DNA from: a virus
IMG/VR virus record: IMGVR_UViG_3300017766_004165
Coordinates: 4,655 to 68,654 of that record
Length of the DNA: 64,000 bases
Reading direction: 5' to 3' (one strand)
Shown: positions 1 through 64,000 of the stretch, one piece after another
Position numbering within the stretch: the stretch's first letter is position 1
Layout: the number at the start of each line of letters is the position of its first letter
Made by a program: the position numbers and the translations under genes
The notes under the pieces: model-generated
Databases searched by the model: none
Told to the model about the DNA's origin: nothing
What the model saw: only the letters and a program-made list of their open reading frames with translations

Positions 1-98
1 CTGTAATTGCTACATTTGGTCTTGGTGGTGATTATCAATTCAGAGTTTGGCATATTATTCCTATAACTGTTGTACCAGGTGCAAATCTTATTAACGTA

Positions 99-347
99 GT
101 GGCTACTGGAGATGGAACTGTAAATGATGCTGTTGGTATGGTAGTTTATGATAATACTGCTGCTGAAATAGCTGCTGCTGCTAGTGATCTTGATCTTAAC
201 ATTCCTTTTGCTTCACATAGTCTAAGAGGTACTACTTACGATATTGCTACTTGTGATGCTGGATACGCTTTAGATACATCTGGTGGCCCTGGTAATTATG
301 TATGTAGAAGAATAACTTATGGCATCTGTAATGCTATTGCACCTTAA
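99..347 (+). CDS. hypothetical protein (Ala/Thr/Gly-rich, possibly structural)
   Basis: ORF on the plus block at the window start; no recognisable motif; may be truncated upstream. Confidence 0.3.
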   Translation: MATGDGTVNDAVGMVVYDNTAAEIAAAASDLDLNIPFASHSLRGTTYDIATCDAGYALDTSGGPGNYVCRRITYGICNAIAP

Positions 348-372
348 TAATTTAAAAATTAAATGATAAAAA

Positions 373-942
373 ATGAAACTTAGACATTTTTATAGGATAG
401 ATCAAAACACAAAACAACCTATCCCTGGTTCAAATATGAAAAGAAAATCTTCTCCAGGTAAATTCTGGAAAGAGATTCTCGATCCTTGTTGTTCTCCAAC
501 AACTATTGATTGTACCTGTGGCCCAAGATTTTTTATTCAAATAGATGGTCTTGGTAAACCTATACCTGGATCTCTTATTAAAAGATTTTTGTTTCCTAAA
601 ATGGAACAAGGTATTAGATATGTAGAAATTAATTGGAAATCAGTATGTTGTAACAATATTACTTGGGATTTTAATGCAGAAGATAGCACAGGAGAATTAA
701 CTATTACAGTTAATGGTTATCCTAAAGTAAGTTCTACTATAACATCAGATGGTGTATTTAAACCTAATTTTGGTGATACTATTGAAATTACAGTTCAAAA
801 CGATGGTATAAATCCTTCTAACGTAATTAATGTTGGTGGTGTAGTTGTTTATTCTGCATCTGAAATCAATTCTGTATATTCTTTTATATGGGATGGTAGT
901 CAGACTCACATAAGTGCAACTATTACTAGTACTCCAGATTAA
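373..942 (+). CDS. hypothetical protein
   Basis: 189-aa ORF, same strand as neighbours; no motif recognised. Confidence 0.35.
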   Translation: MKLRHFYRIDQNTKQPIPGSNMKRKSSPGKFWKEILDPCCSPTTIDCTCGPRFFIQIDGLGKPIPGSLIKRFLFPKMEQGIRYVEINWKSVCCNNITWDFNAEDSTGELTITVNGYPKVSSTITSDGVFKPNFGDTIEITVQNDGINPSNVINVGGVVVYSASEINSVYSFIWDGSQTHISATITSTPD

Positions 943-956
943 TTAAAAACAAACCA

Positions 957-1244
957 ATGATAGTCGAAAAAATAAATATACCAAAATTAATGTTGGATAA
1001 TGATGCTGCTTATATTAACCATGTAGAAGCAGTAATCAAATCAATAGATGAGGAGTGTAAATTAAACATCAGAAAAAGAAGTGATTCTTTGGCGTTTCAA
1101 GTAACTCCTTCTATATCAGCTTTAAAACCGTTTATTATTAAAGCTATCAGAAAATCACACTATAAACTTGGTTTGAAAATAGACTTTTCAAAATCTGTAA
1201 ATGCGTCAGACCTGATCTCGTTTTGGACTTGTTTCAATGACTGA
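957..1244 (+). CDS. hypothetical protein
   Basis: 95-aa ORF, last gene of the plus block before the convergent terminator. Confidence 0.3.
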   Translation: MIVEKINIPKLMLDNDAAYINHVEAVIKSIDEECKLNIRKRSDSLAFQVTPSISALKPFIIKAIRKSHYKLGLKIDFSKSVNASDLISFWTCFND

Positions 1245-1289
1245 GCTAAAGCATAGGCGATTTACCTGCTATATCTAACAAAAAAAAAT

Positions 1290-1321
1290 AACCCCAACCT
1301 GATATTATTCAAGTTGGGGTT
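1290..1321. terminator. rho-independent terminator hairpin at a convergence point
   Basis: 9-bp perfect stem AACCCCAAC/GTTGGGGTT with a 14-nt loop. A-run on one side gives a U-tract for the minus-strand transcript. Sits between the end of the plus block (1244) and the end of the minus block (1353). Confidence 0.6.
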
Positions 1322-1352
1322 ATTAGCTACAATACAAACAAAAGAAAAGATC

Positions 1353-1772
1353 TTATACTTCGATTTCTTTAAGAGCTGCATAATAAGCAGGTACATCATC
1401 TCCTGTAAGCATGATTTCAGATTGAACCCATACTCTACTTTTTTCTTCAATAATGTCATTCTTAGTAATTGGCCCTTTTTTAGCAGGATTCTTAAGAACA
1501 GGTGTTTTTTGAGTTTCCTCATGTCCATCATCTAACAGAACAATTAATTGTCCTTCGCTAACAGTGTGACTTCTAATAACTTTTGATAAGTTAAAGTTAT
1601 CTTCGTAAATTTTTACTTCTGTTTCAAACTTACCTGGAATTACTTCATCTACTTCTGTTTCTACTCCATCTATTTCTTTTTTTACCTTCTGAGTCAGAGG
1701 GATAGGCGATCCTTGTTCGTCTAACTTTTTTACTGTTGCTTCTCTTTTAAAGAAGAAGAATTGTTTTGCCAT
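1353..1772 (-). CDS. hypothetical protein
   Basis: 139-aa ORF, first gene of the long minus block; no motif. Confidence 0.4.
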   Translation of the reverse strand: MAKQFFFFKREATVKKLDEQGSPIPLTQKVKKEIDGVETEVDEVIPGKFETEVKIYEDNFNLSKVIRSHTVSEGQLIVLLDDGHEETQKTPVLKNPAKKGPITKNDIIEEKSRVWVQSEIMLTGDDVPAYYAALKEIEV

Positions 1773-1775
1773 GAA

Positions 1776-2306
1776 TTATTGATTTTTATTTAATGAGTTT
1801 AATTGATTAAGCAATTCCTGAGCTACTGCGAAATCTTTGTTTTGTACAGCTTGATTTAACAAGTTTTGAATTTGTTCAGCATCCCATTTAGGATCAACTT
1901 CAAATTGTTTTTCCTGGATCATTAGATGCTCTTTTCCTTCAGGACTTCTGTGATATTTGATATTGTACTGCTTACCTAAAAGGGATACAGTTACATAGTC
2001 AAATTGGCCATTGAATCTTTGAAGTCTTTCTTCAAAATTATCAAATCTGAAGCAATTAGGACAAAAACAATCAGGATTAATATCACCCTCTGGGGTTTTT
2101 TCAGTAACAACTTGTTTTTGAGCTTTAGCTTGTGCTTGAGCAGGATTAAGTTTTTTCATAATTTGATTTACAGCAGTATCAATTTCTTGATCTGTTTTAC
2201 CATTTAACTTTAAAATAGCAGCACTCTCTACTTTAATCCCTTTTTGGCCAAGAGATCCAATAAGATTCTCAACCATATTTTTCATTTTTTGTTCTTCGCT
2301 TGCCAT
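1776..2306 (-). CDS. hypothetical protein
   Basis: 176-aa ORF, 4-nt spacing from its neighbour; no motif. Confidence 0.4.
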   Translation of the reverse strand: MASEEQKMKNMVENLIGSLGQKGIKVESAAILKLNGKTDQEIDTAVNQIMKKLNPAQAQAKAQKQVVTEKTPEGDINPDCFCPNCFRFDNFEERLQRFNGQFDYVTVSLLGKQYNIKYHRSPEGKEHLMIQEKQFEVDPKWDAEQIQNLLNQAVQNKDFAVAQELLNQLNSLNKNQ

Positions 2307-2307
2307 A

Positions 2308-2802
2308 TTATTGGTTTAAAAGTTTAATAAATAGTTCTTCTCTTTTCTTCACTAAAAAAGGCACTTTATCAGGAAATGTCTCATATTTGTTATGACAATC
2401 TGGACATAATATAGCAATATTTTCCTTTAAGTGTCTAAGTTCTGGATAATTTCTTTTTTCAAGAATATGATGAAAATACATTAAGTTAGGTTCATCAGGT
2501 AGACTTACCTTACATTCTGGATTTTCACATTGACAAGTTCTTACTTTTTTATAAGTATTTGGTACATAAGGATTAGGATAAAAAAATCTGTCTCTCCATA
2601 CATCCAGATAGAACTTCTTGTCTTCCTCTAGTAGTTCTTTTTTTAGTGTTATTTTAAAGACTTGCTTTTTGCTCATCTTTGTTATTTGTTTTGGTGGTTG
2701 AAGTTTATATGTACAAGATTTGCAGTACTTCTTACCTTTTATATTTTTATAAATGTAAGTTAGGTCATTGCAACCTGCACATATTTTCTTCTTTGTTACC
2801 AT
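2308..2802 (-). CDS. HNH endonuclease-like Cys-rich protein
   Basis: CxxC pairs (CAGCN, CKSC) plus C-terminal ILCPDCHNKYE, which resembles an HNH motif; sits immediately upstream of recA. Confidence 0.45.
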   Translation of the reverse strand: MVTKKKICAGCNDLTYIYKNIKGKKYCKSCTYKLQPPKQITKMSKKQVFKITLKKELLEEDKKFYLDVWRDRFFYPNPYVPNTYKKVRTCQCENPECKVSLPDEPNLMYFHHILEKRNYPELRHLKENIAILCPDCHNKYETFPDKVPFLVKKREELFIKLLNQ

Positions 2803-2984
2803 ATTTTACTTGCTTGTAGATTACCTTTTAGGATCTTCTTAGCTGCTCTGGCTTGTTTAAGTGTAATAGCATTAAGACTATCTTTACCCACTCTTACTCT
2901 GTATCTATTATCAACTTTATAGATATTTTTTTCTATATAAGTGTAGTCATTTTTACGAGAACTGTTTTTCACTTGTTTTTTCAT
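2796..2984 (-). CDS. small basic protein
   Basis: 62-aa Lys/Arg-rich ORF overlapping its neighbour by a few nt. Confidence 0.25.
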   Translation of the reverse strand: MKKQVKNSSRKNDYTYIEKNIYKVDNRYRVRVGKDSLNAITLKQARAAKKILKGNLQASKIW

Positions 2985-2986
2985 AT

Positions 2987-4006
2987 TTATTGTTTAGATT
3001 TTTTTTGAATTTCGATCATTACTTTTGCAAGAATCTCAGCTTGAAGTTCTTCATTATCTCTAAAAAGCTGAGTTACAGCATCTTTACCCTGTCCAAGTTT
3101 GTTATTTTCATAACTAAACCATGAACCTGATTTATTAATGATTCCTAATTCAACACCAGCATCTAAGATTTCAGTTACTTTATCAATACCAATACCAAAA
3201 ATGATGTTAAATTCAGCTTTTTTAAACGGTGGAGCTACTTTATTTTTAATAACCTTTACAGTTATTGGATGTCCAATAGCTTCATCATGACTGTCTTTAA
3301 TCATGTTTGCATTAGATATGCTTCTTCTTACATCCAGTCTTACAGACGCATAAAATTTCAGCGCATTACCACCAGTGGTTACTTCTGGAGAACCAAACAT
3401 AACACCAATTTTCTCTCTTAACTGATTAATAAATATAAGAGTTGTGTTAGTTCTAGCTACTGATGCTGTAAGCTTTCTGAGAGCTTGAGACATCAACCTG
3501 GCATGAAGACCCATTTTGCTGTCTCCCATTTCCCCATCTAGTTCACCTTTAGGTACGAGAGCTGCTACTGAGTCAATTACAACTACGTCAAAAGAACCTG
3601 TGCAAACCATTCTATCAGCTATTTCCAGAGCTTGTTCACCATAATCAGGTTGTGAAATTAGAAGACTATCAACGTCTACTCCAATTTTAGCTGCATATTC
3701 TTTATCAAATGCGTGTTCAGCATCAATAAATCCTACATAGCCACCTTTCTTTTGTGCTTCTGCCATAACGTGAGTAGCAATAGTTGTCTTACCAGAAGAC
3801 TCAGGGCCATAAATTTCAACAACTCTGCCTCTTGGTAATCCACCAATTCCTAAAGCCAAATCTAGCCCTAAAGAACCCGTAGATATTACATTAGCAGGAT
3901 CAAAATTAGGTTTTTCATTAAGAGTCATAATAGTTCCTTTACCATAATCTTTGTCTGTTTTGTCTACCATCAATTTGATGGCTTTTACTTTTTCTGCATT
4001 ATCCAT
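2987..4006 (-). CDS. recA: RecA recombinase
   Basis: Sequence [26 protein letters not shown] is a near-identical match to the RecA Walker A / L1 region; 339 aa is the expected length. Confidence 0.9.
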
Positions 4007-4040
4007 TAGTTTGTTTTTGATTCATGTAAAGATATGAAAA

Positions 4041-4070
4041 TGCCCGGAATTAAACAAATAATTTCGGGCA
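4041..4070. terminator. hairpin terminator between the dNTPase gene and recA
   Basis: 10-bp stem TGCCCGGAAT/ATTTCGGGCA (one G-U pair), 10-nt loop, T6 run on the plus side and an A-run on the other; lies directly after the stop codon of 4075-4896. Confidence 0.5.
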
Positions 4071-4074
4071 TTTT

Positions 4075-4896
4075 TTAAACTAATTCTTTAAGAGATTTAA
4101 TTCTCTTAAAACCAACATCATATCTCCTGTTGTGTGGAGCATCATAGAGATAAGTAAGAATACCAGCTTTATTTAACTCTACAAAGTTTTCATATCTATC
4201 ATCTACATAGATGTCTATTCCTGCTTGTTTTGCTACCTCTACTTTAGAGGTATTAGGAGGAACTGTATAAACTGGTCTAACGGGAAATCCATTAAGATCC
4301 AGCCACTTGGTAGTTATTTCATTAGGTATTCTTCTAGAGGTTATGTAACAATGTGGCTCAAAAGGAATATCTTCTGGTTTTAAAAGTGCTGGAAGATTTA
4401 AATAATATTCATTTAAATTGCCACTTTTCTCTAGTTTATCAAATTCTTCCACAATTTGTCTGTGAAAACCCCAAGATGTAGGTATAGGAAGATTATGGGT
4501 TTTACACCATGTTCCTAACCAATCACACAATACTTCATCTATATCAAGTCCTATTTTTGGAGGATTTAAATATTTATGAGGTCTATCATCTCCCCAGGGA
4601 TGTATCTTGTAATAAGCACTAAGAAAGTGAGCATTACAAGCTAAATGATCAATATGAAGTTTACCAGATTCAGAATCAAAATCTTCTCCTGATTCAATCG
4701 CAGCTAAGTGTCTCTTTAAAGACGCTATCAATTTACTCCAGGGCATTCCTTTTTCCCAATTTCTGTCTTCATATTTTTGTGCGCCAAAAGTAAGTATTTC
4801 TACCATTCTTTTGTGTGCATCAGGATTTACAAGATCATATCTTGGTTTTCCTGAATCGTATTTGATTCCTGTTGTAATTGGTTTTAAATCACTCAT
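4075..4896 (-). CDS. fusion of a phage-type dATP/dGTP pyrophosphohydrolase N-domain and a HAD-family 5'(3')-deoxyribonucleotidase
   Basis: N-terminal DSGKPRYDL...FGAQKY...NWEKG resembles the dATP/dGTP diphosphohydrolase N-domain found in phages. C-terminal LDIDEVLCDW matches HAD motif I (DxDxV) of NT5C-type deoxynucleotidases. Confidence 0.5.
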   Translation of the reverse strand: MSDLKPITTGIKYDSGKPRYDLVNPDAHKRMVEILTFGAQKYEDRNWEKGMPWSKLIASLKRHLAAIESGEDFDSESGKLHIDHLACNAHFLSAYYKIHPWGDDRPHKYLNPPKIGLDIDEVLCDWLGTWCKTHNLPIPTSWGFHRQIVEEFDKLEKSGNLNEYYLNLPALLKPEDIPFEPHCYITSRRIPNEITTKWLDLNGFPVRPVYTVPPNTSKVEVAKQAGIDIYVDDRYENFVELNKAGILTYLYDAPHNRRYDVGFKRIKSLKELV

Positions 4897-5074
4897 TAGT
4901 TTTTAATTTTCTACTTCAAACTGAAAATCTCCGTTTTCATCTTCAATTTCCCAGTCTTCAGCATTTATTACAGTTTCTTTTAATTCTTGAGAAGCTTCTT
5001 CAAACGAAATAGCAGAAATTAATATGGAACTTGAAAGAAATTTATGATTAAAAGTATAAATACTCATATCCATA

Positions 5075-5401
5075 TTATGAAATTCTGTCAATTTCAGCAG
5101 CAATTAAAGCTCCTGCAATGACAAGCCTCTCCTTGTAAGGCTTTCTAATCATTTTATTCCAGGCGTCAGAATCCCACCCAACAGGAGGAGTTTCGCCTTG
5201 AGATTGAAGATATGTACCCATTAATCCTTCAGGTACATTCATTGTAAGAACTGAGGCAGCATCAGTAAGTTGACCTTCGTTATTTTGTTCAACGTCCAGT
5301 TCTACTGTTCTACCATGTTTAGTTAATTGCTCTTTTCTTTCTTGAGTAATTAGCTCAATACCTGTGGATACCCGGCAATTCGATTGGTTTGTTTGATTCA
5401 T
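5075..5401 (-). CDS. hypothetical protein
   Basis: 108-aa ORF; no motif. Confidence 0.3.
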   Translation of the reverse strand: MNQTNQSNCRVSTGIELITQERKEQLTKHGRTVELDVEQNNEGQLTDAASVLTMNVPEGLMGTYLQSQGETPPVGWDSDAWNKMIRKPYKERLVIAGALIAAEIDRIS

Positions 5402-5624
5402 TTTTTAATGGTTTTAAAAGGATATGTGTTCCTGTTTTATTAACTTCGGTGTAAGAAACTTTGCTAGTTTCTTTTAATTCTGAACTAAGAACTTTTACAT
5501 TCTCAGTATCTTTGAAGCTATACCAAGTATTCTGTTCAAATTCTTGTACAGCTTCGTCTACATTAAGATCTGTTTCAATTTCTATCATTAATGTAGCAAA
5601 AAGTCTAATTGTCTTTGTACTCAT
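5355..5624 (-). CDS. hypothetical protein
   Basis: 89-aa ORF; no motif. Confidence 0.3.
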   Translation of the reverse strand: MSTKTIRLFATLMIEIETDLNVDEAVQEFEQNTWYSFKDTENVKVLSSELKETSKVSYTEVNKTGTHILLKPLKNESNKPIELPGIHRY

Positions 5625-5626
5625 AG

Positions 5627-6304
5627 TTATAAGTTTGCTAATTCAACAATAGGTAGTCTACCATTGTCAAGAACAAGTCCTGAACCAATAATAGGCTTTT
5701 TAGTTAAACTTTTACCATACTCAAACACATAAGCATCTTTATCAATTCCACATCCTACATTCATACCAAAGATTTTGTCTTTGATAGATACAGAATATTG
5801 AACAAATGAAACACTGTGTAAATGTCCTTGTACAGTTGAAATTCTACTTTCTCTTGCTCTTTTAATAGCATCTCCAGTAGAACCATGAGTATAAAGAACA
5901 TTATTCTTTACGTACTCATGTTTAAATTCCCAAGCTCTTGGAGCTTCAATGACATCTTTAAAGTCTTTAAGAAATCTTGCAGAAAGACCTGCTGTTTTGG
6001 CTTTTCTGGCAATCAATAGGTCATGATTACCAAACATAACAGTTGCTTTTGGAAAAGCTCTATACCATCTCTGAAGTCTTCTAACTGAAAGACTTAATTC
6101 ATCACCAACAGATAATCCATCTGGATCTGATTCATGATAATTCCATGCGTGAGCGTCAATAATGTCTCCAATAAAAATAACTTCATTACAGTTATATTTA
6201 TTATAGAGATTTACATTAAATGCCAGGTAAGAGTCAAGGCAAAAAGGTTCATGTAAATCTCCAATTACTAAAATGTTATTTGTTTTCTTTTGGTCTCTAC
6301 CCAT
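5627..6304 (-). CDS. calcineurin-like metallophosphoesterase (paralog 1)
   Basis: Motifs GDLHEP, FIGDIID, FGNHD and THGS follow the DxH...GDxxD...GNH(D/E) signature. Confidence 0.7.
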   Translation of the reverse strand: MGRDQKKTNNILVIGDLHEPFCLDSYLAFNVNLYNKYNCNEVIFIGDIIDAHAWNYHESDPDGLSVGDELSLSVRRLQRWYRAFPKATVMFGNHDLLIARKAKTAGLSARFLKDFKDVIEAPRAWEFKHEYVKNNVLYTHGSTGDAIKRARESRISTVQGHLHSVSFVQYSVSIKDKIFGMNVGCGIDKDAYVFEYGKSLTKKPIIGSGLVLDNGRLPIVELANL

Positions 6305-6345
6305 GTTAATTGGTTTATATTAAAAATATGCTGTAAAGATAGGAA

Positions 6346-8193
6346 TTATATTTCACATTTCCCACCTGCACAGGCAGCATCTTGTGTAAAAGATGTATGA
6401 TCGTCAACTTCCTGAACTTTGGTAAGATCTACGTCTACCAGAGTTTTCATTCTTTTTAAATACTCTTCTTCAGAGCAGCTTTCAAAAGGAGTTTGTATAT
6501 AAGAACCCCCATCAAAAGGAAGTACAGAAAGTCCATTATAATGTTCTTTGTTTACCCACATCCATTCTCCTACTATTTTCCATTCTTCAGGTTTAATAGA
6601 GATAGTTGCGCTAACATTATGTGTATTAACACCTTCTCTATGGCCTGATCTGATCCATTCTTTAGAGAATTTTTTAACTCTTTCAAGAAGATCTAATGCA
6701 GATTCAGTTCTGAAAATAGCACCTTCTGGAGCTTTAAGTGGAATTCTTACGCAAAGTACATCACTTCTGAGTTGATCTACTTCTGTCAGTTCTGGATGAT
6801 TTACAATCATATAGGATGCAACATCCTCATTCATGTTAAATCTCACAGTTCTAAGAATCCATTTATCATGCCAAGCATGAATACCAGAAGCAATAGTTCC
6901 AAGTACCAGGGAAGTTGTTCCAGATGGAGCTTCCCATGTAGTTCTGGAGGCTGGGTTAATATCAATAGCTTCAGAAGTTTCTTGATTGGATTTTTTGACA
7001 ATTTCAGCAGCTTGTCTTAAGTCAAGTTTTAATACTTTTCCAGAAGCTACTCCTGTCATACCAATCCCAAGAAGCGCATCTTTTTCAGTAGTTCTTTTCC
7101 AAATAGGCCTGAGATAGTGAAAATCTGTAAAACCAGCTTGAAGTGTACCAAAGAAAGCAGCTATTTCAGCTCTTTTATTCAGTTCTTCTTGAGTATCAAT
7201 ATCATCTGCATTAATTTCAGTTTTATTACAAAATTGAAAAGCTCTAAGAGCAGCTTCACAGCATGGATTTGTACCCCATTCAATATCATTAGTCCAATAG
7301 ATTCCTGGTTCACCAGAACCAGAAAGCTCTATTTTTCTCCATAATTTAAAGAATTCTTCTTCAGAGATCTCATCTCTTTTGAGAACAGCAGAGTTATTAG
7401 CTCTTCCTCTTTGTTCATTAAGCTCCCACCATTTACCATACTTGCATTCAAGCATTTCTGTGTCATCATGGCTGAAAAGTGCAATCATGGCAGCTCTTCT
7501 GATTCCACCTGCCAAAACAGCATTAGCAATATGGCACATAATATCATGACATTCAAGGGGTGTCAACAATTCCCCATTATTCTTTCTTTCCAGAACTAAT
7601 CTGATTTTTAGCAAACAAAGCTTAAGTGGCTCAGGCCCAGGAGCTTTACCACCTGCTGTCACCAATCTTGCACCTTTTGGTCTAATATCAGAAAAATCAA
7701 AGTCTGGTAAAGTAGATCCTTCCAGATAGGCTTTCATAAGCACTTTAACAGCGTCAGCCCAGCCTATAATAGAATCTTGAATCAAATACCTTCTAGTCTT
7801 TGTAGGCTTGTAAATTGGCCCTAATTGAGCCACATGATGCTTTTGTACAGAGTAGCCTACTCCTGTGCCACCTAAAAGGAGGAACATAGTCTCTGAAAAA
7901 GCGTGAATACTGTCAACAGGCAAATAGCAACAGTTATAGCCTCTGGCGTTGTTTACTTCCATAGCTGGCCCAGCAAACTGCAAAGCTCTCATACTTGGAA
8001 GCACTTTCTTTTGTCGGATAAAAGCACCATTAAGCTTTATTTTGTGCCTTAATGATGGATATTTCCTACTCATCATAGCCAAATATCTATCTACAATTTC
8101 ATCCCAGGTCTCTCTTCTTTTTAGATCCGGCCTATACTTAGCATACTTTGAAAATACTATCAAAGAACTTAAAATTTCTTTTTCTTTGGTCAT
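6346..8193 (-). CDS. nrdJ: ribonucleotide reductase, class II (adenosylcobalamin-type, NrdJ-like)
   Basis: GGTGVGYS and DIRPKGA segments; TNPCCEAAL resembles the NPCGE thiyl-radical loop; C-terminal CAGGKCEI gives the usual C-terminal Cys pair; 615 aa. The class assignment is by motif recall only. Confidence 0.65.
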   Translation of the reverse strand: MTKEKEILSSLIVFSKYAKYRPDLKRRETWDEIVDRYLAMMSRKYPSLRHKIKLNGAFIRQKKVLPSMRALQFAGPAMEVNNARGYNCCYLPVDSIHAFSETMFLLLGGTGVGYSVQKHHVAQLGPIYKPTKTRRYLIQDSIIGWADAVKVLMKAYLEGSTLPDFDFSDIRPKGARLVTAGGKAPGPEPLKLCLLKIRLVLERKNNGELLTPLECHDIMCHIANAVLAGGIRRAAMIALFSHDDTEMLECKYGKWWELNEQRGRANNSAVLKRDEISEEEFFKLWRKIELSGSGEPGIYWTNDIEWGTNPCCEAALRAFQFCNKTEINADDIDTQEELNKRAEIAAFFGTLQAGFTDFHYLRPIWKRTTEKDALLGIGMTGVASGKVLKLDLRQAAEIVKKSNQETSEAIDINPASRTTWEAPSGTTSLVLGTIASGIHAWHDKWILRTVRFNMNEDVASYMIVNHPELTEVDQLRSDVLCVRIPLKAPEGAIFRTESALDLLERVKKFSKEWIRSGHREGVNTHNVSATISIKPEEWKIVGEWMWVNKEHYNGLSVLPFDGGSYIQTPFESCSEEEYLKRMKTLVDVDLTKVQEVDDHTSFTQDAACAGGKCEI

Positions 8194-8289
8194 TAGTTGT
8201 CATAAATTTATATTGTGAAAAAAGGACTGCGAATTTAAAGTTGTTATTTGTAAATTCCAAATTAAATCGGTGACAACAAGAAATAAAGT

Positions 8290-8302
8290 TTAACTAAGTT
8301 AA
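8290..8302. promoter_or_regulatory. palindromic site TTAACTAAGTTAA (copy 1)
   Basis: 13-bp palindrome TTAACTnAGTTAA in the RNR upstream intergenic region; a second copy lies 68 bp away. Confidence 0.3.
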
Positions 8303-8357
8303 TTATTTATTAGCGGCATTTGATTTTCACCAATTAACGCCCAGTGCTAACTTTTCA

Positions 8358-8370
8358 TTAACTTAGTTAA
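8358..8370. promoter_or_regulatory. palindromic site TTAACTTAGTTAA (copy 2)
   Basis: Same palindrome read on the other strand, directly after the stop of the 8375-9112 gene. Confidence 0.3.
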
Positions 8371-8374
8371 TCTT

Positions 8375-9112
8375 TCATTTAAGTTCATAAACTTCGTTAA
8401 CATTCAAAAGTCGAAATTCTGTTCCATCTTTTTTCAGAACTTTAGAATTATGGAAATGTCCATAAAACCAATGAGTTGGTCTTTGATTGTATAGCATAGT
8501 AAGATCATCATAAACAACATCTACTAAACCTCTTTCATGTTCCAACTCAAATCTTAAATCTTCACCGTATTGCTTTTCAATAGCTACATAAGTATCTACG
8601 AGATCATTTTTACTTCCAATAGGAGGGCAAAAGCTTGGTGCTGTGTGTGTTACAACAACATCAATTTTAATATCTTTATTAAAGATTTTTCCAAATTTAT
8701 GTTCATCATATTTGAAAATTTCATCAGCCCACCAAGAAGGGTAAGGTACATCACTCATTCTAGGTCTTCTATCAATAGAAGTTGCTCCACCTATAAATAG
8801 TATGTTTTTATCTTCAATTTTAATAACTGAATAATCATCAACTAAGTGAAGATTGTGAAATTTTGGCAGATTTAAACCTTTTGATTTATCCCAAAAAATA
8901 GGATTATCGTGATTTCCTCTAATTACATATAAATGATTATTAGTATCCATCAACATTTCATCAGTAGCTTCCAGATTCTTGAGATCTTGAGTAATACTGA
9001 CAAAACCAAGACCGAAATCTCCTACGTGGATAAGTTTCTGTCCTTCAAGTTTTAATCTGTCAATAATATTAAAAACAGGTCTTATTCCATGTGTATCACC
9101 AATCAAGTACAT
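8375..9112 (-). CDS. calcineurin-like metallophosphoesterase (paralog 2)
   Basis: Motifs GDTHG, VGDFG, RGNHDN and GHFH. Confidence 0.7.
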   Translation of the reverse strand: MYLIGDTHGIRPVFNIIDRLKLEGQKLIHVGDFGLGFVSITQDLKNLEATDEMLMDTNNHLYVIRGNHDNPIFWDKSKGLNLPKFHNLHLVDDYSVIKIEDKNILFIGGATSIDRRPRMSDVPYPSWWADEIFKYDEHKFGKIFNKDIKIDVVVTHTAPSFCPPIGSKNDLVDTYVAIEKQYGEDLRFELEHERGLVDVVYDDLTMLYNQRPTHWFYGHFHNSKVLKKDGTEFRLLNVNEVYELK

Positions 9113-9213
9113 TTGCTCTTGGTTTTAAATTTTTAATTAATTCGCCAAAGCCTAAACTGGCTTTAACATTTTTTCTGTTTTGGCTGCGTTCTCTTTTAGC
9201 TTCAGATTGCGAT

Positions 9214-9984
9214 TTATGCCGCAATTTTTTCTGTTCTTTCTTCTTCAATTTCTTCGCTTTCCTGAACGCTTGCACTTTTATTTTCCTGGAGGATGACATA
9301 TTCTTTTAATTGTTGTGGGTAATCTGATTGCCAAAATTGACCTGAATCAATATCCATAATACTTAAAGGCCCACCTTTTCCAGATCCAGTATCTACGTTT
9401 ATAACTCCACCACCATGAAAAGGTTTATAAAGTCCGTAATACAAAGTTGGTGTATGGCCAATAAAAACTTTTTTATAGTTTGTTAAAGGTGTTTTATTCT
9501 TATCAATTAGAGCTTTATAAGCTGCATTAACAAGATCCCTATCCCAAACAAGATAAGATTCTGATTGCATTTCAATAGGCTCTGAAGGATCAAATCCACC
9601 ATGTACAAACAAAATGTTATCATCTGTCACATAATAAGGTTTCATCTTATCAAAAATCTTAATAGTGTAATACTCTTGTTGATCTTCAGTAAGATTATTC
9701 CATTTATTTTCTGTTGCTTGAACTCCATTAGCAGGATAAAGTGCAAGAATGTTTTTCTTACCTTTTATATATTGTATAAAAGTCTGGTCATGATTTCCTA
9801 AAATAAGAACTAAATTCTTGATTTTCAGTAATTCATCCATACATAAGAAAGGTTCTGGCCCTCTATCTACAATATCTCCTACTTGAATTAAAAGGTCATT
9901 TTTATAATCAAAGTTAACTTTTTCAAGCACTTCTTTAAGATACCCAACTTCTCCGTGAATATCTCCTAATACAAATCTTCTCAT
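9214..9984 (-). CDS. PPP-family Ser/Thr protein phosphatase (lambda PPase / ApaH-like)
   Basis: GDIHGE, VGDIVDRGPE, LGNHD and VHGG match the PPP phosphatase signature. Confidence 0.7.
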   Translation of the reverse strand: MRRFVLGDIHGEVGYLKEVLEKVNFDYKNDLLIQVGDIVDRGPEPFLCMDELLKIKNLVLILGNHDQTFIQYIKGKKNILALYPANGVQATENKWNNLTEDQQEYYTIKIFDKMKPYYVTDDNILFVHGGFDPSEPIEMQSESYLVWDRDLVNAAYKALIDKNKTPLTNYKKVFIGHTPTLYYGLYKPFHGGGVINVDTGSGKGGPLSIMDIDSGQFWQSDYPQQLKEYVILQENKSASVQESEEIEEERTEKIAA

Positions 9985-10370
9985 TTTTGGTTTAATTTAT
10001 CAGTTAAGTTAAACGTAAGTGTTTTTCGAGCTTCTTTTAAAGGTATATCATTCTTGATGAATTCCACAATTCTATTGTGTCCTTTTACAGCTTCATCATA
10101 AGTACAATATCTTTCCTGATACTCATTAAGATCAGGATTATTTGAGAATGTCATAGTTTCAAAGACAACAGGTAATTGATCTTGATCAGTGCCAAATCTG
10201 TGATCCAGACCCAAAAATACAGTAGAAATCCTGGTATTGTATTTTTCAACAATTAATGTGTCATCTACTCTTCTTTCAGTTCCTTCAAATTGTCTGGCCC
10301 ATTCCATAGCATCTTCTCCTATTGACACAACTTCTTTATTCTCATTCAGTATGTAAAACATCGGTTTCAT
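9981..10370 (-). CDS. hypothetical protein
   Basis: 129-aa ORF, 4-nt overlap with the phosphatase gene. Confidence 0.35.
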   Translation of the reverse strand: MKPMFYILNENKEVVSIGEDAMEWARQFEGTERRVDDTLIVEKYNTRISTVFLGLDHRFGTDQDQLPVVFETMTFSNNPDLNEYQERYCTYDEAVKGHNRIVEFIKNDIPLKEARKTLTFNLTDKLNQK

Positions 10371-10938
10371 CGTTCCATAAATTAGCCATTTCTAATAGGG
10401 TTATTACTTCATTTTTGATGGTATCTCCATCAGCACCAGTATAAAGCTCTGGCCCACTTGAAAATTCTTTTTCTGGATCAAGCTGTTCTGACATAATCAA
10501 ATCAATTTTACGAACATTAACTCTCTCTGTTAAACGCATATGTTTAGTAGGATCGTTATGTTCACAATAATCAAAATAATTTTGTATAGTGGAGCTAAAA
10601 TCGCAAATAATATTCTTTTTTGGGTCATCTTTATGTATAATATAGTTCCAGCAATGGTTGTAACTCCCTTCAAGATCACTATCAAAGTGTCCTTCCCATG
10701 CTTGGACTTTTACATAATCATCTGGCATTCTCTCTTCAATAATAAAAGAGTTTAAAATAGCAGCTTGCTTACAAAAATTTCCTTGCCATTGTAAGAAGAG
10801 CTTTGGATTAGAAGCAAATAGCAATCCTGGTAAGATCTTTTTTGTAAAAACAGCCAGTATATGCTCTAGCTTCTCAAGTTGATTCATTTTTCTCATTATC
10901 AATACTTTATGAGGAAATCCTGTCGCAAATATATACAA
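10342..10938 (-). CDS. hypothetical protein
   Basis: 198-aa ORF; no motif. Confidence 0.35.
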   Translation of the reverse strand: MYIFATGFPHKVLIMRKMNQLEKLEHILAVFTKKILPGLLFASNPKLFLQWQGNFCKQAAILNSFIIEERMPDDYVKVQAWEGHFDSDLEGSYNHCWNYIIHKDDPKKNIICDFSSTIQNYFDYCEHNDPTKHMRLTERVNVRKIDLIMSEQLDPEKEFSSGPELYTGADGDTIKNEVITLLEMANLWNDETDVLHTE

Positions 10939-10973
10939 TACTTGCGACAGATCCTCTGGTTTTTCAAGGAAAA

Positions 10974-11675
10974 TTATTTTCTCCGGTCTCTAGCTCCTTG
11001 AGGCTTTCCGGTATTTGTACTTTGATCATGGTGATCTGGAAATTTAATATCTTCATTCTGAAGAATTAATAAAATTTCATTCCAACAAAAAGGTCTGGCT
11101 TCTCCAAGAATTCTTATAGCTGCATCTACTCCACAATCCATAGATTTACCATATTCAGGTAAAGAATCATGAGAGTGACCATATAAATGTAACCATCCTT
11201 TATGAGATCCATGCCATATTCTGTGAGAATAGTGACTTAAAACTACTATTTCTCCATTAATTTTTACTTCTTTGTAATGAGATACAGAAGTAAATAGTTC
11301 TTTAGCAAAAACAAATTCAGGATCGTATCCTGGAATTCCATCTACTATTTGTCCATCTACTGTGTATTTACAATTAGGAAGAGGTTTATTTTCTTCTATG
11401 TGATGATCGTGATTACCAAGAATGAGATGAATATTCTGACAATTTAGTTGTTTTCTAAATCTCCAGATGTTTTCTATTCCGCCAAAACTCCAATCTCCAA
11501 GATGATATAAAACATCATCGTGTTTTACAACTCTGTTAATTTGTTTGACAAGTTCTTGATTCATATCTTCTATTGAAGAAAAGTTTCTGTATCCACTCTT
11601 CCATCTGCTAGAGTTTTTACCAGCAATATTAGCATGACCAAAATGTGTATCTGAAGTAAAAAATATATTACTCAT
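10974..11675 (-). CDS. calcineurin-like metallophosphoesterase (paralog 3), candidate 3'-phosphatase / 2',3'-cyclic phosphodiesterase of the RNA-repair cassette
   Basis: Motifs SDTHFGH, GDWSFG, GNHDHH and GHSH; overlaps the kinase gene by 8 nt, which suggests an operon. Confidence 0.65.
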   Translation of the reverse strand: MSNIFFTSDTHFGHANIAGKNSSRWKSGYRNFSSIEDMNQELVKQINRVVKHDDVLYHLGDWSFGGIENIWRFRKQLNCQNIHLILGNHDHHIEENKPLPNCKYTVDGQIVDGIPGYDPEFVFAKELFTSVSHYKEVKINGEIVVLSHYSHRIWHGSHKGWLHLYGHSHDSLPEYGKSMDCGVDAAIRILGEARPFCWNEILLILQNEDIKFPDHHDQSTNTGKPQGARDRRK

Positions 11676-12216
11676 TTATGATTTGGTTTGGAAACTTCTC
11701 AATGACATACTTAATAATGCCAGGAAGAGAAGCTATTTGTTTATCAATATAATCAAGTTTGTTCCAACCTATTGGAGCATCTCTGACATTAACTCTTTGT
11801 TTAAGAAAATGTGCATTTGATTCAGTGAATAGTTTAAAACTAAAACTTATTTGATTTTCAGCAGTTTCATCATCATTCCAATAGTTGATAAAATCTACCC
11901 ATCTCGTAATATACGAGGGTTTAAGATTGGTATTGTCAATAATTACATCAAAACCTTTAAGTAACGCCTGGACAAAAGTATATTCTTCCATTTTGTTAAT
12001 CAAGTCTTCCGTAGGATTGAGGAATTTTGATTGGTAATAACCATCTAAAGTTCCTTTCAGGCATTGTCTAAAGTCATCTCTGTTTATCCTTACGGTTCTT
12101 GGAAAGGTTTTAATGTAATTTTTGCTCCAAGTAGATTTACCTGAACCACTGACACCAACATTAATGATTATGTTCATGGATTGTTGGAAATTTAATTGTG
12201 AATATTTTTCTTTCAA
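11668..12216 (-). CDS. pnk: polynucleotide 5'-kinase (T4 Pnk kinase-domain homolog, without the HAD phosphatase domain)
   Basis: NVGVSGSGKSTW...INRDDFRQ...IIDNTNLKP closely parallels the T4 Pnk N-terminal kinase domain (GCPGSGKSTW, NRDDYRQ, ISDTNLNP). The true start is probably the internal Met at MNIIINVG. Confidence 0.8.
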   Translation of the reverse strand: MKEKYSQLNFQQSMNIIINVGVSGSGKSTWSKNYIKTFPRTVRINRDDFRQCLKGTLDGYYQSKFLNPTEDLINKMEEYTFVQALLKGFDVIIDNTNLKPSYITRWVDFINYWNDDETAENQISFSFKLFTESNAHFLKQRVNVRDAPIGWNKLDYIDKQIASLPGIIKYVIEKFPNQIINE

Positions 12217-12469
12217 ATTTTCTGGGTACTTTCTCGGTGTTTATCCTATAAGTTTTTCCACCTTTAGGGCCAACTTGTACACCAATTATAAGTTCTCCAC
12301 TTTTAACCATATTATATAACATAGCTGAGATAGTAGAACTATTTGCTGATAATCCTCTTCTTTCAAGAAGTTTACATAAGTTGGCAGTTCCAATAGCTCC
12401 ATAAGACTTAAGTATTTCCAGGATTGCTTTCTTCCGTTGAACTTCCTTCATTGCTTTCAGTTTGATCAT
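12161..12469 (-). CDS. winged-helix DNA-binding protein
   Basis: 102 aa; pattern STISAMLYNMVKSGEL...KGGKTYRI resembles a MarR/ArsR-like recognition helix and wing; lies between the ligase and kinase genes. Confidence 0.4.
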   Translation of the reverse strand: MIKLKAMKEVQRKKAILEILKSYGAIGTANLCKLLERRGLSANSSTISAMLYNMVKSGELIIGVQVGPKGGKTYRINTEKVPRKFERKIFTIKFPTIHEHNH

Positions 12470-13772
12470 CTTCCATATTTACCATCTCTTTATCCAGAGC
12501 TTTGGACTCATATTCAAGGAATTTTTTAGATTTGATTTTAAATGTTTCAGCTTTTGGATATGAGCTGTCAATTCTTATACAAAATCCTTCCTCAACTACA
12601 TTAGGATCAAAAATAGAAGGTTTTTCAAGAAGACGGTTATAAAATATTCTGGTCATTGGTTCTTCAAAGTCTACATAAGTTTGGCCATTATCATATTTTT
12701 CAATAAACTGACCAAATGTACCCTTAAAAAATTCAGGAACTACATCTAATCCCAATTGACCACATCTGATTTTCATTTGCTCGTAAGAAAGATCTACTTC
12801 AATACCCTGAGCATTGATATTAGCAATTCTGTAAACAAATATGGTTGGTGATTCCCAGCCATAACTGTATCCACCTTGAATTTCTTCTCCAGTATATGTT
12901 TTACCACAAATCTCATAATACACTGATTCTCCCTTATTTAACTTGTCTTGAAACCAAATTTTTGCAACTTCAGACCAAAGATCTCCAGATTTAAAGAAAT
13001 GGTTCTTGTTAGGAAGTTCTTCAAAACCAACAGATTTAACACATCTTCTGCTGCATACTGCGTAATCATAATCCTCCGTAACTACTTCTACACCTAACCA
13101 TTTGGCGAGTTTAGCTTTCCAGTTAAGTTTCTTTTTTACCAGTACATTGTATGTTCTGGCAGAAGTACCATGAAGTTTATAACTTACTACAATAGGAGTA
13201 TCCAGAGTGAACTTGTGCAAATTACGCATAAGATGACCTGTATCTGGATGCTCAGGAGCTTGTTTTTTGTCAATAATCTGATCAAGAATACCTTCTTTTG
13301 CACTTTTAGGGTTACCTGATGCCTGATTTCTTTTTCTTACGTATTTTCTGCATACCTCGTATCCAGAAATTTCATTGAACTCATCACCAAGAGAAAGTCC
13401 AGATCCTCCAGAAATTATTTCAAAAGAACTAATAGGAATAATAAATCCAGAAGAAATAACACCTTTAAATTTAATAGCTTTTACTCTTCTGTTGTCTTCA
13501 AAAAATCCTTTTTGATTAGGATCTCTATTAAGATTTTCATGTCTGTATAAGTTATTTTGATGTAAGAAATCATGTGAAAGTTGACTTTCAGCAGGAAAAA
13601 ACAAATAAAGATCATCAGGATTACTGTCTTTACTTACAAGTACAGAATTACCCTGATAATTGACTTCTACTAAGTTATCAAGACCTTTTATTGGTACTTT
13701 AGTAGGAAGTTTAATGACTTGGCAAGTATAGTTCTTGCTATCATCATAAATTTTTAAAACACTTTTTGCCAT
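12408..13772 (-). CDS. RNA ligase (Rnl2-like nucleotidyltransferase) with an N-terminal extension
   Basis: YKLHGTS matches the KxHGT adenylyltransferase motif I of T4 Rnl2; C-terminal EGFCIRID resembles motif IV (EGxVxK). Confidence 0.6.
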   Translation of the reverse strand: MAKSVLKIYDDSKNYTCQVIKLPTKVPIKGLDNLVEVNYQGNSVLVSKDSNPDDLYLFFPAESQLSHDFLHQNNLYRHENLNRDPNQKGFFEDNRRVKAIKFKGVISSGFIIPISSFEIISGGSGLSLGDEFNEISGYEVCRKYVRKRNQASGNPKSAKEGILDQIIDKKQAPEHPDTGHLMRNLHKFTLDTPIVVSYKLHGTSARTYNVLVKKKLNWKAKLAKWLGVEVVTEDYDYAVCSRRCVKSVGFEELPNKNHFFKSGDLWSEVAKIWFQDKLNKGESVYYEICGKTYTGEEIQGGYSYGWESPTIFVYRIANINAQGIEVDLSYEQMKIRCGQLGLDVVPEFFKGTFGQFIEKYDNGQTYVDFEEPMTRIFYNRLLEKPSIFDPNVVEEGFCIRIDSSYPKAETFKIKSKKFLEYESKALDKEMVNMEDDQTESNEGSSTEESNPGNT

Positions 13773-13956
13773 CCTAATGATTTTTTAAGTTCTTCTACGT
13801 CTTTGATTTGTTTTTCACATACGGTGCGTAGAACCTCTGCGAATGGACGTTGTAATGAAGACACTATCATCCCGATAGCCTCTTTCTTTTGTTTTGTTTC
13901 AATTTCATTGGAAATTTTGTCCATGTTTTCCAAGAAGGAGAAAAAAGCAGCTTTTT

Positions 13957-14337
13957 TCATAATTTTTCAAAAATACAAAAACTATCAAGACCAACATTAG
14001 CAGTTATAAAGTGACCATTTGAAATCCTTTTTAAAGGACAGTACCAAAAACTACCTTTATATGTAGTTGACGAACTTTCCTGACGATAATACATTGGATT
14101 TTCTGTTAACTCATATTCTTCATGTAAAACAAGTTGTTCTTTATGGTTAGGTTCTAAGTGTTCATTACTATTAAAATTTGAATAAGGATTACAATAGTTA
14201 ACAATAGATCCTTTTTTTATAACTGATTGAGTTGATGTTTTGTTTATAGAAGTTAATGCTGTTGTTTTTCCTTTACTTTTTACTTTAAATTTAAACATAA
14301 TTGTTAGTTTTAATAAAAAACCCAGGATAGAAATCAC
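13957..14337 (-). CDS. hypothetical protein
   Basis: 126-aa ORF. Confidence 0.3.
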   Translation of the reverse strand: MISILGFLLKLTIMFKFKVKSKGKTTALTSINKTSTQSVIKKGSIVNYCNPYSNFNSNEHLEPNHKEQLVLHEEYELTENPMYYRQESSSTTYKGSFWYCPLKRISNGHFITANVGLDSFCIFEKL

Positions 14338-14376
14338 CGGGTTTAAAAGGAGGCATATATGAATGACTAAACAAAA

Positions 14377-14853
14377 TTATTTTCCAGTATGGCCAAATCC
14401 GCCTTCACCTCTAATGCTATCTTCCAAATCCTCTACTTCGATAAATTTCATATGAATATTTACCTCAATTGAAGATTGAACTATTCGATCTCCTACTTTA
14501 TAAGGAAATTCCTCATAACTTAGGGTAGTTCCACTCATTTTAGAGTTTACTCCCACAGGAATAGCTTCAAATTTAGACATCCATTCTCCTCTGTAATCAG
14601 AGTCTATCTGACCAGGAGAATTTGCCATAACCCATGATTTATGGGTAAAAGAGCTTCTTGGTTGAATTAATACCTTATAACCATCAGGAATCTGAGCAGC
14701 AAAACCATACTTTACAGTCACTTTATTTTCATCTTCGTAGATAATTTCGGTGGCTACTAAGTCTACACAAGCTGAACCCGGTGTTGCATATTGTGGAATT
14801 ACTGCATTTTTATGTATTCTTTTAAACTTAATAGGAACTGCAAGTCTTTTCAT
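14377..14853 (-). CDS. dut: dUTP pyrophosphatase
   Basis: dUTPase motifs SACVDL, GQIDSDYRGEW and RGEGGFGHTGK. Confidence 0.85.
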   Translation of the reverse strand: MKRLAVPIKFKRIHKNAVIPQYATPGSACVDLVATEIIYEDENKVTVKYGFAAQIPDGYKVLIQPRSSFTHKSWVMANSPGQIDSDYRGEWMSKFEAIPVGVNSKMSGTTLSYEEFPYKVGDRIVQSSIEVNIHMKFIEVEDLEDSIRGEGGFGHTGK

Positions 14854-14856
14854 GAT

Positions 14857-15450
14857 TTATTTTTTAGATGTTAGTTGTTTTTCGAGTTTGTTAAAAGCTT
14901 CAATATATGCCGCAACTTCACATAATGTACGATTAGGATATATTTCTTTTGAAGATTCATTACTTTCTGGTGTATATATCCAGTGTTGATCAGAACCAAT
15001 AATATTTACAAAAATCTTTTTAGAATCAAAAAAGTTGTATGTAACTGTTCTTGGAGAGTACATAAATACTCCCATGATAGTTTCATCATCCATTTCTCCT
15101 ACATTGGTTCTTTCATTCATGAACTTTACCAGCTCATTATAAGATTCTGGCCAAGTTCTTTTAATTTTAATACTATTAAATGCTACAATTTCATTATCTA
15201 AAGCAGCAGCAACGTATTTTTCTAAGCTGTCAAATATTTGTTCTTCGTTTAGGATATTGGTAGATTTGGTAGGTGCAGTTTTAGAACTTTTTTGTCCTTC
15301 ACTTTCCCCAACCATTTCAGTTCCTCTTGTTTTTGCATTTCTATCATCATGTGATACCTGTTCTCTTCCAATTTCTGTATTTGGAGAAACTTCTGCATCA
15401 GGACTTCTTCTTCCAATATCATTTCCGGTGTTATCTCTTTCATCAGCCAT
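14857..15450 (-). CDS. hypothetical protein (acidic N-terminus)
   Basis: 197-aa ORF. Confidence 0.35.
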   Translation of the reverse strand: MADERDNTGNDIGRRSPDAEVSPNTEIGREQVSHDDRNAKTRGTEMVGESEGQKSSKTAPTKSTNILNEEQIFDSLEKYVAAALDNEIVAFNSIKIKRTWPESYNELVKFMNERTNVGEMDDETIMGVFMYSPRTVTYNFFDSKKIFVNIIGSDQHWIYTPESNESSKEIYPNRTLCEVAAYIEAFNKLEKQLTSKK

Positions 15451-15460
15451 TGTTATAATT

Positions 15461-16078
15461 TTATAGTGGAATGATTTTATTTACGTTAAAAATAAGATCT
15501 GAGTCTCCTGGTTTTTCCCAGAGTTCAAGCTTGTCATCAAGCTCAATAAGACCCAATCTTTCCATCCAGAAGTTTTTTAGCCATTCAGTTTTATTGAATA
15601 TATGGTAATAAAGTGTCCACTCTTTACCTACTCTGATTTTTTTGCTATTAAAAACATCTCTGGATATAGGGAATTTCTCTTTAAAGCCTTCTGAGAGCTT
15701 AGAGTACATACCTTTGGTTACGTGATCGTAATCTTGAGTATATTTTTCGGGAAAGTCAATGACTACCATAGAATAGTCATTTACTAACTCGTATGAGAAA
15801 ACTATCTGTGAAGGAACAATAGCTAAATCACCAACTACTTTTTTCATTTCATTGACATTAAGTTTGTTATTTTTAAATAACAGAAATAAAAATCTTTGAT
15901 TCTCACCCAATGTAATAATATTATTAATATTTGGATCAGAAGTGTAGCTATCTACGTATCCTATTTTTCTGAGCATATCAAAATTGTCTCCAAAAATGAA
16001 TTTAGTCAGAAATACAGTAGTTTTATTAAATAAATCTTGTTTTTGTTGTTCGGTATTAGAACTTACCTGTTTTTCCAT
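15461..16078 (-). CDS. hypothetical protein
   Basis: 205-aa ORF. Confidence 0.35.
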   Translation of the reverse strand: MEKQVSSNTEQQKQDLFNKTTVFLTKFIFGDNFDMLRKIGYVDSYTSDPNINNIITLGENQRFLFLLFKNNKLNVNEMKKVVGDLAIVPSQIVFSYELVNDYSMVVIDFPEKYTQDYDHVTKGMYSKLSEGFKEKFPISRDVFNSKKIRVGKEWTLYYHIFNKTEWLKNFWMERLGLIELDDKLELWEKPGDSDLIFNVNKIIPL

Positions 16079-16302
16079 ATCTATACCCTTTTACATAGTC
16101 ATCAGAAGATTCGTTGAAATCTGTATCATTTTCAGCATCAAGTAGTCCTTGAAGAAAACCAGGAACATCTTTAATACCAAGCTTTATTAACTCAGCAATT
16201 CCAATAGTTTTTACTTCCTTGTATCCTTCTTCATCTACTTGAAGACTATCAACTATAACTTCATCAATTTGTGATTTTTCTACCATAATAATTGTTTATT
16301 GT

Positions 16303-17118
16303 TTAGAATTTTCCAGCAGGTTCGTGTTTAGTCTGAGACTCAACTGCAACCTTTTGAAGTTTAAGTAATTTGTAGTTTAACCTAATTTGAGCTTTCGCTT
16401 CTTCTGGTGATAAACAATTTTTCTGGTACTCTTTTAAAATGACCTTAATACATTGAAATGGGGTCATTTTCTTTTGGATAAGAGCTTGTGCTTTTTTTGG
16501 GCCATATCCTCTCAAGCATGGAATTCCATCAGCAGCATCTCCCATAATCATTTGAATAGCCAAATTATATCTGGCAGTTTCTTCATCAATGACATGAAAT
16601 TTGTTTTTTTGGTAATCATAGTGTAATCCTGGTATTTGAAGTAAATCTTTATCTACTGAACAGATAATAGTCCTACCCTGATATTCAGGAAGTTGAGAGT
16701 AGCTAAAAACGTAATCATCGCTTTCAGCATTGTGGGCTTCAATTGCATCAAAGTTATCCACAAGGTACTTGTTCAAAACGTCTATAATAGGATGCTTTTC
16801 CGGTCTGTTCTTCTTGTATTCAGGAAAAATCTTATATCTAAAGTTGTTACTACCTTTCACAAAAACATAATACTTTTCTACATTATAGGAATTTCCTACT
16901 ATGTTAAGTATATCGTATATTTTTTCTGAAAGTTTAGTCTCTGAAAGAATTTGATCTTCTTCCGAGCCATAACTACTAAAGTACATAAGACTATCTGAGT
17001 CAATTAGTACAACCTTGTTTTCTGTGTTGTCAACAGTTAACTTGCTTTTTGTTCCTATCATAAACAAAATAAAATTTAAAGAAGTTTTGCTGGCTGAGTA
17101 ATCTACCTGACTACCCAC
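16303..17118 (-). CDS. 5'-3' exonuclease / flap endonuclease (T4 RNase H / Pol I 5'-nuclease family)
   Basis: N-terminal VVLIDSDSLMYF, the DKDL motif, and helix-hairpin-helix GIPCLRGYGPKKAQAL. Confidence 0.75.
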   Translation of the reverse strand: MGSQVDYSASKTSLNFILFMIGTKSKLTVDNTENKVVLIDSDSLMYFSSYGSEEDQILSETKLSEKIYDILNIVGNSYNVEKYYVFVKGSNNFRYKIFPEYKKNRPEKHPIIDVLNKYLVDNFDAIEAHNAESDDYVFSYSQLPEYQGRTIICSVDKDLLQIPGLHYDYQKNKFHVIDEETARYNLAIQMIMGDAADGIPCLRGYGPKKAQALIQKKMTPFQCIKVILKEYQKNCLSPEEAKAQIRLNYKLLKLQKVAVESQTKHEPAGKF

Positions 17119-17149
17119 TTACGAACCTTTCAGCTACCAGCAAGATTGC

Positions 17150-17539
17150 TTAAGCAACTTCTTTTTGGTTAATTAAAAGATATTTAAAATCATTATAAGG
17201 CATTGTAACAAAATTATGATATTTTTTTCTATCTGTAATTTTGTGTATCAACATCTTAGGGTATTGATGAACAGGGTCTTTAGGTTCAAAGTTTGCTTTA
17301 AGTAAGTCTTCCATTTCCTGAAAAATTTCTTCAGGTTTTGGTCTGGCTTTTGCATAACCTGATTTAGTTTGCACTAAATATGGGATTCCGGCAATGTCAA
17401 CTTTGCAATTGTCAAGAATTCTAGAGGCAAACCTGGAAGTTTTTGCAAACTTAAATCCAAGTTCATCCCTAAACATCTTCGCTATTTCCCTCTCAAAATT
17501 ATGCCCTTTTGTTCTTGCATTAACTCTTTTCCCGGTCAT
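17150..17539 (-). CDS. Holliday-junction resolvase-like PD-(D/E)xK nuclease (Hjc-like)
   Basis: TKGHNFEREIAKMFRDELGFKF parallels archaeal Hjc RKGSAVERNIVSRLRDKGF; downstream VDIAG...LVQTKSG could supply the D/E-x-K residues. Confidence 0.45.
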   Translation of the reverse strand: MTGKRVNARTKGHNFEREIAKMFRDELGFKFAKTSRFASRILDNCKVDIAGIPYLVQTKSGYAKARPKPEEIFQEMEDLLKANFEPKDPVHQYPKMLIHKITDRKKYHNFVTMPYNDFKYLLINQKEVA

Positions 17540-17578
17540 TAGCTGTTCATTTGTTAAAAAATCTGATTTCTTTTATCT

Positions 17579-19330
17579 TTAGTTTGTACCTCTTGGCATC
17601 ACTTCTTCGAAAGATTTGCCATTATAATAAACACATTGTCCTTCTTCTACGAACTTTTGTCCAGCACCTTTTGTGTTTTTAAAATAACTGAAATCAGTAC
17701 CAACTCCGATAAAGAATGCTTTGTGAGTGTAGCTATCTACATGGCTCTCACCGTCACTCAAAACTACGGAATTATTTCCAGTTTTCAAAATATTTTTCAA
17801 AACATATTCGATGTCTGTACCACCTCTTGCGGCCATCATTAAGATAGACATATCGGTGTTCATGATCTTCTTTGGCCTGTCCTCAAATTCGTAAAGGTCT
17901 CCTAAGATTCCTAACTCCTTCATTTGCATAGCCAAAGATTTTGCCAGATCAATCCTGGGAACACCAGCAAGATCTCCTCCGCAACCAGCTCCCATAGAAC
18001 CAGAGCAATCCACGTAGAGATCAAACTTTCCTATATATCTTCTTTCTGTTACAGAAAGATCAAAAAGTCTGGAGTTACGGAAAAGTGGATGTAAAAACTC
18101 AAGTCCGTTGATGTCAAGTAGCTGATCAGCTTCAAAAAGTTCTACATCATTTTGGATACATTTCTGAGAGAAGTAGTTAGTAGTTCCATTAAGAATCTTT
18201 TCTACTGCTTTGAGAATCTTATCTTTAGATGTACTAAGAGCTTGTAATGATTTCCTGATAGAATCAAGATTATTTAAGTTCTTAATGATTTCCCTTTTTT
18301 CACTTTCTGGCATCTCTTCATCATTTTCAATGTCAACACCTACATCTCTCAGTTTTTCAAGCTTTTCATCAGCTTTTTTCAAAGCCTGTTCAAGCTCTTT
18401 TTGAGATTGTTTAGAGTTAAGCTTATCTACCATGTCTTTGAGATCTTTATCCATCTGATCAGCAGCTTCCTGGGACATATCTGTTTGAGACCCTCTTCCA
18501 GATTTTCCAGAGTTATTAGCAGCTCCCTGATGATTATTATCTCCATCTCTATTACTTTGCTCATCTCCCTTAGAAGGGCTTTCAATATCATCATCAATAT
18601 CCTCATCTGGTGGTGTAAATCCTTCTTCATCCTCATCATCTGGTGGATTTTTTGAAGGTTTACCCTTACCTTGTCCTGGTTGTTGAGGTTGATTTGGATC
18701 TGGGGGCTGGTTTCCACCTGGATTTGGCTTATTAGAACCTCCTCCTGGCGGGGGTGGCATTCCTCCTCCACCACCTTGATTACAGTTATTAAGGTTATCC
18801 TGGAGCTTCTGTTGCTGTTCTGGAGGCATTTCCATAAACTTCTTATACAAGAACTGTCCGATTGCCTCTGTATAGACATAAGAGCCTATATGTGAGTTAT
18901 TTGTGACTATCTTAAGAAGACTATTATTAATGCTATCCAAAATACCAAACTTAACTTCATTAGTTTTATCCAATCCTTCAAATTTCATTCTGTTAGATGG
19001 ATTATAATATAATGAATATAAATCATTTACAAGGTGAGTTGGCAGAAACTTAGAATAATTCTCTTCAATTTTTGGGTCAATATTCTTTAAAGCTGATTTT
19101 ACAACTTTCTCAACCTGTTCGTTGACCATCATGCTATCAAGAGGGTGAAGGTATGGTTGTACTATTTCCCTCTTTTTAAAGATCTGTATTCTGTCGTTAT
19201 TAGTGCCAGAAAAATTAAACTTAGACATCATATTACTGACGCCCTGATTAAAATGTCCTCCACCAACACCTTTTCCACCTTTTTGGATCTTTCTAAGAAG
19301 GGTATCCGCCTTCACTTTAGCTTTTGCCAT
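17579..19330 (-). CDS. VWA-domain protein with a Gly/Pro-rich and acidic linker (CobT-like)
   Basis: C-terminal DLYVDCSGSMG is a MIDAS DxSxS motif; central low-complexity GGGGMPPPPGGG... and DDEDEEG; located next to the AAA+ ATPase. Confidence 0.55.
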   Translation of the reverse strand: MAKAKVKADTLLRKIQKGGKGVGGGHFNQGVSNMMSKFNFSGTNNDRIQIFKKREIVQPYLHPLDSMMVNEQVEKVVKSALKNIDPKIEENYSKFLPTHLVNDLYSLYYNPSNRMKFEGLDKTNEVKFGILDSINNSLLKIVTNNSHIGSYVYTEAIGQFLYKKFMEMPPEQQQKLQDNLNNCNQGGGGGMPPPPGGGSNKPNPGGNQPPDPNQPQQPGQGKGKPSKNPPDDEDEEGFTPPDEDIDDDIESPSKGDEQSNRDGDNNHQGAANNSGKSGRGSQTDMSQEAADQMDKDLKDMVDKLNSKQSQKELEQALKKADEKLEKLRDVGVDIENDEEMPESEKREIIKNLNNLDSIRKSLQALSTSKDKILKAVEKILNGTTNYFSQKCIQNDVELFEADQLLDINGLEFLHPLFRNSRLFDLSVTERRYIGKFDLYVDCSGSMGAGCGGDLAGVPRIDLAKSLAMQMKELGILGDLYEFEDRPKKIMNTDMSILMMAARGGTDIEYVLKNILKTGNNSVVLSDGESHVDSYTHKAFFIGVGTDFSYFKNTKGAGQKFVEEGQCVYYNGKSFEEVMPRGTN

Positions 19331-19355
19331 TTTGTTGGTTTTAGAAAGTTATAAA

Positions 19356-20519
19356 TTATTCCTGATCACCTAAATCGTCAGTTTCAACTTCAATTTTGTA
19401 GTATGGGTGATTCTGCATAGCAGCTTCAACAAGTTGTTTAAGTTCATTGATATCAGAGTTACTGAATTTACCCTGTCCAGCAAAGTTTGCAACCATAGTT
19501 TCAATCTCTATCATTGCTTTTTCGATTTGCTGCTCATTACTCATACCAGAAATCATATCAACTTTATCCATAATAGCTCTTTTTTCAGAACTAAGAAGTT
19601 CTTTAGATAATTTTTCTGCTGTGGTTTTATCAACCAACAGTTCACAAGCTTTAATAAGAGCTTTATCAACAGAGCAGTTATATACCAGGCTGATAGCTCT
19701 GGCCATCATAGGTACAAAAGACAAAGTTCTGTCAGAACAAGCTTTATACGCTACATTGATGAATTTTTCCAGCTTATCAGGTGCAACTACTACTTTCTCA
19801 ATTTGTTCTTTAGTAGGAACATTGATCTTAACTTTAGTAGAATAATTCTTATCACCACCTTTATAGTATTTGATAAGTTCACCTGCTGCAAGCCTGTTAA
19901 TGGTCATTTTAAGTGCAAATCTGTCCCAGAAAGGTGAACCCACCTCATCTTTAGGAATTTCGTTACAAGTAGCAACAAAAAGCTTCCATTTACACTTCTT
20001 TTTCTCTTTACCATTAAACAGCACTCTTTCATTCATAATACCCAATAAAGCATTTCTGAGTGCAGAGCTGGCTTTATCTACTTCATTAATAATCACAGTA
20101 TCAGCTTCAGTAATATGAGAATCAATCTCATATTTATTTTCTGTTACCAGTTTTTCCAGGTTAACTACACCTTTAATTTCAGAAGACTTTGTACCTTCAT
20201 CTGTTTCCAGCATAAATACACCTTCCTCATTGAAATGTTGAATATGATCAGGATCAGTAAGATCAAACATTCCTTTAGTATAGTCAGTTACGATTTTAGT
20301 CTTACCTGTACCTGGAGGGCCAACAAATAAGATACCCAGTTGTAAAGCTTCTGCTAAAGACAAAAGTCTGAAAGCTTCTTCTTTACCCAACAGGGATGTT
20401 TCAAAGGTTCTGTGACCTTTTATTTCGATTGATTTTTTCATGTTAATAGGGTTTCCAACTTCAATTTGGGTTTTACCTTTTTCAAGGTCTTTTTTTACTG
20501 CTTCAGCTATTTGGGTCAT
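19356..20519 (-). CDS. AAA+ ATPase (MoxR/CobS-like)
   Basis: Walker A LFVGPPGTGKTK and a DE-containing Walker B region; 387 aa. Confidence 0.65.
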   Translation of the reverse strand: MTQIAEAVKKDLEKGKTQIEVGNPINMKKSIEIKGHRTFETSLLGKEEAFRLLSLAEALQLGILFVGPPGTGKTKIVTDYTKGMFDLTDPDHIQHFNEEGVFMLETDEGTKSSEIKGVVNLEKLVTENKYEIDSHITEADTVIINEVDKASSALRNALLGIMNERVLFNGKEKKKCKWKLFVATCNEIPKDEVGSPFWDRFALKMTINRLAAGELIKYYKGGDKNYSTKVKINVPTKEQIEKVVVAPDKLEKFINVAYKACSDRTLSFVPMMARAISLVYNCSVDKALIKACELLVDKTTAEKLSKELLSSEKRAIMDKVDMISGMSNEQQIEKAMIEIETMVANFAGQGKFSNSDINELKQLVEAAMQNHPYYKIEVETDDLGDQE

Positions 20520-20531
20520 TGTATAAATTTT

Positions 20532-20876
20532 TTAGATAAATGCTTCAACTTTCTTTTTTTCTATTACAGGTTTTTGAACCACAATAGTAGTTTTGACTTG
20601 AGGAGATAATATCTCTTTAGTTTCAGCTACCTGTATGGTTGTAGTTTCTAGAGCTATATCTTCAATATCATCAATAATGATAAATGTAGGAATTTTAGTT
20701 TCTACATTCTGAAGTTTTGGATGAGCCAAAAGTTGTATCATTTCAGACATCTGAAGATTATACTTCTTTTCTAAACTTCCAAAACCTATATCATCTTTTT
20801 TCCATCTGGTTAAACCAGAGTTAAGGTCTTCCACAACCTGTGAAAGTGTAACCTTTTTAGGGGCTAGTTCAGGCAT
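20532..20876 (-). CDS. hypothetical protein
   Basis: 114-aa ORF. Confidence 0.3.
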   Translation of the reverse strand: MPELAPKKVTLSQVVEDLNSGLTRWKKDDIGFGSLEKKYNLQMSEMIQLLAHPKLQNVETKIPTFIIIDDIEDIALETTTIQVAETKEILSPQVKTTIVVQKPVIEKKKVEAFI

Positions 20877-21259
20877 TAGTTCTGTTTTTCAGTGTTAGTT
20901 AAATTGATTATTTTTGCACCCTGTTTTTGAGCCAGGTTAAACTTTGTTATTCTCTTCTTCCATTTTTTGTTTTTGACAACAACGGAAGCAGCTAAGTTAT
21001 AAAGTTGAGCCAATGTAGCTGGTCTGTCTTCAACATCTTTAAGAGGTGAAGGAATATCAAGTACACCAAATCCCTGATTCAGTCTGTTTTCTGCAACTTC
21101 TCTTCCATATCTTTTGGAAAAGTTGTCGTATTTGGAGCAAATTGCTACTCCATAATGAAATTTATTGCCAACCTTTTTGATAGCAATAGTGGCTGCTGGT
21201 ACAAGACCATCTTTAACGATGTCCAGCTTTGTCGTGTGTGTGAAAAATACCTTAGACAT
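20876..21259 (-). CDS. hypothetical protein
   Basis: 127-aa ORF. Confidence 0.3.
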   Translation of the reverse strand: MSKVFFTHTTKLDIVKDGLVPAATIAIKKVGNKFHYGVAICSKYDNFSKRYGREVAENRLNQGFGVLDIPSPLKDVEDRPATLAQLYNLAASVVVKNKKWKKRITKFNLAQKQGAKIINLTNTEKQN

Positions 21260-21271
21260 ACATCTTGGTTT

Positions 21272-22288
21272 TTAAATTAATTTTTTAATTTTTAGATAAT
21301 TTTCCATTGTCTTCAGACCTTTGTGCTTTACAAGATCCGCCCAGTCTTTAATCCCTTCTCTTCTATAAATTTTAGGTACATTGACATATTTGAACCCATA
21401 TTTTTTAGTATAGTAAAGACTTGCCTGAACTCCAGCTTCGTCATTATCATATGAGATATAGACATCTTCAGGTTTATAACCTTTCAATATCCATGACATA
21501 TTCTCCTCATTAATAGCTTCTTTGCTTTCGTTTTGTGTGCTACAAACATCTGTAAAAAATTTGGATAAGACTATCTCATCCTTGACAGATTTGGAAATTA
21601 TAAGCCGTCTAGCCTGAAATCCTTTAAATATCTTGAATTTAATATCATCAAATCCAGACATAAAATCATTTGGCGTAGAAGAGATCCATTTAAACTCCTG
21701 GCTTAAGGGAGAATAAATTTTGAGATAATCATCAAATAAATAAGCAAATCTAATTTCCTTATTGTAGTTGGGAACAAGTTGTTTGTTAATATACAGCTTT
21801 TCGATGCTAAACACATTCTTGCGTTGAAGATCTTCTTTTGTTATTTGATAATTACCCCAATACTCTAATTCTTCATGGGTAAAGTCTTTTGGAACAATTT
21901 GGATAACTTTGGTCTGTTTGTGGATAGAGTCCGGTTTTTCTTTCAATTGGACTTTAAAATTTGCTTTGATAGGAGACTGGATTCCTAATCCAAAATCCTT
22001 GTCAATTTTCACAAGAGCCTGGTGGAAGTTAATGTTATGTAATTCTTGTACGAATTTAAAACAATCACCTCCTTTACCATTGGCAAAATCCTTAAATAAA
22101 ATCTTACCTTTATCACCTGGAAAAAAACAAAGATTTGGCTTATTATCAGTCTTTCCTCTGAATGGACTTGAGAACTTTTTTTTGAAGTCAAAGTCTTGGC
22201 CCAAGTAAAATCTTATAATGTTGTAGTCATCAATTTTACTAAGGATAGCTTCTTTACTAAGTTTCTCTTTTTCTTTTCCGTTAATCAT
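21272..22288 (-). CDS. DNA primase (DnaG-like zinc-binding region plus Toprim)
   Basis: FANGKGGDCFKFVQEL resembles the GCGxxGxxIxF element of DnaG. C-terminal ISYDNDEAG is a Toprim DxD motif, and EGIKDWADL follows it. Confidence 0.5.
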   Translation of the reverse strand: MINGKEKEKLSKEAILSKIDDYNIIRFYLGQDFDFKKKFSSPFRGKTDNKPNLCFFPGDKGKILFKDFANGKGGDCFKFVQELHNINFHQALVKIDKDFGLGIQSPIKANFKVQLKEKPDSIHKQTKVIQIVPKDFTHEELEYWGNYQITKEDLQRKNVFSIEKLYINKQLVPNYNKEIRFAYLFDDYLKIYSPLSQEFKWISSTPNDFMSGFDDIKFKIFKGFQARRLIISKSVKDEIVLSKFFTDVCSTQNESKEAINEENMSWILKGYKPEDVYISYDNDEAGVQASLYYTKKYGFKYVNVPKIYRREGIKDWADLVKHKGLKTMENYLKIKKLI

Positions 22289-22549
22289 AATTATTCAGAT
22301 AATCTAAAAGGAATATTTCCATTTGTATTTGGTCTAGTTAAAAGTACTATTTCTTCATGTGTATAATCTGATGGTAATGGTTCTTGAAGATTAATAGCTC
22401 TTATTCTATAACTTTTTGAAGATGGATACCAACAAAATTGATACAATGAAATACTATCACAATAAAAGAAGAGTTTCTTATCAAAACACCCTTCTTGTGA
22501 TATAAGTTTACATTTAAAAATTGACATAAACTTTTATTTAATCCAATAA

Positions 22550-22578
22550 AAAACCCCAGGAGAAACTCCCAGGGTTTT
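22550..22578. terminator. hairpin terminator downstream of the SSB gene
   Basis: AAAACCCC..GGGGTTTT-type imperfect hairpin (7 bp, a 2-nt bulge, then 4 bp) with flanking A/T runs. Confidence 0.45.
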
Positions 22579-22604
22579 ATTGGTTATACCGCCTGTTACT
22601 AAAA

Positions 22605-23462
22605 TTAGAATGGCAAATCATCAATTGCAGAAGCTGTAACAGCTTGTGGCTGAGAAGCAACTGTAACATTAGATTTTTGTACGATTGGGCTATTAGTAGT
22701 GTTAACTACATTTTTAGAAGGATCGTACTCCTTCAAAGGTGTAAGTTCATAATAGTCTTTACAACCATATTCGGCGTCTTGGACTTTAGTAATGAACTTA
22801 TCAACAGATTTGTATTGTTTCTTAGCTTTACCGTTGAAACAATCAAGAGCAAAACTTGGTAAGAATTCATAGCTATAAACAGCTTGATATTCTTTTCCAT
22901 CATCTGCTGTTCTTACAGTAGCCATAGCACAGATTGTCTTTGTACTAAAAGCGTCAATAGCATCTCTCAGTTCAGTTACCTTACCTGAGATCAGTTTTTT
23001 CCAATCCATCATCAATTCTGTACTTTCATCTTCGTAGTTAAGATCACTTAGCCAATTTCTGAGAAATTTGTAAAGTAATTCTTCACCTTTCTTAGCTTGT
23101 CTTACTGGTCTTGCTTTCACAAAATCAGGAACAGCATCAGGAGAATTAGCATAAGATGTAGTACCAATTGAGTTAATGTACTGGTTAAGACCAGATTTAC
23201 TAACTACTACTGTATCTTCAATGTTAAATCTCACATTAAAGAGACTTCCGGTTTGTTCTTCTTTAAGCCAGAAACTTACAGTGAGTCTCGGCGCACCGTT
23301 TTCACTGTTTGAACCAGTATATTCAGGTTCTTTTTCAATGGTAGCACCCAGGAGTTTGCCAAGTTCATCTTTGCTTGGGTTTACAGCTACAACGAAGGCG
23401 TTAAATAAGCCAACGTACTTGCTGAACGATTTGTTTTCTTTTTCTTTGCCTTTTAAAGCCAT
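22605..23462 (-). CDS. ssb: single-stranded DNA-binding protein
   Basis: C-terminus ends AIDDLPF, the acidic DDxPF tail typical of SSBs; sits inside the replication module. Confidence 0.5.
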   Translation of the reverse strand: MALKGKEKENKSFSKYVGLFNAFVVAVNPSKDELGKLLGATIEKEPEYTGSNSENGAPRLTVSFWLKEEQTGSLFNVRFNIEDTVVVSKSGLNQYINSIGTTSYANSPDAVPDFVKARPVRQAKKGEELLYKFLRNWLSDLNYEDESTELMMDWKKLISGKVTELRDAIDAFSTKTICAMATVRTADDGKEYQAVYSYEFLPSFALDCFNGKAKKQYKSVDKFITKVQDAEYGCKDYYELTPLKEYDPSKNVVNTTNSPIVQKSNVTVASQPQAVTASAIDDLPF

Positions 23463-23548
23463 AGTTCAAGTTTTTAAGTTAAAAATTCAAGTGTGTTATT
23501 TGTACTTGCAATTTAACTAATTTCTTCAAACTACCAAAATTTATTTTC

Positions 23549-24409
23549 TTAAATTTCGAAGATTTTTTCCCAGTCAAAGACTCCCTCATAAGAGCCTATT
23601 TTTCCTCTGTTTCCACCTGTTTTATCCTCATTTCCCTTGAAAGAAATCATCAGATCATGACCTTCTTCTTTATATTCAGGCCATACAGAAGCAACAGCAC
23701 TTACATTTCTTGCATAAATGTCTGCTACTGCACCAGTTAGAGCAATATCTTTGATAAACACTTCTCCTTTATCACCTTTAGACAACATCTTGTCTTTAAT
23801 GTGACTCACATAGATAGTGCATTTTTTAGCTGCACCTCTTGAAAGGTTAAGAAGATCTACCATGATAGTCCTACTCCATCTCCAACCATTTTGTCCTATT
23901 TCAATAACTGATTGGTATTCAGTATCTCCATAAGTAAGTCTTGGCCATTTAGTAGATGGTTGTCCAGTAATACTCTGTCTGTTAAATGATTTACCTTGAA
24001 GACTATCCATGTAAAGCTCAGTACCAGCCCATTCAGCATCCATATCTGCTTGAGTGATAGTGTCAATACTTACATAGTCATAAGGCTTTCCAAGTTTAAT
24101 AAGGGCATTCAGGATTCTATTTAAAGCTTTAATCCTATCTGCTGGATTATGAATTTCCGCAATATCTAACACTTTAGTTTTTACATCTTTTGTAAGAAGA
24201 TTTGTAATATCTTCTACTGAAGCTGTAAGAATGTCTGTGCAATCAACTGTGTCAATTTCTTCCAGAAAATCAGATCCGTTTTTCTCCAGAGAAATAATTA
24301 AATTTCCCTTAAGCTTTGATAGTTGTGTTGTCTTGCCTATTTTTGGTTTAGCAGAAAACAACAATGTGTCAGGAATTACTCTTTTTGGCTTGATCGTGAA
24401 TGTACTCAT
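23549..24409 (-). CDS. P-loop ATPase (phage AAA_24 / Sak4-like)
   Basis: N-terminal Walker A SAKPKIGKTT. Confidence 0.45.
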   Translation of the reverse strand: MSTFTIKPKRVIPDTLLFSAKPKIGKTTQLSKLKGNLIISLEKNGSDFLEEIDTVDCTDILTASVEDITNLLTKDVKTKVLDIAEIHNPADRIKALNRILNALIKLGKPYDYVSIDTITQADMDAEWAGTELYMDSLQGKSFNRQSITGQPSTKWPRLTYGDTEYQSVIEIGQNGWRWSRTIMVDLLNLSRGAAKKCTIYVSHIKDKMLSKGDKGEVFIKDIALTGAVADIYARNVSAVASVWPEYKEEGHDLMISFKGNEDKTGGNRGKIGSYEGVFDWEKIFEI

Positions 24410-24427
24410 TTACTTTTTCAATTTTAA

Positions 24428-24847
24428 TTATAAATTAGGCACTGAAACTTCTTTGTTACCAGGCCCATTTGCTACATGAACTTCTGTTGCTAACATCCTG
24501 TCTCCCATTTGTTCTACTACTTTTTCAAAAGCACCAGGAGGAAGATTGTTAAATTTCATTGCGCCATCAGCAGAAGCTAAAGCATCCTCTACAAATTTAG
24601 CAAGCTCTTGTTCAGTACCATCCTTAAGAAACGGTTTAAACAAGTCAGGATGTTTAAACAAATCAATTACAGATTTCTTTACCTGATTGATTTCTATTAA
24701 AGAAACCATAAGTTTACCAGCTTTTTCAGCTAGTTCAGGGTTTCTTCTCAAAAAATCAACGGATTCTGTTGGCAATTTTACTGCTGCCAATTCAGTTACA
24801 TTTTTATCGCTCATAGTACTTGATTTTTGTTTGATCAAAAAATTCAA
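24428..24847 (-). CDS. hypothetical protein
   Basis: 139-aa ORF. Confidence 0.3.
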   Translation of the reverse strand: MNFLIKQKSSTMSDKNVTELAAVKLPTESVDFLRRNPELAEKAGKLMVSLIEINQVKKSVIDLFKHPDLFKPFLKDGTEQELAKFVEDALASADGAMKFNNLPPGAFEKVVEQMGDRMLATEVHVANGPGNKEVSVPNL

Positions 24848-25895
24848 GAGATTTTTCTAACCACTTGAGTTCAGCTTTCTCTTTTGAGCTGATAATGTAA
24901 ATAGTAGAAATTTTTCCTTTTGCATCAAGAATTAAACTTCTACATATTCTCTGAGTCAAGTTCTCAGAATTACTGTCAAAAGCATTGACAACTATGTGAT
25001 CCAGGGACTTAAAGCTTAAACCAGTATTGCCTATCTTACAGACAGCCATATGATTATACTTTGAGGTGTCACCTATGAATTTATCAAACTCATCCTGGTT
25101 TTTGAATTTAGCTGTATGTACTTTGCAACCAAGAGCTTTAGCTACTTTATTGTTAGCACAAAAAACTAATACACGCTTATCCTTGAGGCTATTGAGTAAC
25201 TTTTTGGTGATTTCTGTCTTCGATAGTGAATTATGTACAATCCTCATCCTCGATAGACTCAGAAAAAGGTTCTGTCCCTTGTTCTCTATAACCCAAGTCA
25301 AAGCTCTGTATTTTTCTTTTTCAGTTCTTTTCTTTTTCACATCCACAATTGTGGTGTTGTCAAGCTCTGTTTTTATAATATTGATTCTGTAATCGGATAT
25401 AAGTCCATCTGTAATGGCTTCATCTAAAGTATAGCTTGAGATAACCTTTAAATTCAGATCTCTTCTGAGTTCAAACTCTGTGTTCTCAGCCAACGTGCCA
25501 GATAATCCTAATATATATTCACTTCTAGTATTATTAAAAAGCTTATTGAAATTATTCTTTTGATTTGCTGATAATAAGTGAATTTCATCACAAACTATAA
25601 TATCATATGAATTTCCAATTTCTTTTGCTAATGACACATGAGTAACATAAGTTATATTAGAATTCTTATATCCTACGGCTTGAATATCATCTTCCCAAGC
25701 TTTTTGAATATTTTTATCTGGATAAGCAATCAAAATTTTTGGTTTATAACCATATATTTTTTGATACTTTTTGAATATTCTAATGCTTGTTCTGATTTTG
25801 CCAGCTCTGGGACAAAGATGTAAAATTCCTTGACCTCCAGCATTGACAAATTCTTCAGCCCAATTTTCTTGTAATTTATCTCTAATATTCATCAT
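24804..25895 (-). CDS. SF2 DNA helicase (DEAH-like)
   Basis: Motif I-like PRAGKI, motif II VCDEIHLL and motif III LGLSGTL. Confidence 0.6.
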   Translation of the reverse strand: MMNIRDKLQENWAEEFVNAGGQGILHLCPRAGKIRTSIRIFKKYQKIYGYKPKILIAYPDKNIQKAWEDDIQAVGYKNSNITYVTHVSLAKEIGNSYDIIVCDEIHLLSANQKNNFNKLFNNTRSEYILGLSGTLAENTEFELRRDLNLKVISSYTLDEAITDGLISDYRINIIKTELDNTTIVDVKKKRTEKEKYRALTWVIENKGQNLFLSLSRMRIVHNSLSKTEITKKLLNSLKDKRVLVFCANNKVAKALGCKVHTAKFKNQDEFDKFIGDTSKYNHMAVCKIGNTGLSFKSLDHIVVNAFDSNSENLTQRICRSLILDAKGKISTIYIISSKEKAELKWLEKSLEFFDQTKIKYYER

Positions 25896-25915
25896 GTAAA
25901 AATAGCATAATAAAG

Positions 25916-27421
25916 TTAGAAATCCAAGAAAAAGTCGTTACTTATTACAGAATTTAGCTCTTTTTGGCTAATTTCTTTCGATTTTGTCAGCTCTTTAAAG
26001 AGCGAAACTTCACCTAAGAAACCAAGACCAATCCTAAGATTGTCAGTTCCATAAGAGTTTTTTATGATTTTTAAGCCTCTAAATTTGTTATTTCCAGATG
26101 CGTCAGTAAAATCATTAACTGTATAACCCATATACTCTTCAAGAGAGTACTTATATGGGTTAAACAAGCTTATGGCTACATCACAATCCTCAATAACGTT
26201 ACCAGAGTCTTTCCAGTATTCCACAGTAGGATCTGGATCTCCACCTTCTTTTTTGGCAAACTGAATATCCTGGTAAGAGGTTCTATTAAACTGATTAATC
26301 ATGATTGGAGAGTATCCTAAAAAGTCTCTGGCCCAGCAATAGTATTCACTGGCCTTATCAATAGAAAGCTTTTTATCATACTTTCCACCAATATTCTCAT
26401 TCTTAGTCTTTCCAGCGTGGTCATGTACCACATTTGTAATCAGATTGTCATTGTTAGGAACATATCTGTGTTCAAACTCACTGATTTCCTCAATTTTACC
26501 TTTTTTAAGAGCATGAGATTTTAGAAACTTGTAAATCCCCGTAGGATTCTGTTGTCCATCAATAATGGTTACTACTCCAGATTCAGTCATTTCTTTAAAG
26601 TAATGATCAATATAGAATTTAGCCATTTCTTGTATCTTAGGGCTTAGAGTGCTTTGCCATGAAAGAAGTTCATCAGTAGTTACAAGCTTATGTTCTTCTT
26701 TCCAGATCTTCATACAAAGCCATTTTGCCAATTTGTAAGTTTTTTTCCTCTCCATAGAGAAGTAAATTGCTTCAAATTGGACATTTGTAGTGGATTTGTG
26801 CTTGTTTTTGATATACCAATCATAAGGATTTAACACATAGGCGCAATCTACTAGGGATGTTTTACCACACCCGGCAGCAGCTCCAATGGTCGTGTAAATG
26901 GACTTTCTGAGGCCCAGATACTTATTCAACCTATTAAATCCCATAGGAATACCACTATTCTTACCTTTTACACCATTACAGATTTCATCCCATAAGAGAT
27001 CTGTATCTGTTTTTATGTTTTGGGGGGTAAGGATTGTAGGGGTTTTTGAATCACTTTGAGTTTTCTCAGAGGGTATATCTGTAACAGATGATTCTCTGCT
27101 TTCTTTAGAGCTATTCCCTGGGGATCTAGGCAAGGTATATCTCTCTTCAACTTGTTGTATCTCTTCTGGAATTTCTTCAACTTCTTCTTCAGAGCCACAT
27201 CCCTCGGTGTATAAGGATTCAATGGCAAAACGTTCCTCATGTTCTCCATGCGTTTTTCCAGATTTAATATTATCAAGTGATGCCTCATTGCTACATTCTC
27301 CCTTCTTATCTTCTCCTTCTCCTGATCCTGCATCCAAAGTGGTGTTGAGGTTCTTCTGATCTTGAACTTGGGATTTAGATTTTCGTTCATGCTCCTCAAA
27401 TTTTGATTTTTTTCCTATCAT
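25916..27421 (-). CDS. DnaB-like replicative helicase (C-terminal RecA-like domain; divergent acidic N-terminus)
   Basis: IPMGFNRLNKYLGLRKSIYTTIGAAAGCGKTSLV parallels DnaB IPTGF..LD..GGL..G.L.I.AARPSMGKT. Confidence 0.55.
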   Translation of the reverse strand: MIGKKSKFEEHERKSKSQVQDQKNLNTTLDAGSGEGEDKKGECSNEASLDNIKSGKTHGEHEERFAIESLYTEGCGSEEEVEEIPEEIQQVEERYTLPRSPGNSSKESRESSVTDIPSEKTQSDSKTPTILTPQNIKTDTDLLWDEICNGVKGKNSGIPMGFNRLNKYLGLRKSIYTTIGAAAGCGKTSLVDCAYVLNPYDWYIKNKHKSTTNVQFEAIYFSMERKKTYKLAKWLCMKIWKEEHKLVTTDELLSWQSTLSPKIQEMAKFYIDHYFKEMTESGVVTIIDGQQNPTGIYKFLKSHALKKGKIEEISEFEHRYVPNNDNLITNVVHDHAGKTKNENIGGKYDKKLSIDKASEYYCWARDFLGYSPIMINQFNRTSYQDIQFAKKEGGDPDPTVEYWKDSGNVIEDCDVAISLFNPYKYSLEEYMGYTVNDFTDASGNNKFRGLKIIKNSYGTDNLRIGLGFLGEVSLFKELTKSKEISQKELNSVISNDFFLDF

Positions 27422-27470
27422 AGAGATTATTTAGTTATTATTTGCTGTTATTTGTAGTTGCAAATATAAC

Positions 27471-28187
27471 TTAAATATCTGTGACATTAGCTTTTTTACC
27501 TTTTATCTGTTCTGCTTTTACAAAGGATGGATTAGCTTTATATTCATCAATGAAGCTAAGATAACACTCCTGGTTAAGATAAGCTTCTAACCCTTTGAAA
27601 TAGTCCATTTGATTAGTATTTTTCTTAATACTATCCAGCTTTTTGAGTTTTACCTCATACAGCAAACTACCCAGTAGATCTTCATGCTTATATCCTTGAT
27701 TCAGAAGTTTTAAATATCTTCCTTTTGCAGCAGGTTTTCTCAAGTTTTTCAGAGTTCTGCTACCACTAAAAATAGTGTTACCATCATCTGATTTCCAGGA
27801 AGTAGAGCTTGGATAAGCTTTCCACCATTCTTCGAAGCACTCATCTGGAGTTTTAGTGTTGTTAACAATTACAACTCTATGATTTTCAAGGGGTTCTTTA
27901 TTAGAAGAAATTAATTGTTCTAATAAATCTTCTCCTTTTATAGAGATAATCAATTTAGACACATCATTCGGATCTTCTACCAGATATTCATTTTTCTTAA
28001 GCCATTGATAAGCGGTGGACATATTAAAGTCTTTCATAGATGGTATGGTGTACATTTCTATAAGCTTTTTGTCCTCCTTATCTACAAAGCACTCCAGGAT
28101 AAACAGATGATTAAAATCCATGTTAATTGAACGCAAATTCTCTATAAGTCTGGGGTTTTTCTGTATTAATCTCAATGGTTGTTCCAT
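27471..28187 (-). CDS. hypothetical protein
   Basis: 238-aa ORF. Confidence 0.35.
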   Translation of the reverse strand: MEQPLRLIQKNPRLIENLRSINMDFNHLFILECFVDKEDKKLIEMYTIPSMKDFNMSTAYQWLKKNEYLVEDPNDVSKLIISIKGEDLLEQLISSNKEPLENHRVVIVNNTKTPDECFEEWWKAYPSSTSWKSDDGNTIFSGSRTLKNLRKPAAKGRYLKLLNQGYKHEDLLGSLLYEVKLKKLDSIKKNTNQMDYFKGLEAYLNQECYLSFIDEYKANPSFVKAEQIKGKKANVTDI

Positions 28188-28370
28188 GTGCTACTTCGAT
28201 TTTAGTTTTAAGAGTATTCATTTCTTCTTCCTGCTGAAGAGATTTATATCTGAGATAATTCTCTTCCTGGGCAAGAACATCATCAACTAGATATTCTCTT
28301 TCCAGATCTACGCCATAAGGGTAATTCTGTTGCATAAAGAGTTCTTTCATTTTTCCCATTGTGATATGTT

Positions 28371-29051
28371 TTAAGTTTCATTAAGCATTGACTTATCATC
28401 TATTGTTATTTGTAGGTTTCTGTCAATTCTATCTTGTAACATCTTACATATATGAATGGATTTAGCGTACTTTGTTTTGTCTTTGTTTGGATCAATAGAC
28501 ATGATCATAGTTTTGGAGTTTATGTCTCCAAAGGTTTTAAGCATATCTAACTCATTCTTTTTAATCTTAAGTCTTTTACAATTTTCATTTGTCCAGGTAT
28601 TGTCATAATCCATAGTAAAGCCTTGAAGCCAATTGGTCTCTTTCATAATTACATTAGTAAAATTACCAAATTTATCTTTTTCAGCTTTAGGTCTTTTAAA
28701 AGTATCTTGTAGAAACTTCCAGGATTGATTTTTACCTCCAAAATCTGGAGAAAAGAATAAGATAAAGTCAGGATCAATATTATGTTTAATAGCTATTTGA
28801 CTAATTATATGACACATATTGAGCATAACTTTTAAAGTTAGATCTTCTATGGATTTGACATCTTTTGCTGCTTTAAGTTCAAGTACTCTCTGTGGATCAT
28901 CAACACCATGACTATGAAGAATACGATATGTATATTCAGCAGTGGTTTTAATTCCTTGAGCATATTTGATTCTAAACCAAACAGTAAAAGTCTCTTTTTT
29001 CTTTACGTCATTTCCATTTTTGGTTTTTAATTTGATACTGAATAGTGACAT
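28371..29051 (-). CDS. hypothetical protein
   Basis: 226-aa ORF. Confidence 0.35.
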   Translation of the reverse strand: MSLFSIKLKTKNGNDVKKKETFTVWFRIKYAQGIKTTAEYTYRILHSHGVDDPQRVLELKAAKDVKSIEDLTLKVMLNMCHIISQIAIKHNIDPDFILFFSPDFGGKNQSWKFLQDTFKRPKAEKDKFGNFTNVIMKETNWLQGFTMDYDNTWTNENCKRLKIKKNELDMLKTFGDINSKTMIMSIDPNKDKTKYAKSIHICKMLQDRIDRNLQITIDDKSMLNET

Positions 29052-29285
29052 AGGTTATTATTTATCAAGTCTGGGTTTTAATATAAGTTTTCCGTTCTGT
29101 AAAGATTTAAAGTAAGTATCAATTTTTATATATTGGTCACCATTATTTACTTTAATTTTATCTTCTTTATTATCAATTTCAGAAACAGTATAAACTACAT
29201 TTTGACCCTTAAGTTCAAAAACATCACCTATTTTAGGAATAGTATATGGTTTTTGTGTTTTCTTTAATTTAAACATAGCTAACAA

Positions 29286-31247
29286 TTAATGACAATCAGC
29301 ATAATTAGTACCAAAGTCTATTGAAATACCCAAAGGTACGTTAAGTTGAACTTTAGCATTAACAGCCTTGATAGACTCTGTCAATTCTGACTTAACAAAT
29401 TCTTTTGCTGATTCTGTGGTTTTAAACAATATTTCATCGTGCATCTGAAGACTAATTCTAATACCTCTTTTTCTTACTTCCATGATATACATATCAAAGC
29501 AGTAAACACCAGTTCCCTGATTGAGTGTACTAAATCTGTCTTTTTCAGCTCTTAAGCTATACCAAAATCCACTGATAGGGTTTTTCAACCATTTCTTAAT
29601 TCCGATTTGTTTTACTTCACAAGCCTCAGCAACTTGTTTAACAGCTTTATTTCTCTCCCAATAGATCTTATGTAGCTTTTGAGCTTCTTTAAGAGGGCCA
29701 TTAAGAGTTGCAGCAATTTTTGGCGCACCAGCACCATAAATAGCTGAGAAATTCACTGTCTTAGCTTTGTGTCTTACAGGTTTATGAGATTTTCCTTCTT
29801 TACCTTTAGTTTTTTCAAAAAGCTTATGTTCATCAACCTGGGCCTGAGTAAGCATACCAGCTAAGAGAGCAATATCCAAGTGAGGATCAAAACCAGGAGT
29901 TCTAAGTTCTGTCACATACTTAGGGTCATAGAAATACATATAATGCTGCTTAGTAGTGTCTTCAAGACCAGACATATCTGATCCACAAAGAATACCATCT
30001 GTTTCAGCTATTAAAGATCCTCTGACTTCTTTACCTAAGAATTTATCAACACCAGGTAGATTTACAATATTTACGTGCTTGAGTCTTAAAGTATTAGTTA
30101 AACCTCCCATAGACGGCTCTATATATCCATTTTTGCTATTTTCCAGCATTCCTTCTAATAGAGAAATTCTATGTGAAAGGATACTAAGTCCCTCCAGCAC
30201 TTCAAGTCTTGGTTCTTTACTAAACAAAGCTTTAATACTATCACAAACAGATCCATCCTTTTTAGGAGAAGCTATTTGTGGTACTTTTCTTTGAGTTCCA
30301 TCATCATTTTTCTTGTGTTCAAAAGTAATAGGATTCCATCCTAAGCTAAATAACCAGGCTTTTTTCTGATCATTAGAGTTAGGATTTGGATCTTTATAAG
30401 ACCTAATAATTTCAACTGTGTGTTCCATTTTAGGTCTGTATCCTTCTCTGAAATAGTGATCAAACATTATATCTCCTCTTTCAAAAAACTCTCCATTTTC
30501 AAGGACTATTACATCCTTGTAAATTTTGGTTGTCTTAATAGGTACTTGAGGCATAGCAGTTCTAAGAACTTCTTCTTTCTCAAATTTTTCCTGTTTAGCT
30601 TTCCTGAGCGTTTCTTCTATGTGAGGAATATTAAGTTTAATTTTTTCAGTTTCCTGTTCTCTTATGCAGTCTAACTTAAATTGAAGATATTGAATGAATC
30701 TAATCATTTCAGCTTCATCATTATCATAAATTTGACCTAATGCACAAAGAGAGTTCTCCCAGAGTTTGAGGTTAATTTTGGTATCCACTTCACATCTGTG
30801 AATGTATTCTTGAGCAGATAAGTTACTCCAATCTTTTATTTCAACTTTATGAATACCAAAATCTTTACCCCACTCTTCTAAGCCATGTCTATTTCTTTCA
30901 GGATATAGATACCATGATAAGGCAAGAGTATCAATAATTTGATCATTGCTTTGTAGTGTGTCAATTCCAAGCAATTTAGTAACGACTCTTTCATCATACA
31001 AGGTAATATTATGACCTATTCTGGTAATATTCTTATTAGTAAAGAATTTTCTCATTTCGTCATAATCTGTTGTAGATTTAGTTTGTACATTACCATTAGT
31101 ATCTCGCCAGCATATACTTAAACAATGAATCTTAGAAGCTGTATCTAACAGTCCATCAGATTCAATATCATAAATATATACGTTTTTCTTTAGGTTTATC
31201 ATAATTGGATTTAAAATTAAACATCCATTGCACATTGATGTGAACAA
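29286..31247 (-). CDS. DNA polymerase, family A, with a 3'-5' exonuclease domain
   Basis: ExoI motif IYDIESDGL; motif B HKAKTVNFSAIYGAGA; motif C LQMHDEILF. Confidence 0.9.
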   Translation of the reverse strand: MFTSMCNGCLILNPIMINLKKNVYIYDIESDGLLDTASKIHCLSICWRDTNGNVQTKSTTDYDEMRKFFTNKNITRIGHNITLYDERVVTKLLGIDTLQSNDQIIDTLALSWYLYPERNRHGLEEWGKDFGIHKVEIKDWSNLSAQEYIHRCEVDTKINLKLWENSLCALGQIYDNDEAEMIRFIQYLQFKLDCIREQETEKIKLNIPHIEETLRKAKQEKFEKEEVLRTAMPQVPIKTTKIYKDVIVLENGEFFERGDIMFDHYFREGYRPKMEHTVEIIRSYKDPNPNSNDQKKAWLFSLGWNPITFEHKKNDDGTQRKVPQIASPKKDGSVCDSIKALFSKEPRLEVLEGLSILSHRISLLEGMLENSKNGYIEPSMGGLTNTLRLKHVNIVNLPGVDKFLGKEVRGSLIAETDGILCGSDMSGLEDTTKQHYMYFYDPKYVTELRTPGFDPHLDIALLAGMLTQAQVDEHKLFEKTKGKEGKSHKPVRHKAKTVNFSAIYGAGAPKIAATLNGPLKEAQKLHKIYWERNKAVKQVAEACEVKQIGIKKWLKNPISGFWYSLRAEKDRFSTLNQGTGVYCFDMYIMEVRKRGIRISLQMHDEILFKTTESAKEFVKSELTESIKAVNAKVQLNVPLGISIDFGTNYADCH

Positions 31248-31717
31248 TTTTCACAACAATTACAGTTTTCACTATGATCATCGTTTATTTCACAAGCATA
31301 AGGACAAGAATGTAGTTCAAAACTTCCTTCATTACTACCACATTTACCACATATTGTTTTTTCAGGCACTTTGGAATTTTTATAACTTAGTTTAAGTTTT
31401 AGAGGGCTATTGGTTTCTGGTTTTGGTCTCCACATAATTTTATCTGGTTTAATCCAGCCACCATGCTCATCAATTAATTGACAAGCAATATTTAATGGAA
31501 AAGACCCACCCCAATTACAGGTTGTATTTATATCAGCTTCCTGACTTTCACCAGGTACAAGACAGATATTAGCTTGCATAGCTCCATAAATAGGTTCGTC
31601 TTTTTCATTCATAGTACCAGTGTATCCACTAGGATTCCACCAGACAGCAATACAAATAGAACCTCTACCACTTAACCAGCAAAAACCAACTGCGTTGGGG
31701 TTCATAATTTCTTCCAT
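31217..31717 (-). CDS. Cys-rich hypothetical protein
   Basis: 166 aa with many CxxC pairs (CGKCGS, CNCCENCSHQC). Confidence 0.35.
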   Translation of the reverse strand: MEEIMNPNAVGFCWLSGRGSICIAVWWNPSGYTGTMNEKDEPIYGAMQANICLVPGESQEADINTTCNWGGSFPLNIACQLIDEHGGWIKPDKIMWRPKPETNSPLKLKLSYKNSKVPEKTICGKCGSNEGSFELHSCPYACEINDDHSENCNCCENCSHQCAMDV

Positions 31718-32027
31718 TATTATTCAATTTCATCTGATTTTAAAAGTTTTACGAATTTCATCAGCACATTTCAATGCTCTTTCCCTAATTAGCACATGAA
31801 GTCTGCTTAAAAGATACATTCCTGGCTCTGATCCACCAGTAATTGAGTAATCTTTTGGGAATTCATGTGTTTTTGGCAGTGGTTCTGGCTGTAAAACCAA
31901 ATTTTTGAAGGCATAGTAGCCTCCACACTGATCATTTTCCTCAAAATCAGGATTATAAAGTCCATCCATGTTCTTTTCTGCATGAAAATGAATAGCATTT
32001 AGGACTTCTTGTCTGACTTCAAAGTGT

Positions 32028-32663
32028 TTAGGCTTTTTGAAGATCATATTGAGGTAGTTTTACAATTTCAGCCAGGTATTTTTCCCATTTTGTACCTTCG
32101 AGCTTGGTTACAATTTCTTCTAAATGGAGAATTCTTTCACCATCTGACCAAAATTCAGCTTCTAAAATGGGCTTATTAGCTTTTACCATGACTCCCTGTT
32201 CCCTATTCATATGAAATGTTATTGCTGATGGTCTTTGAAAGACAAACAAAGGTAGTCTATCAGGATCAACAGTGGGGTTATGCAAAGCCACAGTAGGTAA
32301 CTGCTGCTGTAATTTGATCATGTCAAGCTTACCATTGTAGTTATTCATAGCCATATATGGACATACCTGAAGAGCATATATACCACATTCTTTATGAACT
32401 GGAAGGTCTATATAATATCCCTTATCATCAAAAGCAGAAGCTATTCCTCCTACAAGCCATTTCTGATCACTTATAAGAGGTTTTCCACAAATACTACAAA
32501 GTCCTTTAACAATACAAATTGCAGACTTATTTGAATCATTTATTTTAAAATGATGCTTACCATCTTTGTCTTTTAAGACAACATATGGTACTGGTAATCC
32601 TCTGGGATCTCTTTCAAGATCCAGCATCAGTTGAGGTATCGGTACTGTACTCCAATTTTTCAT
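32028..32663 (-). CDS. hypothetical protein
   Basis: 211-aa ORF. Confidence 0.35.
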   Translation of the reverse strand: MKNWSTVPIPQLMLDLERDPRGLPVPYVVLKDKDGKHHFKINDSNKSAICIVKGLCSICGKPLISDQKWLVGGIASAFDDKGYYIDLPVHKECGIYALQVCPYMAMNNYNGKLDMIKLQQQLPTVALHNPTVDPDRLPLFVFQRPSAITFHMNREQGVMVKANKPILEAEFWSDGERILHLEEIVTKLEGTKWEKYLAEIVKLPQYDLQKA

Positions 32664-32916
32664 TAGTTTATAAAGCTTTCTTGAAGATTAATATTAAGAA
32701 ACTTAGCTTGTCTTTCAGCACATTTAGCTATATTTGAGCTACAAGTATGTATTGTATTAAAAGTTTTTCTGTAACCAGATTGATCTCGCTTAGTAAAAGT
32801 AGTACTTGGATAACCTATTGGTATTTCTGTTTGACACATTGCACAAACTTTTTTTATCCTACCTGCACTAATATTTCTTACTTCCCATACACGCTCTTTA
32901 AGAACTGGAATAAGTT

Positions 32917-33372
32917 TTATTTTAAAGATTGACATTGTTCTAGATGGTTTTTATGGAGTTTTTCTTTCCATTTTTTAACTTTCTCTTCATGTTCTTTTTT
33001 AGCAATGTTTTTAGGATCAATTTCTGGCTGAATTTTATACAAACGCTTAAGCTTACCAAATTGTTTTTTGTTAGAAAACTCCACAGCTAAGTGTCTTGCT
33101 CTCCAGACATTAATAGATTCTTCTTCATAAAGAGCTGGTGAGTATTTTTTACCCACTGGTTTATTACGATAAGATCTATATGGTCTTGGTCTTGACTGTA
33201 TTACATTAAATTTGTTAATATCAGAAACACTTTTACTTTGAATAGGTTGAAAACTAATAGTTTTCCCCCACACAGGATTATCAGTAATTACTTCTTCTAA
33301 TCTTTTAGCTTTTCTTTTAAGAAATCTGAGTTTAGCGTCTGTAATTTTACGTTTAAGAACAAATTTAACCAT
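32917..33372 (-). CDS. basic hypothetical protein
   Basis: 151 aa, Lys/Arg-rich. Confidence 0.3.
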   Translation of the reverse strand: MVKFVLKRKITDAKLRFLKRKAKRLEEVITDNPVWGKTISFQPIQSKSVSDINKFNVIQSRPRPYRSYRNKPVGKKYSPALYEEESINVWRARHLAVEFSNKKQFGKLKRLYKIQPEIDPKNIAKKEHEEKVKKWKEKLHKNHLEQCQSLK

Positions 33373-33763
33373 TTTTATTTATTTTCATCATCTTCTTCAT
33401 AAGATTCTTACTCTTCAGCTATTTTTGCTAACTCCTCTTCTTCATTTTTAGGAAGATCAGAAGTGTTTCTTTCCATCACTCTTAAAAAGAAAATTCCTTT
33501 GAGACTTGCTGTTATGTATAAACTCTTTAAAAGAGAGTCTTTTGTTCTAGTTTGAATTTCATTATTATCAAGAGCATTAAATATTTCACTTCTTAGTGAA
33601 TTAAGCTCTTCAGCGGTCTTACCATTTCTTTCAAAATTCTTAAGACCTTCTTGTAGTTGTTTTCTGTTCATGGTTTTAGACATATTTGATTTTAAAATAA
33701 GCCCCCAGAGTGCATCTCTCCAGGGGCTTGGGGCTGTGGTTGGCTTCGATACGCAGTAATTAT

Positions 33764-34606
33764 TTACTGTTTATTTACATTAAAGAAAGGAACTGCTCCA
33801 CTTCCACCCATTATAGTACTGGGCAGTACGCCATTCCATTTCAATGCTTTCGTATATTCAACAAGTTGAGGTGATTCTCTTAAAGCTTCATTTTTAGCTC
33901 TCATAGAGTTGGCTTCAGCTAAAGCTCCCATCATAGTTACAACAGAATCTTTTCTGGCATTAATAATATCAATTTCAGCATTGGCCTGTGTTACTTGTTG
34001 CTGAGCTTTAGCAGCCTGAGCTTCTTGTACAGCTTTTGCTTTATTACTAATAGCAGCTTTTAAGTTTGGATCAGGTATAAGATTGGCTGTAAACTGGGTA
34101 ACCTGAAAAAACGGTTTCAGATCATGATTCAGTTTATTTAAAATTGCTGCATCATAACCTGCTTGGTTATTCAAAATACTATCAACAGTGTATGTATTCG
34201 TAACTTCTCTTATAGCTGTGGTCATGGATGTTTTTAAGAATCCATTTTCCAAATTACTAAGAGAAACTCTGTATTTTTGAAACATTTCACCTACATTACC
34301 TGCTTCCAGGTTATAGTTAAATGTCGGATGTACAGTGAATACAGTTCCACCTTTTGATGGTACTTCGTAAGACTCATACTCTTTGTGTTGCTGGAAAGTC
34401 GGAAATTCATAAACTTTTTGAGCCAATCTCCAGTAGAAACAGAAACCTGTTACATACTCAGTTTTAGCTACACCCTGGTTTCCACCAGTCATGTTTACTT
34501 TAATACCTACGTTACCAGCATCAATTCTTTCACATCCTACAAAGGCTGAACCCAAAATAGCAAAGAAAGCGATTGCTCCCAAAATCAATTTAAATTTCGT
34601 ACTCAT
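33764..34606 (-). CDS. SPFH/band-7 domain lipoprotein (HflK/C-like)
   Basis: N-terminal signal peptide with a lipobox-like FVGC; C-terminal AQAAKAQQQVTQANAEIDIINARKDS...AEANSMRAKNEA is typical of the SPFH Ala/Glu-rich coiled coil. Confidence 0.5.
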   Translation of the reverse strand: MSTKFKLILGAIAFFAILGSAFVGCERIDAGNVGIKVNMTGGNQGVAKTEYVTGFCFYWRLAQKVYEFPTFQQHKEYESYEVPSKGGTVFTVHPTFNYNLEAGNVGEMFQKYRVSLSNLENGFLKTSMTTAIREVTNTYTVDSILNNQAGYDAAILNKLNHDLKPFFQVTQFTANLIPDPNLKAAISNKAKAVQEAQAAKAQQQVTQANAEIDIINARKDSVVTMMGALAEANSMRAKNEALRESPQLVEYTKALKWNGVLPSTIMGGSGAVPFFNVNKQ

Positions 34607-34658
34607 TTCAAGAAGTTTTTGTTTGTTTTGAACTAATTATTTTTTTTTGTTAAAGCTT

Positions 34659-35009
34659 TTAAATGCTGGAATAGAGCTTTTTAACTATTCCTTTCAGTAT
34701 TTCCCACTCTTTGCGAGTAGGTTCAAAACTGAGTTTACTGTATTTTTGAAAATTTTCAAGACTGTCAGTTATAAAACTGATTTTCTGTCCATCTGGAAGT
34801 ATAATAGTCTTAGTATATCTTTCCAGTTTAAGTTTTTGAGGTTGTTTTAAAACATCAATAACAGCTTGAGATTCTTCAGTTATGAAGTTTGGACTTGGAG
34901 CATTACCATCAATACACGCAGCAATAAAGCTTTGTTCTTTGTATTTTTCGTAACCCCAAAGAGCCACTCCAATAAAAGCTACCAGTAAAATTAATACAAC
35001 TGTTACCAT
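34659..35009 (-). CDS. membrane-anchored hypothetical protein
   Basis: N-terminal transmembrane helix MVTVVLILLVAFIGVALWGY. Confidence 0.35.
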   Translation of the reverse strand: MVTVVLILLVAFIGVALWGYEKYKEQSFIAACIDGNAPSPNFITEESQAVIDVLKQPQKLKLERYTKTIILPDGQKISFITDSLENFQKYSKLSFEPTRKEWEILKGIVKKLYSSI

Positions 35010-35482
35010 CTTTCTGGTTTTTAAGAATTAAGAAATGATTGAATCTTTTTAGCCAGATTGTCATTCTTAGTTTTTACAGCATTAAGACCAGATACCTCAT
35101 CCTGTAAAGCCTTGATTTCAGCCTCTTTAGAAGAGACAACAGTGGCTATTTCAGAGTTAAGAGATTCACAATCTTTCTGAGTTTGTGTAAAAACATCAAA
35201 GATCTGCTCACTTCTTTTTGTGAGGTTAGCTAATGTGTTCTTTTTGTTTACGAACATGGATTTGTTTTTAATAGTGAATGTTTATTGTTTTACTTTCCAT
35301 AAGACTACTGCCTTTCTGGTACAGCTATCAAAAGGATCATTATACCAGAGTAGTTTTTCTCCAGTTTCATAATTCCAATCAAGCTTAGGATTGATAGTTC
35401 TCCAGGCAAGGATCAGCAGAAGAGCAATTACAATAACAAACATAAGTTCTACTGATACCATTTTGTTGGTTTTTAAATTAAA

Positions 35483-36241
35483 TTAATAAGGTTTCTCGTA
35501 GATAGTTTTAGTTACTTCTACTTCTTCATCAGGATCAATAGCAGGTCTTCCATCAGTACCACTAATATCATATTGTTTCATATGAGCTGTCATAACATTC
35601 ATAAGAGCATCCAGCATATCAGGAAAAGATGTAGGTAAATTACTACCTTTATCTTTTTCTTCATCATAAGATACTAAAAACTTCCATCGTGTTATAACAT
35701 CTCTGCCTTTCTGAGTATTCCAAGTATGCAAAATAGGAATTCTTTCATCAATATCCTGTTCCTTACCGTCTTCATCTATCCAGACATTTTCTACTTTACA
35801 ACAAGCATATGATCCTTGAGTTGGTTTCAATCCTTTATCATGAAGAGAACATTGATTGTTAATCAATAAGTTACACTTACCATGTTTTGCAAAAGGTGAT
35901 CTTATACCTTCATAGCCAATAATAGCTGGTATGATATATTCAACGTCTTCTTCAAAAGGATTAAATCTGTCTTTTTTAGATAGTTTAGTAGGTTTACTAA
36001 TACCAAGAGAAGATTTAATAGACTCTTCTTTACTAGTTTCACCTATCCACCAATCCAGCATTAGATTTTTGGCATAACCAGCATCTAATAATTTTAATAT
36101 ATCATCAGGTGTTCCAATACAAGGAGTATGATGACACATTCTGACACCTCTTGCACAGCCTGGACAAGCTGGTTTATTCATTTTATGCAAGAAGTCATAA
36201 CTTTTTTGTACCTGTTCAGGTGTGCTAAATGGCATTGACAT
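35483..36241 (-). CDS. Cys-rich hypothetical protein
   Basis: 252 aa; N-terminal CPGCARGVRMCHHTPC cluster. Confidence 0.35.
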   Translation of the reverse strand: MSMPFSTPEQVQKSYDFLHKMNKPACPGCARGVRMCHHTPCIGTPDDILKLLDAGYAKNLMLDWWIGETSKEESIKSSLGISKPTKLSKKDRFNPFEEDVEYIIPAIIGYEGIRSPFAKHGKCNLLINNQCSLHDKGLKPTQGSYACCKVENVWIDEDGKEQDIDERIPILHTWNTQKGRDVITRWKFLVSYDEEKDKGSNLPTSFPDMLDALMNVMTAHMKQYDISGTDGRPAIDPDEEVEVTKTIYEKPY

Positions 36242-36392
36242 ATTACCAATATTTAGAAATGAAGTGAATAGCTACCCAGATAATTCCAACCCAGAAGCAA
36301 ATAGCTATGAACCACATCATTTTTACTTGCCAGGGAACATATTTCCATAAATCTTTCATGTTTTATCTTGTTTTAGTGATTAATTAATAAAA

Positions 36393-36419
36393 AACCCCAA
36401 TGCAGTGAACATTGGGGTT
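36393..36419. terminator. hairpin terminator at the downstream end of the tRNA/tmRNA cluster
   Basis: 10-bp perfect stem AACCCCAATG/CATTGGGGTT, 7-nt loop, A-run upstream (a U-run for the minus transcript). Confidence 0.55.
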
Positions 36420-36675
36420 AAGGGCGTATAGTTAATAAATTAACGCTCCACCATTTGCTTTTTATTTGTTTTGGGAAAAGCAAAAACAACCCAGAAAGTT
36501 AATCAATAAATCTAAAGGTGTGCTGTTATGCCAAAGGTACGCCTAAATTAGGTACGTATAGTATCCATTAAAGCTTATACTTAAATAAGTTAGCTAGTAA
36601 CTCCCACTCTTTAAAGGATGGAATCTTTTAATCCTACCTTCCCTTAGATAATATTTATTGATTTTGTTTAAACTG

Positions 36676-36756
36676 TGGCCTCCGAGGGACTCGAACCCCC
36701 ACGCTGTAAGCACTGGCTTCTTAGACCAGCGTGGCTACCAATTACACCAGAAGGCC
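36676..36756 (-). tRNA. type II tRNA, Leu-like (hand-fold anticodon AAG, identity uncertain)
   Basis: Revcomp folds as acceptor GGCCTTC/GGAGGCC, D-loop TAATTGGTAGC, anticodon arm CTGGT-CUAAGAA-GCCAG, 12-nt variable arm, T-arm GGGGG-TTCGAGT-CCCTC, discriminator A. Resembles bacterial tRNA-Leu. Confidence 0.55.
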
Positions 36757-36827
36757 ATAAAAACATCAGGAACAGGTATGAAATAGGGATCTCCAACCTG
36801 TTTTACTTTCCCAAAACCTGATATTAG

Positions 36828-36916
36828 CGGAAGACAAAGGATTCGAACCTTCACTCCCCTTTCAGGGAGTCCAAGTTAGCAACCTGGTGCAGCAAACCAT
36901 ATCTGGCCTATCTTCC
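36828..36916 (-). tRNA. tRNA-Ser (anticodon GCT)
   Basis: Acceptor GGAAGAT/GTCTTCC; anticodon arm CCAGG-TTGCTAA-CTTGG; long variable hairpin CTCCC-TGAAAG-GGGAG; T-loop TTCGAAT; discriminator G. Resembles E. coli tRNA-Ser. Confidence 0.65.
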
Positions 36917-37159
36917 AGCACTGTTTAATTTACCGGGAAACAGTCAAAGCCGTACTTTTCTTTTGTTCAAACGGTTAAAACGCCGTTTCACCAGAGAAAG
37001 CTTAACTGGTGCTTATAAGAGGGTCTCTGGAGATTCCATCATGACCATAATCAGGATGCTCTTGTCCAGCTTTAATAAGGTTATAACACAGCACAAACAT
37101 TGGTACTGCACAAATACTGCAAATTTTTAATACTTCCCAAAACATAATTCTGATTTTAG

Positions 37160-37567
37160 TGGAGATGAGGGGAATCGAACCCCTGTCCAAACAGTGTAAA
37201 GTGCTGATAGTTGTCTTATATGCTTACCCAATTTCTACTGAGAATATCAATTTGCTTTTTAACTGTCTCAAATTGCTAATGGGACATACCATTGTTTTTA
37301 AGGAAAACTATGACAATAAATGTAAACCTTCTGCTAAATTAACTTGTATAGCTTCAAGGTTGATTATGCAAAGCAAAGCTCAGCACCAACTTCTTCTGCC
37401 TCGTAAGACAGAGAGTTAAGAAGAGAATCAATGTTCCCGTTCTCACCAACTGTAATGTTAGATTTCTCTACATTTGTTTTTGAGTAACATTCGTTAAGGA
37501 AGTATAATACTCATCCTTCCTGCATACCTATCAATCCTATTCATTGCTGTCAAATCCGAGCATCCCC
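37160..37567 (-). ncRNA. ssrA: tmRNA-like gene (ssrA)
   Basis: The 3' end has T-arm AGGGG-TTCGATT-CCCCT followed by CATCTCC-A. About 400 nt upstream on the same strand, GGGGATGCTCGGATTTGACAG matches the tmRNA 5' consensus GGGGxUGAUUCUGGAUUCGACGG and pairs 7/7 with the 3' CATCTCC. An internal frame GGT GAG AAC... (tag starting G-E-N, ending ...CFA then TAA) is a possible tag ORF. Confidence 0.5.
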
Positions 37568-37570
37568 AGG

Positions 37571-37807
37571 TTAAATTGAGTGTCTGCCTATTTGACGATA
37601 ACACTTATTAATTTCTTGTTCAAGTTCTACTTTTCTATTTCTTAACCCTTTTTGTAACATTTCTTGTTCAAACTCTGGCAAAGCAAAATATTTATGATTA
37701 GGCTTTTTGAATTCCTGCTGAGTTGTTACTACTTGTTGAAGTTCTATTAAACACTTTTCACGTATTTTTATATACTTTTCAACAATTTCTTGTTTTGTTG
37801 GTTGCAT
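37571..37807 (-). CDS. hypothetical protein
   Basis: 78-aa ORF ending 4 nt before the tmRNA 5' end. Confidence 0.3.
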   Translation of the reverse strand: MQPTKQEIVEKYIKIREKCLIELQQVVTTQQEFKKPNHKYFALPEFEQEMLQKGLRNRKVELEQEINKCYRQIGRHSI

Positions 37808-38277
37808 AAAAATTGGTTTTATTAAGAAATGATCTTCCAGTGCGTTTTAATAATATCTTCTTCTATCTGCCTTTCTGTGTATGAAAAATTCTCCTCTATT
37901 GTGTCAAAATCTCCTATTTTAGATCTGAAATAAACTTGTTTTTCTTCATCAAAATACACAATTTTAAATTGAATGTTTTCATTAGTTGCACTAAAGATTT
38001 TACCTACGAATCCATGTTGTTGCTTTTTTGAACCTGTAATTTTGAGTTTTAACATAAAAATTTATTAATTCTCAACTAAAGAGTTTCTTACCCTTTTACT
38101 TACCTGCTTATCTTTAGTCAGCGGACTTAAGGAATTGTCCCTTAAATCATAACTATTAATACGAGTTTCTGTGATGAGATCCGTAGGGCATCACATACAA
38201 GGATACAGGTTACTCTTTAGATGAGAAATTAAAATAGGAAGTTGCAAATTTAGTGTTTCAGGATGAAACAACCAAAT

Positions 38278-39030
38278 TTAATTTATCTTTTTTCTTCTTT
38301 GATACCATTTTCTGTTTCTTTCCATTTCCAGCTCTTTTTCAAGATCTTTCACTTTTTGCTCCAAAGTTCTGGTATCTTTGTCTGTTTTGAAGGCTTCAAA
38401 ATCTTCTTCAAGCTTTTTATAATCTTTAATGAAAGCTTCATTAAGATCTTTGATTTGTTCTTCATACTTAGCTATAAGATCTTTTTTGGCCTTTTCTTGG
38501 TTGATCTGAGCATGAGTAACAGTATCATTTAAAGCGGAAAGCTGCTTTTTGTAACCATCAATTTCACTAGCAACCCTTTGTTCAACTTTCTGGCTAATAT
38601 CTGCCAGCACATCATCAAAGTTTATGTACTCTGTGGTTGTAACAGTTTCCATTTCAGGAGTTGAGTTAATAGGAGAATTGAATTTGTATCTTTCCAATAA
38701 GGCAGCTATTTCTTCCACAGCGTAATGAGAATGTCTTTCATGACCATCTGACCTAACTTTATAATAAATGGTTTGAGCTAATTCTCTAAAACGGCCATCA
38801 TAACGTCCTTTAACATGAGTGTTCATGTTCATGTGAAATTCATAACTGACCGTAGGTTTTGGTATTTGTTTTTCAATTACCTTAACTGTTCTCTTATCAG
38901 CTTTTACTTTGACAATTTCTTCATCTTTTTCCTTGATAATTGATTCTCTATCAGTTATCGTAGAATATGCTTTTTTAAGATCTTCCCGAATCTTGTCTAA
39001 TTCAGAGAGATCCATAGTCACTTGTCCCAT
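38278..39030 (-). CDS. coiled-coil hypothetical protein
   Basis: 250 aa, Glu/Lys-rich heptad-like C-terminus. Confidence 0.35.
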   Translation of the reverse strand: MGQVTMDLSELDKIREDLKKAYSTITDRESIIKEKDEEIVKVKADKRTVKVIEKQIPKPTVSYEFHMNMNTHVKGRYDGRFRELAQTIYYKVRSDGHERHSHYAVEEIAALLERYKFNSPINSTPEMETVTTTEYINFDDVLADISQKVEQRVASEIDGYKKQLSALNDTVTHAQINQEKAKKDLIAKYEEQIKDLNEAFIKDYKKLEEDFEAFKTDKDTRTLEQKVKDLEKELEMERNRKWYQRRKKIN

Positions 39031-39056
39031 AATTGTATTAGTATTAAAAGTGATTA

Positions 39057-39644
39057 TTATTTCTTTTTCTTTACTGCTTTTTTAGCTGGAACAGCTCTTT
39101 TGGCTTTTTCAATAACGTGTTTGTTATTGTCTCTTTTTCTAACTTTTTCAAGAATTTCCTGAATACTGTTAGCTTCAATAGAGGCCAATGTTACTTTTCT
39201 GGTAATGTCAGCTCTGTTAAAGGTTCTGCCACTTTCTTTCTTAGGCTTATCAGCAGTTTTTTCTTTTCTAGTTAATTTACCCTGGTTATAGTTATCAATT
39301 AACGTATCCAAAGTAGTTGCTTCAGTTTCCAAAGTACCTTTAGCTTCTTTACCCCAGTAATTAGTAAAGAAATCAGAACCAGTATATTGAAGTTCAATTC
39401 TTGTTTGAATTGATAAACCAGAAAGTTCTTTTCTGATAGCTTTATTTTTAGCAATAAGAAAATCTCTTTCTTTTTTGGTAAGACCATCCTTGTCTTTTTT
39501 CTCAACAGGTGGCTTTTCGGTTAATTTATCTTTTGTACTCCAGAACTTTTTATGTTCTTTTTCCAAAGTATCAACTATGGCTTCTATTTGAAATTCTGTT
39601 AAATTCATTTTGAATTTTGTTTTTGTTTTTGATGATGTTCCCAT
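39057..39644 (-). CDS. Lys-rich basic protein
   Basis: 195 aa, KKK-rich termini. Confidence 0.3.
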   Translation of the reverse strand: MGTSSKTKTKFKMNLTEFQIEAIVDTLEKEHKKFWSTKDKLTEKPPVEKKDKDGLTKKERDFLIAKNKAIRKELSGLSIQTRIELQYTGSDFFTNYWGKEAKGTLETEATTLDTLIDNYNQGKLTRKEKTADKPKKESGRTFNRADITRKVTLASIEANSIQEILEKVRKRDNNKHVIEKAKRAVPAKKAVKKKK

Positions 39645-39888
39645 TTTCTTTCTTCTGCTTTAGAAGCAAAGACAGGTTTGGCTTTTGGTTGTTTTTCAGC
39701 TTTTGGTAAACTGTTTTCTTTTTGAAGTTGGGTCGCCAATTTAACCCTTTCTTTCTTAGCTCCTACTCCACTACCGAATCTGAGATCCAATTTTTGAATT
39801 TTTTGTTGAGTAGTGAGTTTTTTATGCTCAGAATTGCGTTCCTGGGCTTCTTTTTGCCTGGTTTCTAAATTCTTCATTGCTTTATTTT

Positions 39889-40608
39889 TTAAGGGTTTTT
39901 ACTTGGTTGTACTTCTTGCACAGTTGAAGCATTGATCAGTTTAGGAAGTATTTTAAACATTCCTGTTTTCTTTTTAGGAGTTGGTACTGAAGTTACTGCT
40001 ACTGAAGCAGGAACAATAGGATTTGAAGCTGTATGTCCATTTCCTCTTAAAATATGAGACATTTGTTGCTTCATGGCATCTTCCTGAGAAGTTCTTTCAT
40101 TAATATAATAATGAGGAACTTGAGGCTCATCCAGCTTATAGTTATCCCAGTCTTTTTTGTACCCTTCATCCAGGTAATTCTGAAGTGAATTGATGTATCT
40201 TTTATGGATTGCATGATAGGTTTGTTCAGAGATTACTTTTTGATTAGTAACTATAAACTTACCATCTTTGATAAAACCTATTCTGTGTTCCCAGGCTGGA
40301 TGTGCTTTTACTTCTTTAACAGCTTCAATGCCATTATCAGGGTCAGCTTCCACACCAGGAACTTCTACAACATTCCACAACTTATGAAAATGTACAAATT
40401 GTGTAACGTCTTGTATCTGGGGTCTTACCAGCAGTGTCCATTCTGAGGTATCCAGAACATCAAAATCACCAACTTTTTTGGTTTCTTTCTTCTTAAATTT
40501 GAAGATTGGTGTTTCTTCTGACATAATGTTTGTATTAGTTGTTAATAATGCGTTCATATCCCTTTTTGATCTTTTCACCCATCTTTTTATTGATGAACTT
40601 ATAAGCAT
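39889..40608 (-). CDS. hypothetical protein
   Basis: 239-aa ORF; the true start is probably the internal Met near 40524. Confidence 0.35.
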   Translation of the reverse strand: MLISSSIKRWVKRSKRDMNALLTTNTNIMSEETPIFKFKKKETKKVGDFDVLDTSEWTLLVRPQIQDVTQFVHFHKLWNVVEVPGVEADPDNGIEAVKEVKAHPAWEHRIGFIKDGKFIVTNQKVISEQTYHAIHKRYINSLQNYLDEGYKKDWDNYKLDEPQVPHYYINERTSQEDAMKQQMSHILRGNGHTASNPIVPASVAVTSVPTPKKKTGMFKILPKLINASTVQEVQPSKNP

Positions 40609-40864
40609 CTTCCAGGGTTTGAAATCCGTGTCTTTTAGTATTTCCAGTAGTATTCATTTTACCATAATGAATAGATACCGTAAAATTTGTTTGCTCCGAA
40701 TTTCCTAATCTGTGTAATTGGATGATATAGAATTTGTTATGACCAGCTTCTTTATGTTCCAATTTTACATGATCTATACCAACATTTCTTTTCTTTTCAA
40801 AGCTCAGTTTAAAACCGAACCCTGAAAAAGTATCAGGTTGGCGTCCAGTCTTTTTTGAGGCCAT
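40535..40864 (-). CDS. WGR-domain protein
   Basis: HNKFYIIQLHRLGNSEQTNFTVSIHYGKMNTTGNTKRHGFQTLEDAYKFINKKMGEKIKKGY fits the WGR pattern (FY.IQL... W/H-G-R/K... KxxKGY). Confidence 0.5.
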   Translation of the reverse strand: MASKKTGRQPDTFSGFGFKLSFEKKRNVGIDHVKLEHKEAGHNKFYIIQLHRLGNSEQTNFTVSIHYGKMNTTGNTKRHGFQTLEDAYKFINKKMGEKIKKGYERIINN

Positions 40865-41594
40865 ATTCTTCTTTTAGTTTATTTAATAATGTGACGACTA
40901 ATCTTTCTCTTTTAGGATGAAATCCTGTTTCTGGGAATTCAATGTAAAACAAACAACCCAGATTTTTCTTAGAACGAGCAAGCATTGTTCCTCCTACAAG
41001 CTGAATCAATCCTACTAAATGAGTAGCCTCTGAGTTAGATTTGGCCCATCTTATAAAATTGTACACTTGTTGATATTCTTCATCAGTTTGTTTTAGAATA
41101 CCTGATGCTAATGCTTGAACATAATCATTATCCTTCTTGTACTTCATTTCAGGATACTTATCATTATACTTACAATCATCAAACATGACCCATTGAACAT
41201 ATCTGTATAAGTAAGCAGGTATTCTTGGTAATTTTGGCAGAACTTCATCAACAAACCAGTTAGATTGATCTATTCTAGCTTGTATAGTAACATTGATAGT
41301 TTCTGCATTATCAATATCATAACCATTACCACTGTTATTTATAAAGACTGTAAGATTGTGCTTATCATCTCCTGTGGTAATGTCAAAATGTCCCTGCTTC
41401 TGAAGATGCTCAATCGCCTTCCTAATGCTAATGGGTGCATAGGGCGATCCATCAACGGTAAGCGATTCTTTTTCTTCTGGTACAGATTGCTGGACTTGAG
41501 GTTGAGCTTTAGTGTTTGCTTGTTTTGGTTTGGCACTAGTGCGCTTCTTCTTCCTTGTTTTTGAAGCTGAATTAGGTATTCTTCTTGTTCCCAT
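40833..41594 (-). CDS. hypothetical protein with a basic N-terminus
   Basis: 253 aa; N-terminal KTRKKKRTSAKPK. Confidence 0.35.
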   Translation of the reverse strand: MGTRRIPNSASKTRKKKRTSAKPKQANTKAQPQVQQSVPEEKESLTVDGSPYAPISIRKAIEHLQKQGHFDITTGDDKHNLTVFINNSGNGYDIDNAETINVTIQARIDQSNWFVDEVLPKLPRIPAYLYRYVQWVMFDDCKYNDKYPEMKYKKDNDYVQALASGILKQTDEEYQQVYNFIRWAKSNSEATHLVGLIQLVGGTMLARSKKNLGCLFYIEFPETGFHPKRERLVVTLLNKLKEEYGLKKDWTPT

Positions 41595-41784
41595 TGGCTC
41601 ATAATTTAAAAATTTTAAAAAATCTATTAATGCTTCGTTGATGAATGGTCACCTCAGCATTAATAGATCATTCACTAATACAAAACTAACAAAATAGTTT
41701 GAGAAGGGTATTCGCCTATACGAACCTGGTGATCGGAAACTCTCCGATGTCCTCCTCAAATTAGCATTTAAGCTAACTTATTCG

Positions 41785-41858
41785 TGGGGCTGCTAAGACT
41801 CGAACTTAGGACTCCCACATTAAAAGTGTGGTACTCTAACCAACTGAGTTACAACCCC
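41785..41858 (-). tRNA. tRNA-Lys (anticodon TTT)
   Basis: GGGGTTG acceptor, D-arm ACTC-AGTTGGTTA-GAGT, anticodon arm CCACA-CTTTTAA-TGTGG, T-arm CTAAG-TTCGAGT-CTTAG. Confidence 0.75.
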
Positions 41859-41870
41859 GAAAATGGTGAG

Positions 41871-41944
41871 TGGGCTGTGGTAGACTCGAACTACCAACCT
41901 CCTGAGTATCAGTCAGGGACTCTAACCAATTGAGCTAACAGCCC
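41871..41944 (-). tRNA. tRNA-Ile (anticodon GAT)
   Basis: GGGCTGT acceptor, anticodon arm CCTGA-CTGATAC-TCAGG, T-arm GGTAG-TTCGAGT-CTACC. Confidence 0.75.
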
Positions 41945-41948
41945 AGCC

Positions 41949-42560
41949 TTATGATTCTTTAAGCTTCTTTATAAGATGTTTAGCCATTGGTTTCATTTCA
42001 GATAATTCCATTAGAGCCAAAATAGGTGCTACTGTCTCTAAATTAAAATTAACTAAAGTTCTACCTGAAGCTTTGTCATTAAAAGTATCACAATCTGAAG
42101 GATCAGAAAACACATAATAGTTTCTACAAGCTGATGGTCTTACTGGATAAATGCTACAAGAGTTATATTTATCCAAGAACACACATCTTCTATGTGGAGA
42201 TAAAATGTATTCTTTATCATCCTTAATAAGAGCTTGTTTCTCAAGTAGTTCTAATTCTTTAGGTTCAAATTCTAAACCTTGCTCTTTCATATATTCAAGA
42301 ATAGTAATTATTTCCCATTCCATAGTTGCTACTTGAATATAACAACAATGAGCGCAGCCCTTTTTACAAGATGGCTGGTCTTTGTTAACAAAAGAGTTTT
42401 TATTGATGTCATCAATTACATCATACATAGCTAAAACTTTTTCTGCAATAGGCTCATTATTACTGAGTTGAGTTATATAGCTACTCTTTGCATAATTTAA
42501 AAAATTTGCTTGATCGTTAGAAAACTCTAAATCTTCATAATTACCTAAAATTTCAGGCAT
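41949..42560 (-). CDS. CxxxCxxCC Fe-S/zinc-binding domain protein (UPF0153/YkgJ-like)
   Basis: CKKGCAHCC cluster plus further conserved Cys residues. Confidence 0.4.
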   Translation of the reverse strand: MPEILGNYEDLEFSNDQANFLNYAKSSYITQLSNNEPIAEKVLAMYDVIDDINKNSFVNKDQPSCKKGCAHCCYIQVATMEWEIITILEYMKEQGLEFEPKELELLEKQALIKDDKEYILSPHRRCVFLDKYNSCSIYPVRPSACRNYYVFSDPSDCDTFNDKASGRTLVNFNLETVAPILALMELSEMKPMAKHLIKKLKES

Positions 42561-42619
42561 AAAAGTAGTTTTAAAAATTTTTAGAAACTTGATTTTCTAT
42601 TTTAATGTGTAATGATTTG

Positions 42620-42693
42620 TGATCCGAACAGGAGTCGAACCTGTAACCTATTGCTTAGAAGGCAATTGCTCTATCCAGTTGAGCTATCAGATC
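42620..42693 (-). tRNA. tRNA-Arg (anticodon TCT)
   Basis: GATCTGA acceptor, D-arm GCTC-AACTGGATA-GAGC, anticodon arm ATTGC-CTTCTAA-GCAAT, T-arm ACAGG-TTCGACT-CCTGT. Confidence 0.75.
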
Positions 42694-42845
42694 AAATTTC
42701 CTCCACCATCCCCCCCGAAGAAGTACGAGTCTACATCTCCCAGAAACACTCTATGAGGTTCATCGTATGCTATGAAACTTACTCCTTCGGCGGGGAGAGG
42801 CTTCGGAAATTCCTTACTTTTTCTAGGAAAAAATAAAGAAAACCA

Positions 42846-43484
42846 TTATCTTCCAGATTGGCCCACGTTCAATGTGCCAATAGAAGCTGCTTTAGCTCTT
42901 TCAACACCTGCAACTCTTTCATCTTCCAAAGCTTTCTTCCAATAACCAACCTGTTCAGTCAGGAATTTAACCTGGCTCTCCAGTTGGGTAATTTTGGCTG
43001 TGTTTTCAGCTTCTTTCTTTTCAAAGGTCATTTTAGCCAGTGCATCAGCATTGTCATGATCTTTCTTCATTGCGGAAGTTGCTGCATTAACAGCTTTGCT
43101 GATGTTTTCAGACATCTTTGTAGTGGCTTCATCCAGAGAATCATGCAGCTCATCCATTTTTGTTTCAAGAATAGCTACCAGCTTATTTCTCTGCAAATAA
43201 TTATCTACAAAAGCTTTCTGATCAGCATCATAAGCTTGCTGAAGCTCAATTTTGTTTTGGGCCACTTTGTTGGTAAGATCCTGCTTTAAAGCACCAATCT
43301 TATCTTCCAGATTTACTACTTCCAGTGTGCCACTGTTCAATGTAGTCTTAAGTTTTTCAACTTCAGGAGCTACTTGTAACAAAGCTTTTACTGCTGCTTC
43401 CATACGTGAAGCTGCTGAACCAATGATGATCTCAGTGGTTTTGTTGCCCTTTTTAGCTGGGACTTTTGCTTGTACTTCTGACAT
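42846..43484 (-). CDS. coiled-coil hypothetical protein
   Basis: 212 aa, Ala/Lys/Glu-rich. Confidence 0.35.
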   Translation of the reverse strand: MSEVQAKVPAKKGNKTTEIIIGSAASRMEAAVKALLQVAPEVEKLKTTLNSGTLEVVNLEDKIGALKQDLTNKVAQNKIELQQAYDADQKAFVDNYLQRNKLVAILETKMDELHDSLDEATTKMSENISKAVNAATSAMKKDHDNADALAKMTFEKKEAENTAKITQLESQVKFLTEQVGYWKKALEDERVAGVERAKAASIGTLNVGQSGR

Positions 43485-43522
43485 TTGTGTGTCGTTTTAG
43501 TATTAATGAATAAAAAATATAG

Positions 43523-43595
43523 CGGAGGAAACATGGATTCGAACCAGTGACACTAGGTGCTTCACACCTATGCTCTACCGCTGAGCTACTCCTCC
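43523..43595 (-). tRNA. tRNA-Phe (anticodon GAA), atypical T-stem
   Basis: GGAGGAG acceptor, D-arm GCTC-AGCGGTA-GAGC, anticodon arm TAGGT-GTGAAGC-ACCTA. The T-stem needs a bulged nucleotide (ACTGG-TTCGAAT-CCAT(G)T) and position 37 is G. Confidence 0.55.
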
Positions 43596-43653
43596 TCCCG
43601 TTTTACTTATCCTCTGAACGAGGGAAAACGGATCGCAAAAAAGAATTCTTAGT

Positions 43654-43724
43654 ATGCCCCAATAGGATTTGAACCTATATCCACCCCTTCAATGGGGCAA
43701 TCCTGGCCATTAGACGATGGGACT
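43654..43724 (-). tRNA. tRNA-like gene, Gln/Glu-type D-arm, aberrant anticodon loop (possibly Gln-TTG or a pseudo-tRNA)
   Basis: D-arm TCGTCTAATGGCCAGGAT resembles Glu/Gln tRNAs; T-arm ATAGG-TTCAAAT-CCTAT. The anticodon region is CCCC-ATTGAA-GGGG (6-nt loop) and the acceptor has an A1-A72 mismatch. Confidence 0.4.
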
Positions 43725-43791
43725 CAGGGCTTTTAACAACCATCAACTGTTAGCTCATGGCTCAAAAACCCAATCACAAGAAAAGCTTGTG

Positions 43792-44088
43792 TTACTTCCT
43801 GGCAATGTAATGCACTCCCTTGAAGCTTAATTCAGTAAGAGTTTGAGGATTTACGAATCTCACCTCTTTTGCAACTGTGGAATATACTTTAATATACCCC
43901 ATCTTGTTATCTTGTACTTTGTACCTGATACCATTGATCGTATGAGGTTTACCATCTTTGCCAATATGGGTAGTTGTCATAAACTTACCTTTGGTATCAG
44001 CGATGGTTGTGAGCATTTTGGTTCTTGTAGTTTTTACCACAGGAAAACTCTTGTTGTGCTTTGTAAGAGCGGGTTGCTTTTTAGGCAT
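43792..44088 (-). CDS. hypothetical protein
   Basis: 98-aa ORF between tRNAs. Confidence 0.3.
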   Translation of the reverse strand: MPKKQPALTKHNKSFPVVKTTRTKMLTTIADTKGKFMTTTHIGKDGKPHTINGIRYKVQDNKMGYIKVYSTVAKEVRFVNPQTLTELSFKGVHYIARK

Positions 44089-44122
44089 TTTGCTTGATTT
44101 TAATGAATGAATAAATGATAAG

Positions 44123-44195
44123 ATGTCATAGCAAGATTCGAACTTGCGACCTCACCCTAACAATGGGTTGCTCTAACCAACTGAGCTATATGACA
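44123..44195 (-). tRNA. tRNA-Thr (anticodon TGT)
   Basis: Close to E. coli tRNA-Thr overall: TGTCATA acceptor, anticodon arm AACCC-ATTGTTA-GGGTG, T-arm GCAAG-TTCGAAT-CTTGC. U at position 37 is unusual. Confidence 0.65.
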
Positions 44196-44268
44196 TCACT
44201 GAGTTGTGTAGGACACTGTCTTCAACGACAGGCCTACTACTCGCTGTTTTAAAGGAAACAGCTAACTA

Positions 44269-44628
44269 TTATTTTAATGCACCTTCCATAAACTTATCAA
44301 ACTCAATGTCTGATGTATGGTCATATGGATATGGAGTGCTGCATACTCTGGTTTTCTGAATAAGTTTACCTTCTTCACCTGGTTTAATAAGAGCAGCACA
44401 AGAAACACATGGTATAAAACCAGAATTGTATCCCTCTTGTATAGGTGTTACTTTAGATGCTTCTATAATTTGCTGCATATCACCAGTTTTTATTGCATTA
44501 TGTATCTTTTCAGCTCTTTGAATAAAAGCTTGGATACAACATACTGGATAACCAAAAAAGACTCCCATGAGTTGCATTCCTATAAGTTTTGAAGATAAAT
44601 CTTGATCTTCTTGACAGTTTTGACACAT
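44269..44628 (-). CDS. hypothetical Cys-containing protein
   Basis: 119-aa ORF. Confidence 0.3.
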   Translation of the reverse strand: MCQNCQEDQDLSSKLIGMQLMGVFFGYPVCCIQAFIQRAEKIHNAIKTGDMQQIIEASKVTPIQEGYNSGFIPCVSCAALIKPGEEGKLIQKTRVCSTPYPYDHTSDIEFDKFMEGALK

Positions 44629-44641
44629 AATAAAAATTTAG

Positions 44642-44713
44642 TAGCCCCACAGAGAATCGAACTCTGATTTACTGGTCGAAAACCAGTCGTCCTAGCCGTT
44701 AGACGACAAGGCC
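44642..44713 (-). tRNA. tRNA-Glu (anticodon TTC)
   Basis: D-arm TCGTCTAACGGCTAGGACG, anticodon arm ACTGG-TTTTCGA-CCAGT, T-arm CAGAG-TTCGATT-CTCTG. The acceptor is rich in G-U pairs. Confidence 0.6.
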
Positions 44714-45103
44714 ATTGCCCAGGGAATTAACCCTGGGACTTCATGTTTAAATCACCAGTTAAAATTGACAACTACAAATAACTGATCAACTAATGCCAAT
44801 AATTGTTAAACAATTGCGTTTAAACATGAAAGCTACTTAATGTTGTAGTACCAAAAAGTAGGATAAGAACTAAGGTTATGTAATATTGATACCTTCATTA
44901 GTAGGTTCAAGAGCATCAGCAAGCTTTCTGAATTCAGCTTTGTTGATTTCTCCTTTTGAACCAATTCCAACAAAGGATTCATGTACATTAATTACTCTCA
45001 AAGTTTCTTTACCTAAAATTCTTCCAAAATTTTTAGAGTCTCTGAGAAATTTGAAAATAGTTATTTTCTTCATCTTTGGATGGTTTTTACAGGTTATGTT
45101 GGA

Positions 45104-45505
45104 TTATTTCTTTTCTTTTTTAGGCTGAGGCTGATTTTTCTTACCCTTACCTTTACCATGTAAACGTTTAAAGGTATTAGATTCAGTACGTTTTTTCTGT
45201 CTTAATTTCTTTTCAGCCAACTTTCTTGGTTTTCTTACAGCAATAGCATAACCTTGAGGTGTGTCAACTCCATTTTTCTTCATGTTTCTCTTCATGGTTT
45301 TAGAGTATCCATGAGATTTCTTAAAAAGCTCACCATTGCTGGGTTTCTTTTCAGCTTTTAAATTTAATGGGGATTCCTCATTATTCTTTTTAAGGCTATT
45401 TTTAAGATCTTGCTGTGATAATGTGGTCAGTTTCTTTTTCTTTCTTGGTTTGCTGTTTTTGTTATTATCCAGCTTACCTCTTGTATCAGGAGCTTTTTTG
45501 CTCAT
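45104..45505 (-). CDS. highly basic Lys-rich protein (possible DNA-binding / internal protein)
   Basis: 133 aa, more than 30 percent Lys/Arg, KKKK runs. Confidence 0.35.
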   Translation of the reverse strand: MSKKAPDTRGKLDNNKNSKPRKKKKLTTLSQQDLKNSLKKNNEESPLNLKAEKKPSNGELFKKSHGYSKTMKRNMKKNGVDTPQGYAIAVRKPRKLAEKKLRQKKRTESNTFKRLHGKGKGKKNQPQPKKEKK

Positions 45506-46391
45506 AATCGTTTAATTTTTAAAGTTATGAAAGTTATGCCACTTGCTTATAGGATGGTACTGCAATACACCTTAAAGTTCCAGGTATTTTGTGCATTATC
45601 TTTCTATAAAGTGGTACTCCGGGATTACTTGATGTTAATACAGGACTGAGTGGATAAAATTTCTTAGCTTCAGCATCAATATTAAAAAGACGTCTTCTTT
45701 TGGTTGGTGTTTTTTGTTCTTTTGACATAAAGATTGATATTAGATTTCTTTCTCTTCTAATACATGGAATTCTACTGTTGAGACATCATTCTCATTCTTT
45801 TTCAGTAAAACCTGCTGATAGCCTTGAATGTGCTGTTCACACTCTGCATAGGATAATTCTGGGACAAAATCAAGTTCCATGAGGCAATAGACCCCATATT
45901 GATCAACAATTCTATTCCAGGGATTTGGAAATATATTGAGTTTCCCCAATTTGGATTTCATTCTGCATACAGGAGTATAGATGGTCTTTCCTGAGTTAAG
46001 AACATCTTTTTTAATAGCAAATTCATATTTGGCCATTAGCTTGTGTATTAGTTAAGATTTAGTTTTGAGACCTGCGTTTTTCATTAGATAGTCAAGATTT
46101 GCATTTATATTGTCTCTTTCAGCTTTAGGTACAATAGCCCCCATACCTTTTCTCCATTGCATAGAGTTAGGTTTTTCTCTGTGAGCATGATCAAAGCTAA
46201 TATGACAAGTATTTGGGTATCTCTTCATATTTTCCCGCCATTCAGCAGAAGTCATAAGAGATTCAACGAACATAGGTAATCCTTCTGTACTTTTATTCTC
46301 TGCCATAATAGAGGTTTTAAAGATGAGGGGCATTGCACCCCTCCAGTTTTTTACTTAAATATTCTACTAAAATTCATTAAATATAAAAATT

Positions 46392-46736
46392 TTAGTTTCG
46401 GGGTGGATGAAAAATTAACATAGTGAATCCAGCTTGTAAAGTCGGGTTATAAATATCAGAATATAGAGGATTAATACTTATCCAAAAGCTTTTAAAACTA
46501 AAAGTTATATTAACACAAATAAATGTTGGTTTATCTGCATCTCCCCAACCTGAAAATTCAAGATATTTCGTACTATCTTTAAAATAGTAAGAAATAGCTC
46601 CAGTCCATATGGGATAATAGCTTCGTTCAAATGGGTCTTGAAATTTTTCAATACTTCCAGTTAGATTAACTCTTTTAGTCTGAGAACTACAAACGATTAA
46701 CAACAGAATCACTAGTATTGCTCGTACTATTTTCAT
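46392..46736 (-). CDS. secreted or lipoprotein hypothetical protein
   Basis: N-terminal signal peptide MKIVRAILVILLLIVCSSQ. Confidence 0.35.
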   Translation of the reverse strand: MKIVRAILVILLLIVCSSQTKRVNLTGSIEKFQDPFERSYYPIWTGAISYYFKDSTKYLEFSGWGDADKPTFICVNITFSFKSFWISINPLYSDIYNPTLQAGFTMLIFHPPRN

Positions 46737-46973
46737 GTTGTTTGTATTTTGTTACACTGATAAATTTAACTTTTGGAGTCTCCAATATCTTTGGTAGTGG
46801 GACTTCTTTTCTAATTCTTCTATCCAAATAAATCCATAACAATCCATTGTATTCAAACTTTGTGATTATATTAGTTTTATTATTGGTATATCTGATAGTT
46901 AAATCACCAAGAACAAGAACATACAACAAGATCATAGTTGGTAAAATCCAAGTTGCATTCATGATTGCTGGTT

Positions 46974-47456
46974 TTAAACTTTTGAAAGATAAACGTAGGC
47001 TTTGTGGTATTTTTCAATACGAGCAAAGTCAGCTTTGGTTAATCCTTTTAACCTGAAGGGTTGCGAATTATGTTCTAAATCAGCCATTTTTACGGCCCTC
47101 GCATCTTCATTTGTGGATATTTCTGCAATATACTCTTCATATGTTTTTACAGTTGGATCATGCGTAAGCAACATTAAAGGTATTATAATAGCATCACCAA
47201 AACCTTTTCTTCTCAGGTCTGCAAAATCCCAATCAGTGTCTTCTACTAAATCATGTAAAATTCCGATAATTCTACGTGTATCAGTAGTTTGTTTATCCAT
47301 AACATAAAGACAATGAAGGATATATGGCTCTCCTGATTTGTCCAGCTTATCTTTAAAAGCTTTAGCAACAATGCTAATAGCATGAGCTAATTGCTTTTTT
47401 GAGGACATGATCTTTGGTTTTAACGTGAACGTATATGAGATCCAGGTTCGTTGCAA
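46974..47456 (-). CDS. RelA/SpoT-family HD-domain (p)ppGpp hydrolase (small alarmone hydrolase, Mesh1-like)
   Basis: SGEPYILHCLYVM, GILHDLVEDT and VKMADLEHN parallel SpoT segments GEPYITHP, LLHDVIEDT and IKLADRTHN. The probable start is the internal Met (MSSKK, about 47408). Confidence 0.65.
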   Translation of the reverse strand: MQRTWISYTFTLKPKIMSSKKQLAHAISIVAKAFKDKLDKSGEPYILHCLYVMDKQTTDTRRIIGILHDLVEDTDWDFADLRRKGFGDAIIIPLMLLTHDPTVKTYEEYIAEISTNEDARAVKMADLEHNSQPFRLKGLTKADFARIEKYHKAYVYLSKV

Positions 47457-47788
47457 GAAGTTTTCAATACAATGTTAAGATCTTCTTTATTATAGACATA
47501 TTCTTCCTGGAATAAGTCTTTATAATAAGATTTGAATTTTGAAATGTCTTCTTCAATTGTCTTAGTGAAAGTTTTACTAACACGAAGACTATCAATTGTT
47601 TCCCACCAAGAATCTTTATCACTTTTAAGATACTTTTTAATAAAAACCTCTGGCTGGTGATCATCAAGATTTTTTTGAAGTCTTGCAATCTGTAATTTGA
47701 AAGCATTTTTCAAATTTACAACTTTTTTATCTATTTCTGGTGTAAGCTCTGAAGCAGCTTCAAGAAATAAATTTTTAATATCTTTCAT
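47420..47788 (-). CDS. hypothetical protein
   Basis: 122-aa ORF. Confidence 0.3.
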   Translation of the reverse strand: MKDIKNLFLEAASELTPEIDKKVVNLKNAFKLQIARLQKNLDDHQPEVFIKKYLKSDKDSWWETIDSLRVSKTFTKTIEEDISKFKSYYKDLFQEEYVYNKEDLNIVLKTSCNEPGSHIRSR

Positions 47789-47867
47789 TATCTTGGTTTT
47801 AATAATTTAAAAATAAAGCTGCATTAAAATTAATCAATGCAGCTTTTATTACAAATTTAAATCTTGT

Positions 47868-48563
47868 TTAGAAATTCACACCAGCAGTAGAGCCAGAGCT
47901 TGAGGATACAGACTGAGAAACAACTCCCATCTGTTTTCTGATCTCTGATGCACTGTTGCCTACTGTTACCAGACATTTAGTGTGATCCAGGCCCATTTCA
48001 GTACAAGCTTCCTGGAAATAATGTGGTTGACCCACACCCAGCATATTGATTGTAAATGAACTGGCCCAGGCTTCATTACGTCTGAGATCTTCAACGAGCT
48101 TTTTGATCTTTGTTGCTGCACCACTGGATGATGAATTATCTTCACCATCAGTTGATATGAAAATGGCTGTTCTCACATCAATACCCTGTTCTTCAAGATC
48201 TTTTCTGTACGCAATTGCGTGTTCAAGACCTTGTAATACAGCATCATACAATGCTGTACCTCTGCCGGTATTATGCACATCAAAATAATCATCCTGCACA
48301 TTCAGGATAGGCATAAAGCCTGATTTATGTTCTACTTTCTCACAAAAAGTGATTGCTTTTACAACAATATCATCTTTTCTGTGAGAGTTTTTAAGATCCT
48401 GGATGAATACATCTTTGGCAATAGTATTCATAGTTGTTTCATATGAACTAATGCTGGGAGATACGTCATTAATGACAATAAACATAACTACCATAGATGT
48501 CATATTAGCCAAAGAATTAGGATCAAAGTTTTGGCTGTTATTAAAGTTTTGGAAACCTTCCAT
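47868..48563 (-). CDS. VWA-domain protein
   Basis: IVINDVSPSI (DxSxS MIDAS) and FISTDGEDN (TDGxxN) motifs. Confidence 0.45.
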   Translation of the reverse strand: MEGFQNFNNSQNFDPNSLANMTSMVVMFIVINDVSPSISSYETTMNTIAKDVFIQDLKNSHRKDDIVVKAITFCEKVEHKSGFMPILNVQDDYFDVHNTGRGTALYDAVLQGLEHAIAYRKDLEEQGIDVRTAIFISTDGEDNSSSSGAATKIKKLVEDLRRNEAWASSFTINMLGVGQPHYFQEACTEMGLDHTKCLVTVGNSASEIRKQMGVVSQSVSSSSGSTAGVNF

Positions 48564-48646
48564 TGTAAATGGTTTGTGTTAAACAAGAGAGCTATCATGG
48601 ACATCCGAGGGATCTCTAAGCTCTCTTGTTAACTATTTAAAGAATA

Positions 48647-49435
48647 TTATACCTTATCGCTTTTCAGGACAGTAACACCCTGCTTTACAGCATCAGCATA
48701 CATACCATCTACATAATTGTAGAAGTCCTGGGGTAATCCAACTACATTGCTCATACAGTCTTCCAGCACTACAATTTTACTTGCAAGCTGAGGAGCTATT
48801 TGAAGCATTTGTCTCAGGGAATTGGCAACACAATGGGTTCTGGCTTGTCCAGCTAAATATACCACATCATGTGCATTCAGGGTTTGAAATACACCCTGGT
48901 TCACCTGTGTTGACGGATCTTCATTCAACGGCACATTGGCTCTGAAAATACCAAAATGCTCAGTATAAGGATTTACACCTTTATTGATGAAATTTACCCA
49001 TTTAAGGTTCTTATTCATCCATTCACGAAGGGCTGCAAAAAACATGGGATGCAAAGCCTGTCCTTCAGTACCAATCAGACAATGTTCTGGCCATATTGTA
49101 TGCTTAAATTCACCATTAGCTTCCAGGGCTTGCACATATTTTAATGATCTTGCTGGGTCAATTCTGGCTACATATCTGCCATTTAAAATATCATCTGAGG
49201 ACATTTGTGTAAATATGTCAACAGAGTCTCCATTTGGTTTTTCCCACCAGCTTGGGTGAGATATATCCAGTGAATAATGTGAGTCGAGAGAAGCAAATAT
49301 CGTAGTAGGGTTAATCTTTTTGATAAATGCTGCAATACGCTCAGTGTCTTTTACTGCTCCAGGTACAGACAATGCTGCACCAGAAATGTCATGAAAGTCA
49401 TTTTGACCGTCAATGACGAGAAGGACGCTTTTCAT
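48647..49435 (-). CDS. isochorismatase-family hydrolase, PncA-like nicotinamidase
   Basis: LLVIDGQNDFHDISGAALSVPGA parallels PncA ALIIVDVQNDFCEGGSLAV; candidate catalytic Cys in ARTHCVANS (compare ATDYCV). Confidence 0.55.
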   Translation of the reverse strand: MKSVLLVIDGQNDFHDISGAALSVPGAVKDTERIAAFIKKINPTTIFASLDSHYSLDISHPSWWEKPNGDSVDIFTQMSSDDILNGRYVARIDPARSLKYVQALEANGEFKHTIWPEHCLIGTEGQALHPMFFAALREWMNKNLKWVNFINKGVNPYTEHFGIFRANVPLNEDPSTQVNQGVFQTLNAHDVVYLAGQARTHCVANSLRQMLQIAPQLASKIVVLEDCMSNVVGLPQDFYNYVDGMYADAVKQGVTVLKSDKV

Positions 49436-49608
49436 AATTTTTTATTGTTTTGTTTTGTAAAGTGATTAGTGAGGATATAAGTCATAAGGAGAATCATATT
49501 CTTCTCCACATTTAGGACAAATATCTGTTAAATCATCTTTATAAATATTAAATGGATGAAATAACATACACCAAATTCTTTTTAAAATATAGTATATAAA
49601 TTTTTTCA

Positions 49609-51228
49609 TCATTTAGTATTTAAAAGATAAAGTGTTTTGTTCTCCAATAACAGAATTCCAGCTTTCGTGTAAAAGAGTCTGCTATCTCTTGTACATATAG
49701 GACATTCAAGCCTGGTTAGAAGCTGAAGGTTCATATAAACATCCACATATCCATCTTCAGGAAGCATGATAGTACCTCCTAATGCAACAGCAAAATGTGG
49801 TAAGTAATCAAGATCTAAGACTTTATGGTTGTTTGCATCTTTTACATATCTTACCTGATATTCAACACTATTTTTTCCTTTGATTTCTAAAGCAACATAT
49901 TCTTTGCAATAAAAACCATCTTTAGTTCCATTTGGAACTGGAATCATAGCATATCTATTCAAATAAGGCACATTAAGATATTTTTGAGAACCAAAATTCT
50001 GGATTAATCCGGTTCTTTTAACAATTGATTTAGCAAATACAGGTGTATTAGTGTTATCTATACCACCACCAAGCTGATTATTAAGATCATAATTCCATTG
50101 TATGTCTCTATCATACTCTATTACAGTTAGAAATCCATTATTGTAATAGAATATAGGATTATGCAAAACATACATCTTGCCTGTTTGTGAGAATAGATCG
50201 TCTCCTACTCTAATGGCATGATTACCACTATTACTAGGAAACATTTCATCACAATCAAAGCGTTTAACTTCTCTTGTGACTTTCTGTATCTTAGCTTCAT
50301 GTAAACACCATGTAATACCAGCTTTAATAGCTATATACTCATCACAAACATGAATGTCTGTAATATTATCGTATAAAGCTCTGATAGACAAAGCATTAGA
50401 TGTGGTTACTTGCTGTTTTATAACAGTTGATACAGGCACATGAACACCTGAAAGACTAACTAAGTATCTTCTACCACTATTGAAAATATCACTGAATTGT
50501 TTAAGCAAATCACCAGTGGGAGCTTCATATAATGGTGGAATTTTAATACCAGTTATTTTACTGAGTATAGATTTATGAGCTTTAACTCTCATTTCCAGGG
50601 ACTCTTTATTACCAGGTACAACCCATTTATAGGGATGACAAAATGTTGTAGTCCAAAATGCTAATACATCATAAGCATAGACATCAGTTTGTTCATTAAT
50701 AGCAGTCGTAGTCCAATCTCTTATGTCATCTAATAGAACACCACTATGGGTATTTGTTGGAGTTTGAAAACTGTCTACATCCACAAAGATTATATCTCCT
50801 TGTGTATTAAAGAACAAATTATATTGGTTAAGATCACCAACCACAATTTGATGATTATGTATGTGTTCTAAAGCCATTTTAAGCTTGGTCATTATCTTGA
50901 ATTTCAATGCTTTATCAATATTATTTGCTCCACAAAATCCTTTATTAAAGAGATTGTTGAACAAAAAATACTTATTAAAGTCCACATATTGCATATCAAA
51001 ACCTATAACTTTGAGTGTTTTGTTGATATAAATATCAATAGGTTTAATAAACATTGGCCCTAATGTAGATAATGTAACCAAATGATCTGCAAATTTACTG
51101 TCTCTGAGCTTGTGGTACACTTTAACCACTTTGTTTTTGTCTGAAGGATGCTCAAATATTTTCCCTTCACCACCAGCAGCAATCTCTCGGTGCTTAGTGA
51201 AATCTGACACATTAGCTGTCTTTACCAT
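49609..51228 (-). CDS. Ser/Thr protein kinase-like protein
   Basis: Gly-rich loop AAGGEGKIF followed by KVVKVY; catalytic-loop-like HNHQIVVGDLNQYNLFF; DFG-like FVDVDSF; 539 aa. Confidence 0.5.
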   Translation of the reverse strand: MVKTANVSDFTKHREIAAGGEGKIFEHPSDKNKVVKVYHKLRDSKFADHLVTLSTLGPMFIKPIDIYINKTLKVIGFDMQYVDFNKYFLFNNLFNKGFCGANNIDKALKFKIMTKLKMALEHIHNHQIVVGDLNQYNLFFNTQGDIIFVDVDSFQTPTNTHSGVLLDDIRDWTTTAINEQTDVYAYDVLAFWTTTFCHPYKWVVPGNKESLEMRVKAHKSILSKITGIKIPPLYEAPTGDLLKQFSDIFNSGRRYLVSLSGVHVPVSTVIKQQVTTSNALSIRALYDNITDIHVCDEYIAIKAGITWCLHEAKIQKVTREVKRFDCDEMFPSNSGNHAIRVGDDLFSQTGKMYVLHNPIFYYNNGFLTVIEYDRDIQWNYDLNNQLGGGIDNTNTPVFAKSIVKRTGLIQNFGSQKYLNVPYLNRYAMIPVPNGTKDGFYCKEYVALEIKGKNSVEYQVRYVKDANNHKVLDLDYLPHFAVALGGTIMLPEDGYVDVYMNLQLLTRLECPICTRDSRLFYTKAGILLLENKTLYLLNTK

Positions 51229-51907
51229 AACTTACAATTGTGAGATCATCAGTTAATGAAAACTTATCTCTTTTAATAAGATTCCACATACGTTCAAGAT
51301 AATTCTTGCTTGTAGGTGGATGGAATAACAGCTTATTCGGATCAACAGTAGCATTTTGTTGCATAGCACTTCTACTAATCCTGGTAATACCATCAGAACA
51401 TATCATAAATCTCTCTACATCATAATATGTCATAGAAGGATATTTCTTTAGATATTCATCAAAATCAGTAGGATTTTTATAAATATGATAACCTAGATAA
51501 TCAGGAGTATTATTTTGATCAACAATATATTCCACATCATTAATGTAATAATAACCATCACCAAATACTCTGATATTCAAAATATTATCAATTTTATTAT
51601 AATGAAAAAGTATAACCGTAGCTAAAAGATTCATTTCTTCAAGACCAAGAACTCCAGATAGAGCTAATAACCTCAATTTCATTTCTCTTAAAACATTATC
51701 ATTTACACTATTTCCACTTGCTACTTGTTCAAAAGCATAGCAATATGCTTGAGAAGCAAAATGAGATTTAATACCAGTACTACATCCATCAGATATAATA
51801 CCATCTATAAAATTCTCATTTTCAACAACTAATACACTGTCTTCACATGAATTGTGATGGTCAGCTCTGACATTTAAGGTTGCTATCATTTTTCTATGAT
51901 TTGCCAA
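51212..51907 (-). CDS. PP2C-like Ser/Thr phosphatase
   Basis: EDSVLVV, ISDGCSTG (compare DGHGG), FGDGYYY and CSDG resemble PP2C/SpoIIE metal-binding motifs; overlaps the kinase gene by 17 nt. Confidence 0.45.
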   Translation of the reverse strand: MANHRKMIATLNVRADHHNSCEDSVLVVENENFIDGIISDGCSTGIKSHFASQAYCYAFEQVASGNSVNDNVLREMKLRLLALSGVLGLEEMNLLATVILFHYNKIDNILNIRVFGDGYYYINDVEYIVDQNNTPDYLGYHIYKNPTDFDEYLKKYPSMTYYDVERFMICSDGITRISRSAMQQNATVDPNKLLFHPPTSKNYLERMWNLIKRDKFSLTDDLTIVSYGKDS

Positions 51908-52227
51908 CTGTTTGATGTATAAGTTTTTTTGATTCTTTTTTTAAATTCCACCACATTATTTGATTTCTTTTTCTTTGTTTTACTCCAGGGCCAGGGTTTA
52001 TATTCAATAATAGAATCATCAGTGATTTCATTTATATCATATGTACCTGTATCTAAAGATAAACCTAATTGTGATGCTTCACCGGTTACTTTAATCCAAC
52101 CATCAGGACTTATTTCAATTTCAACATTATAGTGTTTATGGTATGTACTAATAGCTGTACTATCAATAATTAACTGGCCTTTATTTGATTGAATATCAGC
52201 TACTTCAAAAAATTTGTTTTTCATCAT
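51886..52227 (-). CDS. possible FHA-like small protein
   Basis: LIIDSTAISTYHKHYNVEI...DGWIKVTGEASQLGLSLDTG loosely follows the FHA pattern (SxxH ... G..NGT); weak. Confidence 0.25.
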   Translation of the reverse strand: MMKNKFFEVADIQSNKGQLIIDSTAISTYHKHYNVEIEISPDGWIKVTGEASQLGLSLDTGTYDINEITDDSIIEYKPWPWSKTKKKKSNNVVEFKKRIKKTYTSNSWQIIEK

Positions 52228-52445
52228 GATTCTTTTAGATGATTGGTAATTTTGATAGTAAAAACACTATTTCTTTTTAATAGGTTTTTTAGACAAAGCT
52301 TTTGTTTTTGTTATGGTTAAAGAAGATTGTGAAACTTCATTATCTTCCATTTTATCCCAAAACAAAGTTTCAGCACCTTTTTTACTAGAAGCTGTTACTT
52401 TAGCACTAAAGGTTGCTTTTACGAGATATTCTGATAATTGTGGCA

Positions 52446-52916
52446 TTAGCTTTCTTTTAAATGGTTAGTAATTTCGGTTGTTGATTGAAATCTCTTAATA
52501 TCTGGTATTACAAAATGCTCAGTATTACCACCATATACGATAGCTTTACCACCATATATAGTATCACTATGCTTAAATATTCTTATTAAGCTGTTTTCTT
52601 TACCAGAAATCATTCTGATAGCATCAGACATTTCTGATAACTCATCAAATACCATAACACCAGTTACAGATTTAAGATTATCAACCATATAAGCTCTATC
52701 CATTTCATTAATCAATGGACTTTTCTTTTTATGTATTTGGACAAGCCTATCTGAATCCAAAAACACATATAATTCTTTGCATTGTCTTTTACATTTATTT
52801 AGATACTCAACATGAAGAGGATGTAAAAGATCAAAACAGCCAGATGTAACACCAATAAGATTATTCTCACTGGCTAATACAAACTGACTGAAATCTTCAG
52901 TGTTATAAAATACCAT
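52446..52916 (-). CDS. cytidylyltransferase-like nucleotidyltransferase (HxGH family; NMN/NaMN adenylyltransferase candidate)
   Basis: GVTSGCFDLLHPLHVEYL is a (T/H)xGH motif (GxFDxxHxxH) typical of PF01467 enzymes, including NadD/NMNAT; 156 aa. Confidence 0.5.
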   Translation of the reverse strand: MVFYNTEDFSQFVLASENNLIGVTSGCFDLLHPLHVEYLNKCKRQCKELYVFLDSDRLVQIHKKKSPLINEMDRAYMVDNLKSVTGVMVFDELSEMSDAIRMISGKENSLIRIFKHSDTIYGGKAIVYGGNTEHFVIPDIKRFQSTTEITNHLKES

Positions 52917-53219
52917 AAATAATGATTTAAAAGTTAAAGGGTAGCCATTACAGCTACCCTTATAAGGTAAAAAACTGGGTGAACTGATTCAGTCCAGATA
53001 AACCCTTTTAGTGCTGTTCTCTGGGGAAGCACGTTTTTCATTGTTGGAAACAATATCTTAATATCTTTGTGTAATAGTTATTACTAATACATAAACTACA
53101 TAATCTCTTGTAGAACTAGAATGTACTACTTTATAACCATCTTCCAAATATTTTCCTAATGTTTCTAAAGAGCTTGGATTTCTAGGATCAACTGAAAGGA
53201 CTTTATATTTTTGCATATA

Positions 53220-53723
53220 CTATTTGTTTAATAATTCTGCAACATAATTATTCCATTTTACCTGAGATATTGAATCTCTTGAATGATCAACAGCTTTATC
53301 ATACCATTTTTGCATTGAATCAAGTTTATAACTATATGAATTATATAGATTTATAAGCTCTGATTTTGTTAATGCTTTAGGTAGTTTAATTAATATGCTG
53401 TCTAACTTTATTGACATATAATTTGATATATCAAAGTGTAATTGTTCATGTTGTAGTATTTCCTTTTTAAATCTTGTTTGGCCATGAATATACCACATTG
53501 ATCCTTTCTTATCAAATACAGCATAGGCTCTCCATCCACATGGTCTGCTATTATCTTTATTCATCCATATACCAGTTGATGTAATAGCAGTAGCACCATT
53601 TGGTAATGGTGTAGATACTTGTACAAAATCTGTATATGTAAGTTTCCTATTTTTATTCCATGTAATAGTATTAGGATCATTAATGAATAAAAGCATGAGT
53701 AATAGTAACTTATTCATAATCAA
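53220..53723 (-). CDS. secreted HExxH-motif protein (DUF922-like putative zinc peptidase)
   Basis: Signal peptide MIMNKLLLLMLLF; HEQLH motif in EILQHEQLHFD. Confidence 0.4.
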   Translation of the reverse strand: MIMNKLLLLMLLFINDPNTITWNKNRKLTYTDFVQVSTPLPNGATAITSTGIWMNKDNSRPCGWRAYAVFDKKGSMWYIHGQTRFKKEILQHEQLHFDISNYMSIKLDSILIKLPKALTKSELINLYNSYSYKLDSMQKWYDKAVDHSRDSISQVKWNNYVAELLNK

Positions 53724-53789
53724 TATAATAAACTGTGAATTAAATAATAAAGTAGCCAGGTTTATTATAACCCAGCTACTTTATTGCTA

Positions 53790-54266
53790 CTAATATCTTC
53801 TGCAAAAATCACTCTTTACCAGGCTTAAACGTAAACCTAATCCAACGATGGTTGTCTTCTGTGCGTAGGCAACACCAAATTGTAATTGGGCTTGAGGAAA
53901 TCTTTCCATTGTTTTGTAAGCGTATAAGCTGTACATTGTACTACCTGTATTTAGTGCTTTATTATCACTACTCCTGTAATAATGAGCAGCACCAACAGCA
54001 GGTTGTATGCTCCAATAATCATTGATATTTACAGTATGGCCAATTCTCACATTAAATATAGTACCGTTTCCAACGACAGGGCTAATGTGTGAAATCATAC
54101 CAGCTTGTATATCAATAATTTTGAAGTCATATCCCAGGGATACTTCAGCAGTTGCAGTTTTATTTGTGGAGTAACCTGCTAAACCACCAATATGAAATTG
54201 TGCATTTGATTGTACACTGAATATTGTAAATGCAATAAACAATACCAGGATTTTGATTTGTTTCAT
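53790..54266 (-). CDS. outer-membrane beta-barrel protein (OmpW/PorT-like)
   Basis: Signal peptide ending SNAQ; alternating hydrophobic pattern with aromatic residues; a C-terminal Phe/Tyr-containing strand typical of Bacteroidota OM beta-barrels. Confidence 0.5.
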   Translation of the reverse strand: MKQIKILVLFIAFTIFSVQSNAQFHIGGLAGYSTNKTATAEVSLGYDFKIIDIQAGMISHISPVVGNGTIFNVRIGHTVNINDYWSIQPAVGAAHYYRSSDNKALNTGSTMYSLYAYKTMERFPQAQLQFGVAYAQKTTIVGLGLRLSLVKSDFCRRY

Positions 54267-55037
54267 AATGTACTTATTGTTAAAAATTGTTGTTTACTAA
54301 TTAAAAATAGAGATCTAAGACGAGTGTTGTGTAGTCTATCGTCATATTCTGTTCACATTCCCCCACTTCTTTCACTGATGTCACAGTTATACTCATGTGT
54401 GGTACACATAAGCTCTCAGACTCTATCCACCATGAACCATCCAAAGATTCTTTAATAATATAATAAAATAAATAAAATAGTTTAAAAAACCAGCTTTCCT
54501 ATGGCTTGGTCAGCCCCATTGCCCATAAGAGCATAGCATTTCAGCTACGATTCAAATGAGAGGGTTCTTACAAGGAACGGAAAGCTGGTACTTGGATCAC
54601 ACATCATTAGAAACAAATTATTAATATCAAGATAGAGATTTTATCCCAGGCTTAATATTATATGTGTATTCTAATGTTATGGTGTATATATCCTTACTAA
54701 TCTATTGAGCCATTACACATAGTTTTAATATGTATATTGTTTGCATTTCGCAAAACTAGTAATGATTATTGTGTGTTGTTTTTAAATGTAGTTTGTCTTA
54801 TAAATATATGCTTATTGCAAGTCCACATATAGTCATAATTGGTAAGTAATTGTCGTAATACAAATGCGCTGTCTTTTGAGACAAATAATACGAACTTGGT
54901 TGTTTATGTACTTTTCCCGTCAGAATCCTACTAAACGAAATCACACTCTATTCGTATTTTGAAGTGTAATCGTACCTATATTTGGGGTTAGGTTACTATG
55001 AAATCCCCATATCGAGTTGAAGCAAATACAATCGTTA

Positions 55038-55613
55038 TTATTTTACTTCACTTTCTTTTGCTCCACTTGCGGCCTGTTCTTTTTTTGGATTATCAGTAAA
55101 AGGAAATACTGGTACATATGTATGCTTATGATAATGATGATCAGGTTGATATTTATTAAAATTTTTAGATGTATCAATTATAGCATTACCACCAGCCACA
55201 TGGAAATGATTTACAACAGGTGTAACAGGGTGATTGTGATTACATTGTGAATGACGATTACAATTACATTTATCTTCACGTTGTAACAACCAGATAATAA
55301 ACCAGGCTAATAAACCAACAGATAATATTGCAGCTAACCAACTACCAATGGAATATTTATCATCTTTTTGTGATATTTCTATCACTCTTTCTATTGGGTA
55401 ATAGTTATTTACAATGGGTTGCTCCTTAATAATAACAGGATCAACAGGTTTAGGAGCAATTGGCCTGTTAATAATAACTCTGGGTCTTTGGTCAAGAATG
55501 ATTACTTTTCCATCACCTTTATTTACAATAGTATCTATATTAGATTGTGCAAATAAAAGTGTTGATAATGCTGCCAATATGATAGCAAGTACCAATAATA
55601 AGACTTTTTTCAT
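55038..55613 (-). CDS. signal-peptide membrane protein with a His/Cys-rich tail
   Basis: MKKVLLLVLAIILAALSTLLFAQS signal peptide; a second transmembrane segment; C-terminal CNCNRHSQCNHNHP...HHYHKH. Confidence 0.35.
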   Translation of the reverse strand: MKKVLLLVLAIILAALSTLLFAQSNIDTIVNKGDGKVIILDQRPRVIINRPIAPKPVDPVIIKEQPIVNNYYPIERVIEISQKDDKYSIGSWLAAILSVGLLAWFIIWLLQREDKCNCNRHSQCNHNHPVTPVVNHFHVAGGNAIIDTSKNFNKYQPDHHYHKHTYVPVFPFTDNPKKEQAASGAKESEVK

Positions 55614-56832
55614 AATTTATGATGATGTTTTGTTTATGTAATAATGGGTCAACATCTATAACTGCATCGGTTTTTAAGCATACAGCAGGTTAATATTGAC
55701 CCTTTGGTTGGAGATGTATTTGCCTCAGTTTAGTCTCAGGTCATAATAGTTCATACTCAGATATGTACTATTATGTTTATCCTTTAGTTCTTCGGAGCAT
55801 CTCACATGATTCCCTAATAAGGGTTATTTAAAGTTTAAATTAATTAATTACTCTAAGGTCTGCACAAGCATAAATAAGTTTATGGAGCATTGATGTTTGC
55901 GAACATCTACCGCTATGAGCATAACTAATTAATTAAAGATTTTGGAGACCACGCCCATTTAACGATGTCGTGTAGGATGATGCCATTTAATCTCCTAATA
56001 TTTTTATTCCTTTGGCACTCAGTCGTAATATTTCGATATAAGTCCTAATTTATGGGATACTGTGACTAACCCCTTCTAAATATTACAACTATCTCATCTT
56101 ATTTAAAAGCTGATTAATTACTGCCTAGCACTCAGCATTATCTGTTAGTATTTGGCACATCGAATTAATTAGGTAGTTTTATATCTTAGCATAGTTTAAC
56201 ATCGAGTCCTGAAGGAGGAAGCTTTTCTTCTAAGATATATAACTATATGAGAATGAGTGCATCAGGATTATACCTATTGCTCGTTAGAACTCCTATAAAT
56301 AAGAGTAAACCCCAAACGCAAGATATAATATTGTGATATGTTATAATAAATAAAAATTACGCCAGCTTAACAGGTAGAACCGTATCCGCCAACTAATTCA
56401 ATAGCTATTGGTCATAGTAAGCCCCAAGTACCACTGACGTAATATGTTTCATGCTCAAGGTTAATAGTTATAGATCAATCAGTAATTTCTTTGCAAGCTC
56501 TTATTCTACGATAAATAATCATATCAACAAAAGCTAGTAATCCTATTAACATTGATAATGAAAAGATGACCAACATTGTTGGTTGAAATGAGATTATAGA
56601 AGTATTTCTGATGATAGAGAATATTATTGCAACCAATCCAATAAATAGGTTGATAATCATTAACAACCAACCAATTGCACTCATAATACCTCTTACTTCT
56701 CTTAATCTATTGTATGTAGATTTAGTCATAGCTTAAAAAATGAGTCCAAAGATAGAAATCAATGGACTCTAACGATTGCTTGCCATATAAAATAGATCTG
56801 ACTTATCATCCAAAAAAGAATAATATCTTAAT

Positions 56833-57237
56833 TTATTGATTATCAATTAATATTAAACTATCAAGTGCTGATTTATCATTCCATTTACCAAAGCCTAAAT
56901 ACTTTGGCCCAGCATACAGATGAAAACCTTTTATATTAACACTTAATTGATAGTCTTTGAATTGATTAGAATAATCAACATGGTCAAAAGCAATGTAAAT
57001 AACTTTCTGAACTGGATCTATTACCCCATATAGATTAGTACGAGCTAAACTATCATCAGATAATGTATCCATTCGTGTAATCTCTTCAGGTAAATCAATT
57101 TTATAACCATTGAGATACCTTTGTGAATCACTTGTAAAAGATTGACTGTTCTTATTAGCACCAACACCAACACCAACGATCATACCTACTACAAATACAG
57201 CACAAAAACCTACAAGATTAATAATATCCTTTTGCAT
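56833..57237 (-). CDS. secreted hypothetical protein
   Basis: N-terminal hydrophobic segment; 134 aa. Confidence 0.3.
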   Translation of the reverse strand: MQKDIINLVGFCAVFVVGMIVGVGVGANKNSQSFTSDSQRYLNGYKIDLPEEITRMDTLSDDSLARTNLYGVIDPVQKVIYIAFDHVDYSNQFKDYQLSVNIKGFHLYAGPKYLGFGKWNDKSALDSLILIDNQ

Positions 57238-57321
57238 ATAGTGAGTGTATTAGTTTAAATAAAAAGGGAAGCCAAGAGCTATAACTCTCAGTCATCCCTG
57301 TTGAACCCGTCCTAGAGTATT

Positions 57322-57693
57322 TTATTCAGCTCCTTCATCATCAACAAGACAAATGAGTTTAAAACCATTATTAAGAACCATGTAGAAGCCATAACTATCC
57401 TGGATAAGATCACCAACACTGGTAGATCTTGCTTTATAACTGGCATAATCAGGATTGAATTCATTTTGTGAAAGCTTAAAAGCTTCATCCATATTATTGG
57501 CCATAACATGACCTATATATTTACGAGGCTGTTTATCAACCTCTTGAAACATATATTTCTTGTTAACAGCATGATAAATATGAAACATTTCAAGCACTTT
57601 CTTTGGCCCTTCAAAAGCTCCAATATCTTCAGGATTATTATTCTTAATATCCTGGTTGGTGGTAAATGTGGTGATTGATTTAGATTCAGACAT
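57322..57693 (-). CDS. hypothetical protein
   Basis: 123-aa ORF. Confidence 0.3.
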   Translation of the reverse strand: MSESKSITTFTTNQDIKNNNPEDIGAFEGPKKVLEMFHIYHAVNKKYMFQEVDKQPRKYIGHVMANNMDEAFKLSQNEFNPDYASYKARSTSVGDLIQDSYGFYMVLNNGFKLICLVDDEGAE

Positions 57694-58311
57694 ATATATG
57701 ACAATTTATTAACACAATTGAAAATGGCTTATTATATTTCAAACAAGCCATTTGTTGTAACTTAAGCTGTTATGAATTCAAAGCTTTAAGTCTTCAAGGG
57801 TAAGTGAATATCTTTAAACACTAGCTAATATTACTGAAGATATATCTCAAAAGCAACACAAGACCAACAAAGCATAATAACAACAAGAACAACACAAACC
57901 AATAGTTCTTATACTTATCTCTATTTGGTCTCTTATCATTAGCCTCCTCATCATATTCTCCCTTAACATTAACCCAATGTCCTAAATCCTCATTGAATAC
58001 AAGATCAGGATTAAGAGCATAAAGCATTGAACCAATAACAAGCTCACCATGAGTATTAACCACCATAGATGTAGATGCTCTCATAAGCTATTATTGTTTA
58101 TAAATGAACAGTTTTAGAACAACTATCCAATACTCAACAAAACCAGGATTAATAACACACCATCTCTCTTATATTTCTTGTGAAACATTCTAAATATATC
58201 AGTGTTCCACATGAAACAGTGGGCATAAGTCGTTAATAATCAACATTTCATGAGCATAAGTCGTAATTCTAATCAAATTTTTATATTTATTATCATAGCA
58301 ACATAGAATAA

Positions 58312-58349
58312 TTAACAAGTTACACCTGTCGGGAGGCATAACTTGTTAA
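58312..58349. terminator. hairpin after the 58361-58702 gene
   Basis: 11-bp perfect inverted repeat TTAACAAGTTA / TAACTTGTTAA with a 16-nt spacer, located immediately after the gene's stop. Confidence 0.4.
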
Positions 58350-58360
58350 TATTCAGCTTT

Positions 58361-58702
58361 TTAGTCTACAAAAGCACAGAATTTCACATTTCTGTTTTCA
58401 GTTACCAGTTCCCGGCAAATACAGTTCATAACTGCGCCTTCTTTATGTACTGAAGGATCAAAAGAGGCATTCACCCTGATACTGTATCCTTCCTTAGTGG
58501 TGAAATATGCGCCTTTATTGCCCTGAAATTCCCTGATTTCGATGTTACCTGTTAAGGTTGCGGTGAATGTGCTGCCAACTTCTTTTCCGTTAATAGGTGA
58601 ACCTAATGGCCTGCCTATCTTACTTTCAAGTTGTTTAGCTGTTAATCCTTTTGACTTGATTGTGTCAAGGACTTTAGTTTGAGGTTGTGTTACTGTTGCC
58701 AT
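58361..58702 (-). CDS. hypothetical protein (first gene of the minus block)
   Basis: 113-aa ORF next to the divergent promoter region. Confidence 0.35.
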   Translation of the reverse strand: MATVTQPQTKVLDTIKSKGLTAKQLESKIGRPLGSPINGKEVGSTFTATLTGNIEIREFQGNKGAYFTTKEGYSIRVNASFDPSVHKEGAVMNCICRELVTENRNVKFCAFVD

Positions 58703-58848
58703 GATATTAGCTTTTTATTTAAAATGATTTGTTTCTTTATTTGTATTGAATAAGTCAGCTTACAAACAAAGATACCCGACTACCCATGTTGCTACGCAAC
58801 AACCCAGGGTGTTGTATATGAGGTGGTCTTCATTTACATAGACATATC

Positions 58849-58878
58849 AAAATTTTTGGGGGAGAAAAAATTTTTGGG
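58849..58878. promoter_or_regulatory. direct repeats AAAATTTTTGGG (two copies) in the divergent intergenic region
   Basis: Copies at 58849-58860 and 58867-58878, between divergently transcribed genes (minus 58702, plus 58976). Confidence 0.3.
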
Positions 58879-58975
58879 AAAAAGTTGAAAGATTCATATC
58901 TTTACGTGGACATAATAATAGCATACGCTAACATTTATTAAAAATTCATGCAAAAACGCATTTAATTCGCTGAAG

Positions 58976-59644
58976 ATGAGTACTTTAAATATACCAGGAT
59001 TAATTGCTGGGAAGAAAACACTAGCTGAAAAGCATCTAACTGACGCTGAACTCCAAAAGGAAAGATTAAGGTTTGCAGAAATGCAGACATATAAATCTAA
59101 GCAGGATAAGCTAAAAGCAATGACTAGTGTGGTTAACAATAATGGCATACCAGATAGTATAACCTCAACTTACCATATGACCACTCAAGAGATTGTGGAT
59201 AAGTTTGGTGTCCAAACAGGAGATTATGTTTTTCCTTACCAGCAACCTTATCAACAACCTCTTGAGTTAGATAATTATAAAAAGTTTTTCCCTAATCCAT
59301 ATCCATCAACTCCTAAGACGTATGGGCCAAGTCCATCAAGAACTGGAATAAATAACCAGGATTGGGAGAAAGAGTTGATGAGTTATTTGAAACCTAAGAA
59401 ATCAGCTTTTGAAGAGATTCTTGATGTGCTGTTTACGACTGCTGAAAAAGAGCAGTTTTTGATTGATATTGGATATATGCTGAATTGGAATAATACTGAT
59501 GGAAGTCATGATATAACTAGAAAACTTGCATCTGGAGAGATAAAAACAATAACCAATAGTTTAAATGATCTGTTCTTAAAAGAGATCACTGTTAAATTTA
59601 AAAATCTATTATTAGCGAAAGCTACACTTAAACTCAAATTATGA
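58976..59644 (+). CDS. hypothetical protein
   Basis: 222-aa ORF, first gene of the plus block. Confidence 0.4.
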   Translation: MSTLNIPGLIAGKKTLAEKHLTDAELQKERLRFAEMQTYKSKQDKLKAMTSVVNNNGIPDSITSTYHMTTQEIVDKFGVQTGDYVFPYQQPYQQPLELDNYKKFFPNPYPSTPKTYGPSPSRTGINNQDWEKELMSYLKPKKSAFEEILDVLFTTAEKEQFLIDIGYMLNWNNTDGSHDITRKLASGEIKTITNSLNDLFLKEITVKFKNLLLAKATLKLKL

Positions 59645-59976
59645 AAAAACATTCTTACATGGTAGAAGATCCAAGTAAAGTAGCACCAGAAGACAGATGG
59701 CCAACTATGACTCCTGAGCAGATTGAAAATATTAGGAAAGGACTAAGAGATTTTCACAAAGATCACAAACAAGTAGATGGTATCTGGATTGAAGAAAAAA
59801 CCACAGAGTTTGATGGAATAGTATATGACTATTTCCGTTTGGAAGATGAAGATGGTTTTGCGATGATTTTTAATAAAAAAGTTTATACAGAAGATCAGGT
59901 TGTTGAGATCTTTAAAAAAAGCAAAGAAACTGATCCTGATTGGAATTATGGTAAACTATTTAAAACAATAAAATGA
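59641..59976 (+). CDS. hypothetical protein
   Basis: 4-nt overlap with the upstream gene. Confidence 0.35.
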   Translation: MKKHSYMVEDPSKVAPEDRWPTMTPEQIENIRKGLRDFHKDHKQVDGIWIEEKTTEFDGIVYDYFRLEDEDGFAMIFNKKVYTEDQVVEIFKKSKETDPDWNYGKLFKTIK

Positions 59977-60353
59977 TAGGAACAAAAATTAAAGTAGACA
60001 ACTCAGATCCTCTTAAAGATATGGGAGAAGTAACAGCTATTGATGCCACTGAACTTATGGATAAGATCATTCTGGCAGTAGATGGTACAGAGTATGTTAC
60101 AGTGGAAAATATCCTGAAGATGGGATGGCAGGAAGTAAAAGACAGAGGTATGGCGGAAAACAATGGATATTTGTTTTATGGCCCAAAGAACTGGGTATTA
60201 AGATTTTGGACAGTAGCACCCAGAATAGAACTCAGCTTTAAGAACTCAGTAGCCTTTGATTCAGCAAAAGCAGATCCAGAGAATTTTGGCCCAGGAAAGC
60301 AACTTAAGATGGGAATACTTAAAGAGAAGATGACAACGTATGCTATATTATAA
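59973..60353 (+). CDS. hypothetical protein
   Basis: 4-nt overlap; 126 aa. Confidence 0.35.
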   Translation: MIGTKIKVDNSDPLKDMGEVTAIDATELMDKIILAVDGTEYVTVENILKMGWQEVKDRGMAENNGYLFYGPKNWVLRFWTVAPRIELSFKNSVAFDSAKADPENFGPGKQLKMGILKEKMTTYAIL

Positions 60354-60423
60354 GCACTAATATCACGAAATCAATGAGTTAGATTTTATCTCGTAGATAA
60401 TTTAATTATTTTTACAAGGAGAA

Positions 60424-60852
60424 TTGACAACTCAAATATTTAGAAACCAAAGAGATATGGAAGATACACAAGTGATAGTAAAGACCATCAAAAAGTCTTT
60501 TACTGATAAGATCAAAGCGGGAATTACCTGGTTCAAGTTTATCTCTGCCATCAATGACATCAAGCTTGCAAAGCGAGAACTGGAATTGTTGGCATTCATT
60601 AACTTAAGGGGAACTATTAGTTCATCCTCAGCGAAAGAAGAATATGTAAAGCTTTTCAATTCCTCTCTTGGTACAGTTTCTAATATGACAGCGAGATTAC
60701 TTAAACCTAAAGTTGGATTACTGGTGAAAGATAAAGGTAAAACCAGGGTACATCCAGCGTTAAGAATAGATTTTGATAAAGATTTCGTGGTAAGGTTTTA
60801 TATTGATACTATTAAAGAACCTAAAACGGAGACAAATGTCAATGGAAATTAA
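60424..60852 (+). CDS. hypothetical protein
   Basis: 142 aa. Confidence 0.35.
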   Translation: MTTQIFRNQRDMEDTQVIVKTIKKSFTDKIKAGITWFKFISAINDIKLAKRELELLAFINLRGTISSSSAKEEYVKLFNSSLGTVSNMTARLLKPKVGLLVKDKGKTRVHPALRIDFDKDFVVRFYIDTIKEPKTETNVNGN

Positions 60853-61240
60853 AGAAGAGCTTCTCGACATAGAAGGTATTCAGAAAAGTAATAAGAATCT
60901 ATTAGAGTTATTCATAAGAAGAACGGCAGTTATTACTTCTACACAGGAAAGCATTACTGAGAAGATTATAAAAGATCAATGGAGTAAAGCTAATAAGATG
61001 ACTCAGCAGACTTCAGAAGTATCAGAAATAGATTTCTGTAACTTGGGTACACTGTATATGTCTTCAGCGAAAGCCAGAAAGAGGATAGCTAAGTTAGAAA
61101 GGATGAATGTAGCTTTGGCAGATAAGAACACAGAACAAAGAGAGATAGTAGATAAAAGAAGGGATACAATTATAGCTCAGAACCTTGTCACTATCAAAAA
61201 CATAAAGTTTAAAACAAAACAATTAACCAATGAAACTTAA
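60803..61240 (+). CDS. hypothetical protein
   Basis: 145 aa. Confidence 0.3.
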   Translation: MILLKNLKRRQMSMEIKEELLDIEGIQKSNKNLLELFIRRTAVITSTQESITEKIIKDQWSKANKMTQQTSEVSEIDFCNLGTLYMSSAKARKRIAKLERMNVALADKNTEQREIVDKRRDTIIAQNLVTIKNIKFKTKQLTNET

Positions 61241-61547
61241 TGTAAAACATATACTCGAAGGAATCAAAAATAGTATCTTCGTTAAAGAAGAAGTTGAAAA
61301 GATCGCCCAGATGCGACATGACATCTGCAAAGAGTGTCCTAAAAACTCAACAAATAAAGATAAGTCAGACTTTGATCCTGGTAAATATTTTTCAAGTTTT
61401 AGACCAGATGAACACTGCTCTATGTGTGCGTGTAACATCCATGCTAAGGTGAGAAGCTTACATACTAACTGCCCTATTGACAAATGGCCAGCGTTAGCGA
61501 CACCCCAGGAAGCAGCTAAAATAGCTGTGGTGCTAGATGAACTTTAA
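61230..61547 (+). CDS. zinc-finger (Cys4-type) protein
   Basis: CKECPKN ... CSMCAC pairs. Confidence 0.35.
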   Translation: MKLNVKHILEGIKNSIFVKEEVEKIAQMRHDICKECPKNSTNKDKSDFDPGKYFSSFRPDEHCSMCACNIHAKVRSLHTNCPIDKWPALATPQEAAKIAVVLDEL

Positions 61548-61822
61548 TCCATTAAATTAACCTTGATGACAGCAACAAATATTGATATAGAGGAATTTAT
61601 AAACGTGTTAACTGAGATCTATGCTTCTGGAGTAAAATTGATGAATTTGGATATGTTGCCTGATGAAAATCATCCAAGCATGAATAGATTAGTTATACAC
61701 CCAATTAAGATAACGAATGGAACGGACGGTTATCCCCAGGATACGAAAAGATTGATCGTCAAAAACCCAAGAATCAGCACAGACAATGATGATATTTTTA
61801 ATTCGTTTAAAGGACTTTTATA

Positions 61823-62158
61823 ATGCCAAAACCACAATATCAAAAAGTACCTAAACAAATAGATCTGTTTGGAAGAGTTATTAAGACATTTTATGATGCT
61901 GAGAAACTAGGAATCAGGAATGTTTATGGTGAAGCCAGATATGGTCAGAATGAAATTGGAATAAACCCCAAAATGCAATCTGGAGCTGCTGTATCTGAAG
62001 ATGAAATAAAGTTGACATATTTGCATGAAATGTTCCACTTTATACTTAACTTTACAGGACTGGAGAAACAATTACATGATTCTCAGTTTGATGTAGAACA
62101 AGTCATTGAATTACTAGCTTCTGGTATATATCAATATGAGAAGTCAGCAAAATATTAA
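61823..62158 (+). CDS. small HExxH-motif protein (putative metallopeptidase-like)
   Basis: LTYLHEMFHFILN contains HEMFH. Confidence 0.3.
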   Translation: MPKPQYQKVPKQIDLFGRVIKTFYDAEKLGIRNVYGEARYGQNEIGINPKMQSGAAVSEDEIKLTYLHEMFHFILNFTGLEKQLHDSQFDVEQVIELLASGIYQYEKSAKY

Positions 62159-62270
62159 AAATGAGAAAAGTAGTTAAGATAGGAGATTATTACTTTGAAT
62201 CATACCCTACCAAGTTAATTAGTTTAGGTATAGGGTATTGGAAATGGACTATGATACCTAATCAAAAAAT

Positions 62271-62342
62271 AGCGGGGTAGAGCAGCGGTAGCTCGAAAGC
62301 CTCATAAGCTTTAGGTCGTGAGTTCGATCCTCACTCCCGCTA
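62271..62342 (+). tRNA. tRNA-Met (anticodon CAT; elongator Met or Ile2-type)
   Basis: AGCGGGG/TCCCGCT acceptor, D-arm GAGC-AGCGGTA-GCTC, anticodon arm AAAGC-CTCATAA-GCTTT, T-arm GTGAG-TTCGATC-CTCAC. Confidence 0.75.
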
Positions 62343-62481
62343 CTCCGAGGGTGATCTGGGAATATAAGTGACGTTGGAATACCAGACTTGCGTGTATTTC
62401 TTTTTTCGTAAAAGTAAATATATTTTCTTTACACGACCCTTAGAACACAAAATAGAAACAAATTAAAATAAAATAAAGTCT

Positions 62482-63951
62482 ATGTTTAAAGAGATCTTAA
62501 TTGGAGAGTACGCAAACTACCTTATAGACGATAAGGGAGATTTATTTACTTATGATAATAGTGTATTAGTGAAAATACCTATGCCAGAAAAAGTTAAAAA
62601 AGGTGGAGCAGCTCATCCCTGGGCTTCAATCATTGGAGTATCAGGACAAGTTTATCTTGCTCTTGGAGACAGTTTAACTTGGAAGACTGTTCCTATTACT
62701 AATGGAGCAGAAAGTACATCAGGTATTTGGGAATATCATGCAGTAGTAAAAACAGATGGTAAAATATCTATGTTTAAAAATGATCTTACTGTTTTTCTTG
62801 AGTTAAAAGCACCAGTAGGTGTTAAGTTTGTTAAGGTTATAGCTGGTCATTATCTATTGGCTCTTACTGATACTGGAGATGTGTATAGTTATACATGGTG
62901 TTCTGCACCTAGAGTTTGGAAAACAGCAACAGAGCTTTCTCAATTAAACCCAGTAAAAATAAACTTGCCAGGAGCAGCTACTGATATTGCTACAAGTAGA
63001 AATATGTACAGTATTGCTATTGTAAATGGAGAGCCTTATGGATGGTGTGATACTTTTGGTGCGAGATATTTAGGTTTAGCTGGTGCAACTACAACTCCAG
63101 TTAATCTGAAAACAACATGGGGATTAACAGAAAAGATTGTTTCTATTGAAAGTAGTGATAACACTACACATATGATCACTGAAACAAGTAAACTATTAGG
63201 TGTAGGAGATGCTGCAATTGGTGAATTGGGTAATGGTCAGAAACACCCACAAGTACTGGCAACAAGTAACTGGGATATGGCTTGGCAACTTATTGTCACT
63301 AAAGCTGTAAATATTGGTAAACCTGGAATTAAATATACTAAAATATCTAAAGGTAACTCTTATGGATTTAGATTATTTGTTCAGGAAGAAAATGGTCAAT
63401 GGTCATCTTGTGGATATGGTAAATTTGGTCTTTTGTTAAATGGTATTAGACCTGTTGATGATATTAATAATATGGAACACTCTGTGGCTACAATCAGAAG
63501 AATTGTGACACCTTCAACATTAACAATAATTACTACTCAGCAGTTAAAGGCTATGTATGCAGCAGGAACTTATCCACCAGCAGAAGCACCATATATTCCT
63601 ATTGAAGTTCCTAATCAACCTCCAACTGTAAACGTTGGTGCTGATTTACAGTTTACATTACCATTGACATCTTTTACATTGGCTGGTAGTGCAGGTGATC
63701 TTGAAGGACAAATAGTATCTGTTGCATGGACACAAACACAAGGTGTTCCATTGATTATCTCAAATGATTCCTCTTTAGTTACTTTAATACAAGGTAATTT
63801 TCAACCAGGAACATACACTTTTAAGCTTGAAGTAACAGATGATAAAGGTGCAAAAGCATCAGATAGTATTAATATTACAATAAATCCAAAACCAAAAACA
63901 CTAGTAGCTACTATTAATGTTTATGATAACGGAGATGTTGAAAAAGTGTAA
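62482..63951 (+). CDS. large hypothetical protein, possibly structural with Ig-like C-terminal repeats
   Basis: 489 aa, Thr/Gly/Val-rich beta-type composition; no enzyme motif. Confidence 0.35.
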   Translation: MFKEILIGEYANYLIDDKGDLFTYDNSVLVKIPMPEKVKKGGAAHPWASIIGVSGQVYLALGDSLTWKTVPITNGAESTSGIWEYHAVVKTDGKISMFKNDLTVFLELKAPVGVKFVKVIAGHYLLALTDTGDVYSYTWCSAPRVWKTATELSQLNPVKINLPGAATDIATSRNMYSIAIVNGEPYGWCDTFGARYLGLAGATTTPVNLKTTWGLTEKIVSIESSDNTTHMITETSKLLGVGDAAIGELGNGQKHPQVLATSNWDMAWQLIVTKAVNIGKPGIKYTKISKGNSYGFRLFVQEENGQWSSCGYGKFGLLLNGIRPVDDINNMEHSVATIRRIVTPSTLTIITTQQLKAMYAAGTYPPAEAPYIPIEVPNQPPTVNVGADLQFTLPLTSFTLAGSAGDLEGQIVSVAWTQTQGVPLIISNDSSLVTLIQGNFQPGTYTFKLEVTDDKGAKASDSINITINPKPKTLVATINVYDNGDVEKV

Positions 63952-64000
63952 TTATAATTTATAAGGTTTCGAGAAGAAAGAAATCCTCCTCTCCCCCTAA

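Follow-up and report, generated by a model that had tools for sequence, protein, structure and literature searches.

Heal-and-seal RNA repair is the classic phage answer to host anticodon nucleases, and tRNA-cleaving defences (PrrC, RloC, retrons, PARIS, Cas13a, Cas12a3) are now seen as common. Metal-independent ribonucleases such as anticodon nucleases leave 2',3'-cyclic-phosphate (or 3'-phosphate) and 5'-OH ends. In T4 tRNA repair (Pnkp with Rnl1; also Rnl2), these ends are handled by a 5'-kinase, a 3'-phosphatase residing in a HAD (DxDxT) domain, and an ATP-dependent RNA ligase. In the bacterial Pnkp-Hen1 system of Clostridium thermocellum, the three activities lie on one polypeptide, with a binuclear metallophosphoesterase of the lambda-phosphatase clade acting as the 2',3'-phosphoesterase. 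In Capnocytophaga Pnkp1-Rnl-Hen1, different polypeptides carry out healing and sealing, the kinase and phosphatase sharing one chain. Actinobacteriophages encode pairs of an 'RNA ligase' and a Pnkp that is a kinase-HAD_PNKP fusion. Phage ATP-dependent RNA ligases in general occur with polynucleotide kinases and phosphatases, occasionally calcineurin-like ones (PMC7824862); the general idea being published, the advance reported here is one of detail and not of concept.

Here we describe a four-gene cassette in a 64,000-nucleotide stretch of viral DNA (the window, i.e. the whole stretch analysed), which is most likely a known kind of phage counter-measure with an unusual set of parts. By its genes it is predicted to share the chemistry and logic of the T4 system, and three activities are predicted on three polypeptides where bacterial Pnkp has one. 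The ligase adjoins a polynucleotide kinase, as in the actinobacteriophage pairs, but in the window, as in numerous further uncultivated phages, a stand-alone kinase is followed by an aq_1665-type phosphoesterase. A Hen1 methyltransferase, present in the Capnocytophaga system, was not seen among the window ORFs scanned.

Organization of the cassette

The ORF listing contains four minus-strand ORFs within 10974-13772, mechanically delimited as 12408-13772 (454 aa), 12161-12469 (102 aa), 11668-12216 (182 aa) and 10974-11675 (233 aa). They are co-oriented and overlapping and together fill the interval, as the sequence-only reading had described. Two starts were revised: homologues place that of the winged-helix gene at M7, and the kinase most likely begins at its ATG and not at TTG 12216. 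With the corrected starts (Table 1), the overlaps are 44 nt (ligase/winged-helix), 17 nt (winged-helix/kinase) and 8 nt (kinase/phosphoesterase) (ATGAGTAA), and the four genes probably form one translationally coupled unit. The stem-loop 18 nt 3' of the phosphoesterase stop codon lacks a U-run in this phage; the related loci L170 and L001 have hairpins of unrelated sequence at the equivalent place, each followed by a U-run. It is probably the terminator-like 3' end of the transcription unit.

Table 1. Coordinates of the cassette genes and the downstream stem-loop in the window
Feature	Position	Strand	Basis
ATP-dependent RNA ligase, 454 aa	12408..13772	-	OB and NTase domains, full motif set
Small winged-helix-like protein, 96 aa	12161..12451	-	L170 homologue, dN/dS; start at ATG 12451
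Stand-alone polynucleotide 5'-OH kinase, 169 aa	11668..12177	-	T4 Pnk and Pnkp1 matches; most likely start at ATG 12177
Binuclear metallophosphoesterase, 233 aa, aq_1665 / PHROG 547 clade	10974..11675	-	Family matches, invariant motifs
Strong stem-loop	10911..10956	-	Free energy -26.2 kcal/mol, z -6.2

The order ligase-kinase-phosphoesterase is found again in all the close relatives examined (L001-L004, L170-L173), and the arrangement is therefore not due to chance; in L004 it is kept although the surrounding genes differ. An identical 8-nt overlap joins the kinase stop to the phosphoesterase start in the window, L001, L002, L170, L173 and L177. In L177 the ligase is missing and the phosphoesterase is still found with the kinase.

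Ligase, kinase and putative winged-helix protein

Profile searches of the kind proposed by the sequence-only reading (RNA_ligase, AAA_33, Metallophos) each matched the expected gene. The ligase (PF09414 RNA_ligase, E 4e-7; phrog_968 'RNA ligase', 2.9e-74) comprises an N-terminal OB domain (approximately residues 17-115), a linker, the nucleotidyltransferase (NTase) domain and an acidic tail, residues 428-454, predicted to be disordered to the end of the protein. The catalytic Lys, Glu, Glu and Lys of the covalent lysine nucleotidyltransferase superfamily are all present. Motifs I (K199-L-H-G-T), III (E287), IIIa (Y314/R315), IV (E395-G396) and V (K412/K414) were located, and K199, E287, Y314/R315, E395-G396 and K412/K414 do not vary across 9 distant and 33 close relatives, so that the loss of motifs I, III, IV or V, named beforehand as grounds for rejecting the proposal, is not seen. 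The KLHGT noticed earlier occupies residues 199-203, with K199, H201, G202 and T203 invariant among the 33 relatives.

The N-terminal extension, singled out earlier for structural prediction, is an OB domain: residues 21-114 match PF21189 at E 3e-4 (21.6 bits, under the Pfam cut-off of 27; the ligases of related modules reach 52-60 bits), and in Foldseek both domains of the protein align to NgrRnl (E 3e-14), its best structural match. This OB domain is similar to tRNA-binding OB domains. The RNA ligases nearest in fold are NgrRnl and T4 Rnl2, both of which seal nicks, and nothing structured is predicted between motif V and the end of the protein at residue 454. The earlier label 'Rnl2-like' thus holds for the NTase core and the K-x-H-G-T motif I, shared with T4 Rnl2 and the kinetoplastid RELs, and fails for the architecture, the C-terminal domains of Rnl1 and Rnl2 being absent and the extra domain N-terminal. 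The architecture is Rnl5-like, with the same domain order (OB then NTase, no C-terminal domain) as DraRnl and NgrRnl, albeit at an identity of just ∼16-20%. Compared with Rnl5 (∼340 aa), the cassette ligase is longer, with insertions between motifs, scores 26.7 bits against the cut-off of 151 for the TIGR02306 RNA_lig_DRB0094 equivalog, and has His in motif I where Rnl5 has Asp (NgrRnl K170-x-D172, PMC7261155). Rnl5 enzymes seal nicks in duplexes, their natural substrates being unknown (PMC4408790). The ligase is of the family found in actinobacteriophage pairs such as gp88/gp91 of Mycobacterium phage Kostya (cluster E, Cjw1 relatives), with 35% identity and 93% length coverage.

The kinase (PF13671 AAA_33, 1e-14; phrog_505 'polynucleotide kinase', 1.9e-24) is clearly homologous to the kinase domain of T4 Pnk (1ly1, E 1.7e-10), in agreement with the parallel drawn from the sequence. 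Its family profile matches Capnocytophaga Pnkp1 best in the PDB (4xrp, 1.4e-29), followed by T4 Pnk (1.1e-27). It has the P-loop GVSGSGKS; D34/R37 correspond to T4 D35/R38 and R128-x3-R132 to T4 R122/R126, and the invariant columns are G8, G13, K14, D34, T83 and R132. Of the residues essential in T4 Pnk (Lys15, Ser16, Asp35, Arg38, Asp85 and Arg126; PMC2831316), five have counterparts in register (K14, S15, D34, R37, R132), while Asp85 aligns to Asn82, with D81 one residue earlier. The absence of a HAD 3'-phosphatase also stands: no HAD_PNKP match was found in the 169-182-aa kinase by Pfam profile search, whereas fused kinases beside related ligases elsewhere match at 1e-22 to 1e-48. Against the bacterial Pnkp model TIGR04075, the kinase scores 15 bits (cut-off 750) and the 233-aa phosphoesterase has no match.

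The putative winged-helix gene, an addition relative to T4, has a homologue with 68% identity at the equivalent place in L170 and a dN/dS of 0.28-0.35. Its family has 5 cluster representatives among 1.84 billion, all directly upstream of this stand-alone kinase. Matches to known folds are all to winged-helix families and all sub-threshold: the ArgR N-terminal domain (2e-4 to 6e-3), FUR, BlaI and the MCM C-terminal winged helix (4e-4; PDB 2m45, 0.018). Judged by sequence comparison, the gene is real and conserved and belongs to a very rare family found only in such cassettes; 'unusual', as it had been called, is right but understated.

The metallophosphoesterase and its gene neighbourhoods

The phosphoesterase (PF00149 Metallophos, 3e-8, 34.8 bits against a cut-off of 21.5; phrog_547, 2.1e-44) carries the motifs D9-x-H11, G-D61, G-N88-H89, H148 and G-H167-x-H169, in which D9, H11, D61, N88, H89, H148, H167 and H169 show no variation among 32 sequences. 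The top Foldseek match of its AF2 model (pLDDT 91) is 1xm7 (aq_1665; 4e-8), a crystal structure available since 2004, followed by the nucleases and phosphodiesterases Mre11, MJ0936 and YfcE and not by polynucleotide phosphatases; lambda phosphatase is 34th (E 0.04) and the CthPnkp phosphatase 4j6o falls outside the top 50. The enzyme therefore belongs to the aq_1665 / PHROG 547 clade, not to the lambda-phosphatase clade of bacterial Pnkp. Homologues are present in >1,300 sequenced phage genomes, including cultured phages of Vibrio, Escherichia, Pseudomonas, Staphylococcus and others; we know of no biochemical activity for any member of the clade. It had been suggested that clustering with protein phosphatases would count against a healing role. 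With aq_1665 as the nearest relative and lambda phosphatase far down the list, this comparison cannot decide, because the Pnkp phosphatase domain itself groups with lambda phosphatase (PMC2190708).

Gene context was surveyed in 160 related viral loci, 80 with the ligase family and 80 anchored on the phosphoesterase family. Fused kinase-HAD_PNKP proteins occur in 54 of the 80 other viral loci with the cassette's ligase family. The phosphoesterase-anchored loci include 38 with a stand-alone kinase, 31 with an OB + PF09414 ligase and 26 with both, in the orders M-K-L, L-K-M, K-M-L and K-L-M (M, phosphoesterase; K, kinase; L, ligase). Among 94 distinct kinases, the phosphoesterase is nearby for 35/39 that stand alone and 5/55 that are HAD-fused (odds ratio 87, Fisher p 5e-16), the survey being anchored on the query families and its counts and statistics ignoring shared ancestry. 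In terms of gene neighbourhood, the phosphoesterase family alternates with the HAD domain beside the kinase. It is not simply a HAD replacement, since L037, L047 and L056 have it together with a complete kinase-HAD Pnkp, and it occurs without kinase or ligase at 34/72 distinct viral anchors and 69/80 cellular loci.

The phosphoesterase family also occurs in genomes of Cardiobacterium, Moraxella, Kingella and Neisseria, in cellular or prophage surroundings. As in the cassette, its direct neighbours there are an AAA_33 kinase and an RNA ligase, but the two are fused into one ∼500-aa protein and the ligase is of the Rnl1 type (PF09511). This neighbourhood is an independent link via an unrelated ligase family; to our knowledge, the arrangement has not been described. 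From gene context, the phosphoesterase is predicted to be a 2',3'-cyclic phosphodiesterase / 3'-phosphatase. The proposal that it supplies 3' healing in the manner of Pnkp is favoured insofar as a separate metallophosphoesterase takes the place of the HAD domain, and needs correcting insofar as the enzyme is aq_1665-like and not Pnkp-type.

Proposed function and alternatives

[quoted passage not shown] The motifs, the kinase residues and the survey favour the split healing and sealing cassette suggested earlier, with a separate metallophosphoesterase for the missing HAD domain. In the first step, the aq_1665-type metallophosphoesterase would open and remove the 2',3'-cyclic or 3'-phosphate to give a 3'-OH, and the T4-Pnk-type kinase would phosphorylate the 5'-OH. 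The ligase, adenylylated on K199, would then seal the 3'-OH/5'-PO4 break, probably at ends held in duplex-like or folded RNA such as tRNA, as with Rnl5 and Rnl2, and its OB domain may aid binding. The winged-helix protein, the least certain part of the scheme, may be an accessory of the kinase-phosphoesterase pair that binds nucleic acid or has a regulatory role. By analogy with T4 Pnkp and Rnl1 acting on PrrC damage, the purpose is most likely the reversal of host RNA cleavage during infection.

The assignment of the 3'-healing step has a competitor in a second phosphoesterase gene, 9214-9984, located 1 kb downstream of the cassette. Its product is similar to lambda phosphatase (2e-12) and to ApaH-type enzymes. 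It also matches the CthPnkp phosphatase 4j6o (7e-4) and, within TIGR04075 bacter_Pnkp, the phosphatase portion (3.8e-6), and it, not the 10974-11675 product, belongs to the lambda-phosphatase clade typical of bacterial Pnkp. It could equally supply 3' healing, lambda phosphatase having 2',3'-cyclic phosphodiesterase activity (PMC2190708), and in L101 and L102 its homologue lies directly upstream of the ligase. This paralogue or a host enzyme would then remove the 3' phosphate, and the aq_1665-type protein, whose family is often found alone and has no known activity, would act on nucleotides, on cyclic or dinucleotide signals, or as a nuclease. We consider this unlikely: it is the aq_1665-type gene that is translationally coupled to the kinase and that stays with it despite changed surroundings (L004) or a missing ligase (L177), whereas between the lambda-type gene and the cassette lie a hairpin and variable ORFs, and the lambda-type gene occurs in 2/80 loci and is absent from most phosphoesterase-kinase-ligase modules of other lineages.

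Repair of host-cleaved RNA by the cassette also has to be weighed against quite different substrates. T4 Pnkp acts on DNA ends too, and the cassette lies inside a replication and nucleotide-metabolism block (dUTPase, 5'-3' exonuclease, PolA, primase, helicases, RNR, UvsX), so a role on DNA or RNA-DNA junctions in phage replication or repair can be envisaged, in which 3'-phosphate/5'-OH ends are cleaned and nicks with a ribonucleotide on the 3' side are sealed. Duplex nicks whose 3'-OH strand is RNA are sealed by Rnl5 ligases, and Deinococcus becomes more sensitive to radiation when DraRnl is lost (PMC4408790, PMC5397189). No DNA ligase domain was found among the scanned window ORFs of ≥250 aa, but the window is part of a genome and such a ligase may be encoded elsewhere. 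The OB domain resembling tRNA-binding domains, the bacterial pairing of the phosphoesterase family with a ligase of the Rnl1 (tRNA-repair) type, and the 5'-OH and 3'-phosphate ends, a signature of RNase cleavage and not of replication intermediates, make a DNA role quite unlikely. Very unlikely is a role in the phage's own RNA metabolism (maturation of tRNA, tmRNA or transcripts, splicing, turnover). Heal-and-seal enzymes carry out tRNA splicing in fungi and plants (Trl1), and the phage encodes 10 tRNAs and a tmRNA. However, no intron-containing tRNA was found in the window by ARAGORN or Rfam, and the RNA genes are >22 kb from the cassette. The tmRNA and nine of the ten tRNA genes occupy 36.7-44.7 kb, at a distance of 23-31 kb, and tRNA-Met is at 62.3 kb, contrary to the 'adjacent large tRNA complement' of the sequence-only reading. 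The module is moreover scattered over unrelated phage lineages and can lose its ligase (L177), and an accessory conflict module therefore fits better than core processing.

Seen as RNA repair, the pathway is modular: with one ligase family, the 3'-phosphatase may come as a HAD domain or as a separate metallophosphoesterase. The cassette further suggests that RNA repair may have a new accessory, a small winged-helix-like protein. A broader reading is tentative, and we put it at somewhat below even odds: aq_1665 / PHROG 547 proteins would be widespread, unrecognised RNA 3'-end-healing enzymes that have repeatedly replaced the Pnkp HAD domain, have ligase partners from two or more unrelated families (phage OB-NTase ligases and bacterial kinase-Rnl1 fusions) and in this lineage are joined by a dedicated winged-helix targeting or regulating subunit. 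If true, the assignment would provide a testable activity for a large 'phosphoesterase' family of cultured phages and for the orphan structure 1xm7.

Composition of the cassette

The cassette (10974-13772) consists of four minus-strand ORFs with no other notable content, encoding an RNA ligase, a small winged-helix protein, a polynucleotide 5'-kinase and a metallophosphoesterase. What is new is the combination of parts: a ligase of OB-NTase type whose motif I is Rnl2-type, a Pnk kinase encoded on its own, a phosphoesterase of the clade of Aquifex aq_1665 (PHROG 547) that alternates with the HAD domain, and a rare protein of predicted winged-helix fold found only in this cassette. Homologues place the start of the small gene at ATG 12451 (96 aa) and that of the kinase most likely at ATG 12177 (169 aa), so that the genes overlap at every junction, by 44 nt (ligase/winged-helix), 17 nt (winged-helix/kinase) and 8 nt (kinase/phosphoesterase). 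The 8-nt kinase/phosphoesterase overlap reads ATGAGTAA.

Reading and folding the sequence revealed a strong hairpin 18 nt past the phosphoesterase stop (-26 kcal/mol, z -6.2). Hairpins of unrelated sequence occupy the equivalent site in the close relatives L170 and L001, so the transcription unit probably ends here. A promoter/terminator scan found no enrichment over shuffles. The first 19 nt of the ligase gene are shared with an ORF without family assignment, which is kept in the close relatives L001 (2e-25) and L170-L172 (equivalent position) and absent in L004.

Coordinates of the cassette genes and of other features in the window and in comparison loci
Feature	Locus	Coordinates	Strand	Assignment
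RNA ligase ORF	window	12408-13772	minus	454 aa; PF09414 (Pfam), phrog_968 at 2.9e-74
Small winged-helix-like ORF	window	12161-12469	minus	102 aa; unnamed by Pfam/PHROGs
Polynucleotide kinase ORF	window	11668-12216	minus	182 aa; AAA_33 (Pfam), phrog_505 at 1.9e-24
Calcineurin-like phosphoesterase ORF	window	10974-11675	minus	233 aa; PF00149 (Pfam), phrog_547 at 2.1e-44
Metallophosphoesterase paralogue	window	9214-9984	minus	256 aa; lambda-phosphatase/ApaH/Pnkp-type; 1g5b 2e-12, bacter_Pnkp phosphatase part 3.8e-6
Metallophosphoesterase paralogue	window	8375-9112	minus	YfcE-like
Metallophosphoesterase paralogue	window	5627-6304	minus	putative, from L001 homologue bearing PF00149
ORF 5' of ligase	window	13754-13960	minus	68 aa
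Diphosphohydrolase-domain protein	window	4075-4896	minus	273 aa; N-terminal PF18909 (1e-30)
tmRNA	window	37157-37567	minus	Rfam RF00023, 74.2 bits, full-length model
tRNA-like gene	window	43652-43725	minus	Rfam tRNA, 34 bits
Unrelated small ORFs	L002; L171; L172; L174	7424-7636; 6845-7102; 3424-3645; 2117-2395		70-92 aa; no family hits
wHTH-kinase-phosphoesterase trio	L177; L178	4001-5457; 192-1648
Kinase-Rnl1 fusion, aq_1665-type metallophosphoesterase directly after	L208 (also L198, L228, L237, L239, L247, L252)	3442-5654		PF09511 (Rnl1)
Adjoining kinase and kinase/phosphatase genes	L169	3992-4905

Ligase, kinase and winged-helix protein

The nucleotidyltransferase motif set of the ligase is complete, as K199 (in KLHGT), E287, Y314/R315, E395-G396 and K412/K414 do not vary among nine relatives, the most distant at 31% identity, or among 33 close ones; the sequence-only reading had made its RNA-repair proposal depend on this set. 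A single-sequence phmmer search against PDB sequences gave no match and a 9-sequence profile retrieved T4 Rnl2 alone, weakly (E 0.002), so classification rests on structure prediction. In a Foldseek search with the AlphaFold model (pLDDT 83), the top 13 entries are all Naegleria gruberi RNA ligase, at E 3e-14 to 1e-12 and with some 427 columns aligned across the two domains; T4 Rnl2 comes next (1.8e-7), matching in the NTase domain only. The Rnl5 signature is an N-terminal OB domain plus an NTase domain, with nothing past motif V (PMC4408790), and on this model the ligase shares it. Compared with characterised Rnl5 enzymes, however, it has some 110 extra residues, including insertions between motifs, reaches 26.7 bits with the DraRnl equivalog model, whose cut-off is 151, and carries the Rnl2-type His in motif I where Rnl5 enzymes have Asp (PMC7261155). 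The ligase had been called Rnl2-like, which holds for the NTase core and motif I but not for the overall architecture.

The kinase is as first described, T4 Pnk-like and without a HAD domain. As a single query it matches the kinase domain of T4 Pnk (1.7e-10), and a 17-sequence profile matches Capnocytophaga Pnkp1 (1.4e-29) and T4 Pnk (1.1e-27). Five of the six residues essential in T4 Pnk (PMC2831316) are kept in register (K14, S15, D34, R37 and R132); opposite the sixth, T4 Asp85, stands Asn82, immediately preceded by an Asp.

The winged-helix gene is a real gene, as indicated by a 68%-identical homologue in the equivalent slot of L170, a dN/dS of 0.28-0.35, stop-rich remaining frames, and a family of constant position. 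A word-indexed homologue search had returned the query alone, suggesting an ORFan; this was refuted by neighbour look-up and by exhaustive HMMER searching of 1.84 billion cluster representatives, of which just five belong to the family. All placeable members (L170, L173, L174/175, L176 and L177/178) lie directly 5' of, and overlap, a stand-alone kinase. L177 and L178 contain the trio of winged-helix, kinase and phosphoesterase genes but lack a ligase within 4 kb upstream, indicating that the small protein belongs with the healing pair rather than the ligase, and that the healing half can exist without an adjacent sealing enzyme. The predicted protein may be a nucleic-acid-binding subunit or a regulator; its fold matches (ArgR-N, MCM C-terminal WH, FUR and BlaI) agree with a winged helix but are all below threshold.

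In the relatives that lack this gene (L001, L004, L002, L171 and L172) the junction is bare or holds unrelated small ORFs. Two candidate homologues, the 70-aa ORF that L002 has between its ligase and kinase genes and an extra 92-aa ORF in L174 (13% identity), proved unrelated on comparison. Small ORFs in L002, L171, L172 and L174 are inserted at ligase/kinase or kinase/phosphoesterase junctions, which seem to be hot spots for small-gene gain.

The phosphoesterase and its partners

The ligands of the binuclear centre of the phosphoesterase are all invariant across 32 sequences, and its model is confident (pLDDT 91). The nearest solved structure is that of aq_1665 (1xm7; phmmer 2.4e-6, Foldseek 4e-8), followed among fold matches by Mre11, MJ0936, Vps29, YfcE and LpxH; lambda phosphatase ranks 34th (E 0.04), and the CthPnkp phosphatase is not among the top 50 matches. 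This ranking rules out a Pnkp-type phosphatase identity for the 233-aa protein, which had been likened to bacterial Pnkp, and places it in the aq_1665 clade; by predicted fold it groups with neither protein phosphatases nor the bacterial Pnkp polynucleotide phosphatase. Since the latter domain is related to lambda phosphatase (PMC2190708), homology cannot decide between protein and polynucleotide phosphatase, the distinction on which the first interpretation was to be judged. The 6 kb downstream of the cassette hold three further metallophosphoesterase paralogues, all on the minus strand, and the set is kept in L001, L002, L172, L173 and L177.

Gene context was surveyed in 80 viral loci around ligase relatives and 80 around phosphoesterase relatives, scored with HMMs built for the census and spot-checked with Pfam. 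Around the ligase, a canonical fused kinase-HAD_PNKP occurs in 54 of 80 loci. The annotation of Mycobacterium phage Kostya shows this layout, and so does L009, where the ligase shares 56% identity with that of the window. Around the phosphoesterase, a stand-alone kinase occurs in 38/80, a ligase with OB and PF09414 domains in 31/80, both together in 26/80, and a fused kinase-HAD in just 2/80. Gene orders of metallophosphoesterase (M), kinase (K) and ligase (L) vary (M-K-L 11, L-K-M 9, K-M-L 3, K-L-M 1); this favours selection on association over inherited synteny. Among 94 distinct kinases, a phosphoesterase is nearby for 35 of 39 stand-alone versus 5 of 55 HAD-fused enzymes (odds ratio 87; the Fisher p of 5e-16 overstates independence, the census being anchored on query families and ignoring phylogeny).

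In bacterial genomes the family stands alone at 69/80 loci, and in Cardiobacterium, Moraxella, Kingella and Neisseria it adjoins a ~500-aa AAA_33 kinase/Rnl1-type ligase fusion, tying it to heal-and-seal enzymes via a second, unrelated ligase family. This pair, of which we know of no description, has the look of an RNA repair system in a cellular or prophage setting. Together with the census associations and the conserved 8-nt overlap, it points to the phosphoesterase as the predicted 3'-end-healing partner, with a probability of roughly 0.7. Against this stands the frequently solitary occurrence of the family, while its presence alongside full Pnkp in L037, L047 and L056 argues against a mere stand-in for the HAD domain. 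Should the aq_1665 clade be a general RNA end-healing family, the cassette would gain in significance.

The cassette is predicted to work like T4 Pnkp plus RNA ligase, and like bacterial Pnkp with its kinase, metallophosphoesterase and ligase, but it belongs to neither system: it lacks the HAD domain, divides the three predicted activities among separate chains, has a phosphoesterase of another clade, and shows no Hen1 among the window ORFs scanned. Its closest natural relatives are the Pnkp-plus-ligase pairs of actinophages, whose ligases are of the same family. The four-gene observation of the sequence-only reading and, largely, its RNA-repair outline are retained, while its ligase class, phosphoesterase clade and tRNA adjacency are not. 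Another natural Pnkp split, into a kinase and a putative separate phosphatase gene, is indicated by annotation in the crAss-like phage Kehishuvirus 'tikkala' (L169), where adjoining genes are annotated 'polynucleotide kinase' and 'polynucleotide kinase/phosphatase'; no ligase is seen in the 8 kb shown.

Genomic surroundings

To judge from empty searches with megablast (cassette against 50,697 phage records) and tblastn (a neighbouring 583-aa protein), the phage has no cultured close relative; metagenomic relatives sit on 77-130 kb contigs. The tRNA genes had been taken as adjacent to the cassette, which their coordinates rule out: most, with the tmRNA, lie 23-31 kb away. The tmRNA, amid phage tRNA genes, encodes a tag peptide ending AELCFA as read by ARAGORN. 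One tRNA-like gene, given a two-base 'anticodon' and no amino acid by ARAGORN, may represent a degenerate tRNA or one of an unusual kind.

The DNA around the cassette has ~32% G+C, is coding nearly all on the minus strand, and forms a replication/nucleotide-metabolism block (dUTPase, 5'-3' exonuclease, PolA, primase, helicases, UvsX and class II RNR). No DNA ligase was found among scanned ORFs of at least 250 aa in the window, which is part of the genome. The 273-aa protein combines an N-terminal dATP/dGTP diphosphohydrolase domain with a weak C-terminal 5'-nucleotidase match, hinting at removal of a canonical dNTP and possibly a modified-base pathway. L004 also has a PF18909-type domain, adjoining GATase and GGACT genes.

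Follow-up and report, generated by a model that had tools for sequence, protein, structure and literature searches.

Phage-encoded tmRNAs are uncommon but documented. Genes for them were counted in 402 of 18,146 phage genomes, corresponding to 2.3% (PMC9004378), and are described for the mycobacteriophage Bxz1 group and Bacillus phage G (PMC4131195), for huge phages (PMC7162821) and for the Cellulophaga phage Calle. Proposals on their function have the status of hypotheses only and invoke either the maintenance of the hijacked machinery or the tagging of host proteins (PMC9004378; PMC7162821). The 27-residue tag of Mycoplasma is described as unusually long and as evolved for recognition by Lon (PMC8403727). 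In the literature searched, neither tmRNAs of crAss-like or FpV phages nor long conserved tags such as those presented below are described.

The locus analysed here is located in a 64-kb stretch of viral DNA, referred to as the window, and had originally been predicted from the sequence to be an ssrA gene within a tRNA cluster. The covariance-model match, the tRNA-like domain, the pseudoknots PK1 and PK2, the geometry of the resume codon and the phage neighbours all bear out this assignment, whereas the accompanying remark that tmRNAs are rare in phages holds only in the sense of the frequency given above. Since the element displays every defining property of a one-piece tmRNA it belongs to a known kind, and it adds a further case to the phage tmRNAs already documented. 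New with respect to the literature searched are the tie of a tmRNA to the crAss-like lineage and a large, mostly unannotated phage family with conserved tags of 26–45 residues.

Architecture of the tmRNA gene

ARAGORN reports a tmRNA on the minus strand at 37159..37567 without a permutation flag, and the Rfam model RF00023 is aligned over its full length (model positions 1–374 of 374) with 74.2 bits against a gathering score of 47 and an E-value of 5.6e-27, which places the match far beyond chance. Both searches, which had been suggested together with the original prediction, call a tmRNA, and the locus is confirmed as a real, complete one-piece tmRNA (ssrA) gene carried by a phage (Table 1). 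The gene order is the standard 5′-to-3′ one and RF00023 is matched from end to end; the molecule is therefore not of the two-piece (circularly permuted) type. The predicted length of about 408 nt turned out to be exact (37567→37160, minus strand), and the two termini are present as described: the 5′ end GGGGATGCTCGGATTTGACAG extends from 37567 to 37547, and the T arm AGGGG-TTCGATT-CCCCT (37184→37168) is followed by CATCTCC (37167→37161) and by A at 37160. All seven positions of the acceptor stem pair, but the count of ‘7/7’ includes the wobble pair G3·U70 beside six Watson–Crick pairs. G3·U70 is an identity element for alanine. Helix 2 joins the tRNA-like domain to the remainder of the RNA and carries the GAC/GGAC motif of the SmpB side; an anticodon arm is absent. 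Among 59 unique family sequences called by ARAGORN, 13 variants of the acceptor stem and about 30 of the T arm occur, all of them paired, and G3·U70 is kept in 58 of the 59.

The proposed pairing of the termini was confirmed, and of the pseudoknots looked for, PK1 and PK2 were found and one further candidate was recognized by eye. For PK3 and PK4 alternative pairings compete; pseudoknots downstream of the tag are variable or dispensable in many tmRNA lineages. Pattern searches of IMG/VR and metagenomes for the clade to which the window belongs yielded only two further contigs, so that the covariation of PK1 and PK2 rests on three sequences, those of the window and of its two closest relatives, L001 and L002. 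In PK1, the two stems read AGGGUC/GAUCCU and UGUUC/GAACA in L001, and AGGCUC/GAGCCU and UGAUUC/GAAUCA in L002, the loop lengths being the same as in the window. PK2 has its counterparts in CCCA/UGGG plus GCUC/GAGC (L001) and CCA/UGG plus UCUC/GAGA (L002), with loops of nearly equal length. As about 11% of the shuffles of the PK2 stretch also form a knot of 4+4 pairs, the case for PK2 rests on these compensatory changes. The MAFFT alignment of the three clade members is out of register at stem 2 of PK1 and at PK2; the stems were therefore checked sequence by sequence. Around the candidate pseudoknot at 37240–37275 L001 and L002 differ by large indels and provide no covariation support. The fold energy of the whole RNA is weakly better than that of shuffles (z = −1.74), as expected for a pseudoknotted molecule, and was not counted as evidence.

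The discriminator A is followed by the bases CUA, which means that the tmRNA gene does not encode CCA. The same applies to all tRNA genes of the window, and post-transcriptional addition is therefore expected.

ARAGORN sets the start of the tag 8 codons too late with respect to the GUA at the Rfam-aligned resume position. The tag quoted in the original prediction is identical to that of ARAGORN and thus correct in frame but late in its start. That the tag is atypically long and lacks an ALAA ending proved right and was even understated, since it comprises 35 residues instead of 27 and terminates with CFA.

Table 1. Elements of the tmRNA gene and neighbouring features with their positions in the window.
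Feature	Position	Strand	Description and basis
One-piece tmRNA gene	37160..37567	(-)	ARAGORN and Rfam RF00023; 408 nt to discriminator A
Acceptor stem, 5′ strand GGGGAUG	37561..37567	(-)	pairs with 37161-37167: six Watson–Crick pairs and G3·U70
Acceptor stem, 3′ strand CAUCUCC	37161..37167	(-)	discriminator A at 37160
T arm AGGGG-UUCGAUU-CCCCU	37168..37184	(-)	Rfam alignment, pairing
Helix 2, 5′ strands	37528..37551	(-)	GACAG 37547-37551, UGAUAG 37528-37533; minimum-energy fold and Rfam alignment
Helix 2, 3′ strands	37190..37210	(-)	CUGUU 37190-37194, CUAUCA 37205-37210
PK1	37482..37521	(-)	stem 1 AGGAAG/CUUCCU (6 bp), stem 2 GAGUA/UACUC (5 bp)
PK2	37333..37358	(-)	stem 1 CUUG/CAAG, stem 2 GCUA/UAGC
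Candidate further pseudoknot	37240..37275	(-)	CAAUUU/AAAUUG and GAGA/UCUC; by inspection only
Inferred resume codon GUA (Val)	37469..37471	(-)	10 nt after PK1, behind CAAAU; aligns with the Rfam consensus resume codon
Tag frame VEKSNITVGENGNIDSLLNSLSYEAEEVGAELCFA	37364..37471	(-)	35 codons and UAA stop (37364-37366); translation, family peptide conservation
tRNA-Ser(GCU), tRNA-Leu(AAG)	36675..36916	(-)	240-400 nt downstream of the tmRNA; ARAGORN, Rfam
Promoter-like motif TTTG-N20-TAAATTTG (Bacteroidota-type)	38245..38276	(-)	pattern match only; 680 nt upstream of the tmRNA
Two small ORFs	37822-38055, 37571-37807		between promoter-like motif and tmRNA, run directly into the tmRNA

Genomic context and viral relatives

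The window has a G+C content of 33%, and its tightly packed genes switch from the minus to the plus strand at about 58.7 kb. The tmRNA is embedded in a phage replication module. Ten tRNA genes are called, nine of them on the strand of the tmRNA; tRNA-Ser(GCU) and tRNA-Leu(AAG) probably share its transcript, and seven further tRNAs are located 4–7 kb upstream on the same strand. The larger ORFs encode a ribonucleotide reductase, an RNA ligase, RecA/UvsX, a family A DNA polymerase, helicases and a MoxR-type ATPase, accompanied by an AAA_33 kinase, three metallophosphatases and a dUTPase. The DnaB-like helicase matches, with 26–30% identity, only crAss-like phages (Bacteroides PhiCrAss001-type phages, uncultured ‘cr’ phages and IAS virus), Flavobacterium psychrophilum FpV phages and Cellulophaga phage phi14:2. 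The relatives of helicase and polymerase as well as the phage gene content argue that the window stems from a phage, probably crAss-like, with a Bacteroidota host, and not from a bacterial chromosome; the host class is probably Flavobacteriia. Contigs of relatives are 90–125 kb long, beside about 90–105 kb for genomes of crAss-like phages, and genes for capsid, portal and virion RNA polymerase are absent from the 64-kb window. The 583-residue ORF at 17579-19330 is without a counterpart in the phage collection.

The ORF preceding the tmRNA has its stop codon only 3 nt away from the tmRNA 5′ end, which, together with the promoter-like motif further upstream (Table 1), suggests that the tmRNA is co-transcribed with the upstream ORFs and then processed. 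Scans for sigma-70 promoters and intrinsic terminators gave nothing above shuffles. Pfam and PHROGs searches with the ten ORFs near the tmRNA were uninformative beyond an SPFH/Band 7 and a CxxCxxCC domain, and an integrase was found neither among these nor among the 30 window ORFs scanned in total. Likewise, no protein partner adjoining the tmRNA is conserved across the family. SmpB was not detected in the 64-kb window of a genome of probably 90–125 kb by phmmer and tblastn with an approximate E. coli SmpB query, nor did the Pfam and PHROGs searches with the ten neighbouring ORFs reveal it.

In many relatives of the polymerase, with 44–67% identity, ARAGORN and Rfam locate a tmRNA upstream of the family A DNA polymerase gene, at a distance of 3.5–6 kb. 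The closest ones (67% identity) reside on IMG/VR contigs with lengths of 33 and 125 kb, and the tmRNA of one of them recurs on a bioreactor contig of 90,149 bp. Profile HMMs built for either end of the tmRNA match in register in 133 of 200 loci, which represent 89 unique sequences of 305–478 nt, many relatives measuring 305–330 nt. ARAGORN missed about 50 of the 133 loci, i.e. about 40% of the family, and set many of the tag starts that it called too late. The statistics on stems given above refer to the 59 unique sequences called by ARAGORN and those on tags given below to 87 readable tags.

Two clades of tmRNAs can be distinguished. The window clade consists of the window, L001 (with an identical tmRNA in L196) and L002; with the latter two, the window shares flanking genes on either side of the tmRNA. 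The exact 21-mer at the 5′ end of the window tmRNA was not found in IMG/VR, and blastn of the whole RNA against 50,697 phage records gave only matches of 32–37 nt in the T arm/acceptor region. The PK1 motif of the large clade is present in at least 120 IMG/VR contigs but only once in representative genomes of 185,579 bacterial species, namely on a Flavobacteriales MAG contig of 4.9 kb; this distribution argues that the tmRNA lineage is viral and not cellular. By blastn, the large clade is connected with 29 records of Flavobacterium psychrophilum phages and with Cellulophaga phage phi14:2. In the phage FpV4, RF00023 detects a tmRNA with 58.2 bits (L197:5948-6362), with the polymerase gene 4.7 kb downstream; no feature is annotated at this site and ARAGORN makes no tmRNA call despite this score. 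In phi14:2, a member of the Crassvirales, the match of 46.0 bits (E 1e-16, L199:2963-3434) is one bit under the cut-off, and its site is covered by three tiny annotated ‘hypothetical proteins’. The tmRNA is thus unannotated in the GenBank records of both phages. Both phages can be cultured together with their hosts, phi14:2 with Cellulophaga baltica and FpV4 with F. psychrophilum, which makes the question of why phages carry a tmRNA directly testable.

Tag conservation and probable function of the phage tmRNA

In all 87 unique readable tags, the resume codon starts with G and is positioned 10–12 nt after PK1, preceded by UAAAU, UAAUU or UAAAC. The tags are 26–45 residues long (median 35), their frame is open without exception (87 of 87) and all indels comprise whole codons. 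For well-occupied codons the entropies sum up to 18.9, 17.0 and 32.1 at codon positions 1, 2 and 3, respectively, pN/pS amounts to 0.55, and the invariant residues Q, A, N, M, V and A vary at their third codon position. This pattern argues that the messenger part is constrained as a peptide, including a stretch outside the tag called by ARAGORN. In the large clade the invariant core reads Q-x-x-A-N-M-x-x-V-[FHY]-[SN]-[LI]-[LI]. The motif [IV][TS][VL]G[ED]N..I upstream of the core is common to both clades, and part of it precedes ARAGORN's start in the window. The predicted tag of phi14:2 opens with GNDTDNTQLKANM... and that of FpV4 with GNTNNSVVSLEDNAQVEANM..., and the window tag opens with VEKSNITVG..., the N-terminal VE.S.I.VG of which is conserved in L001 and L002. 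At the C-terminal end, 77 of the 87 tags are [VLIM]AA-like and thereby resemble known ssrA degrons such as GETNYALAA of Bacteroides, and 7 end with [ML]VA. A hydrophobic-Ala-Ala ending is absent in the window (...LCFA), in L001 (ELA) and in L002 (ALA), and CFA is confined to the window among the 87 members. An amphipathic helix as a structural basis for an altered fate of the tagged proteins was considered and discarded, as the hydrophobic moments do not exceed those of shuffles (median shuffle fraction 0.24; a fraction of 0.05 or below in only 4 of 58 tags).

All elements required of a tmRNA are present and under selection, i.e. the acceptor stem with G3·U70, the T arm, helix 2, PK1, the resume codon, the tag frame with its stop and PK2. 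The window RNA is thus most likely a genuine, functional one-piece tmRNA of a lytic crAss-like phage with a Bacteroidota host, probably of the Flavobacteriia. In a scenario consistent with these features, the tmRNA would be transcribed together with the neighbouring small ORFs and tRNAs, excised from the precursor by RNase P and 3′ processing, and supplied with CCA by the CCA-adding enzyme. The host AlaRS would then charge it with alanine through G3·U70, and EF-Tu and SmpB, both presumably also provided by the host, would bind the charged phage tmRNA, which would enter ribosomes that have stalled in the infected cell on broken mRNAs or on mRNAs devoid of a stop codon. Translation would resume at GUA, thereby adding alanine and the 35-residue tag (...ELCFA) to the stalled polypeptide, and the UAA codon would free the ribosome. 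The likely benefit for the phage is that ribosomes are kept available and truncated proteins are cleared while host mRNAs or tRNAs are cleaved. The tRNA array and the nearby genes for RNA ligase, kinase and phosphatases are consistent with such a role in maintaining translation or in counter-defence. The length of the tag and its peptide-like evolution argue that the phage needs the tagging step and not ribosome release alone. Most likely, the phage tag serves as a degradation signal, and a second recognition determinant is probably contributed by the long conserved portion upstream of its end. The degron function of the window's own tag is the least secure step of this scenario owing to the CFA instead of an xAA ending and to a clade of only three sequences.

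A more specific variant is that the working tmRNA carries a specialised tag which is not a plain copy of the host degron. These RNAs would then constitute a phage-specific tmRNA lineage of Flavobacteriia crAss-like phages, the long tag of which replaces that of the host and redirects the rescued polypeptides to another fate, e.g. to Lon or FtsH, to an adaptor of phage or host, or to a slower or faster turnover. We put this forward only tentatively, as a possible but doubtful extension. It is a refinement of the functional tmRNA described above and does not exclude it. The length of the family tags points in its direction, with a median of 35 residues against the 9 of the single documented Bacteroidota tag (Bacteroides), and even the 27-residue, Lon-adapted tag of Mycoplasma is deemed unusually long (PMC8403727). 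Further arguments are the invariant core with its third-position variation, the N-terminal motif common to both clades and the non-AA endings CFA, ELA and ALA of the window clade. On the other hand, 77 of the 87 tags keep the canonical xAA ending, a conserved partner protein adjoining the gene is absent across the family and the amphipathic helix is unsupported. If a specialised tag applied, the phage would reprogram protein quality control beyond providing additional rescue capacity, and the L-x-[LF]-A endings of the window clade would represent a further switch of specificity.

Alternatively, the RNA might act as a decoy or competitive inhibitor that soaks up SmpB, AlaRS or EF-Tu of the host, its coding part being irrelevant. 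The molecule of mycobacteriophage DS6A consists of little beyond the tRNA-like domain, and molecules of this type inhibit tmRNA (PMC4131195); moreover, any phage tmRNA without its own SmpB has to compete with the host tmRNA. A pure decoy, however, needs no conserved reading frame, whereas the messenger domain, the resume context, PK1 and the stop codon are all kept, with a frame that is open in every one of the 87 members and accumulates codon-like substitutions. We therefore consider this explanation improbable, and the decoy tmRNA contemplated in the original prediction is not borne out, the messenger part being open and constrained as a peptide across the family.

A still smaller probability is assigned to a non-functional passenger, i.e. 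a recently captured host ssrA gene, an attP-type integration remnant or host DNA bordering a prophage. Phages integrating into ssrA often carry ssrA fragments (PMC9004378; PMC11590407), but the window gene is of full length and not a 3′ fragment, and it is embedded between phage genes in a slot that is syntenic in relatives with 44–67% identical polymerases. Its structure and frame are maintained through compensatory and synonymous changes, bacterial genomes are practically devoid of the family motif and the 30 window ORFs scanned include no integrase. Finally, the locus might be an ordinary intron-containing tRNA, or its termini might pair by chance, in favour of which only the pseudo-tRNAs speak that ARAGORN calls in L001 and L002, overlapping the 3′ tRNA-like domain. 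This reading is ruled out for practical purposes by the full-length RF00023 match, the missing anticodon arm, the family-wide conservation of G3·U70 and T arm, and the presence of PK1, resume codon and tag in 133 loci.

Comparison with known tmRNAs

The window tmRNA shares with bacterial one-piece tmRNAs, as those of E. coli and Bacteroides, the tRNA-like domain with G3·U70, helix 2, PK1 and the downstream PK2, as well as a short ORF which starts with a resume codon about 10 nt behind PK1 and ends with UAA. It differs from them in being phage-encoded, in lacking an encoded CCA and in having no cognate SmpB gene nearby. The resume codon is GUA (Val) in contrast to GCA in the consensus of the Rfam model, and the 35-residue tag with its CFA end contrasts with the 9-residue GETNYALAA of Bacteroides.

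The tmRNAs reported for the mycobacteriophage Bxz1 group, Bacillus phage G, huge phages, pelagimyophages and phage Melnitz are likewise encoded by complete ssrA genes in genomes of lytic, tRNA-carrying phages, but the crAss-like lineage and the host phylum are different. The two-piece tmRNAs of pelagimyophages and of phage Melnitz deviate from the one-piece molecule of the window, which is also devoid of a riboswitch. Some huge phages carry SmpB, whereas none was found in the window. The DS6A RNA, a putative tmRNA inhibitor, is phage-encoded as well and both molecules would compete for SmpB (PMC4131195), but in contrast to its type, which is reduced to the tRNA-like domain, the window RNA retains a complete messenger domain together with PK1 and PK2, all of them under selection.

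The window tag and the 27-residue Mycoplasma tag are both much longer than the tags of E. coli and B. subtilis and rich in hydrophobic residues. The latter terminates with ...FAFA, which is reminiscent of ...CFA in the window. The two tags have no sequence homology, and their likeness is a lead and not evidence for targeting to Lon; Bacteroidota are not known to lack ClpXP.

The nearest relatives are the tmRNAs of the large clade, including those of FpV4 and phi14:2, which occupy the same slot upstream of the family A DNA polymerase gene in phages of the same host phylum. Long tags with the N-terminal motif [IV][TS][VL]G[ED]N are common to the two clades. They differ in PK1, which reads CAGAGAGAUAACUGU...AAACUAAG in the large clade and AUAGGUAUGCAGG in the window clade, and in the core and end of the tag: the large clade possesses the core ANM..V[FH][SN][LI][LI] and an [VLIM]AA end, whereas the window clade is without ANM and ends with L-x-[LF]-A.

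Unannotated tmRNAs in cultured phages and overlapping ORFs

Two cultured phages of the large clade, the second tmRNA clade with its own PK1 motif, carry full-length tmRNAs which are absent from their GenBank annotations, namely Flavobacterium phage FpV4 (KT876724.1) and Cellulophaga phage phi14:2 (KC821624.1). The FpV4 gene is not called by ARAGORN, and the phi14:2 tmRNA scores 1 bit under the Rfam gathering cut-off. The latter is overlapped by three tiny CDSs, gp012-gp014, annotated as 'hypothetical protein' and probably spurious. Two ORFs likewise overlap the tmRNA gene of the window; both are almost certainly non-genic, and a gene finder could call them in error, as in phi14:2.

Features of the window and of related contigs
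Feature	Sequence	Position	Strand	Remark
Metallophosphatase	window	10974-11675	-	
AAA_33 kinase	window	11668-12216	-	
RNA ligase	window	12408-13772	-	
MoxR-type AAA+ ATPase	window	19356-20519	-	adjoins gene of 583-aa protein
SPFH/Band 7 protein	window	33764-34606	-	Pfam E 4e-19; 2.5 kb downstream of tmRNA
62-aa ORF	window	37002-37190	-	overlaps tmRNA gene
86-aa ORF	window	37159-37419	+	overlaps tmRNA gene
Odd tRNA	window	43652-43725	-	ARAGORN 'tRNA-???'
160-aa ORF	window	46974-47456	-	
CUA-anticodon tRNA	L196 (UOUW01000001)	1138-1211		ARAGORN 'Pyl'
tmRNA of FpV4	L197	5948-6362		
tmRNA of phi14:2	L199	2963-3434		ca. 4031-4502 of record
PK1 motif match	L198 (JBIPLT010000239.1)	3817-4174	-	4.9-kb contig

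Matches in cyanomyophages and in a Flavobacteriales MAG

The T arm and 3' acceptor strand of the window tmRNA are matched over 32-34 nt with 97-100% identity in the Synechococcus phages S-CAM1, S-SSM7 and S-SSM6a. In these cyanomyophages the matches fall in unannotated or 'hypothetical protein' regions and may represent the 3' ends of tRNAs or tmRNAs. The sole bacterial-genome match to the PK1 motif of the large clade lies on a contig (L198) of a Flavobacteriales MAG, which is likely phage DNA binned together with its host; the host assignment is thus weakly supported.

Unusual tRNAs

A CUA-anticodon tRNA, i.e. an amber suppressor, is located upstream of the tmRNA within the tRNA array of L196, a 90-kb bioreactor contig (ENA) from the closest relative clade, a hint that TAG may be reassigned or suppressed in this relative. 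No CUA-anticodon tRNA was found in the window, whose genes look normal under code 11. The window contains an odd tRNA, for which ARAGORN reports a two-base 'anticodon', implying a non-standard anticodon loop; its score with the Rfam tRNA model is only 34 bits.

Protein-coding neighbours

The metallophosphatase, AAA_33 kinase and RNA ligase genes are mutually adjacent (10974-13772, minus strand) and resemble a cassette for RNA (tRNA) repair. Taken with the tRNA array and the tmRNA, this cassette suggests a set of tools for protecting translation. In the region 17579-20519 (minus strand), the gene beside that of the MoxR-type ATPase encodes a protein of 583 aa, the centre of which is G/P/Q-rich and of low complexity; this protein has no PHROG or Pfam match and nothing similar among 50,697 phage records. 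The 160-aa ORF has no Pfam match at E <= 0.001; by eye, its sequence ...ILHDLVEDT... is a motif of the HD type that recalls small (p)ppGpp hydrolases.

In L001 and L002 of the window clade, the SPFH/Band 7 protein is conserved with 47-67% identity and its gene lies 1.6 kb downstream of the tmRNA, but the protein is not a general feature of the large clade. Bacterial SPFH proteins are regulators of FtsH, and a link between the SPFH/Band 7 protein of the window and tag turnover is therefore conceivable.

Follow-up and report, generated by a model that had tools for sequence, protein, structure and literature searches.

A minus-strand ORF at 46974..47456 of the viral DNA analysed here (64,000 nucleotides of IMG/VR record IMGVR_UViG_3300017766_004165, hereafter the window) was originally predicted to encode a SpoT/Mesh1-like small alarmone hydrolase. 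We asked to which branch of the RelA/SpoT hydrolases the protein belongs, which nucleotide it is likely to hydrolyse, and whether it would serve the phage against host defences or as the partner of a toxin.

The gene, its family and its fold

Read from a TTG codon, the ORF encodes 160 aa and overlaps the preceding ORF by 37 nt. The internal ATG lies 11 nt past the stop codon of that ORF and gives a product of 144 aa. The public metagenome gene call P0001 is this same 144-aa product (100% identity), the hydrolase gene on Logan contig L001 was called with the same extent, and close homologues are 143-145 aa long in most cases. Considering the overlap created by the TTG, the P0001 call and the lengths of the homologues, we start the coding sequence at the ATG (Table 1); the span first assigned to the gene was thus 48 nt too long at its 5' end. 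On the plus strand, the ORF that overlaps the gene (47002..47307) is a shadow ORF.

Table 1. Coordinates of the hydrolase gene, its sequence motifs and a nearby hairpin (positions in the window)
Feature	Position (nt)	Strand	Remarks
Small alarmone hydrolase CDS (Aph1/PbcSpo type)	46974..47408	(-)	144 aa; ATG at 47408; stop codon 46974..46976
In-frame 5' extension from TTG	47409..47456	(-)	Probably untranslated; overlaps upstream ORF 47420..47788
SGEPYILH	47313..47336	(-)	Residues 25-32; read from DNA
D23-K24-S25-G-E-P-Y-I-L-H32 codons	47313..47342	(-)	Base-recognition loop (D23 = Aph1 D24) and first metal-ligand His
HDLVEDT	47238..47255 (HDLVED codons)	(-)	Residues 52-58; HD and ED catalytic motifs
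KMADLEHN	47067..47090	(-)	Residues 107-114; read from DNA
K107-M-A-D110-L-E-H-N114-S-Q116-P-F-R119 codons	47052..47090	(-)	Metal ligand D110, ribose-binding N114, variant signature Q116 (Aph1 D116), specificity residue R119
K133-Y134 codons	47007..47012	(-)	Aph signature pair
Terminator-like hairpin	47815..47846	(-)	13-bp stem then T-run; upstream of 122-aa ORF; consensus match only

The encoded protein is a member of the RelA/SpoT hydrolase superfamily, and within it belongs to the compact Aph1/PbcSpo branch, not to Mesh1/SpoT. In a search of PDB sequences, the best match was Aph1 of Bacteroides caccae, an adenosine 3'-pyrophosphohydrolase that acts on (p)ppApp (7SMG; E-value 2.9e-22); the match covered residues 7-142 of 144. 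The next matches were the hydrolase domains of long Rel, RelA and SpoT enzymes and Mesh1, all at E-values of 1e-5 or worse and mostly limited to the N-terminal half. In PHROGs, the whole protein matched phrog_990, annotated as 'metal-dependent phosphohydrolase' (E-value 5e-43), and 250 database homologues were found at E-values up to 1e-5. The Aph family has been defined by the C-terminal region of Aph1 (Y90-E143), which is without the HD motif (PMC10083569). A BLASTP comparison of the C-terminal 53 residues of Aph1 with the window protein yielded 44% identity over 52 residues (residues 90-142, E-value 1e-11).

Domain models were less clear. The Pfam HD_4 match stayed below threshold (18.7 bits versus a cut-off of 27.2), so the profile search that had been proposed as a check was equivocal when taken alone. 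TIGR00691 (spoT_relA), a model built for long RSH enzymes, gave a weak N-terminal match (31 bits versus a cut-off of 499). Neither model suits the compact Aph1/PbcSpo branch well. PF13328 is carried by about half of the listed homologues, mostly those below 60% identity. Since HD_4 remained sub-threshold, we used the PDB sequence search, PHROGs and a fold search as the deciding tests, and the last of these was unambiguous.

For the fold search, an AlphaFold2 model was built on 65 homologues (mean pLDDT 94.5, pTM 0.89). Foldseek against the PDB placed the four 7SMG chains first, with TM-scores of 0.89-0.93 normalised to the target, an rmsd of 1.0-1.6 Å and 35-37% identity. Mesh1, Rel, SpoT, PaSAH and RelH followed with TM-scores of 0.18-0.70 normalised to the target. 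The Mesh1, PaSAH and RelH chains of 172-193 residues reach 0.54-0.70 on the same normalisation. Aph enzymes, which are described as tetramers, have a compact eight-helix fold without helix 0 and helix 9 of the ppGpp hydrolases (PMC10083569), and the model agrees with this. Mesh1, SpoT/Rel, PaSAH and RelH share the HD superfamily, the metal and catalytic motifs and a similar fold with the window protein (TM-scores of 0.74-0.83 when normalised to the query). However, they are only 18-27% identical to it, are longer with at least nine helices, have an Arg at the position of D23, and are either ppGpp-hydrolysing or promiscuous.

The single hydrolase domain spans the entire 144 aa, and the protein has no synthetase, TGS or ACT domain. 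The core of the original prediction, a phage-encoded alarmone hydrolase that is small, stands alone and has a RelA/SpoT-type HD domain, is supported, with the subfamily refined from SpoT/Mesh1 to Aph1/PbcSpo (Mesh1 and PaSAH reach TM-scores of 0.63-0.70 normalised to the target). The top 50 fold matches were all RSH hydrolase domains or an SAH-like protein (4YF1, Lmo0812). A dNTP triphosphohydrolase (SAMHD1/Dgt), the identity that had been named as a possible refutation, was found neither among these 50 nor among the 18 PDB sequence matches. From the PDB sequence matches and fold matches, we also rejected a generic HD phosphohydrolase.

Genomic neighbourhood

The window is a long minus-strand block of phage DNA with a GC content of about 33%. 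It encodes a family-A DNA polymerase, a DnaB-like helicase, a primase, an SF2 helicase, RecA and a flap endonuclease for replication and recombination, and a class II ribonucleotide reductase and a dUTPase for nucleotide metabolism. A MoxR ATPase, an RNA ligase and several metallophosphoesterases are also present, as are ten tRNA genes and a tmRNA. A nucleotide search of the 45-50 kb region against 50,697 phage records gave no match, and the DNA polymerase shares no more than 47% identity with its counterparts in Pseudomonas phages O4 and HHBS10_2. Judged by these sequence comparisons, the phage appears to be without a cultured close relative.

Directly upstream of the hydrolase gene lies a 122-aa ORF without an assigned function. 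Farther upstream, past the terminator-like hairpin, are vWA-like (231 aa), isochorismatase-like (262 aa), kinase-like (539 aa) and PP2C-like genes, while two small ORFs of 91 and 114 aa, whose products look like membrane or secreted proteins, lie downstream. Terminator-like sites were more frequent in this region than expected (11 versus 3.3), and the predicted hairpin may delimit the transcription unit to which the hydrolase gene belongs.

Part of this arrangement is conserved in the closest long contigs, L002 and L004, whose hydrolases are 72% and 73% identical to that of the window. Both have the order PP2C-like, kinase-like, 262-263 aa, 230-231 aa and hydrolase; the 122-aa ORF is absent from both. 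In the more distant viral relatives L005 and L006, the neighbours of the hydrolase gene are quite different. The 262-aa and 231-aa upstream neighbours had no PDB sequence match, and a 156-aa neighbour matched as a generic cytidylyltransferase-fold protein. An NAD-salvage module among the neighbours, which we also considered, was unsupported by the PDB searches of these three proteins.

Active site, substrate and role

We compared the motif positions codon by codon with the window DNA, and mapped residues through a HMMER alignment to 7SMG and a 67-sequence MAFFT alignment that included Aph1 and gp220 of phage PVP-SE1. The three SpoT HD motifs originally reported are all found in the translation (Table 1). 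H32, H52, D53, E56, D110 and N114 are invariant in the 67 sequences, and D57 is an Asp in 66 of them, so that the His-Asp metal ligands on which the prediction depended are in place and the active site is intact. D23, K107, R119 and Y134 are likewise invariant, and K133 is a Lys in 63 of 67. A wider set of 166 fetched loci gave much the same picture, with D23, H32, H52, D53, E56, K107, D110, N114, R119 and Y134 near-invariant. Mutation of the HD motif abolishes the function of Aph1 (PMC10083569).

Six residues set Aph enzymes apart from ppGpp hydrolases: D24, R96, D116, R119, K133 and Y134 in Aph1 numbering, of which Y134 has been proposed to contact the pyrophosphate (PMC10083569). Four are present in the window protein (D23, R119, K133 and Y134), including both of those whose role in specificity was validated experimentally (D23 and R119, equivalent to D24 and R119 of Aph1). 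The other two differ, with E96 in place of R96 and Q116 in place of D116. A Gln at position 116 occurs in 22 of the 67 aligned sequences, which are the near relatives of the window protein, while most other members have an Asp. R96 is kept in 70 of 80 bacterial copies but in only 23 of 56 viral copies among the fetched loci. Since E96 and Q116 depart from Aph1, the substrate preference of the window protein could differ from that of Aph1. Natural E96/Q116 variants of this kind would offer a small test of which signature residues matter.

Considering these residues together with the fold and the gene context, we suggest that the gene probably encodes a metal-dependent HD 3'-pyrophosphohydrolase of the Aph1/PbcSpo branch, which stands as an orphan in an early or metabolic gene block and has a role in counter-defence. 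H32, H52-D53 and D110 would hold a Mg2+ or Mn2+ ion and E56-D57 would activate a water molecule, upon which the 3'-pyrophosphate would be taken off an adenosine nucleotide. An adenine-type pocket with D23 and R119, and with K133 and Y134 near the active site, would admit (p)ppApp as a substrate. By analogy with the tested PbcSpo enzymes, the 3'-pyrophosphorylated A76 of tRNA-CCA may be a second one. In infected cells, the enzyme would undo the effect of the host's toxic alarmone synthetases, including tRNA pyrophosphokinases of the CapRel/PhRel/FaRel2 type and (p)ppApp synthetases of the FaRel/Tas1/Apk type. Translation and ATP pools would be kept intact, and abortive infection would fail.

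Three characterised enzymes serve as points of comparison. The first, Aph1, resembles the window protein in length (144 aa versus 149 aa in the deposited chain), in sequence across the whole protein, in its compact helical HD fold (TM-score 0.91), and in its catalytic set (HD, ED, D110 and N114) and four shared signature residues. The two differ at positions 96 and 116. They also differ in setting: Aph1 provides immunity to a MuF-fused (p)ppApp synthetase that is encoded upstream of it in a temperate phage, whereas the window gene is an orphan.

The second is the SAH of phage PVP-SE1, a PbcSpo enzyme which neutralised all five toxSAS tested (CapRel, PhRel2, FaRel2, PhRel and FaRel), as measured by over-expression in E. 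coli rather than in phage infection (PMC7229694). This enzyme appears to be gp220 (YP_004894027), since a single place in the PVP-SE1 genome matched our hydrolase. Along its full length, gp220 shares 45% identity with the window protein; with Aph1 it shares 38%. Like the window gene, it is a stand-alone gene of a large phage, in this case a lytic one, located among nucleotide-metabolism and early genes; it adjoins a thymidylate kinase gene and is annotated as 'metal-dependent phosphohydrolase'. Unlike the window protein, it has D116 and a Gly at position 96, is slightly extended at both termini (169 aa as annotated), and comes from another phage lineage with other gene neighbours. With gp220 taken as the tested enzyme, the PVP-SE1 SAH is the closest characterised functional analogue of the window protein.

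The third, ATfaRel of Cellulomonas marina, belongs to the PbcSpo subfamily, to which gp220 is also assigned. It differs from the window gene in being part of a bacterial bicistronic toxin-antitoxin locus. ATfaRel is the type IV antitoxin of FaRel, degrades the product of the toxin without binding the toxin itself, and cross-neutralises all toxSAS classes (PMC7229694). It has also been employed in vitro to remove the 3'-pyrophosphate from toxSAS-modified tRNA (bioRxiv 2024.07.05.602228). In addition, the PaSpo SAH of phage SSU5 is in routine use to tame CapRel and FaRel2. Given the precedents of the PVP-SE1, ATfaRel and SSU5 enzymes, a phage-borne orphan SAH is an established category.

The tRNA substrate suggests a narrower role, which we regard as tentative and rather unlikely. 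The orphan hydrolase would then be one arm of a tRNA-protection toolkit and not primarily a scavenger of (p)ppApp. Its clade-specific pocket (Q116 and E96) would be tuned to the 3'-pyrophosphate placed on tRNA-CCA by CapRel/FaRel2/PhRel-type defences, and its partners would be the ten tRNA genes, the phage tmRNA and a repair set of RNA ligase, kinase and phosphoesterase. The basis of this reading is the co-occurrence of these genes within 64 kb.

The original prediction had offered two roles, the blunting of the host stringent response and the detoxification of alarmone-synthetase toxins. The latter is the one that we favour, because D23 and R119 are present and because purified Aph homologues all hydrolysed ppApp (12 of 12) while only two had modest activity on ppGpp (PMC10083569). 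If the window protein were instead a (p)ppGpp hydrolase, it would collapse the stringent response, so that transcription and translation in the host continue to serve phage production. Its shared superfamily with the SpoT/Rel hydrolase domains, the source annotation '(p)ppGpp synthase/HD superfamily hydrolase' and the two homologues with ppGpp activity all agree with this, and the altered positions 96 and 116 might loosen specificity. Conversely, Rel enzymes have an Arg at the position equivalent to D23 (PMC10083569), as is also seen in our alignment to B. subtilis Rel (8ACU). In the window protein, D23 occupies the site of this guanine-stacking Arg and R119 is kept, a pair that excludes ppGpp in Aph1 (PMC10083569) and that all 67 aligned relatives retain. 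The variant of Aph1 which gained ppGpp hydrolysis was the double mutant D24R+R119A; for the other variants tested, among them the R96A and D116R single mutants, hydrolysis of ppGpp was over 100-fold slower than for this double mutant (PMC10083569). The fold is also without the extra helices of ppGpp hydrolases. We thus consider ppGpp hydrolysis distinctly unlikely as the main function, and annotation of the window protein as a 'ppGpp hydrolase' or 'stringent-response modulator' is probably wrong.

Search for a cognate toxin, and distribution

Pfam and PHROG scans covered every ORF of 75 aa or longer in the 64 kb and detected neither a RelA_SpoT synthetase nor a MuF domain. In five related contigs, the sequences flanking the hydrolase gene were likewise free of synthetase domains according to precomputed Pfam annotations. 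A control locus, L118, showed how such Pfam results should be read. Here, a gene for a 545-aa MuF protein is followed after about 200 nt by a hydrolase gene whose product shares 39% identity with that of the window. The C-terminus of the MuF protein matches the alarmone synthetase SaSAS (8VX3; phmmer against the PDB, E-value 2e-10). Pfam reported the MuF domain alone and missed RelA_SpoT. The Pfam negatives for a toxin are therefore weak, as they overlook a genuine MuF-fused synthetase.

We therefore built a local profile of the L118 toxin domain, iterated over 167 sequences, which is narrow and could miss divergent synthetases. It recovered 24 of the 166 fetched loci, all with a near-identical prophage arrangement in which a MuF-toxin gene lies upstream of the hydrolase gene with about 200 nt between the two ORFs. 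Against the window, the profile of the MuF-fused toxin domain found nothing (best E-value 0.66, to an unrelated protein). Of the ORFs around the hydrolase gene, those of 122, 91 and 114 aa are too short to encode such a toxin, and the vWA-like and isochorismatase-like ones are of another type. Considering that the window gave no domain or profile match and that the neighbours are too small or of another type, we conclude that the hydrolase gene is an orphan, with no alarmone-synthetase toxin adjoining it or within the 64-kb window.

The window represents about half of the genome size seen in relatives (contigs of 120-140 kb), which leaves room for a toxin gene outside it. The hydrolase could then confer immunity to a (p)ppApp-synthetase toxin encoded by the phage itself, such as a virion-packaged MuF-fused Apk. 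Aph1, the founding member, occurs in such a context, and the 24 prophage loci have a synthetase-like toxin gene upstream of the hydrolase gene. However, in all described pairs the hydrolase gene adjoins the toxin gene or lies just downstream of it, whereas the window gene sits in a long same-strand early or metabolic block from which MuF and synthetase domains are absent across the 64 kb. The closest relatives, L002 and L004, keep a different conserved neighbourhood, and the nearest characterised relative is the orphan enzyme of PVP-SE1 (45% identity) as opposed to the toxin-linked ones (36-39%). Immunity to a toxin of the phage itself is therefore very unlikely.

We consider it highly unlikely that the enzyme acts on a different phosphorylated substrate (a 3'-phosphorylated or immune signalling nucleotide, as Mesh1 does on NADPH and PAPS) with the shift reflected at positions 96 and 116: structures of MESH1 with NADPH and with PAPS occur among the fold matches, Q116 is characteristic of the near clade while Asp dominates elsewhere, and the conserved neighbours include nucleotidyltransferase-like and isochorismatase-like genes, but similarity to Mesh1 is much lower than to Aph1 (22-23% identity, TM-score 0.63 normalised to the target), the core Aph pocket residues are intact, and substrates of that sort are known for no member of the Aph1 clade.

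With counter-defence as the preferred role, the window adds one more uncultured large phage lineage with an orphan adenosine-3'-pyrophosphohydrolase, in which the gene occurs on tRNA-rich contigs of about 33% GC and up to about 120-130 kb. It supports the view that defences built on toxic alarmone synthetases (CapRel, toxSAS and (p)ppApp toxins) are so widespread in nature that they select for a countermeasure common among phages. The protein itself is a further, unexceptional member of the Aph1/PbcSpo family, of which other phage enzymes have already been tested. As experimental characterisation exists for the enzyme family and for orphan copies carried by phages, it opens no new question.

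The hydrolase family is common, and the statement that such enzymes have been reported in a few phages understated its spread. A tblastn search found a homologue in 256 of the 50,697 phage records, all below 60% identity; these were mainly phages of Aeromonas, Streptococcus, Klebsiella, Cronobacter, Escherichia and Salmonella. Metagenomes are the only source of the nearest relatives (60-89% identity). Pattern scans added at least 449 relatives in IMG/VR, with up to 54% identity among the matches listed, and at least 347 in bacterial and archaeal genomes from many phyla, where the matches listed were 35-46% identical to the window protein.

Gene cassette upstream of the hydrolase

A cassette of genes (47868..52916, minus strand) lies 5' of the hydrolase gene and is kept in the contigs of its closest long relatives, L002 and L004. 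The 262- and 231-residue proteins of this cassette had no match in a sequence search of the PDB. A vWA/MIDAS-like motif was seen by eye in the latter, which could be a partner of the phage MoxR-type ATPase despite the 27 kb that separate the two genes.

Features of the window and of L005, a contig of a more distant viral relative
Feature	Position	Strand	Evidence or location
RecA, full-length	2987..4006	-	Pfam RecA, 409 bits
Protein with N-terminal domain of dATP/dGTP diphosphohydrolases	4075..4896	-	PF18909, E 6e-30
Calcineurin-like phosphoesterase, first	8375..9112	-
Calcineurin-like phosphoesterase, second	9214..9984	-
Calcineurin-like phosphoesterase, third	10974..11675	-
AAA_33/zeta-toxin-like kinase	11668..12177	-
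RNA ligase	12408..13772	-
MoxR-type AAA ATPase	19356..20519	-
SPFH/Band-7 membrane protein	33764..34606	-
tRNA cluster, 10 genes	36676..44713; 62271..62343	-; +
tmRNA	37157..37567	-	Rfam RF00023, ARAGORN
vWA-like, 231 aa	47868..48563	-	cassette
Isochorismatase-like, 262 aa			cassette
Kinase-like, 539 aa			cassette; weak YrbL/RIO matches
PP2C-like phosphatase			cassette
ORF, 113 aa			cassette
Cytidylyltransferase-like, 156 aa			cassette
Reverse transcriptase (RVT_1)	L005 3177..4121		~4 kb upstream of hydrolase gene

Neighbors of related hydrolases

In L005, whose hydrolase is 55% identical to that of the window, an IS1595 transposase lies downstream of the hydrolase gene. Genes for MuF-fused toxins were found upstream of an Aph-type hydrolase gene in the control locus L118 (toxin gene at 4144..5781) and in 23 similar loci (L112, L119-L123, L125-L127, L129, L138-L142, L144, L149, L155, L157, L158, L164-L166). 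At their C-terminus these toxins carry a domain that resembles SaSAS, an alarmone synthetase (8VX3, E 2e-10), but is missed by Pfam RelA_SpoT at E <= 1e-3, a blind spot of routine annotation.

Nucleic acid metabolism and translation genes

The ligase, kinase and three phosphoesterases encoded at 8375..13772 (minus strand) possibly form an RNA-repair set. RecA is of the bacterial type and not a UvsX-like phage recombinase. Domains of the dATP/dGTP diphosphohydrolase N-terminal type are linked to nucleotide-pool editing in phages; Pfam scans of the window revealed no adenylosuccinate-synthetase-like partner for the PF18909 protein.

The tmRNA covers the full length of the RF00023 model (74.2 bits, E 5.6e-27), and its tag peptide, predicted by ARAGORN as GENGNIDSLLNSLSYEAEEVGAELCFA, is unusual in both ending and length. 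Nine of the tRNAs are Leu-aag, Ser-gct, Lys-ttt, Ile-gat, Arg-tct, Phe-gaa, Thr-tgt, Glu-ttc and Met-cat, while the tenth (43652..43725) has an odd anticodon loop. Small ORFs are scattered between the tRNA genes.

Follow-up and report, generated by a model that had tools for sequence, protein, structure and literature searches.

Organization of the locus

The DNA analyzed here is a 64-kb stretch of viral sequence, referred to below as the window. An ORF check placed all five ORFs of the 47868-52227 block on the minus strand, at the coordinates reported earlier (Table 1). As judged from the sequence, these ORFs appear to belong to one minus-strand transcription unit that extends from about 52916 to 47868 between two terminator-like hairpins, of which the first is probably the upstream limit of the unit and the second its end. 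Neighboring genes overlap by 4 nt (113-aa ORF and PP2C) and by 17 nt (PP2C and kinase). The earlier note had the phosphatase gene directly following the kinase gene with an overlap; the overlap stands, but the order is reversed, with PP2C preceding the kinase in transcription, and the vWA gene lies two genes downstream of the kinase rather than two genes upstream. The PP2C ORF was first listed as 51907..51212, but both the gene caller and the alignment favor an ATG start at 51889 (225 aa) over the TTG at 51907 (231 aa).

Table 1. Features of the locus, in the direction of transcription.
Feature	Position	Strand	Evidence or remark
Terminator-like hairpin, 11-bp stem and T tract	52937..52961	-	just 5' of the cytidylyltransferase gene
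Cytidylyl/adenylyl-transferase-like protein, 156 aa	52446..52916	-	Pfam PF01467 1e-9; TIGR02199 1e-18
59-aa ORF, no assigned function	52267..52446	-	ORF/gene calling
113-aa all-beta protein ("FHA-like" ORF)	51886..52227	-	small phage family, not FHA
PP2C/PPM-type Ser/Thr phosphatase, 225 aa (ATG)	51212..51889	-	profiles, alignments
Kinase and propeller protein, 539 aa	51228..49609	-	ORF, profiles, model
Kinase domain, aa 1-260 of the 539-aa protein	50449..51228	-	profiles, alignment, model
Seven-bladed beta-propeller, aa 280-539 of the kinase protein	49609..50391, stop codon included	-	AF2, Foldseek
Predicted nicotinamidase-type cysteine hydrolase, 262 aa	48647..49435	-	profiles, alignment
TerY/YegL-type vWA protein, 231 aa	47868..48563	-	alignment, JGI name; PF00092 in homologues
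Strong terminator-like hairpin, 13-bp stem and T tract	47815..47846	-	22 nt past the vWA stop codon
Small alarmone hydrolase, HD domain, (p)ppApp/(p)ppGpp-hydrolase-like	46974..47408	-	PHROG 990 6e-44; PDB 7smg 3e-22

The first gene of the unit encodes the 156-aa cytidylyltransferase-like protein, whose nearest PDB matches are RfaE-II, ECT and TagD-type enzymes; an identity as NMN adenylyltransferase was considered and rejected on these matches, the closest relatives not being NMNAT-like. Synteny associates this gene only loosely with the cassette (7 loci). The 59-aa ORF found no homologue across related loci, and the alarmone hydrolase gene, a neighbor of the cassette in 4 loci, falls outside its core.

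The 113-aa ORF, read previously as FHA-like, is a real, all-beta phage protein with about 40 family representatives. Neither this ORF nor any one of the 39 family members searched matched the Pfam FHA profile, the family alignment displays no FHA signature (only Gly17 and Glu94 are near-invariant), and structure comparison of the confident model found no FHA match. Its family profile matched no ORF in any related locus, so the protein stands outside the conserved cassette. The FHA identity is thus refuted at the level of sequence, fold and synteny.

Kinase, phosphatase and vWA proteins

The kinase assignment of the 539-aa protein, of Hanks-like type, is confirmed, and the protein continues C-terminally into a seven-bladed beta-propeller. 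Profiles, catalytic residues and an AF2 model (pLDDT 92) with its Foldseek matches agree on the kinase-like call made from the sequence. The alignment reveals conservation of the glycine loop (Gly19/Gly20/Gly22), Lys36, the catalytic Asp132, Asn137, the DFG-equivalent Asp150 and the subdomain-IX Asp182; the eukaryotic-like C-lobe is complete and the catalytic residues are intact. The motifs VGDLNQYN and DVDS of the kinase, like DGCSTG and GDG of the phosphatase, fall in invariant or near-invariant columns of the homologues. The kinase lacks the conserved alpha-C glutamate, and its catalytic loop, GDLNQYN, resembles that of RIO, Bud32 and Kdo-kinase types; because of these two features, its substrate may be something other than a protein. 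In BFVD, a Myoviridae kinase matches the 539-aa protein over its full length. The propeller, which had gone unmentioned, is modeled as seven four-stranded groups (28 strands), and its Foldseek matches include a CORVET propeller and the Hsv2 PROPPIN.

The 225/231-aa protein is confirmed as a PP2C that retains every metal-binding Asp motif: Asp23, Asp40-Gly41, Asp117, Asp172-Gly173 and Asp220-Asp221 do not vary among 43 sequences. The protein scores slightly below the Pfam PP2C_2 cutoff (23.1 bits against 24), its homologues carry PF13672, and the PP2C profile matches RsbX and SpoIIE; the PP2C-like call is upheld on these grounds. The TerY/YegL-type vWA assignment of the 231-aa protein is likewise confirmed, in agreement with the earlier VWA call, and its MIDAS motif (Asp33-x-Ser35-x-Ser37, Thr103, Asp139) is intact. 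Its homologues carry PF00092, and JGI names it YegL, which we take to be COG4245, the TerY-type vWA group. The protein ends in a conserved, Ser-rich tail whose last residue is Phe. This tail is also kept at a Variovorax locus that has neither kinase nor PP2C within about 5 kb, so that its conservation does not mark it as a phospho-acceptor.

The nicotinamidase-type enzyme

The ORF of 262 aa that separates the kinase and vWA genes, passed over earlier as a spacer, is predicted from its sequence to be a nicotinamidase-type enzyme. All sequences aligned (43/43) have the catalytic triad Asp9-Lys152-Cys202 and the metal ligands Asp51-His53-His118. The best PDB match of the family profile is yeast Pnc1 (2h0r, 1.8e-12); among the best eight matches, seven chains are nicotinamidases or pyrazinamidases and none is an isochorismatase. 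In the profile alignment, the WPxHC motif of the family pairs with the metal-ligand His of Pnc1, and JGI also calls the protein nicotinamidase.

Compared with PncA and Pnc1 of the Preiss-Handler route, which is NrtR-regulated in many bacteria (PMC2330246), the protein shares the Asp-Lys-Cys triad, the Asp-His-His site and WPxHC, and in bacteria an NrtR gene adjacent to its own; its best matches are nicotinamidases. It exceeds them in length by about 50-60 aa, an insertion of roughly 50 aa lying between residues ~60 and ~112, and it scores far under the NCBIfam nicotinamidase equivalog cutoff (32 bits against 174); its real substrate could be another amide. It is also paired with vWA, usually together with kinase and PP2C, and has no pncB adjacent.

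Conservation and genomic context of the cassette

A four-gene cassette of nicotinamidase, vWA, PP2C and kinase occurs in about 45 loci, including three unannotated huge-phage genomes and Bacteroidales chromosomes, and one homologue lies on a 6.4-Mb contig. The conserved signalling block proposed earlier holds for kinase, PP2C and vWA and fails for its FHA member, the fourth constant member being the nicotinamidase gene. In 24 non-self loci, nicotinamidase and vWA are present in the identical 17, a co-occurrence of 17/17 in this first set; no gene accompanies vWA more tightly than the nicotinamidase does. A second set comprised 80 IMG/VR loci fetched by the nicotinamidase profile only. All four genes are present in 31 of them, and vWA in 34/39 of the less divergent nicotinamidase matches (L026-L064); the partners are absent for 46/80 of these viral homologues, mainly one 31%-identity subfamily. 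Two gene orders are found, PP2C-STK-iso-vWA in the window (iso being the nicotinamidase-type gene) versus iso-vWA-PP2C-STK elsewhere, and the pairs iso-vWA and PP2C-STK are intact in both.

The surroundings of the cassette outside the window include NAD-related genes. On Bacteroidales chromosomes, it lies directly 3' of a gene for NrtR (Nudix plus NrtR winged-helix), which regulates NAD salvage genes, pncA included, in response to ADP-ribose (PMC2330246). Only the nicotinamidase-vWA pair is found on a Variovorax plasmid, with a divergently oriented NrtR homologue adjacent, set among NUDIX, macro-domain, nucleoside-deoxyribosyltransferase-like and NAD-kinase genes. Recurrent extra neighbors are NrtR (10 loci), the NAD+-consuming Tpt1/KptA (5), and nucleoside-deoxyribosyltransferase-like and NAD-synthase-like genes (4 loci each); in one locus (L062), a NadE gene sits between vWA and PP2C. 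The 64-kb window itself encodes no PncB, NadD or NadE. Because the cassette also stands beside an NAD-sensing regulator in Bacteroidota chromosomes, a link between phospho-signalling and NAD+/nicotinamide is probable.

Relation to known systems and alternative readings

The analysis supports a phage-borne, eukaryotic-like kinase/PP2C pair linked to vWA as a real and conserved unit that resembles the TerY-P (TerY-phosphorylation) triad of Anantharaman, Iyer and Aravind 2012, as summarized in PMC10542128 and PMC4978471. Both place a TerY/YegL-type MIDAS vWA, a PP2C and a Ser/Thr kinase in one operon, with a predicted phosphorylation-dependent switch around the vWA protein. In those summaries, the TerY-P kinase has a C-terminal zinc ribbon, unlike the seven-bladed propeller found here, and against their picture the cassette adds a constant fourth gene, the partner of vWA, has no McrBC/CoCoNuT or DNA-processing genes nearby (Ter genes only near L002), and resides in large phages and beside NrtR in Bacteroidales.

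The cassette could be stand-alone TerY-P-type defence or superinfection exclusion, in which the triad would sense a competing phage and trigger abortive infection. The nicotinamidase would be the effector and might, for example, deprive rival phages of the nicotinamide required for NARP-type NAD+ reconstitution. TerY-P is defined by the trio of vWA, PP2C and STK, and one form of it protects against T7-like phages (Gao et al. 2020, as relayed in PMC7699616 and PMC10542128); mobile and viral contigs carry the cassette, and on one related phage contig (L002), TerC and a Ter-associated PRTase_3 lie at a distance of about 7 kb. We nevertheless consider this reading unlikely. The PADLOC models gave no match to vWA or PP2C, either in the window or in bacterial relatives, and the kinases draw generic kinase-domain matches only. 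The kinase of the Gao et al. 2020 system is, in these accounts, fused to an OB fold and not to a propeller, and the Bacteroidales copies occupy a stable, syntenic chromosomal locus, with housekeeping genes and the NAD regulator alongside, outside defence islands.

A takeover role like that of T7 gp0.7, to which the earlier note had compared the kinase, is less plausible still. Here, the kinase would phosphorylate host proteins, PP2C would limit or time its action, and nicotinamidase and vWA would be mere neighbors. The complete C-lobe with intact catalytic residues, the accessory region with host-directed functions nearby such as the alarmone hydrolase, and the solo kinase homologues of bacteria (L013, L014, L020, L022) fit such a role, but the four genes travel together through two gene orders in phage and bacterial genomes, and bacterial chromosomes, where host takeover is meaningless, hold the same cassette. 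No profile or homology search found similarity to gp0.7, and the comparison is not borne out.

We regard as very improbable a Ter-type metal or tellurite stress switch, in which the MIDAS vWA (TerY) would sense metal ions, kinase and PP2C would relay the signal, and NAD would be uninvolved. The YegL assignment by JGI, the Ter genes near the cassette in L002 and the first description of the triad in a Ter context (according to PMC10542128) speak for it; however, no TerD, TerC, TerB or PRTase genes occur in the window or in related loci other than L002, the commonest extra neighbors are NAD/ADP-ribose-related and not Ter, and the constant partner is a nicotinamidase. STK-PP2C-FHA neighborhoods are common in bacteria and a small all-beta ORF does overlap the PP2C start, but we give almost no credence to the STK/PP2C/FHA/vWA unit of the earlier note with the 113-aa protein as phospho-threonine reader, since the profile, signature, model and synteny tests all stand against it.

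The MoxR-vWA-beta-propeller ternary conflict systems (Pfam PF20030 context) also join a vWA and a beta-propeller, as a presumptive peptide-sensing pair. In the cassette, the propeller is instead fused to the kinase, and PP2C and nicotinamidase take the place of MoxR. A bpMoxR ATPase gene lies elsewhere in the window (19356-20519), and none of the loci compared has a MoxR gene in or near the cassette.

A proposed phospho-switch coupled to nicotinamide salvage

We favor, with a probability of roughly 0.55, a reading of the cassette as a TerY-P-like phospho-switch coupled to nicotinamide/NAD+ salvage. It is built on observed gene content, conserved catalytic residues, the kinase fold, conservation of the cassette and the NAD-related neighborhoods; who phosphorylates whom, the real substrate of the enzyme and the benefit to the phage are the parts that we infer. 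Kinase and PP2C would act in opposition as a phosphorylation switch, with the propeller as sensor or docking domain of the kinase and the vWA protein as adaptor or target, through the MIDAS site, the Ser-rich C-terminal tail or both. Control of the partner nicotinamidase would be the output of the switch; this enzyme would convert nicotinamide, the cleavage product of NAD+, to nicotinate. The phage would thereby alter the nicotinamide/NAD+ pool of an infected Bacteroidota-like host, for example by steering the nicotinamide that NAD+-consuming enzymes or NADase defences set free toward salvage by the deamidated (Preiss-Handler) route.

An anti-defence role is possible, the sole pointer to it being the NAD-related gene neighborhoods. 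The NARP1, NARP2 and NARP3 pathways (10.1101/2024.02.11.579819; PMC13464706) offer a parallel, in that phage genes act on NAD+ breakdown products, as is predicted for the cassette, and NAD+-depleting immunity is a plausible context for both. The cassette differs in lacking Adps, Namat, Nampt, Nmnat, PnuC and NadR; it would deamidate nicotinamide and has a signalling layer absent from NARPs.

Relative to TerY-P as covered by the sources cited above, the vWA-PP2C-STK unit is already known in bacteria, and the propeller-fused kinase and the nicotinamidase are new. With these additions, the cassette probably ties phospho-signalling to NAD+/nicotinamide handling in infection.

Gene organization of the cassette

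The window is AT-rich (GC about 33%), and its minus strand is the source of almost all transcription. It carries a phage-type replication/nucleotide module with a family-A DNA polymerase, a DnaB-like helicase, a primase zinc finger, and RecA, together with an RNA ligase, an RNR-like protein, and a MoxR-type ATPase. There is no close cultured relative: no GenBank phage has a DNA polymerase more than 47% identical to that of the window, and none matched the 6-kb region by megablast. The cassette genes and their upstream neighbors look like one transcription unit on sequence grounds, because successive reading frames overlap (by 4 nt between the 113-aa ORF and the PP2C start, and by 17 nt between PP2C and the kinase start) and terminator-like hairpins flank the array, such sites numbering 7 in the scan against 2.4 expected. 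The earlier note had the coordinates of these reading frames right and their order wrong: PP2C precedes the kinase, and the vWA gene lies downstream of it rather than upstream. An NMN/NaMN adenylyltransferase identity, by which an NAD pathway would have been extended, was considered for the cytidylyltransferase-like protein that opens the unit and found no support, its PDB relatives being of the ECT, RfaE, and TagD types.

Positions in the window of the putative transcription unit and of other features discussed in the text
Feature	Coordinates	Strand	Remarks
Putative transcription unit	52916..47868	minus	Gene order 5'->3': cytidylyltransferase-like (156 aa), 59-aa ORF, 113-aa ORF, PP2C-like, 539 aa, 262 aa, vWA-like (231 aa)
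Terminator-like hairpin	52961-52937	minus	Just upstream of the first gene (cytidylyltransferase-like)
Terminator-like hairpin	47846-47815	minus	13-bp stem; 22 nt past the vWA stop
Small HD-domain alarmone hydrolase	46974-47408	minus	Within the transcription unit directly downstream of the cassette, one 122-aa ORF between
109-aa product (WGR)	~40535-40864	minus	About 7 kb from the cassette
SPFH/Band_7 protein	33764-34606	minus	4e-19
MoxR-type AAA+ ATPase	19356-20519	minus	Pfam bpMoxR, 1e-24; inside the replication module, about 28 kb from the cassette
583-aa ORF	17579-19330	minus	Follows the MoxR-type ATPase; no match in Pfam and PHROG searches
PNKP-like match	9340-9972		Marginal (tblastn)

Kinase-propeller protein

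By its motifs and predicted fold, the 539-aa protein is a member of the Hanks-type kinase superfamily with an atypical alpha-C helix and catalytic loop. Across 48 distinct sequences, Asp132, the DFG-equivalent Asp150, and the subdomain IX Asp182 are invariant (48/48 each), while Gly19, Gly20, and Asn137 are each kept in 47, Gly22 in 41, and the beta-3 Lys36 in 45. In the family profile, GDLNQYN and DVD line up with the HRDLKPEN and DFG of RSK2, and subdomain IX aligns too; compared with RDLKPxN, the catalytic loop has a RIO/Bud32/Kdo-kinase flavor. The predicted alpha-C helix (residues 46-53, consensus FxxHLxxLS) has no conserved acidic residue in the role of the alpha-C glutamate, the partner of the beta-3 lysine. 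Pfam scores for the N-terminal part of the window protein fall below cutoff (Pkinase 14.6 bits vs 31.7, YrbL 22.9 vs 31.5, RIO1 17.8 vs 22), and distant bacterial homologues (P0106-P0110) carry PF00069.

The family comprises 110 clusters, nearly all of about 530-565 aa and alignable over their full length. In the AlphaFold2 model built with the family alignment (pLDDT 92), residues 1-260 match EGFR, Aurora B, IRAK4, and BRAF by Foldseek with target-normalised TM scores of 0.5-0.6, giving a bilobal fold with a full C-lobe, and residues 280-539 are modeled as a propeller with seven blades of four strands each (28 strands), matching those of a CORVET subunit and the PROPPIN Hsv2. BFVD holds one full-length structural homologue, from an uncultured Myoviridae and auto-named Ser/Thr kinase. 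Because the catalytic Lys and Asp, whose loss from the alignment was to count against a kinase, are both conserved and the predicted fold matches, the kinase assignment of the earlier note stands. On a 100-kb phage contig (L024 1138-2211), the kinase gene is truncated to 357 aa, without the N-lobe and the propeller end, beside intact PP2C, nicotinamidase, and vWA genes, which may reflect either gene decay or an artefact of assembly or frameshift. In a Chlorobi-labelled MAG (L014 8382-9934), a solo kinase-propeller homologue directly follows a SIR2-family gene and recR.

PP2C and vWA proteins

The PP2C phosphatase proposed previously is borne out at the level of motifs: all five Asp-containing metal-binding motifs (xED, DGxxG, GDG, (S/T)DG, and DD) are invariant in 43 sequences, with Asp23, Asp40-Gly41, Asp117, Asp172-Gly173, and Asp220-Asp221 each kept in 43/43. 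The window protein reaches 23.1 bits against PP2C_2 (cutoff 24) over nearly the whole domain, homologues carry PF13672, and the family profile matches RsbX at 4.7e-4 and SpoIIE weakly.

Assignment of the 231-aa protein as a vWA protein, also proposed previously, rests on its MIDAS motif and on Pfam-positive homologues. In the pattern DxSxS...T...D, Asp33, Ser37, Thr103, and Asp139 are conserved in 42/42 sequences, and Ser35 in 39/42 with Thr in the other 3. The only Pfam match of the window protein is VWA_CoxE at 11.3 bits, and a search of PDB chains with the family profile found nothing; PF00092 is present in homologues at 39-62% identity, named YegL by JGI, which we take to be COG4245, the TerY-type vWA group. 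Throughout the family the C terminus is a conserved, Ser-rich tail (...S-x-S-[IV]-S...) whose last residue is Phe in 39/42; this tail is a candidate phospho-acceptor or docking peptide. As a comparative test of whether the tail is lost without an adjacent kinase, we looked at the kinase-less Variovorax plasmid locus (L023), where it is kept, a result that neither supports nor disproves a phospho-acceptor role.

Nicotinamidase-type protein

The gene between the kinase and vWA genes had been overlooked in the earlier note; the unit envisaged there holds for kinase, PP2C, and vWA. By sequence, the 262-aa product of this gene is a cysteine hydrolase of the isochorismatase superfamily and of nicotinamidase type. 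The catalytic triad Asp9-Lys152-Cys202 and the metal ligands Asp51, His53, and His118 are each conserved in 43/43 sequences. Among the best eight PDB matches of the family profile, seven chains are named nicotinamidase or pyrazinamidase and none isochorismatase; the top match is Pnc1 (2h0r, 1.8e-12), followed by M. tuberculosis PncA, and WPEHC aligns to the WPVHC of Pnc1, which bears the third metal-ligand His. JGI names of the homologues likewise read nicotinamidase/pyrazinamidase. The window protein scores 32.1 bits against PRK11609 (NCBIfam equivalog cutoff 174) and 17.4 against Pfam Isochorismatase (cutoff 27), and an insertion of about 50 aa accounts for its greater length relative to PncA.

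Conservation of the four-gene cassette

Conservation was examined in two sets of loci. In the first, retrieved via the kinase with two further loci via the nicotinamidase and one via the vWA protein, 17 of the 24 non-self loci have the nicotinamidase gene, and exactly these have the vWA gene; PP2C is present in 19 and the kinase in 23. The second is an independent IMG/VR retrieval with the nicotinamidase profile: 31 of its 80 loci have all four genes and 3 more have three, and the remaining 46 have the enzyme alone, mostly as one near-identical subfamily at 31% identity. Within L026-L064, the loci with less divergent nicotinamidase matches, a vWA gene is found in 34/39. Two gene orders exist, PP2C-kinase-nicotinamidase-vWA in the clade of this phage and nicotinamidase-vWA-PP2C-kinase elsewhere, and the nicotinamidase-vWA and PP2C-kinase pairs are always preserved in both.

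The cassette is compact, with four genes in about 4 kb. It is widely distributed among uncultured large and huge phages as well as Bacteroidota, yet has no annotation in GenBank phage records. Only four such records contain cassette genes: three unannotated 'uncultured phage' genomes of 462-595 kb, each with all four, and a 6.5-kb faecal fragment.

Bacterial counterparts and NAD-related neighbors

In Bacteroidales MAG chromosomes, the cassette is found in conserved synteny, with an NrtR-family gene directly upstream of it; one homologue lies on a 6.4-Mb contig. The NrtR-family product combines Nudix and NrtR winged-helix domains (5e-27), and four loci share it at 80-83% identity. On a Variovorax plasmid, a nicotinamidase-vWA pair without kinase or PP2C is divergent from an NrtR homologue (36% identity, 1e-41) and sits among NUDIX, macro-domain, nucleoside-2-deoxyribosyltransferase-like, and NAD-kinase genes; a 207-aa neighbor showed no relation to the PP2C family by hhalign. 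NrtR proteins respond to ADP-ribose and repress genes for the synthesis and salvage of NAD, pncA among them (PMC2330246). The Variovorax layout is like that of nrtX-nrtY, an NrtR-regulated pair that Rodionov et al. (2008) described in Proteus, Hahella, Streptomyces, and Frankia, often as a divergon with nrtR, and to which they assigned no function (PMC2330246).

Clustering of all neighbors at about 50 cassette loci returned, besides the four core genes, NrtR (10 loci), cytidylyltransferase (7), DnaJ (6), Tpt1/KptA (5), which is an RNA 2'-phosphotransferase that consumes NAD+ and sets nicotinamide free, PNKP (4), deoxyribosyltransferase-like proteins (4), and NAD-synthase-like proteins (4), and at one locus (L062) a bona fide NadE lies between vWA and PP2C. 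The theme common to these recurrent neighbors is NAD+, ADP-ribose, and nicotinamide. At four loci (L034, L042, L043, and L063), an RNA-repair-like block (Tpt1/KptA, PNKP kinase-phosphatase-ligase, DnaJ) stands immediately upstream of nicotinamidase-vWA-PP2C-kinase; Tpt1 was found in L034, L043, and L063, and three of the four have an AAA ATPase gene after the kinase. The window itself has, by tblastn, no homologue of NadE, Tpt1, the deoxyribosyltransferase-like proteins, PNKP, DnaJ, or RlaP, except for the marginal PNKP-like match.

Other window genes near the cassette or related to it in domain content were recorded as well. The alarmone hydrolase has the (p)ppApp hydrolase 7smg as its best PDB relative (3e-22), matches PHROG 990, adjoins the cassette in 4 loci, and may counter alarmone-based toxins or defences. 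The 109-aa product has a precomputed Pfam WGR match (L004 14030-14359); WGR is a domain known from PARPs, making this product a possible further NAD/ADP-ribose-related element. Band_7 homologues occur near the cassette in L002, L007/L026, and L029, and one ORF in L038/L039 clusters with them. The bpMoxR family represents the MoxR of MoxR-vWA-beta-propeller ternary systems, and the cassette supplies its own vWA and beta-propeller.

A proposed TerY-P-like switch and its alternatives

TerY-P, as later papers outline it, is a triad of vWA, PP2C, and STK for which a switch based on phosphorylation and centred on the metal-binding vWA protein is predicted; one form of the triad has been shown to defend against phages (PMC10542128, PMC7699616). 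We read the cassette as a TerY-P variant because it encodes the same triad, but one that departs from the described systems in its propeller, in its missing Ter and restriction context, and in its added enzymatic partner. The described TerY-P kinase is fused to a C-terminal zinc ribbon, according to the 2012 definition of Anantharaman as relayed in PMC10542128, whereas the cassette kinase is predicted to end in the seven-bladed beta-propeller, with no Zn ribbon; its model likewise lacks the OB fold of the TerY-P defence system (Gao 2020). Beyond the triad, the cassette adds a constant partner of nicotinamidase type, encoded in this phage between kinase and vWA.

Our main reading, a plausible one, is therefore that the cassette couples a switch of the TerY-P kind to a nicotinamidase, with a functional tie to nicotinamide/NAD+ salvage. 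From genes that travel together in NAD-related neighborhoods, we infer that the kinase and PP2C would control the vWA protein, which would in turn control the nicotinamidase. The phage cassette, which has no NrtR, is presumably host-derived and manages the nicotinamide/NAD+ pool during infection. A more novel and less probable reading, to which we tentatively give a probability of about 0.3, goes further: the cassette may be a hitherto unrecognised, signaling-gated NAD+-conflict module of large phages. Its kinase-propeller, PP2C, and vWA proteins would sense the state of the infection or an immune cue, NADase activation for example, and would then switch on a dedicated nicotinamidase that reroutes nicotinamide into deamidated salvage or withholds it from competitors. 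Such a module would be a regulated counterpart to the NARP phage NAD+ reconstitution pathways used in counter-defence, and the NrtR-linked version in bacteria would be its ancestor or its mirror image.

Other readings fare less well. That the cassette is a phage-borne defence or exclusion system appears unlikely, given its bacterial chromosomal context and the missing defence-model matches: PADLOC models run against the window proteins and bacterial homologues gave no TerY-P-type or other system-level match, none of any kind for the vWA and PP2C proteins, and only generic kinase-domain matches. A gp0.7-style takeover kinase, acting on the host in its own right, is harder still to reconcile with the invariant four-gene linkage, and we consider it improbable. 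Slightly less probable again is a Ter-type metal switch, as Ter genes are absent from the window and most related loci, which lack DNA-processing and restriction genes too; the only Ter-type link seen is on a related 226-kb phage contig (L002 1-2122), with genes for TerC and a Ter-associated PRTase_3 at a distance of about 5-7 kb on the upstream side of the cassette.

The unit proposed in the earlier note, a conserved STK/PP2C/FHA/vWA block, is highly improbable in its FHA version, which is refuted as far as sequence, fold, and synteny can show. The 113-aa ORF taken for the FHA member belongs to a real small-protein family of about 40 representatives in an exhaustive HMMER search. None of these has a Pfam FHA match, the family alignment lacks the FHA signature (GR...SxxH...NG), and the 11-stranded sandwich fold expected of an FHA domain is not in evidence. 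The family profile found no such ORF in any related locus, including the closest relative (L005), which has an unrelated 109-aa gene in its place. The 113-aa ORF is not an FHA protein and does not belong to the conserved unit; kinase, PP2C, and vWA are conserved together, with the nicotinamidase in addition. Overall, the observation in that note is partly confirmed and its interpretation partly supported.

A central front in the conflict between bacteria and phages is the depletion of NAD+ and its reversal, and the phage responses known so far, NARP1-3, consist of enzymes alone; the literature searched yielded no phage NAD-linked function under a kinase/phosphatase switch. If the main reading is true, large phages would place an NAD-linked function under a eukaryotic-like kinase/phosphatase switch, and the TerY-P triad, long established but mechanistically opaque, would gain a concrete enzymatic partner and, with it, a testable output.
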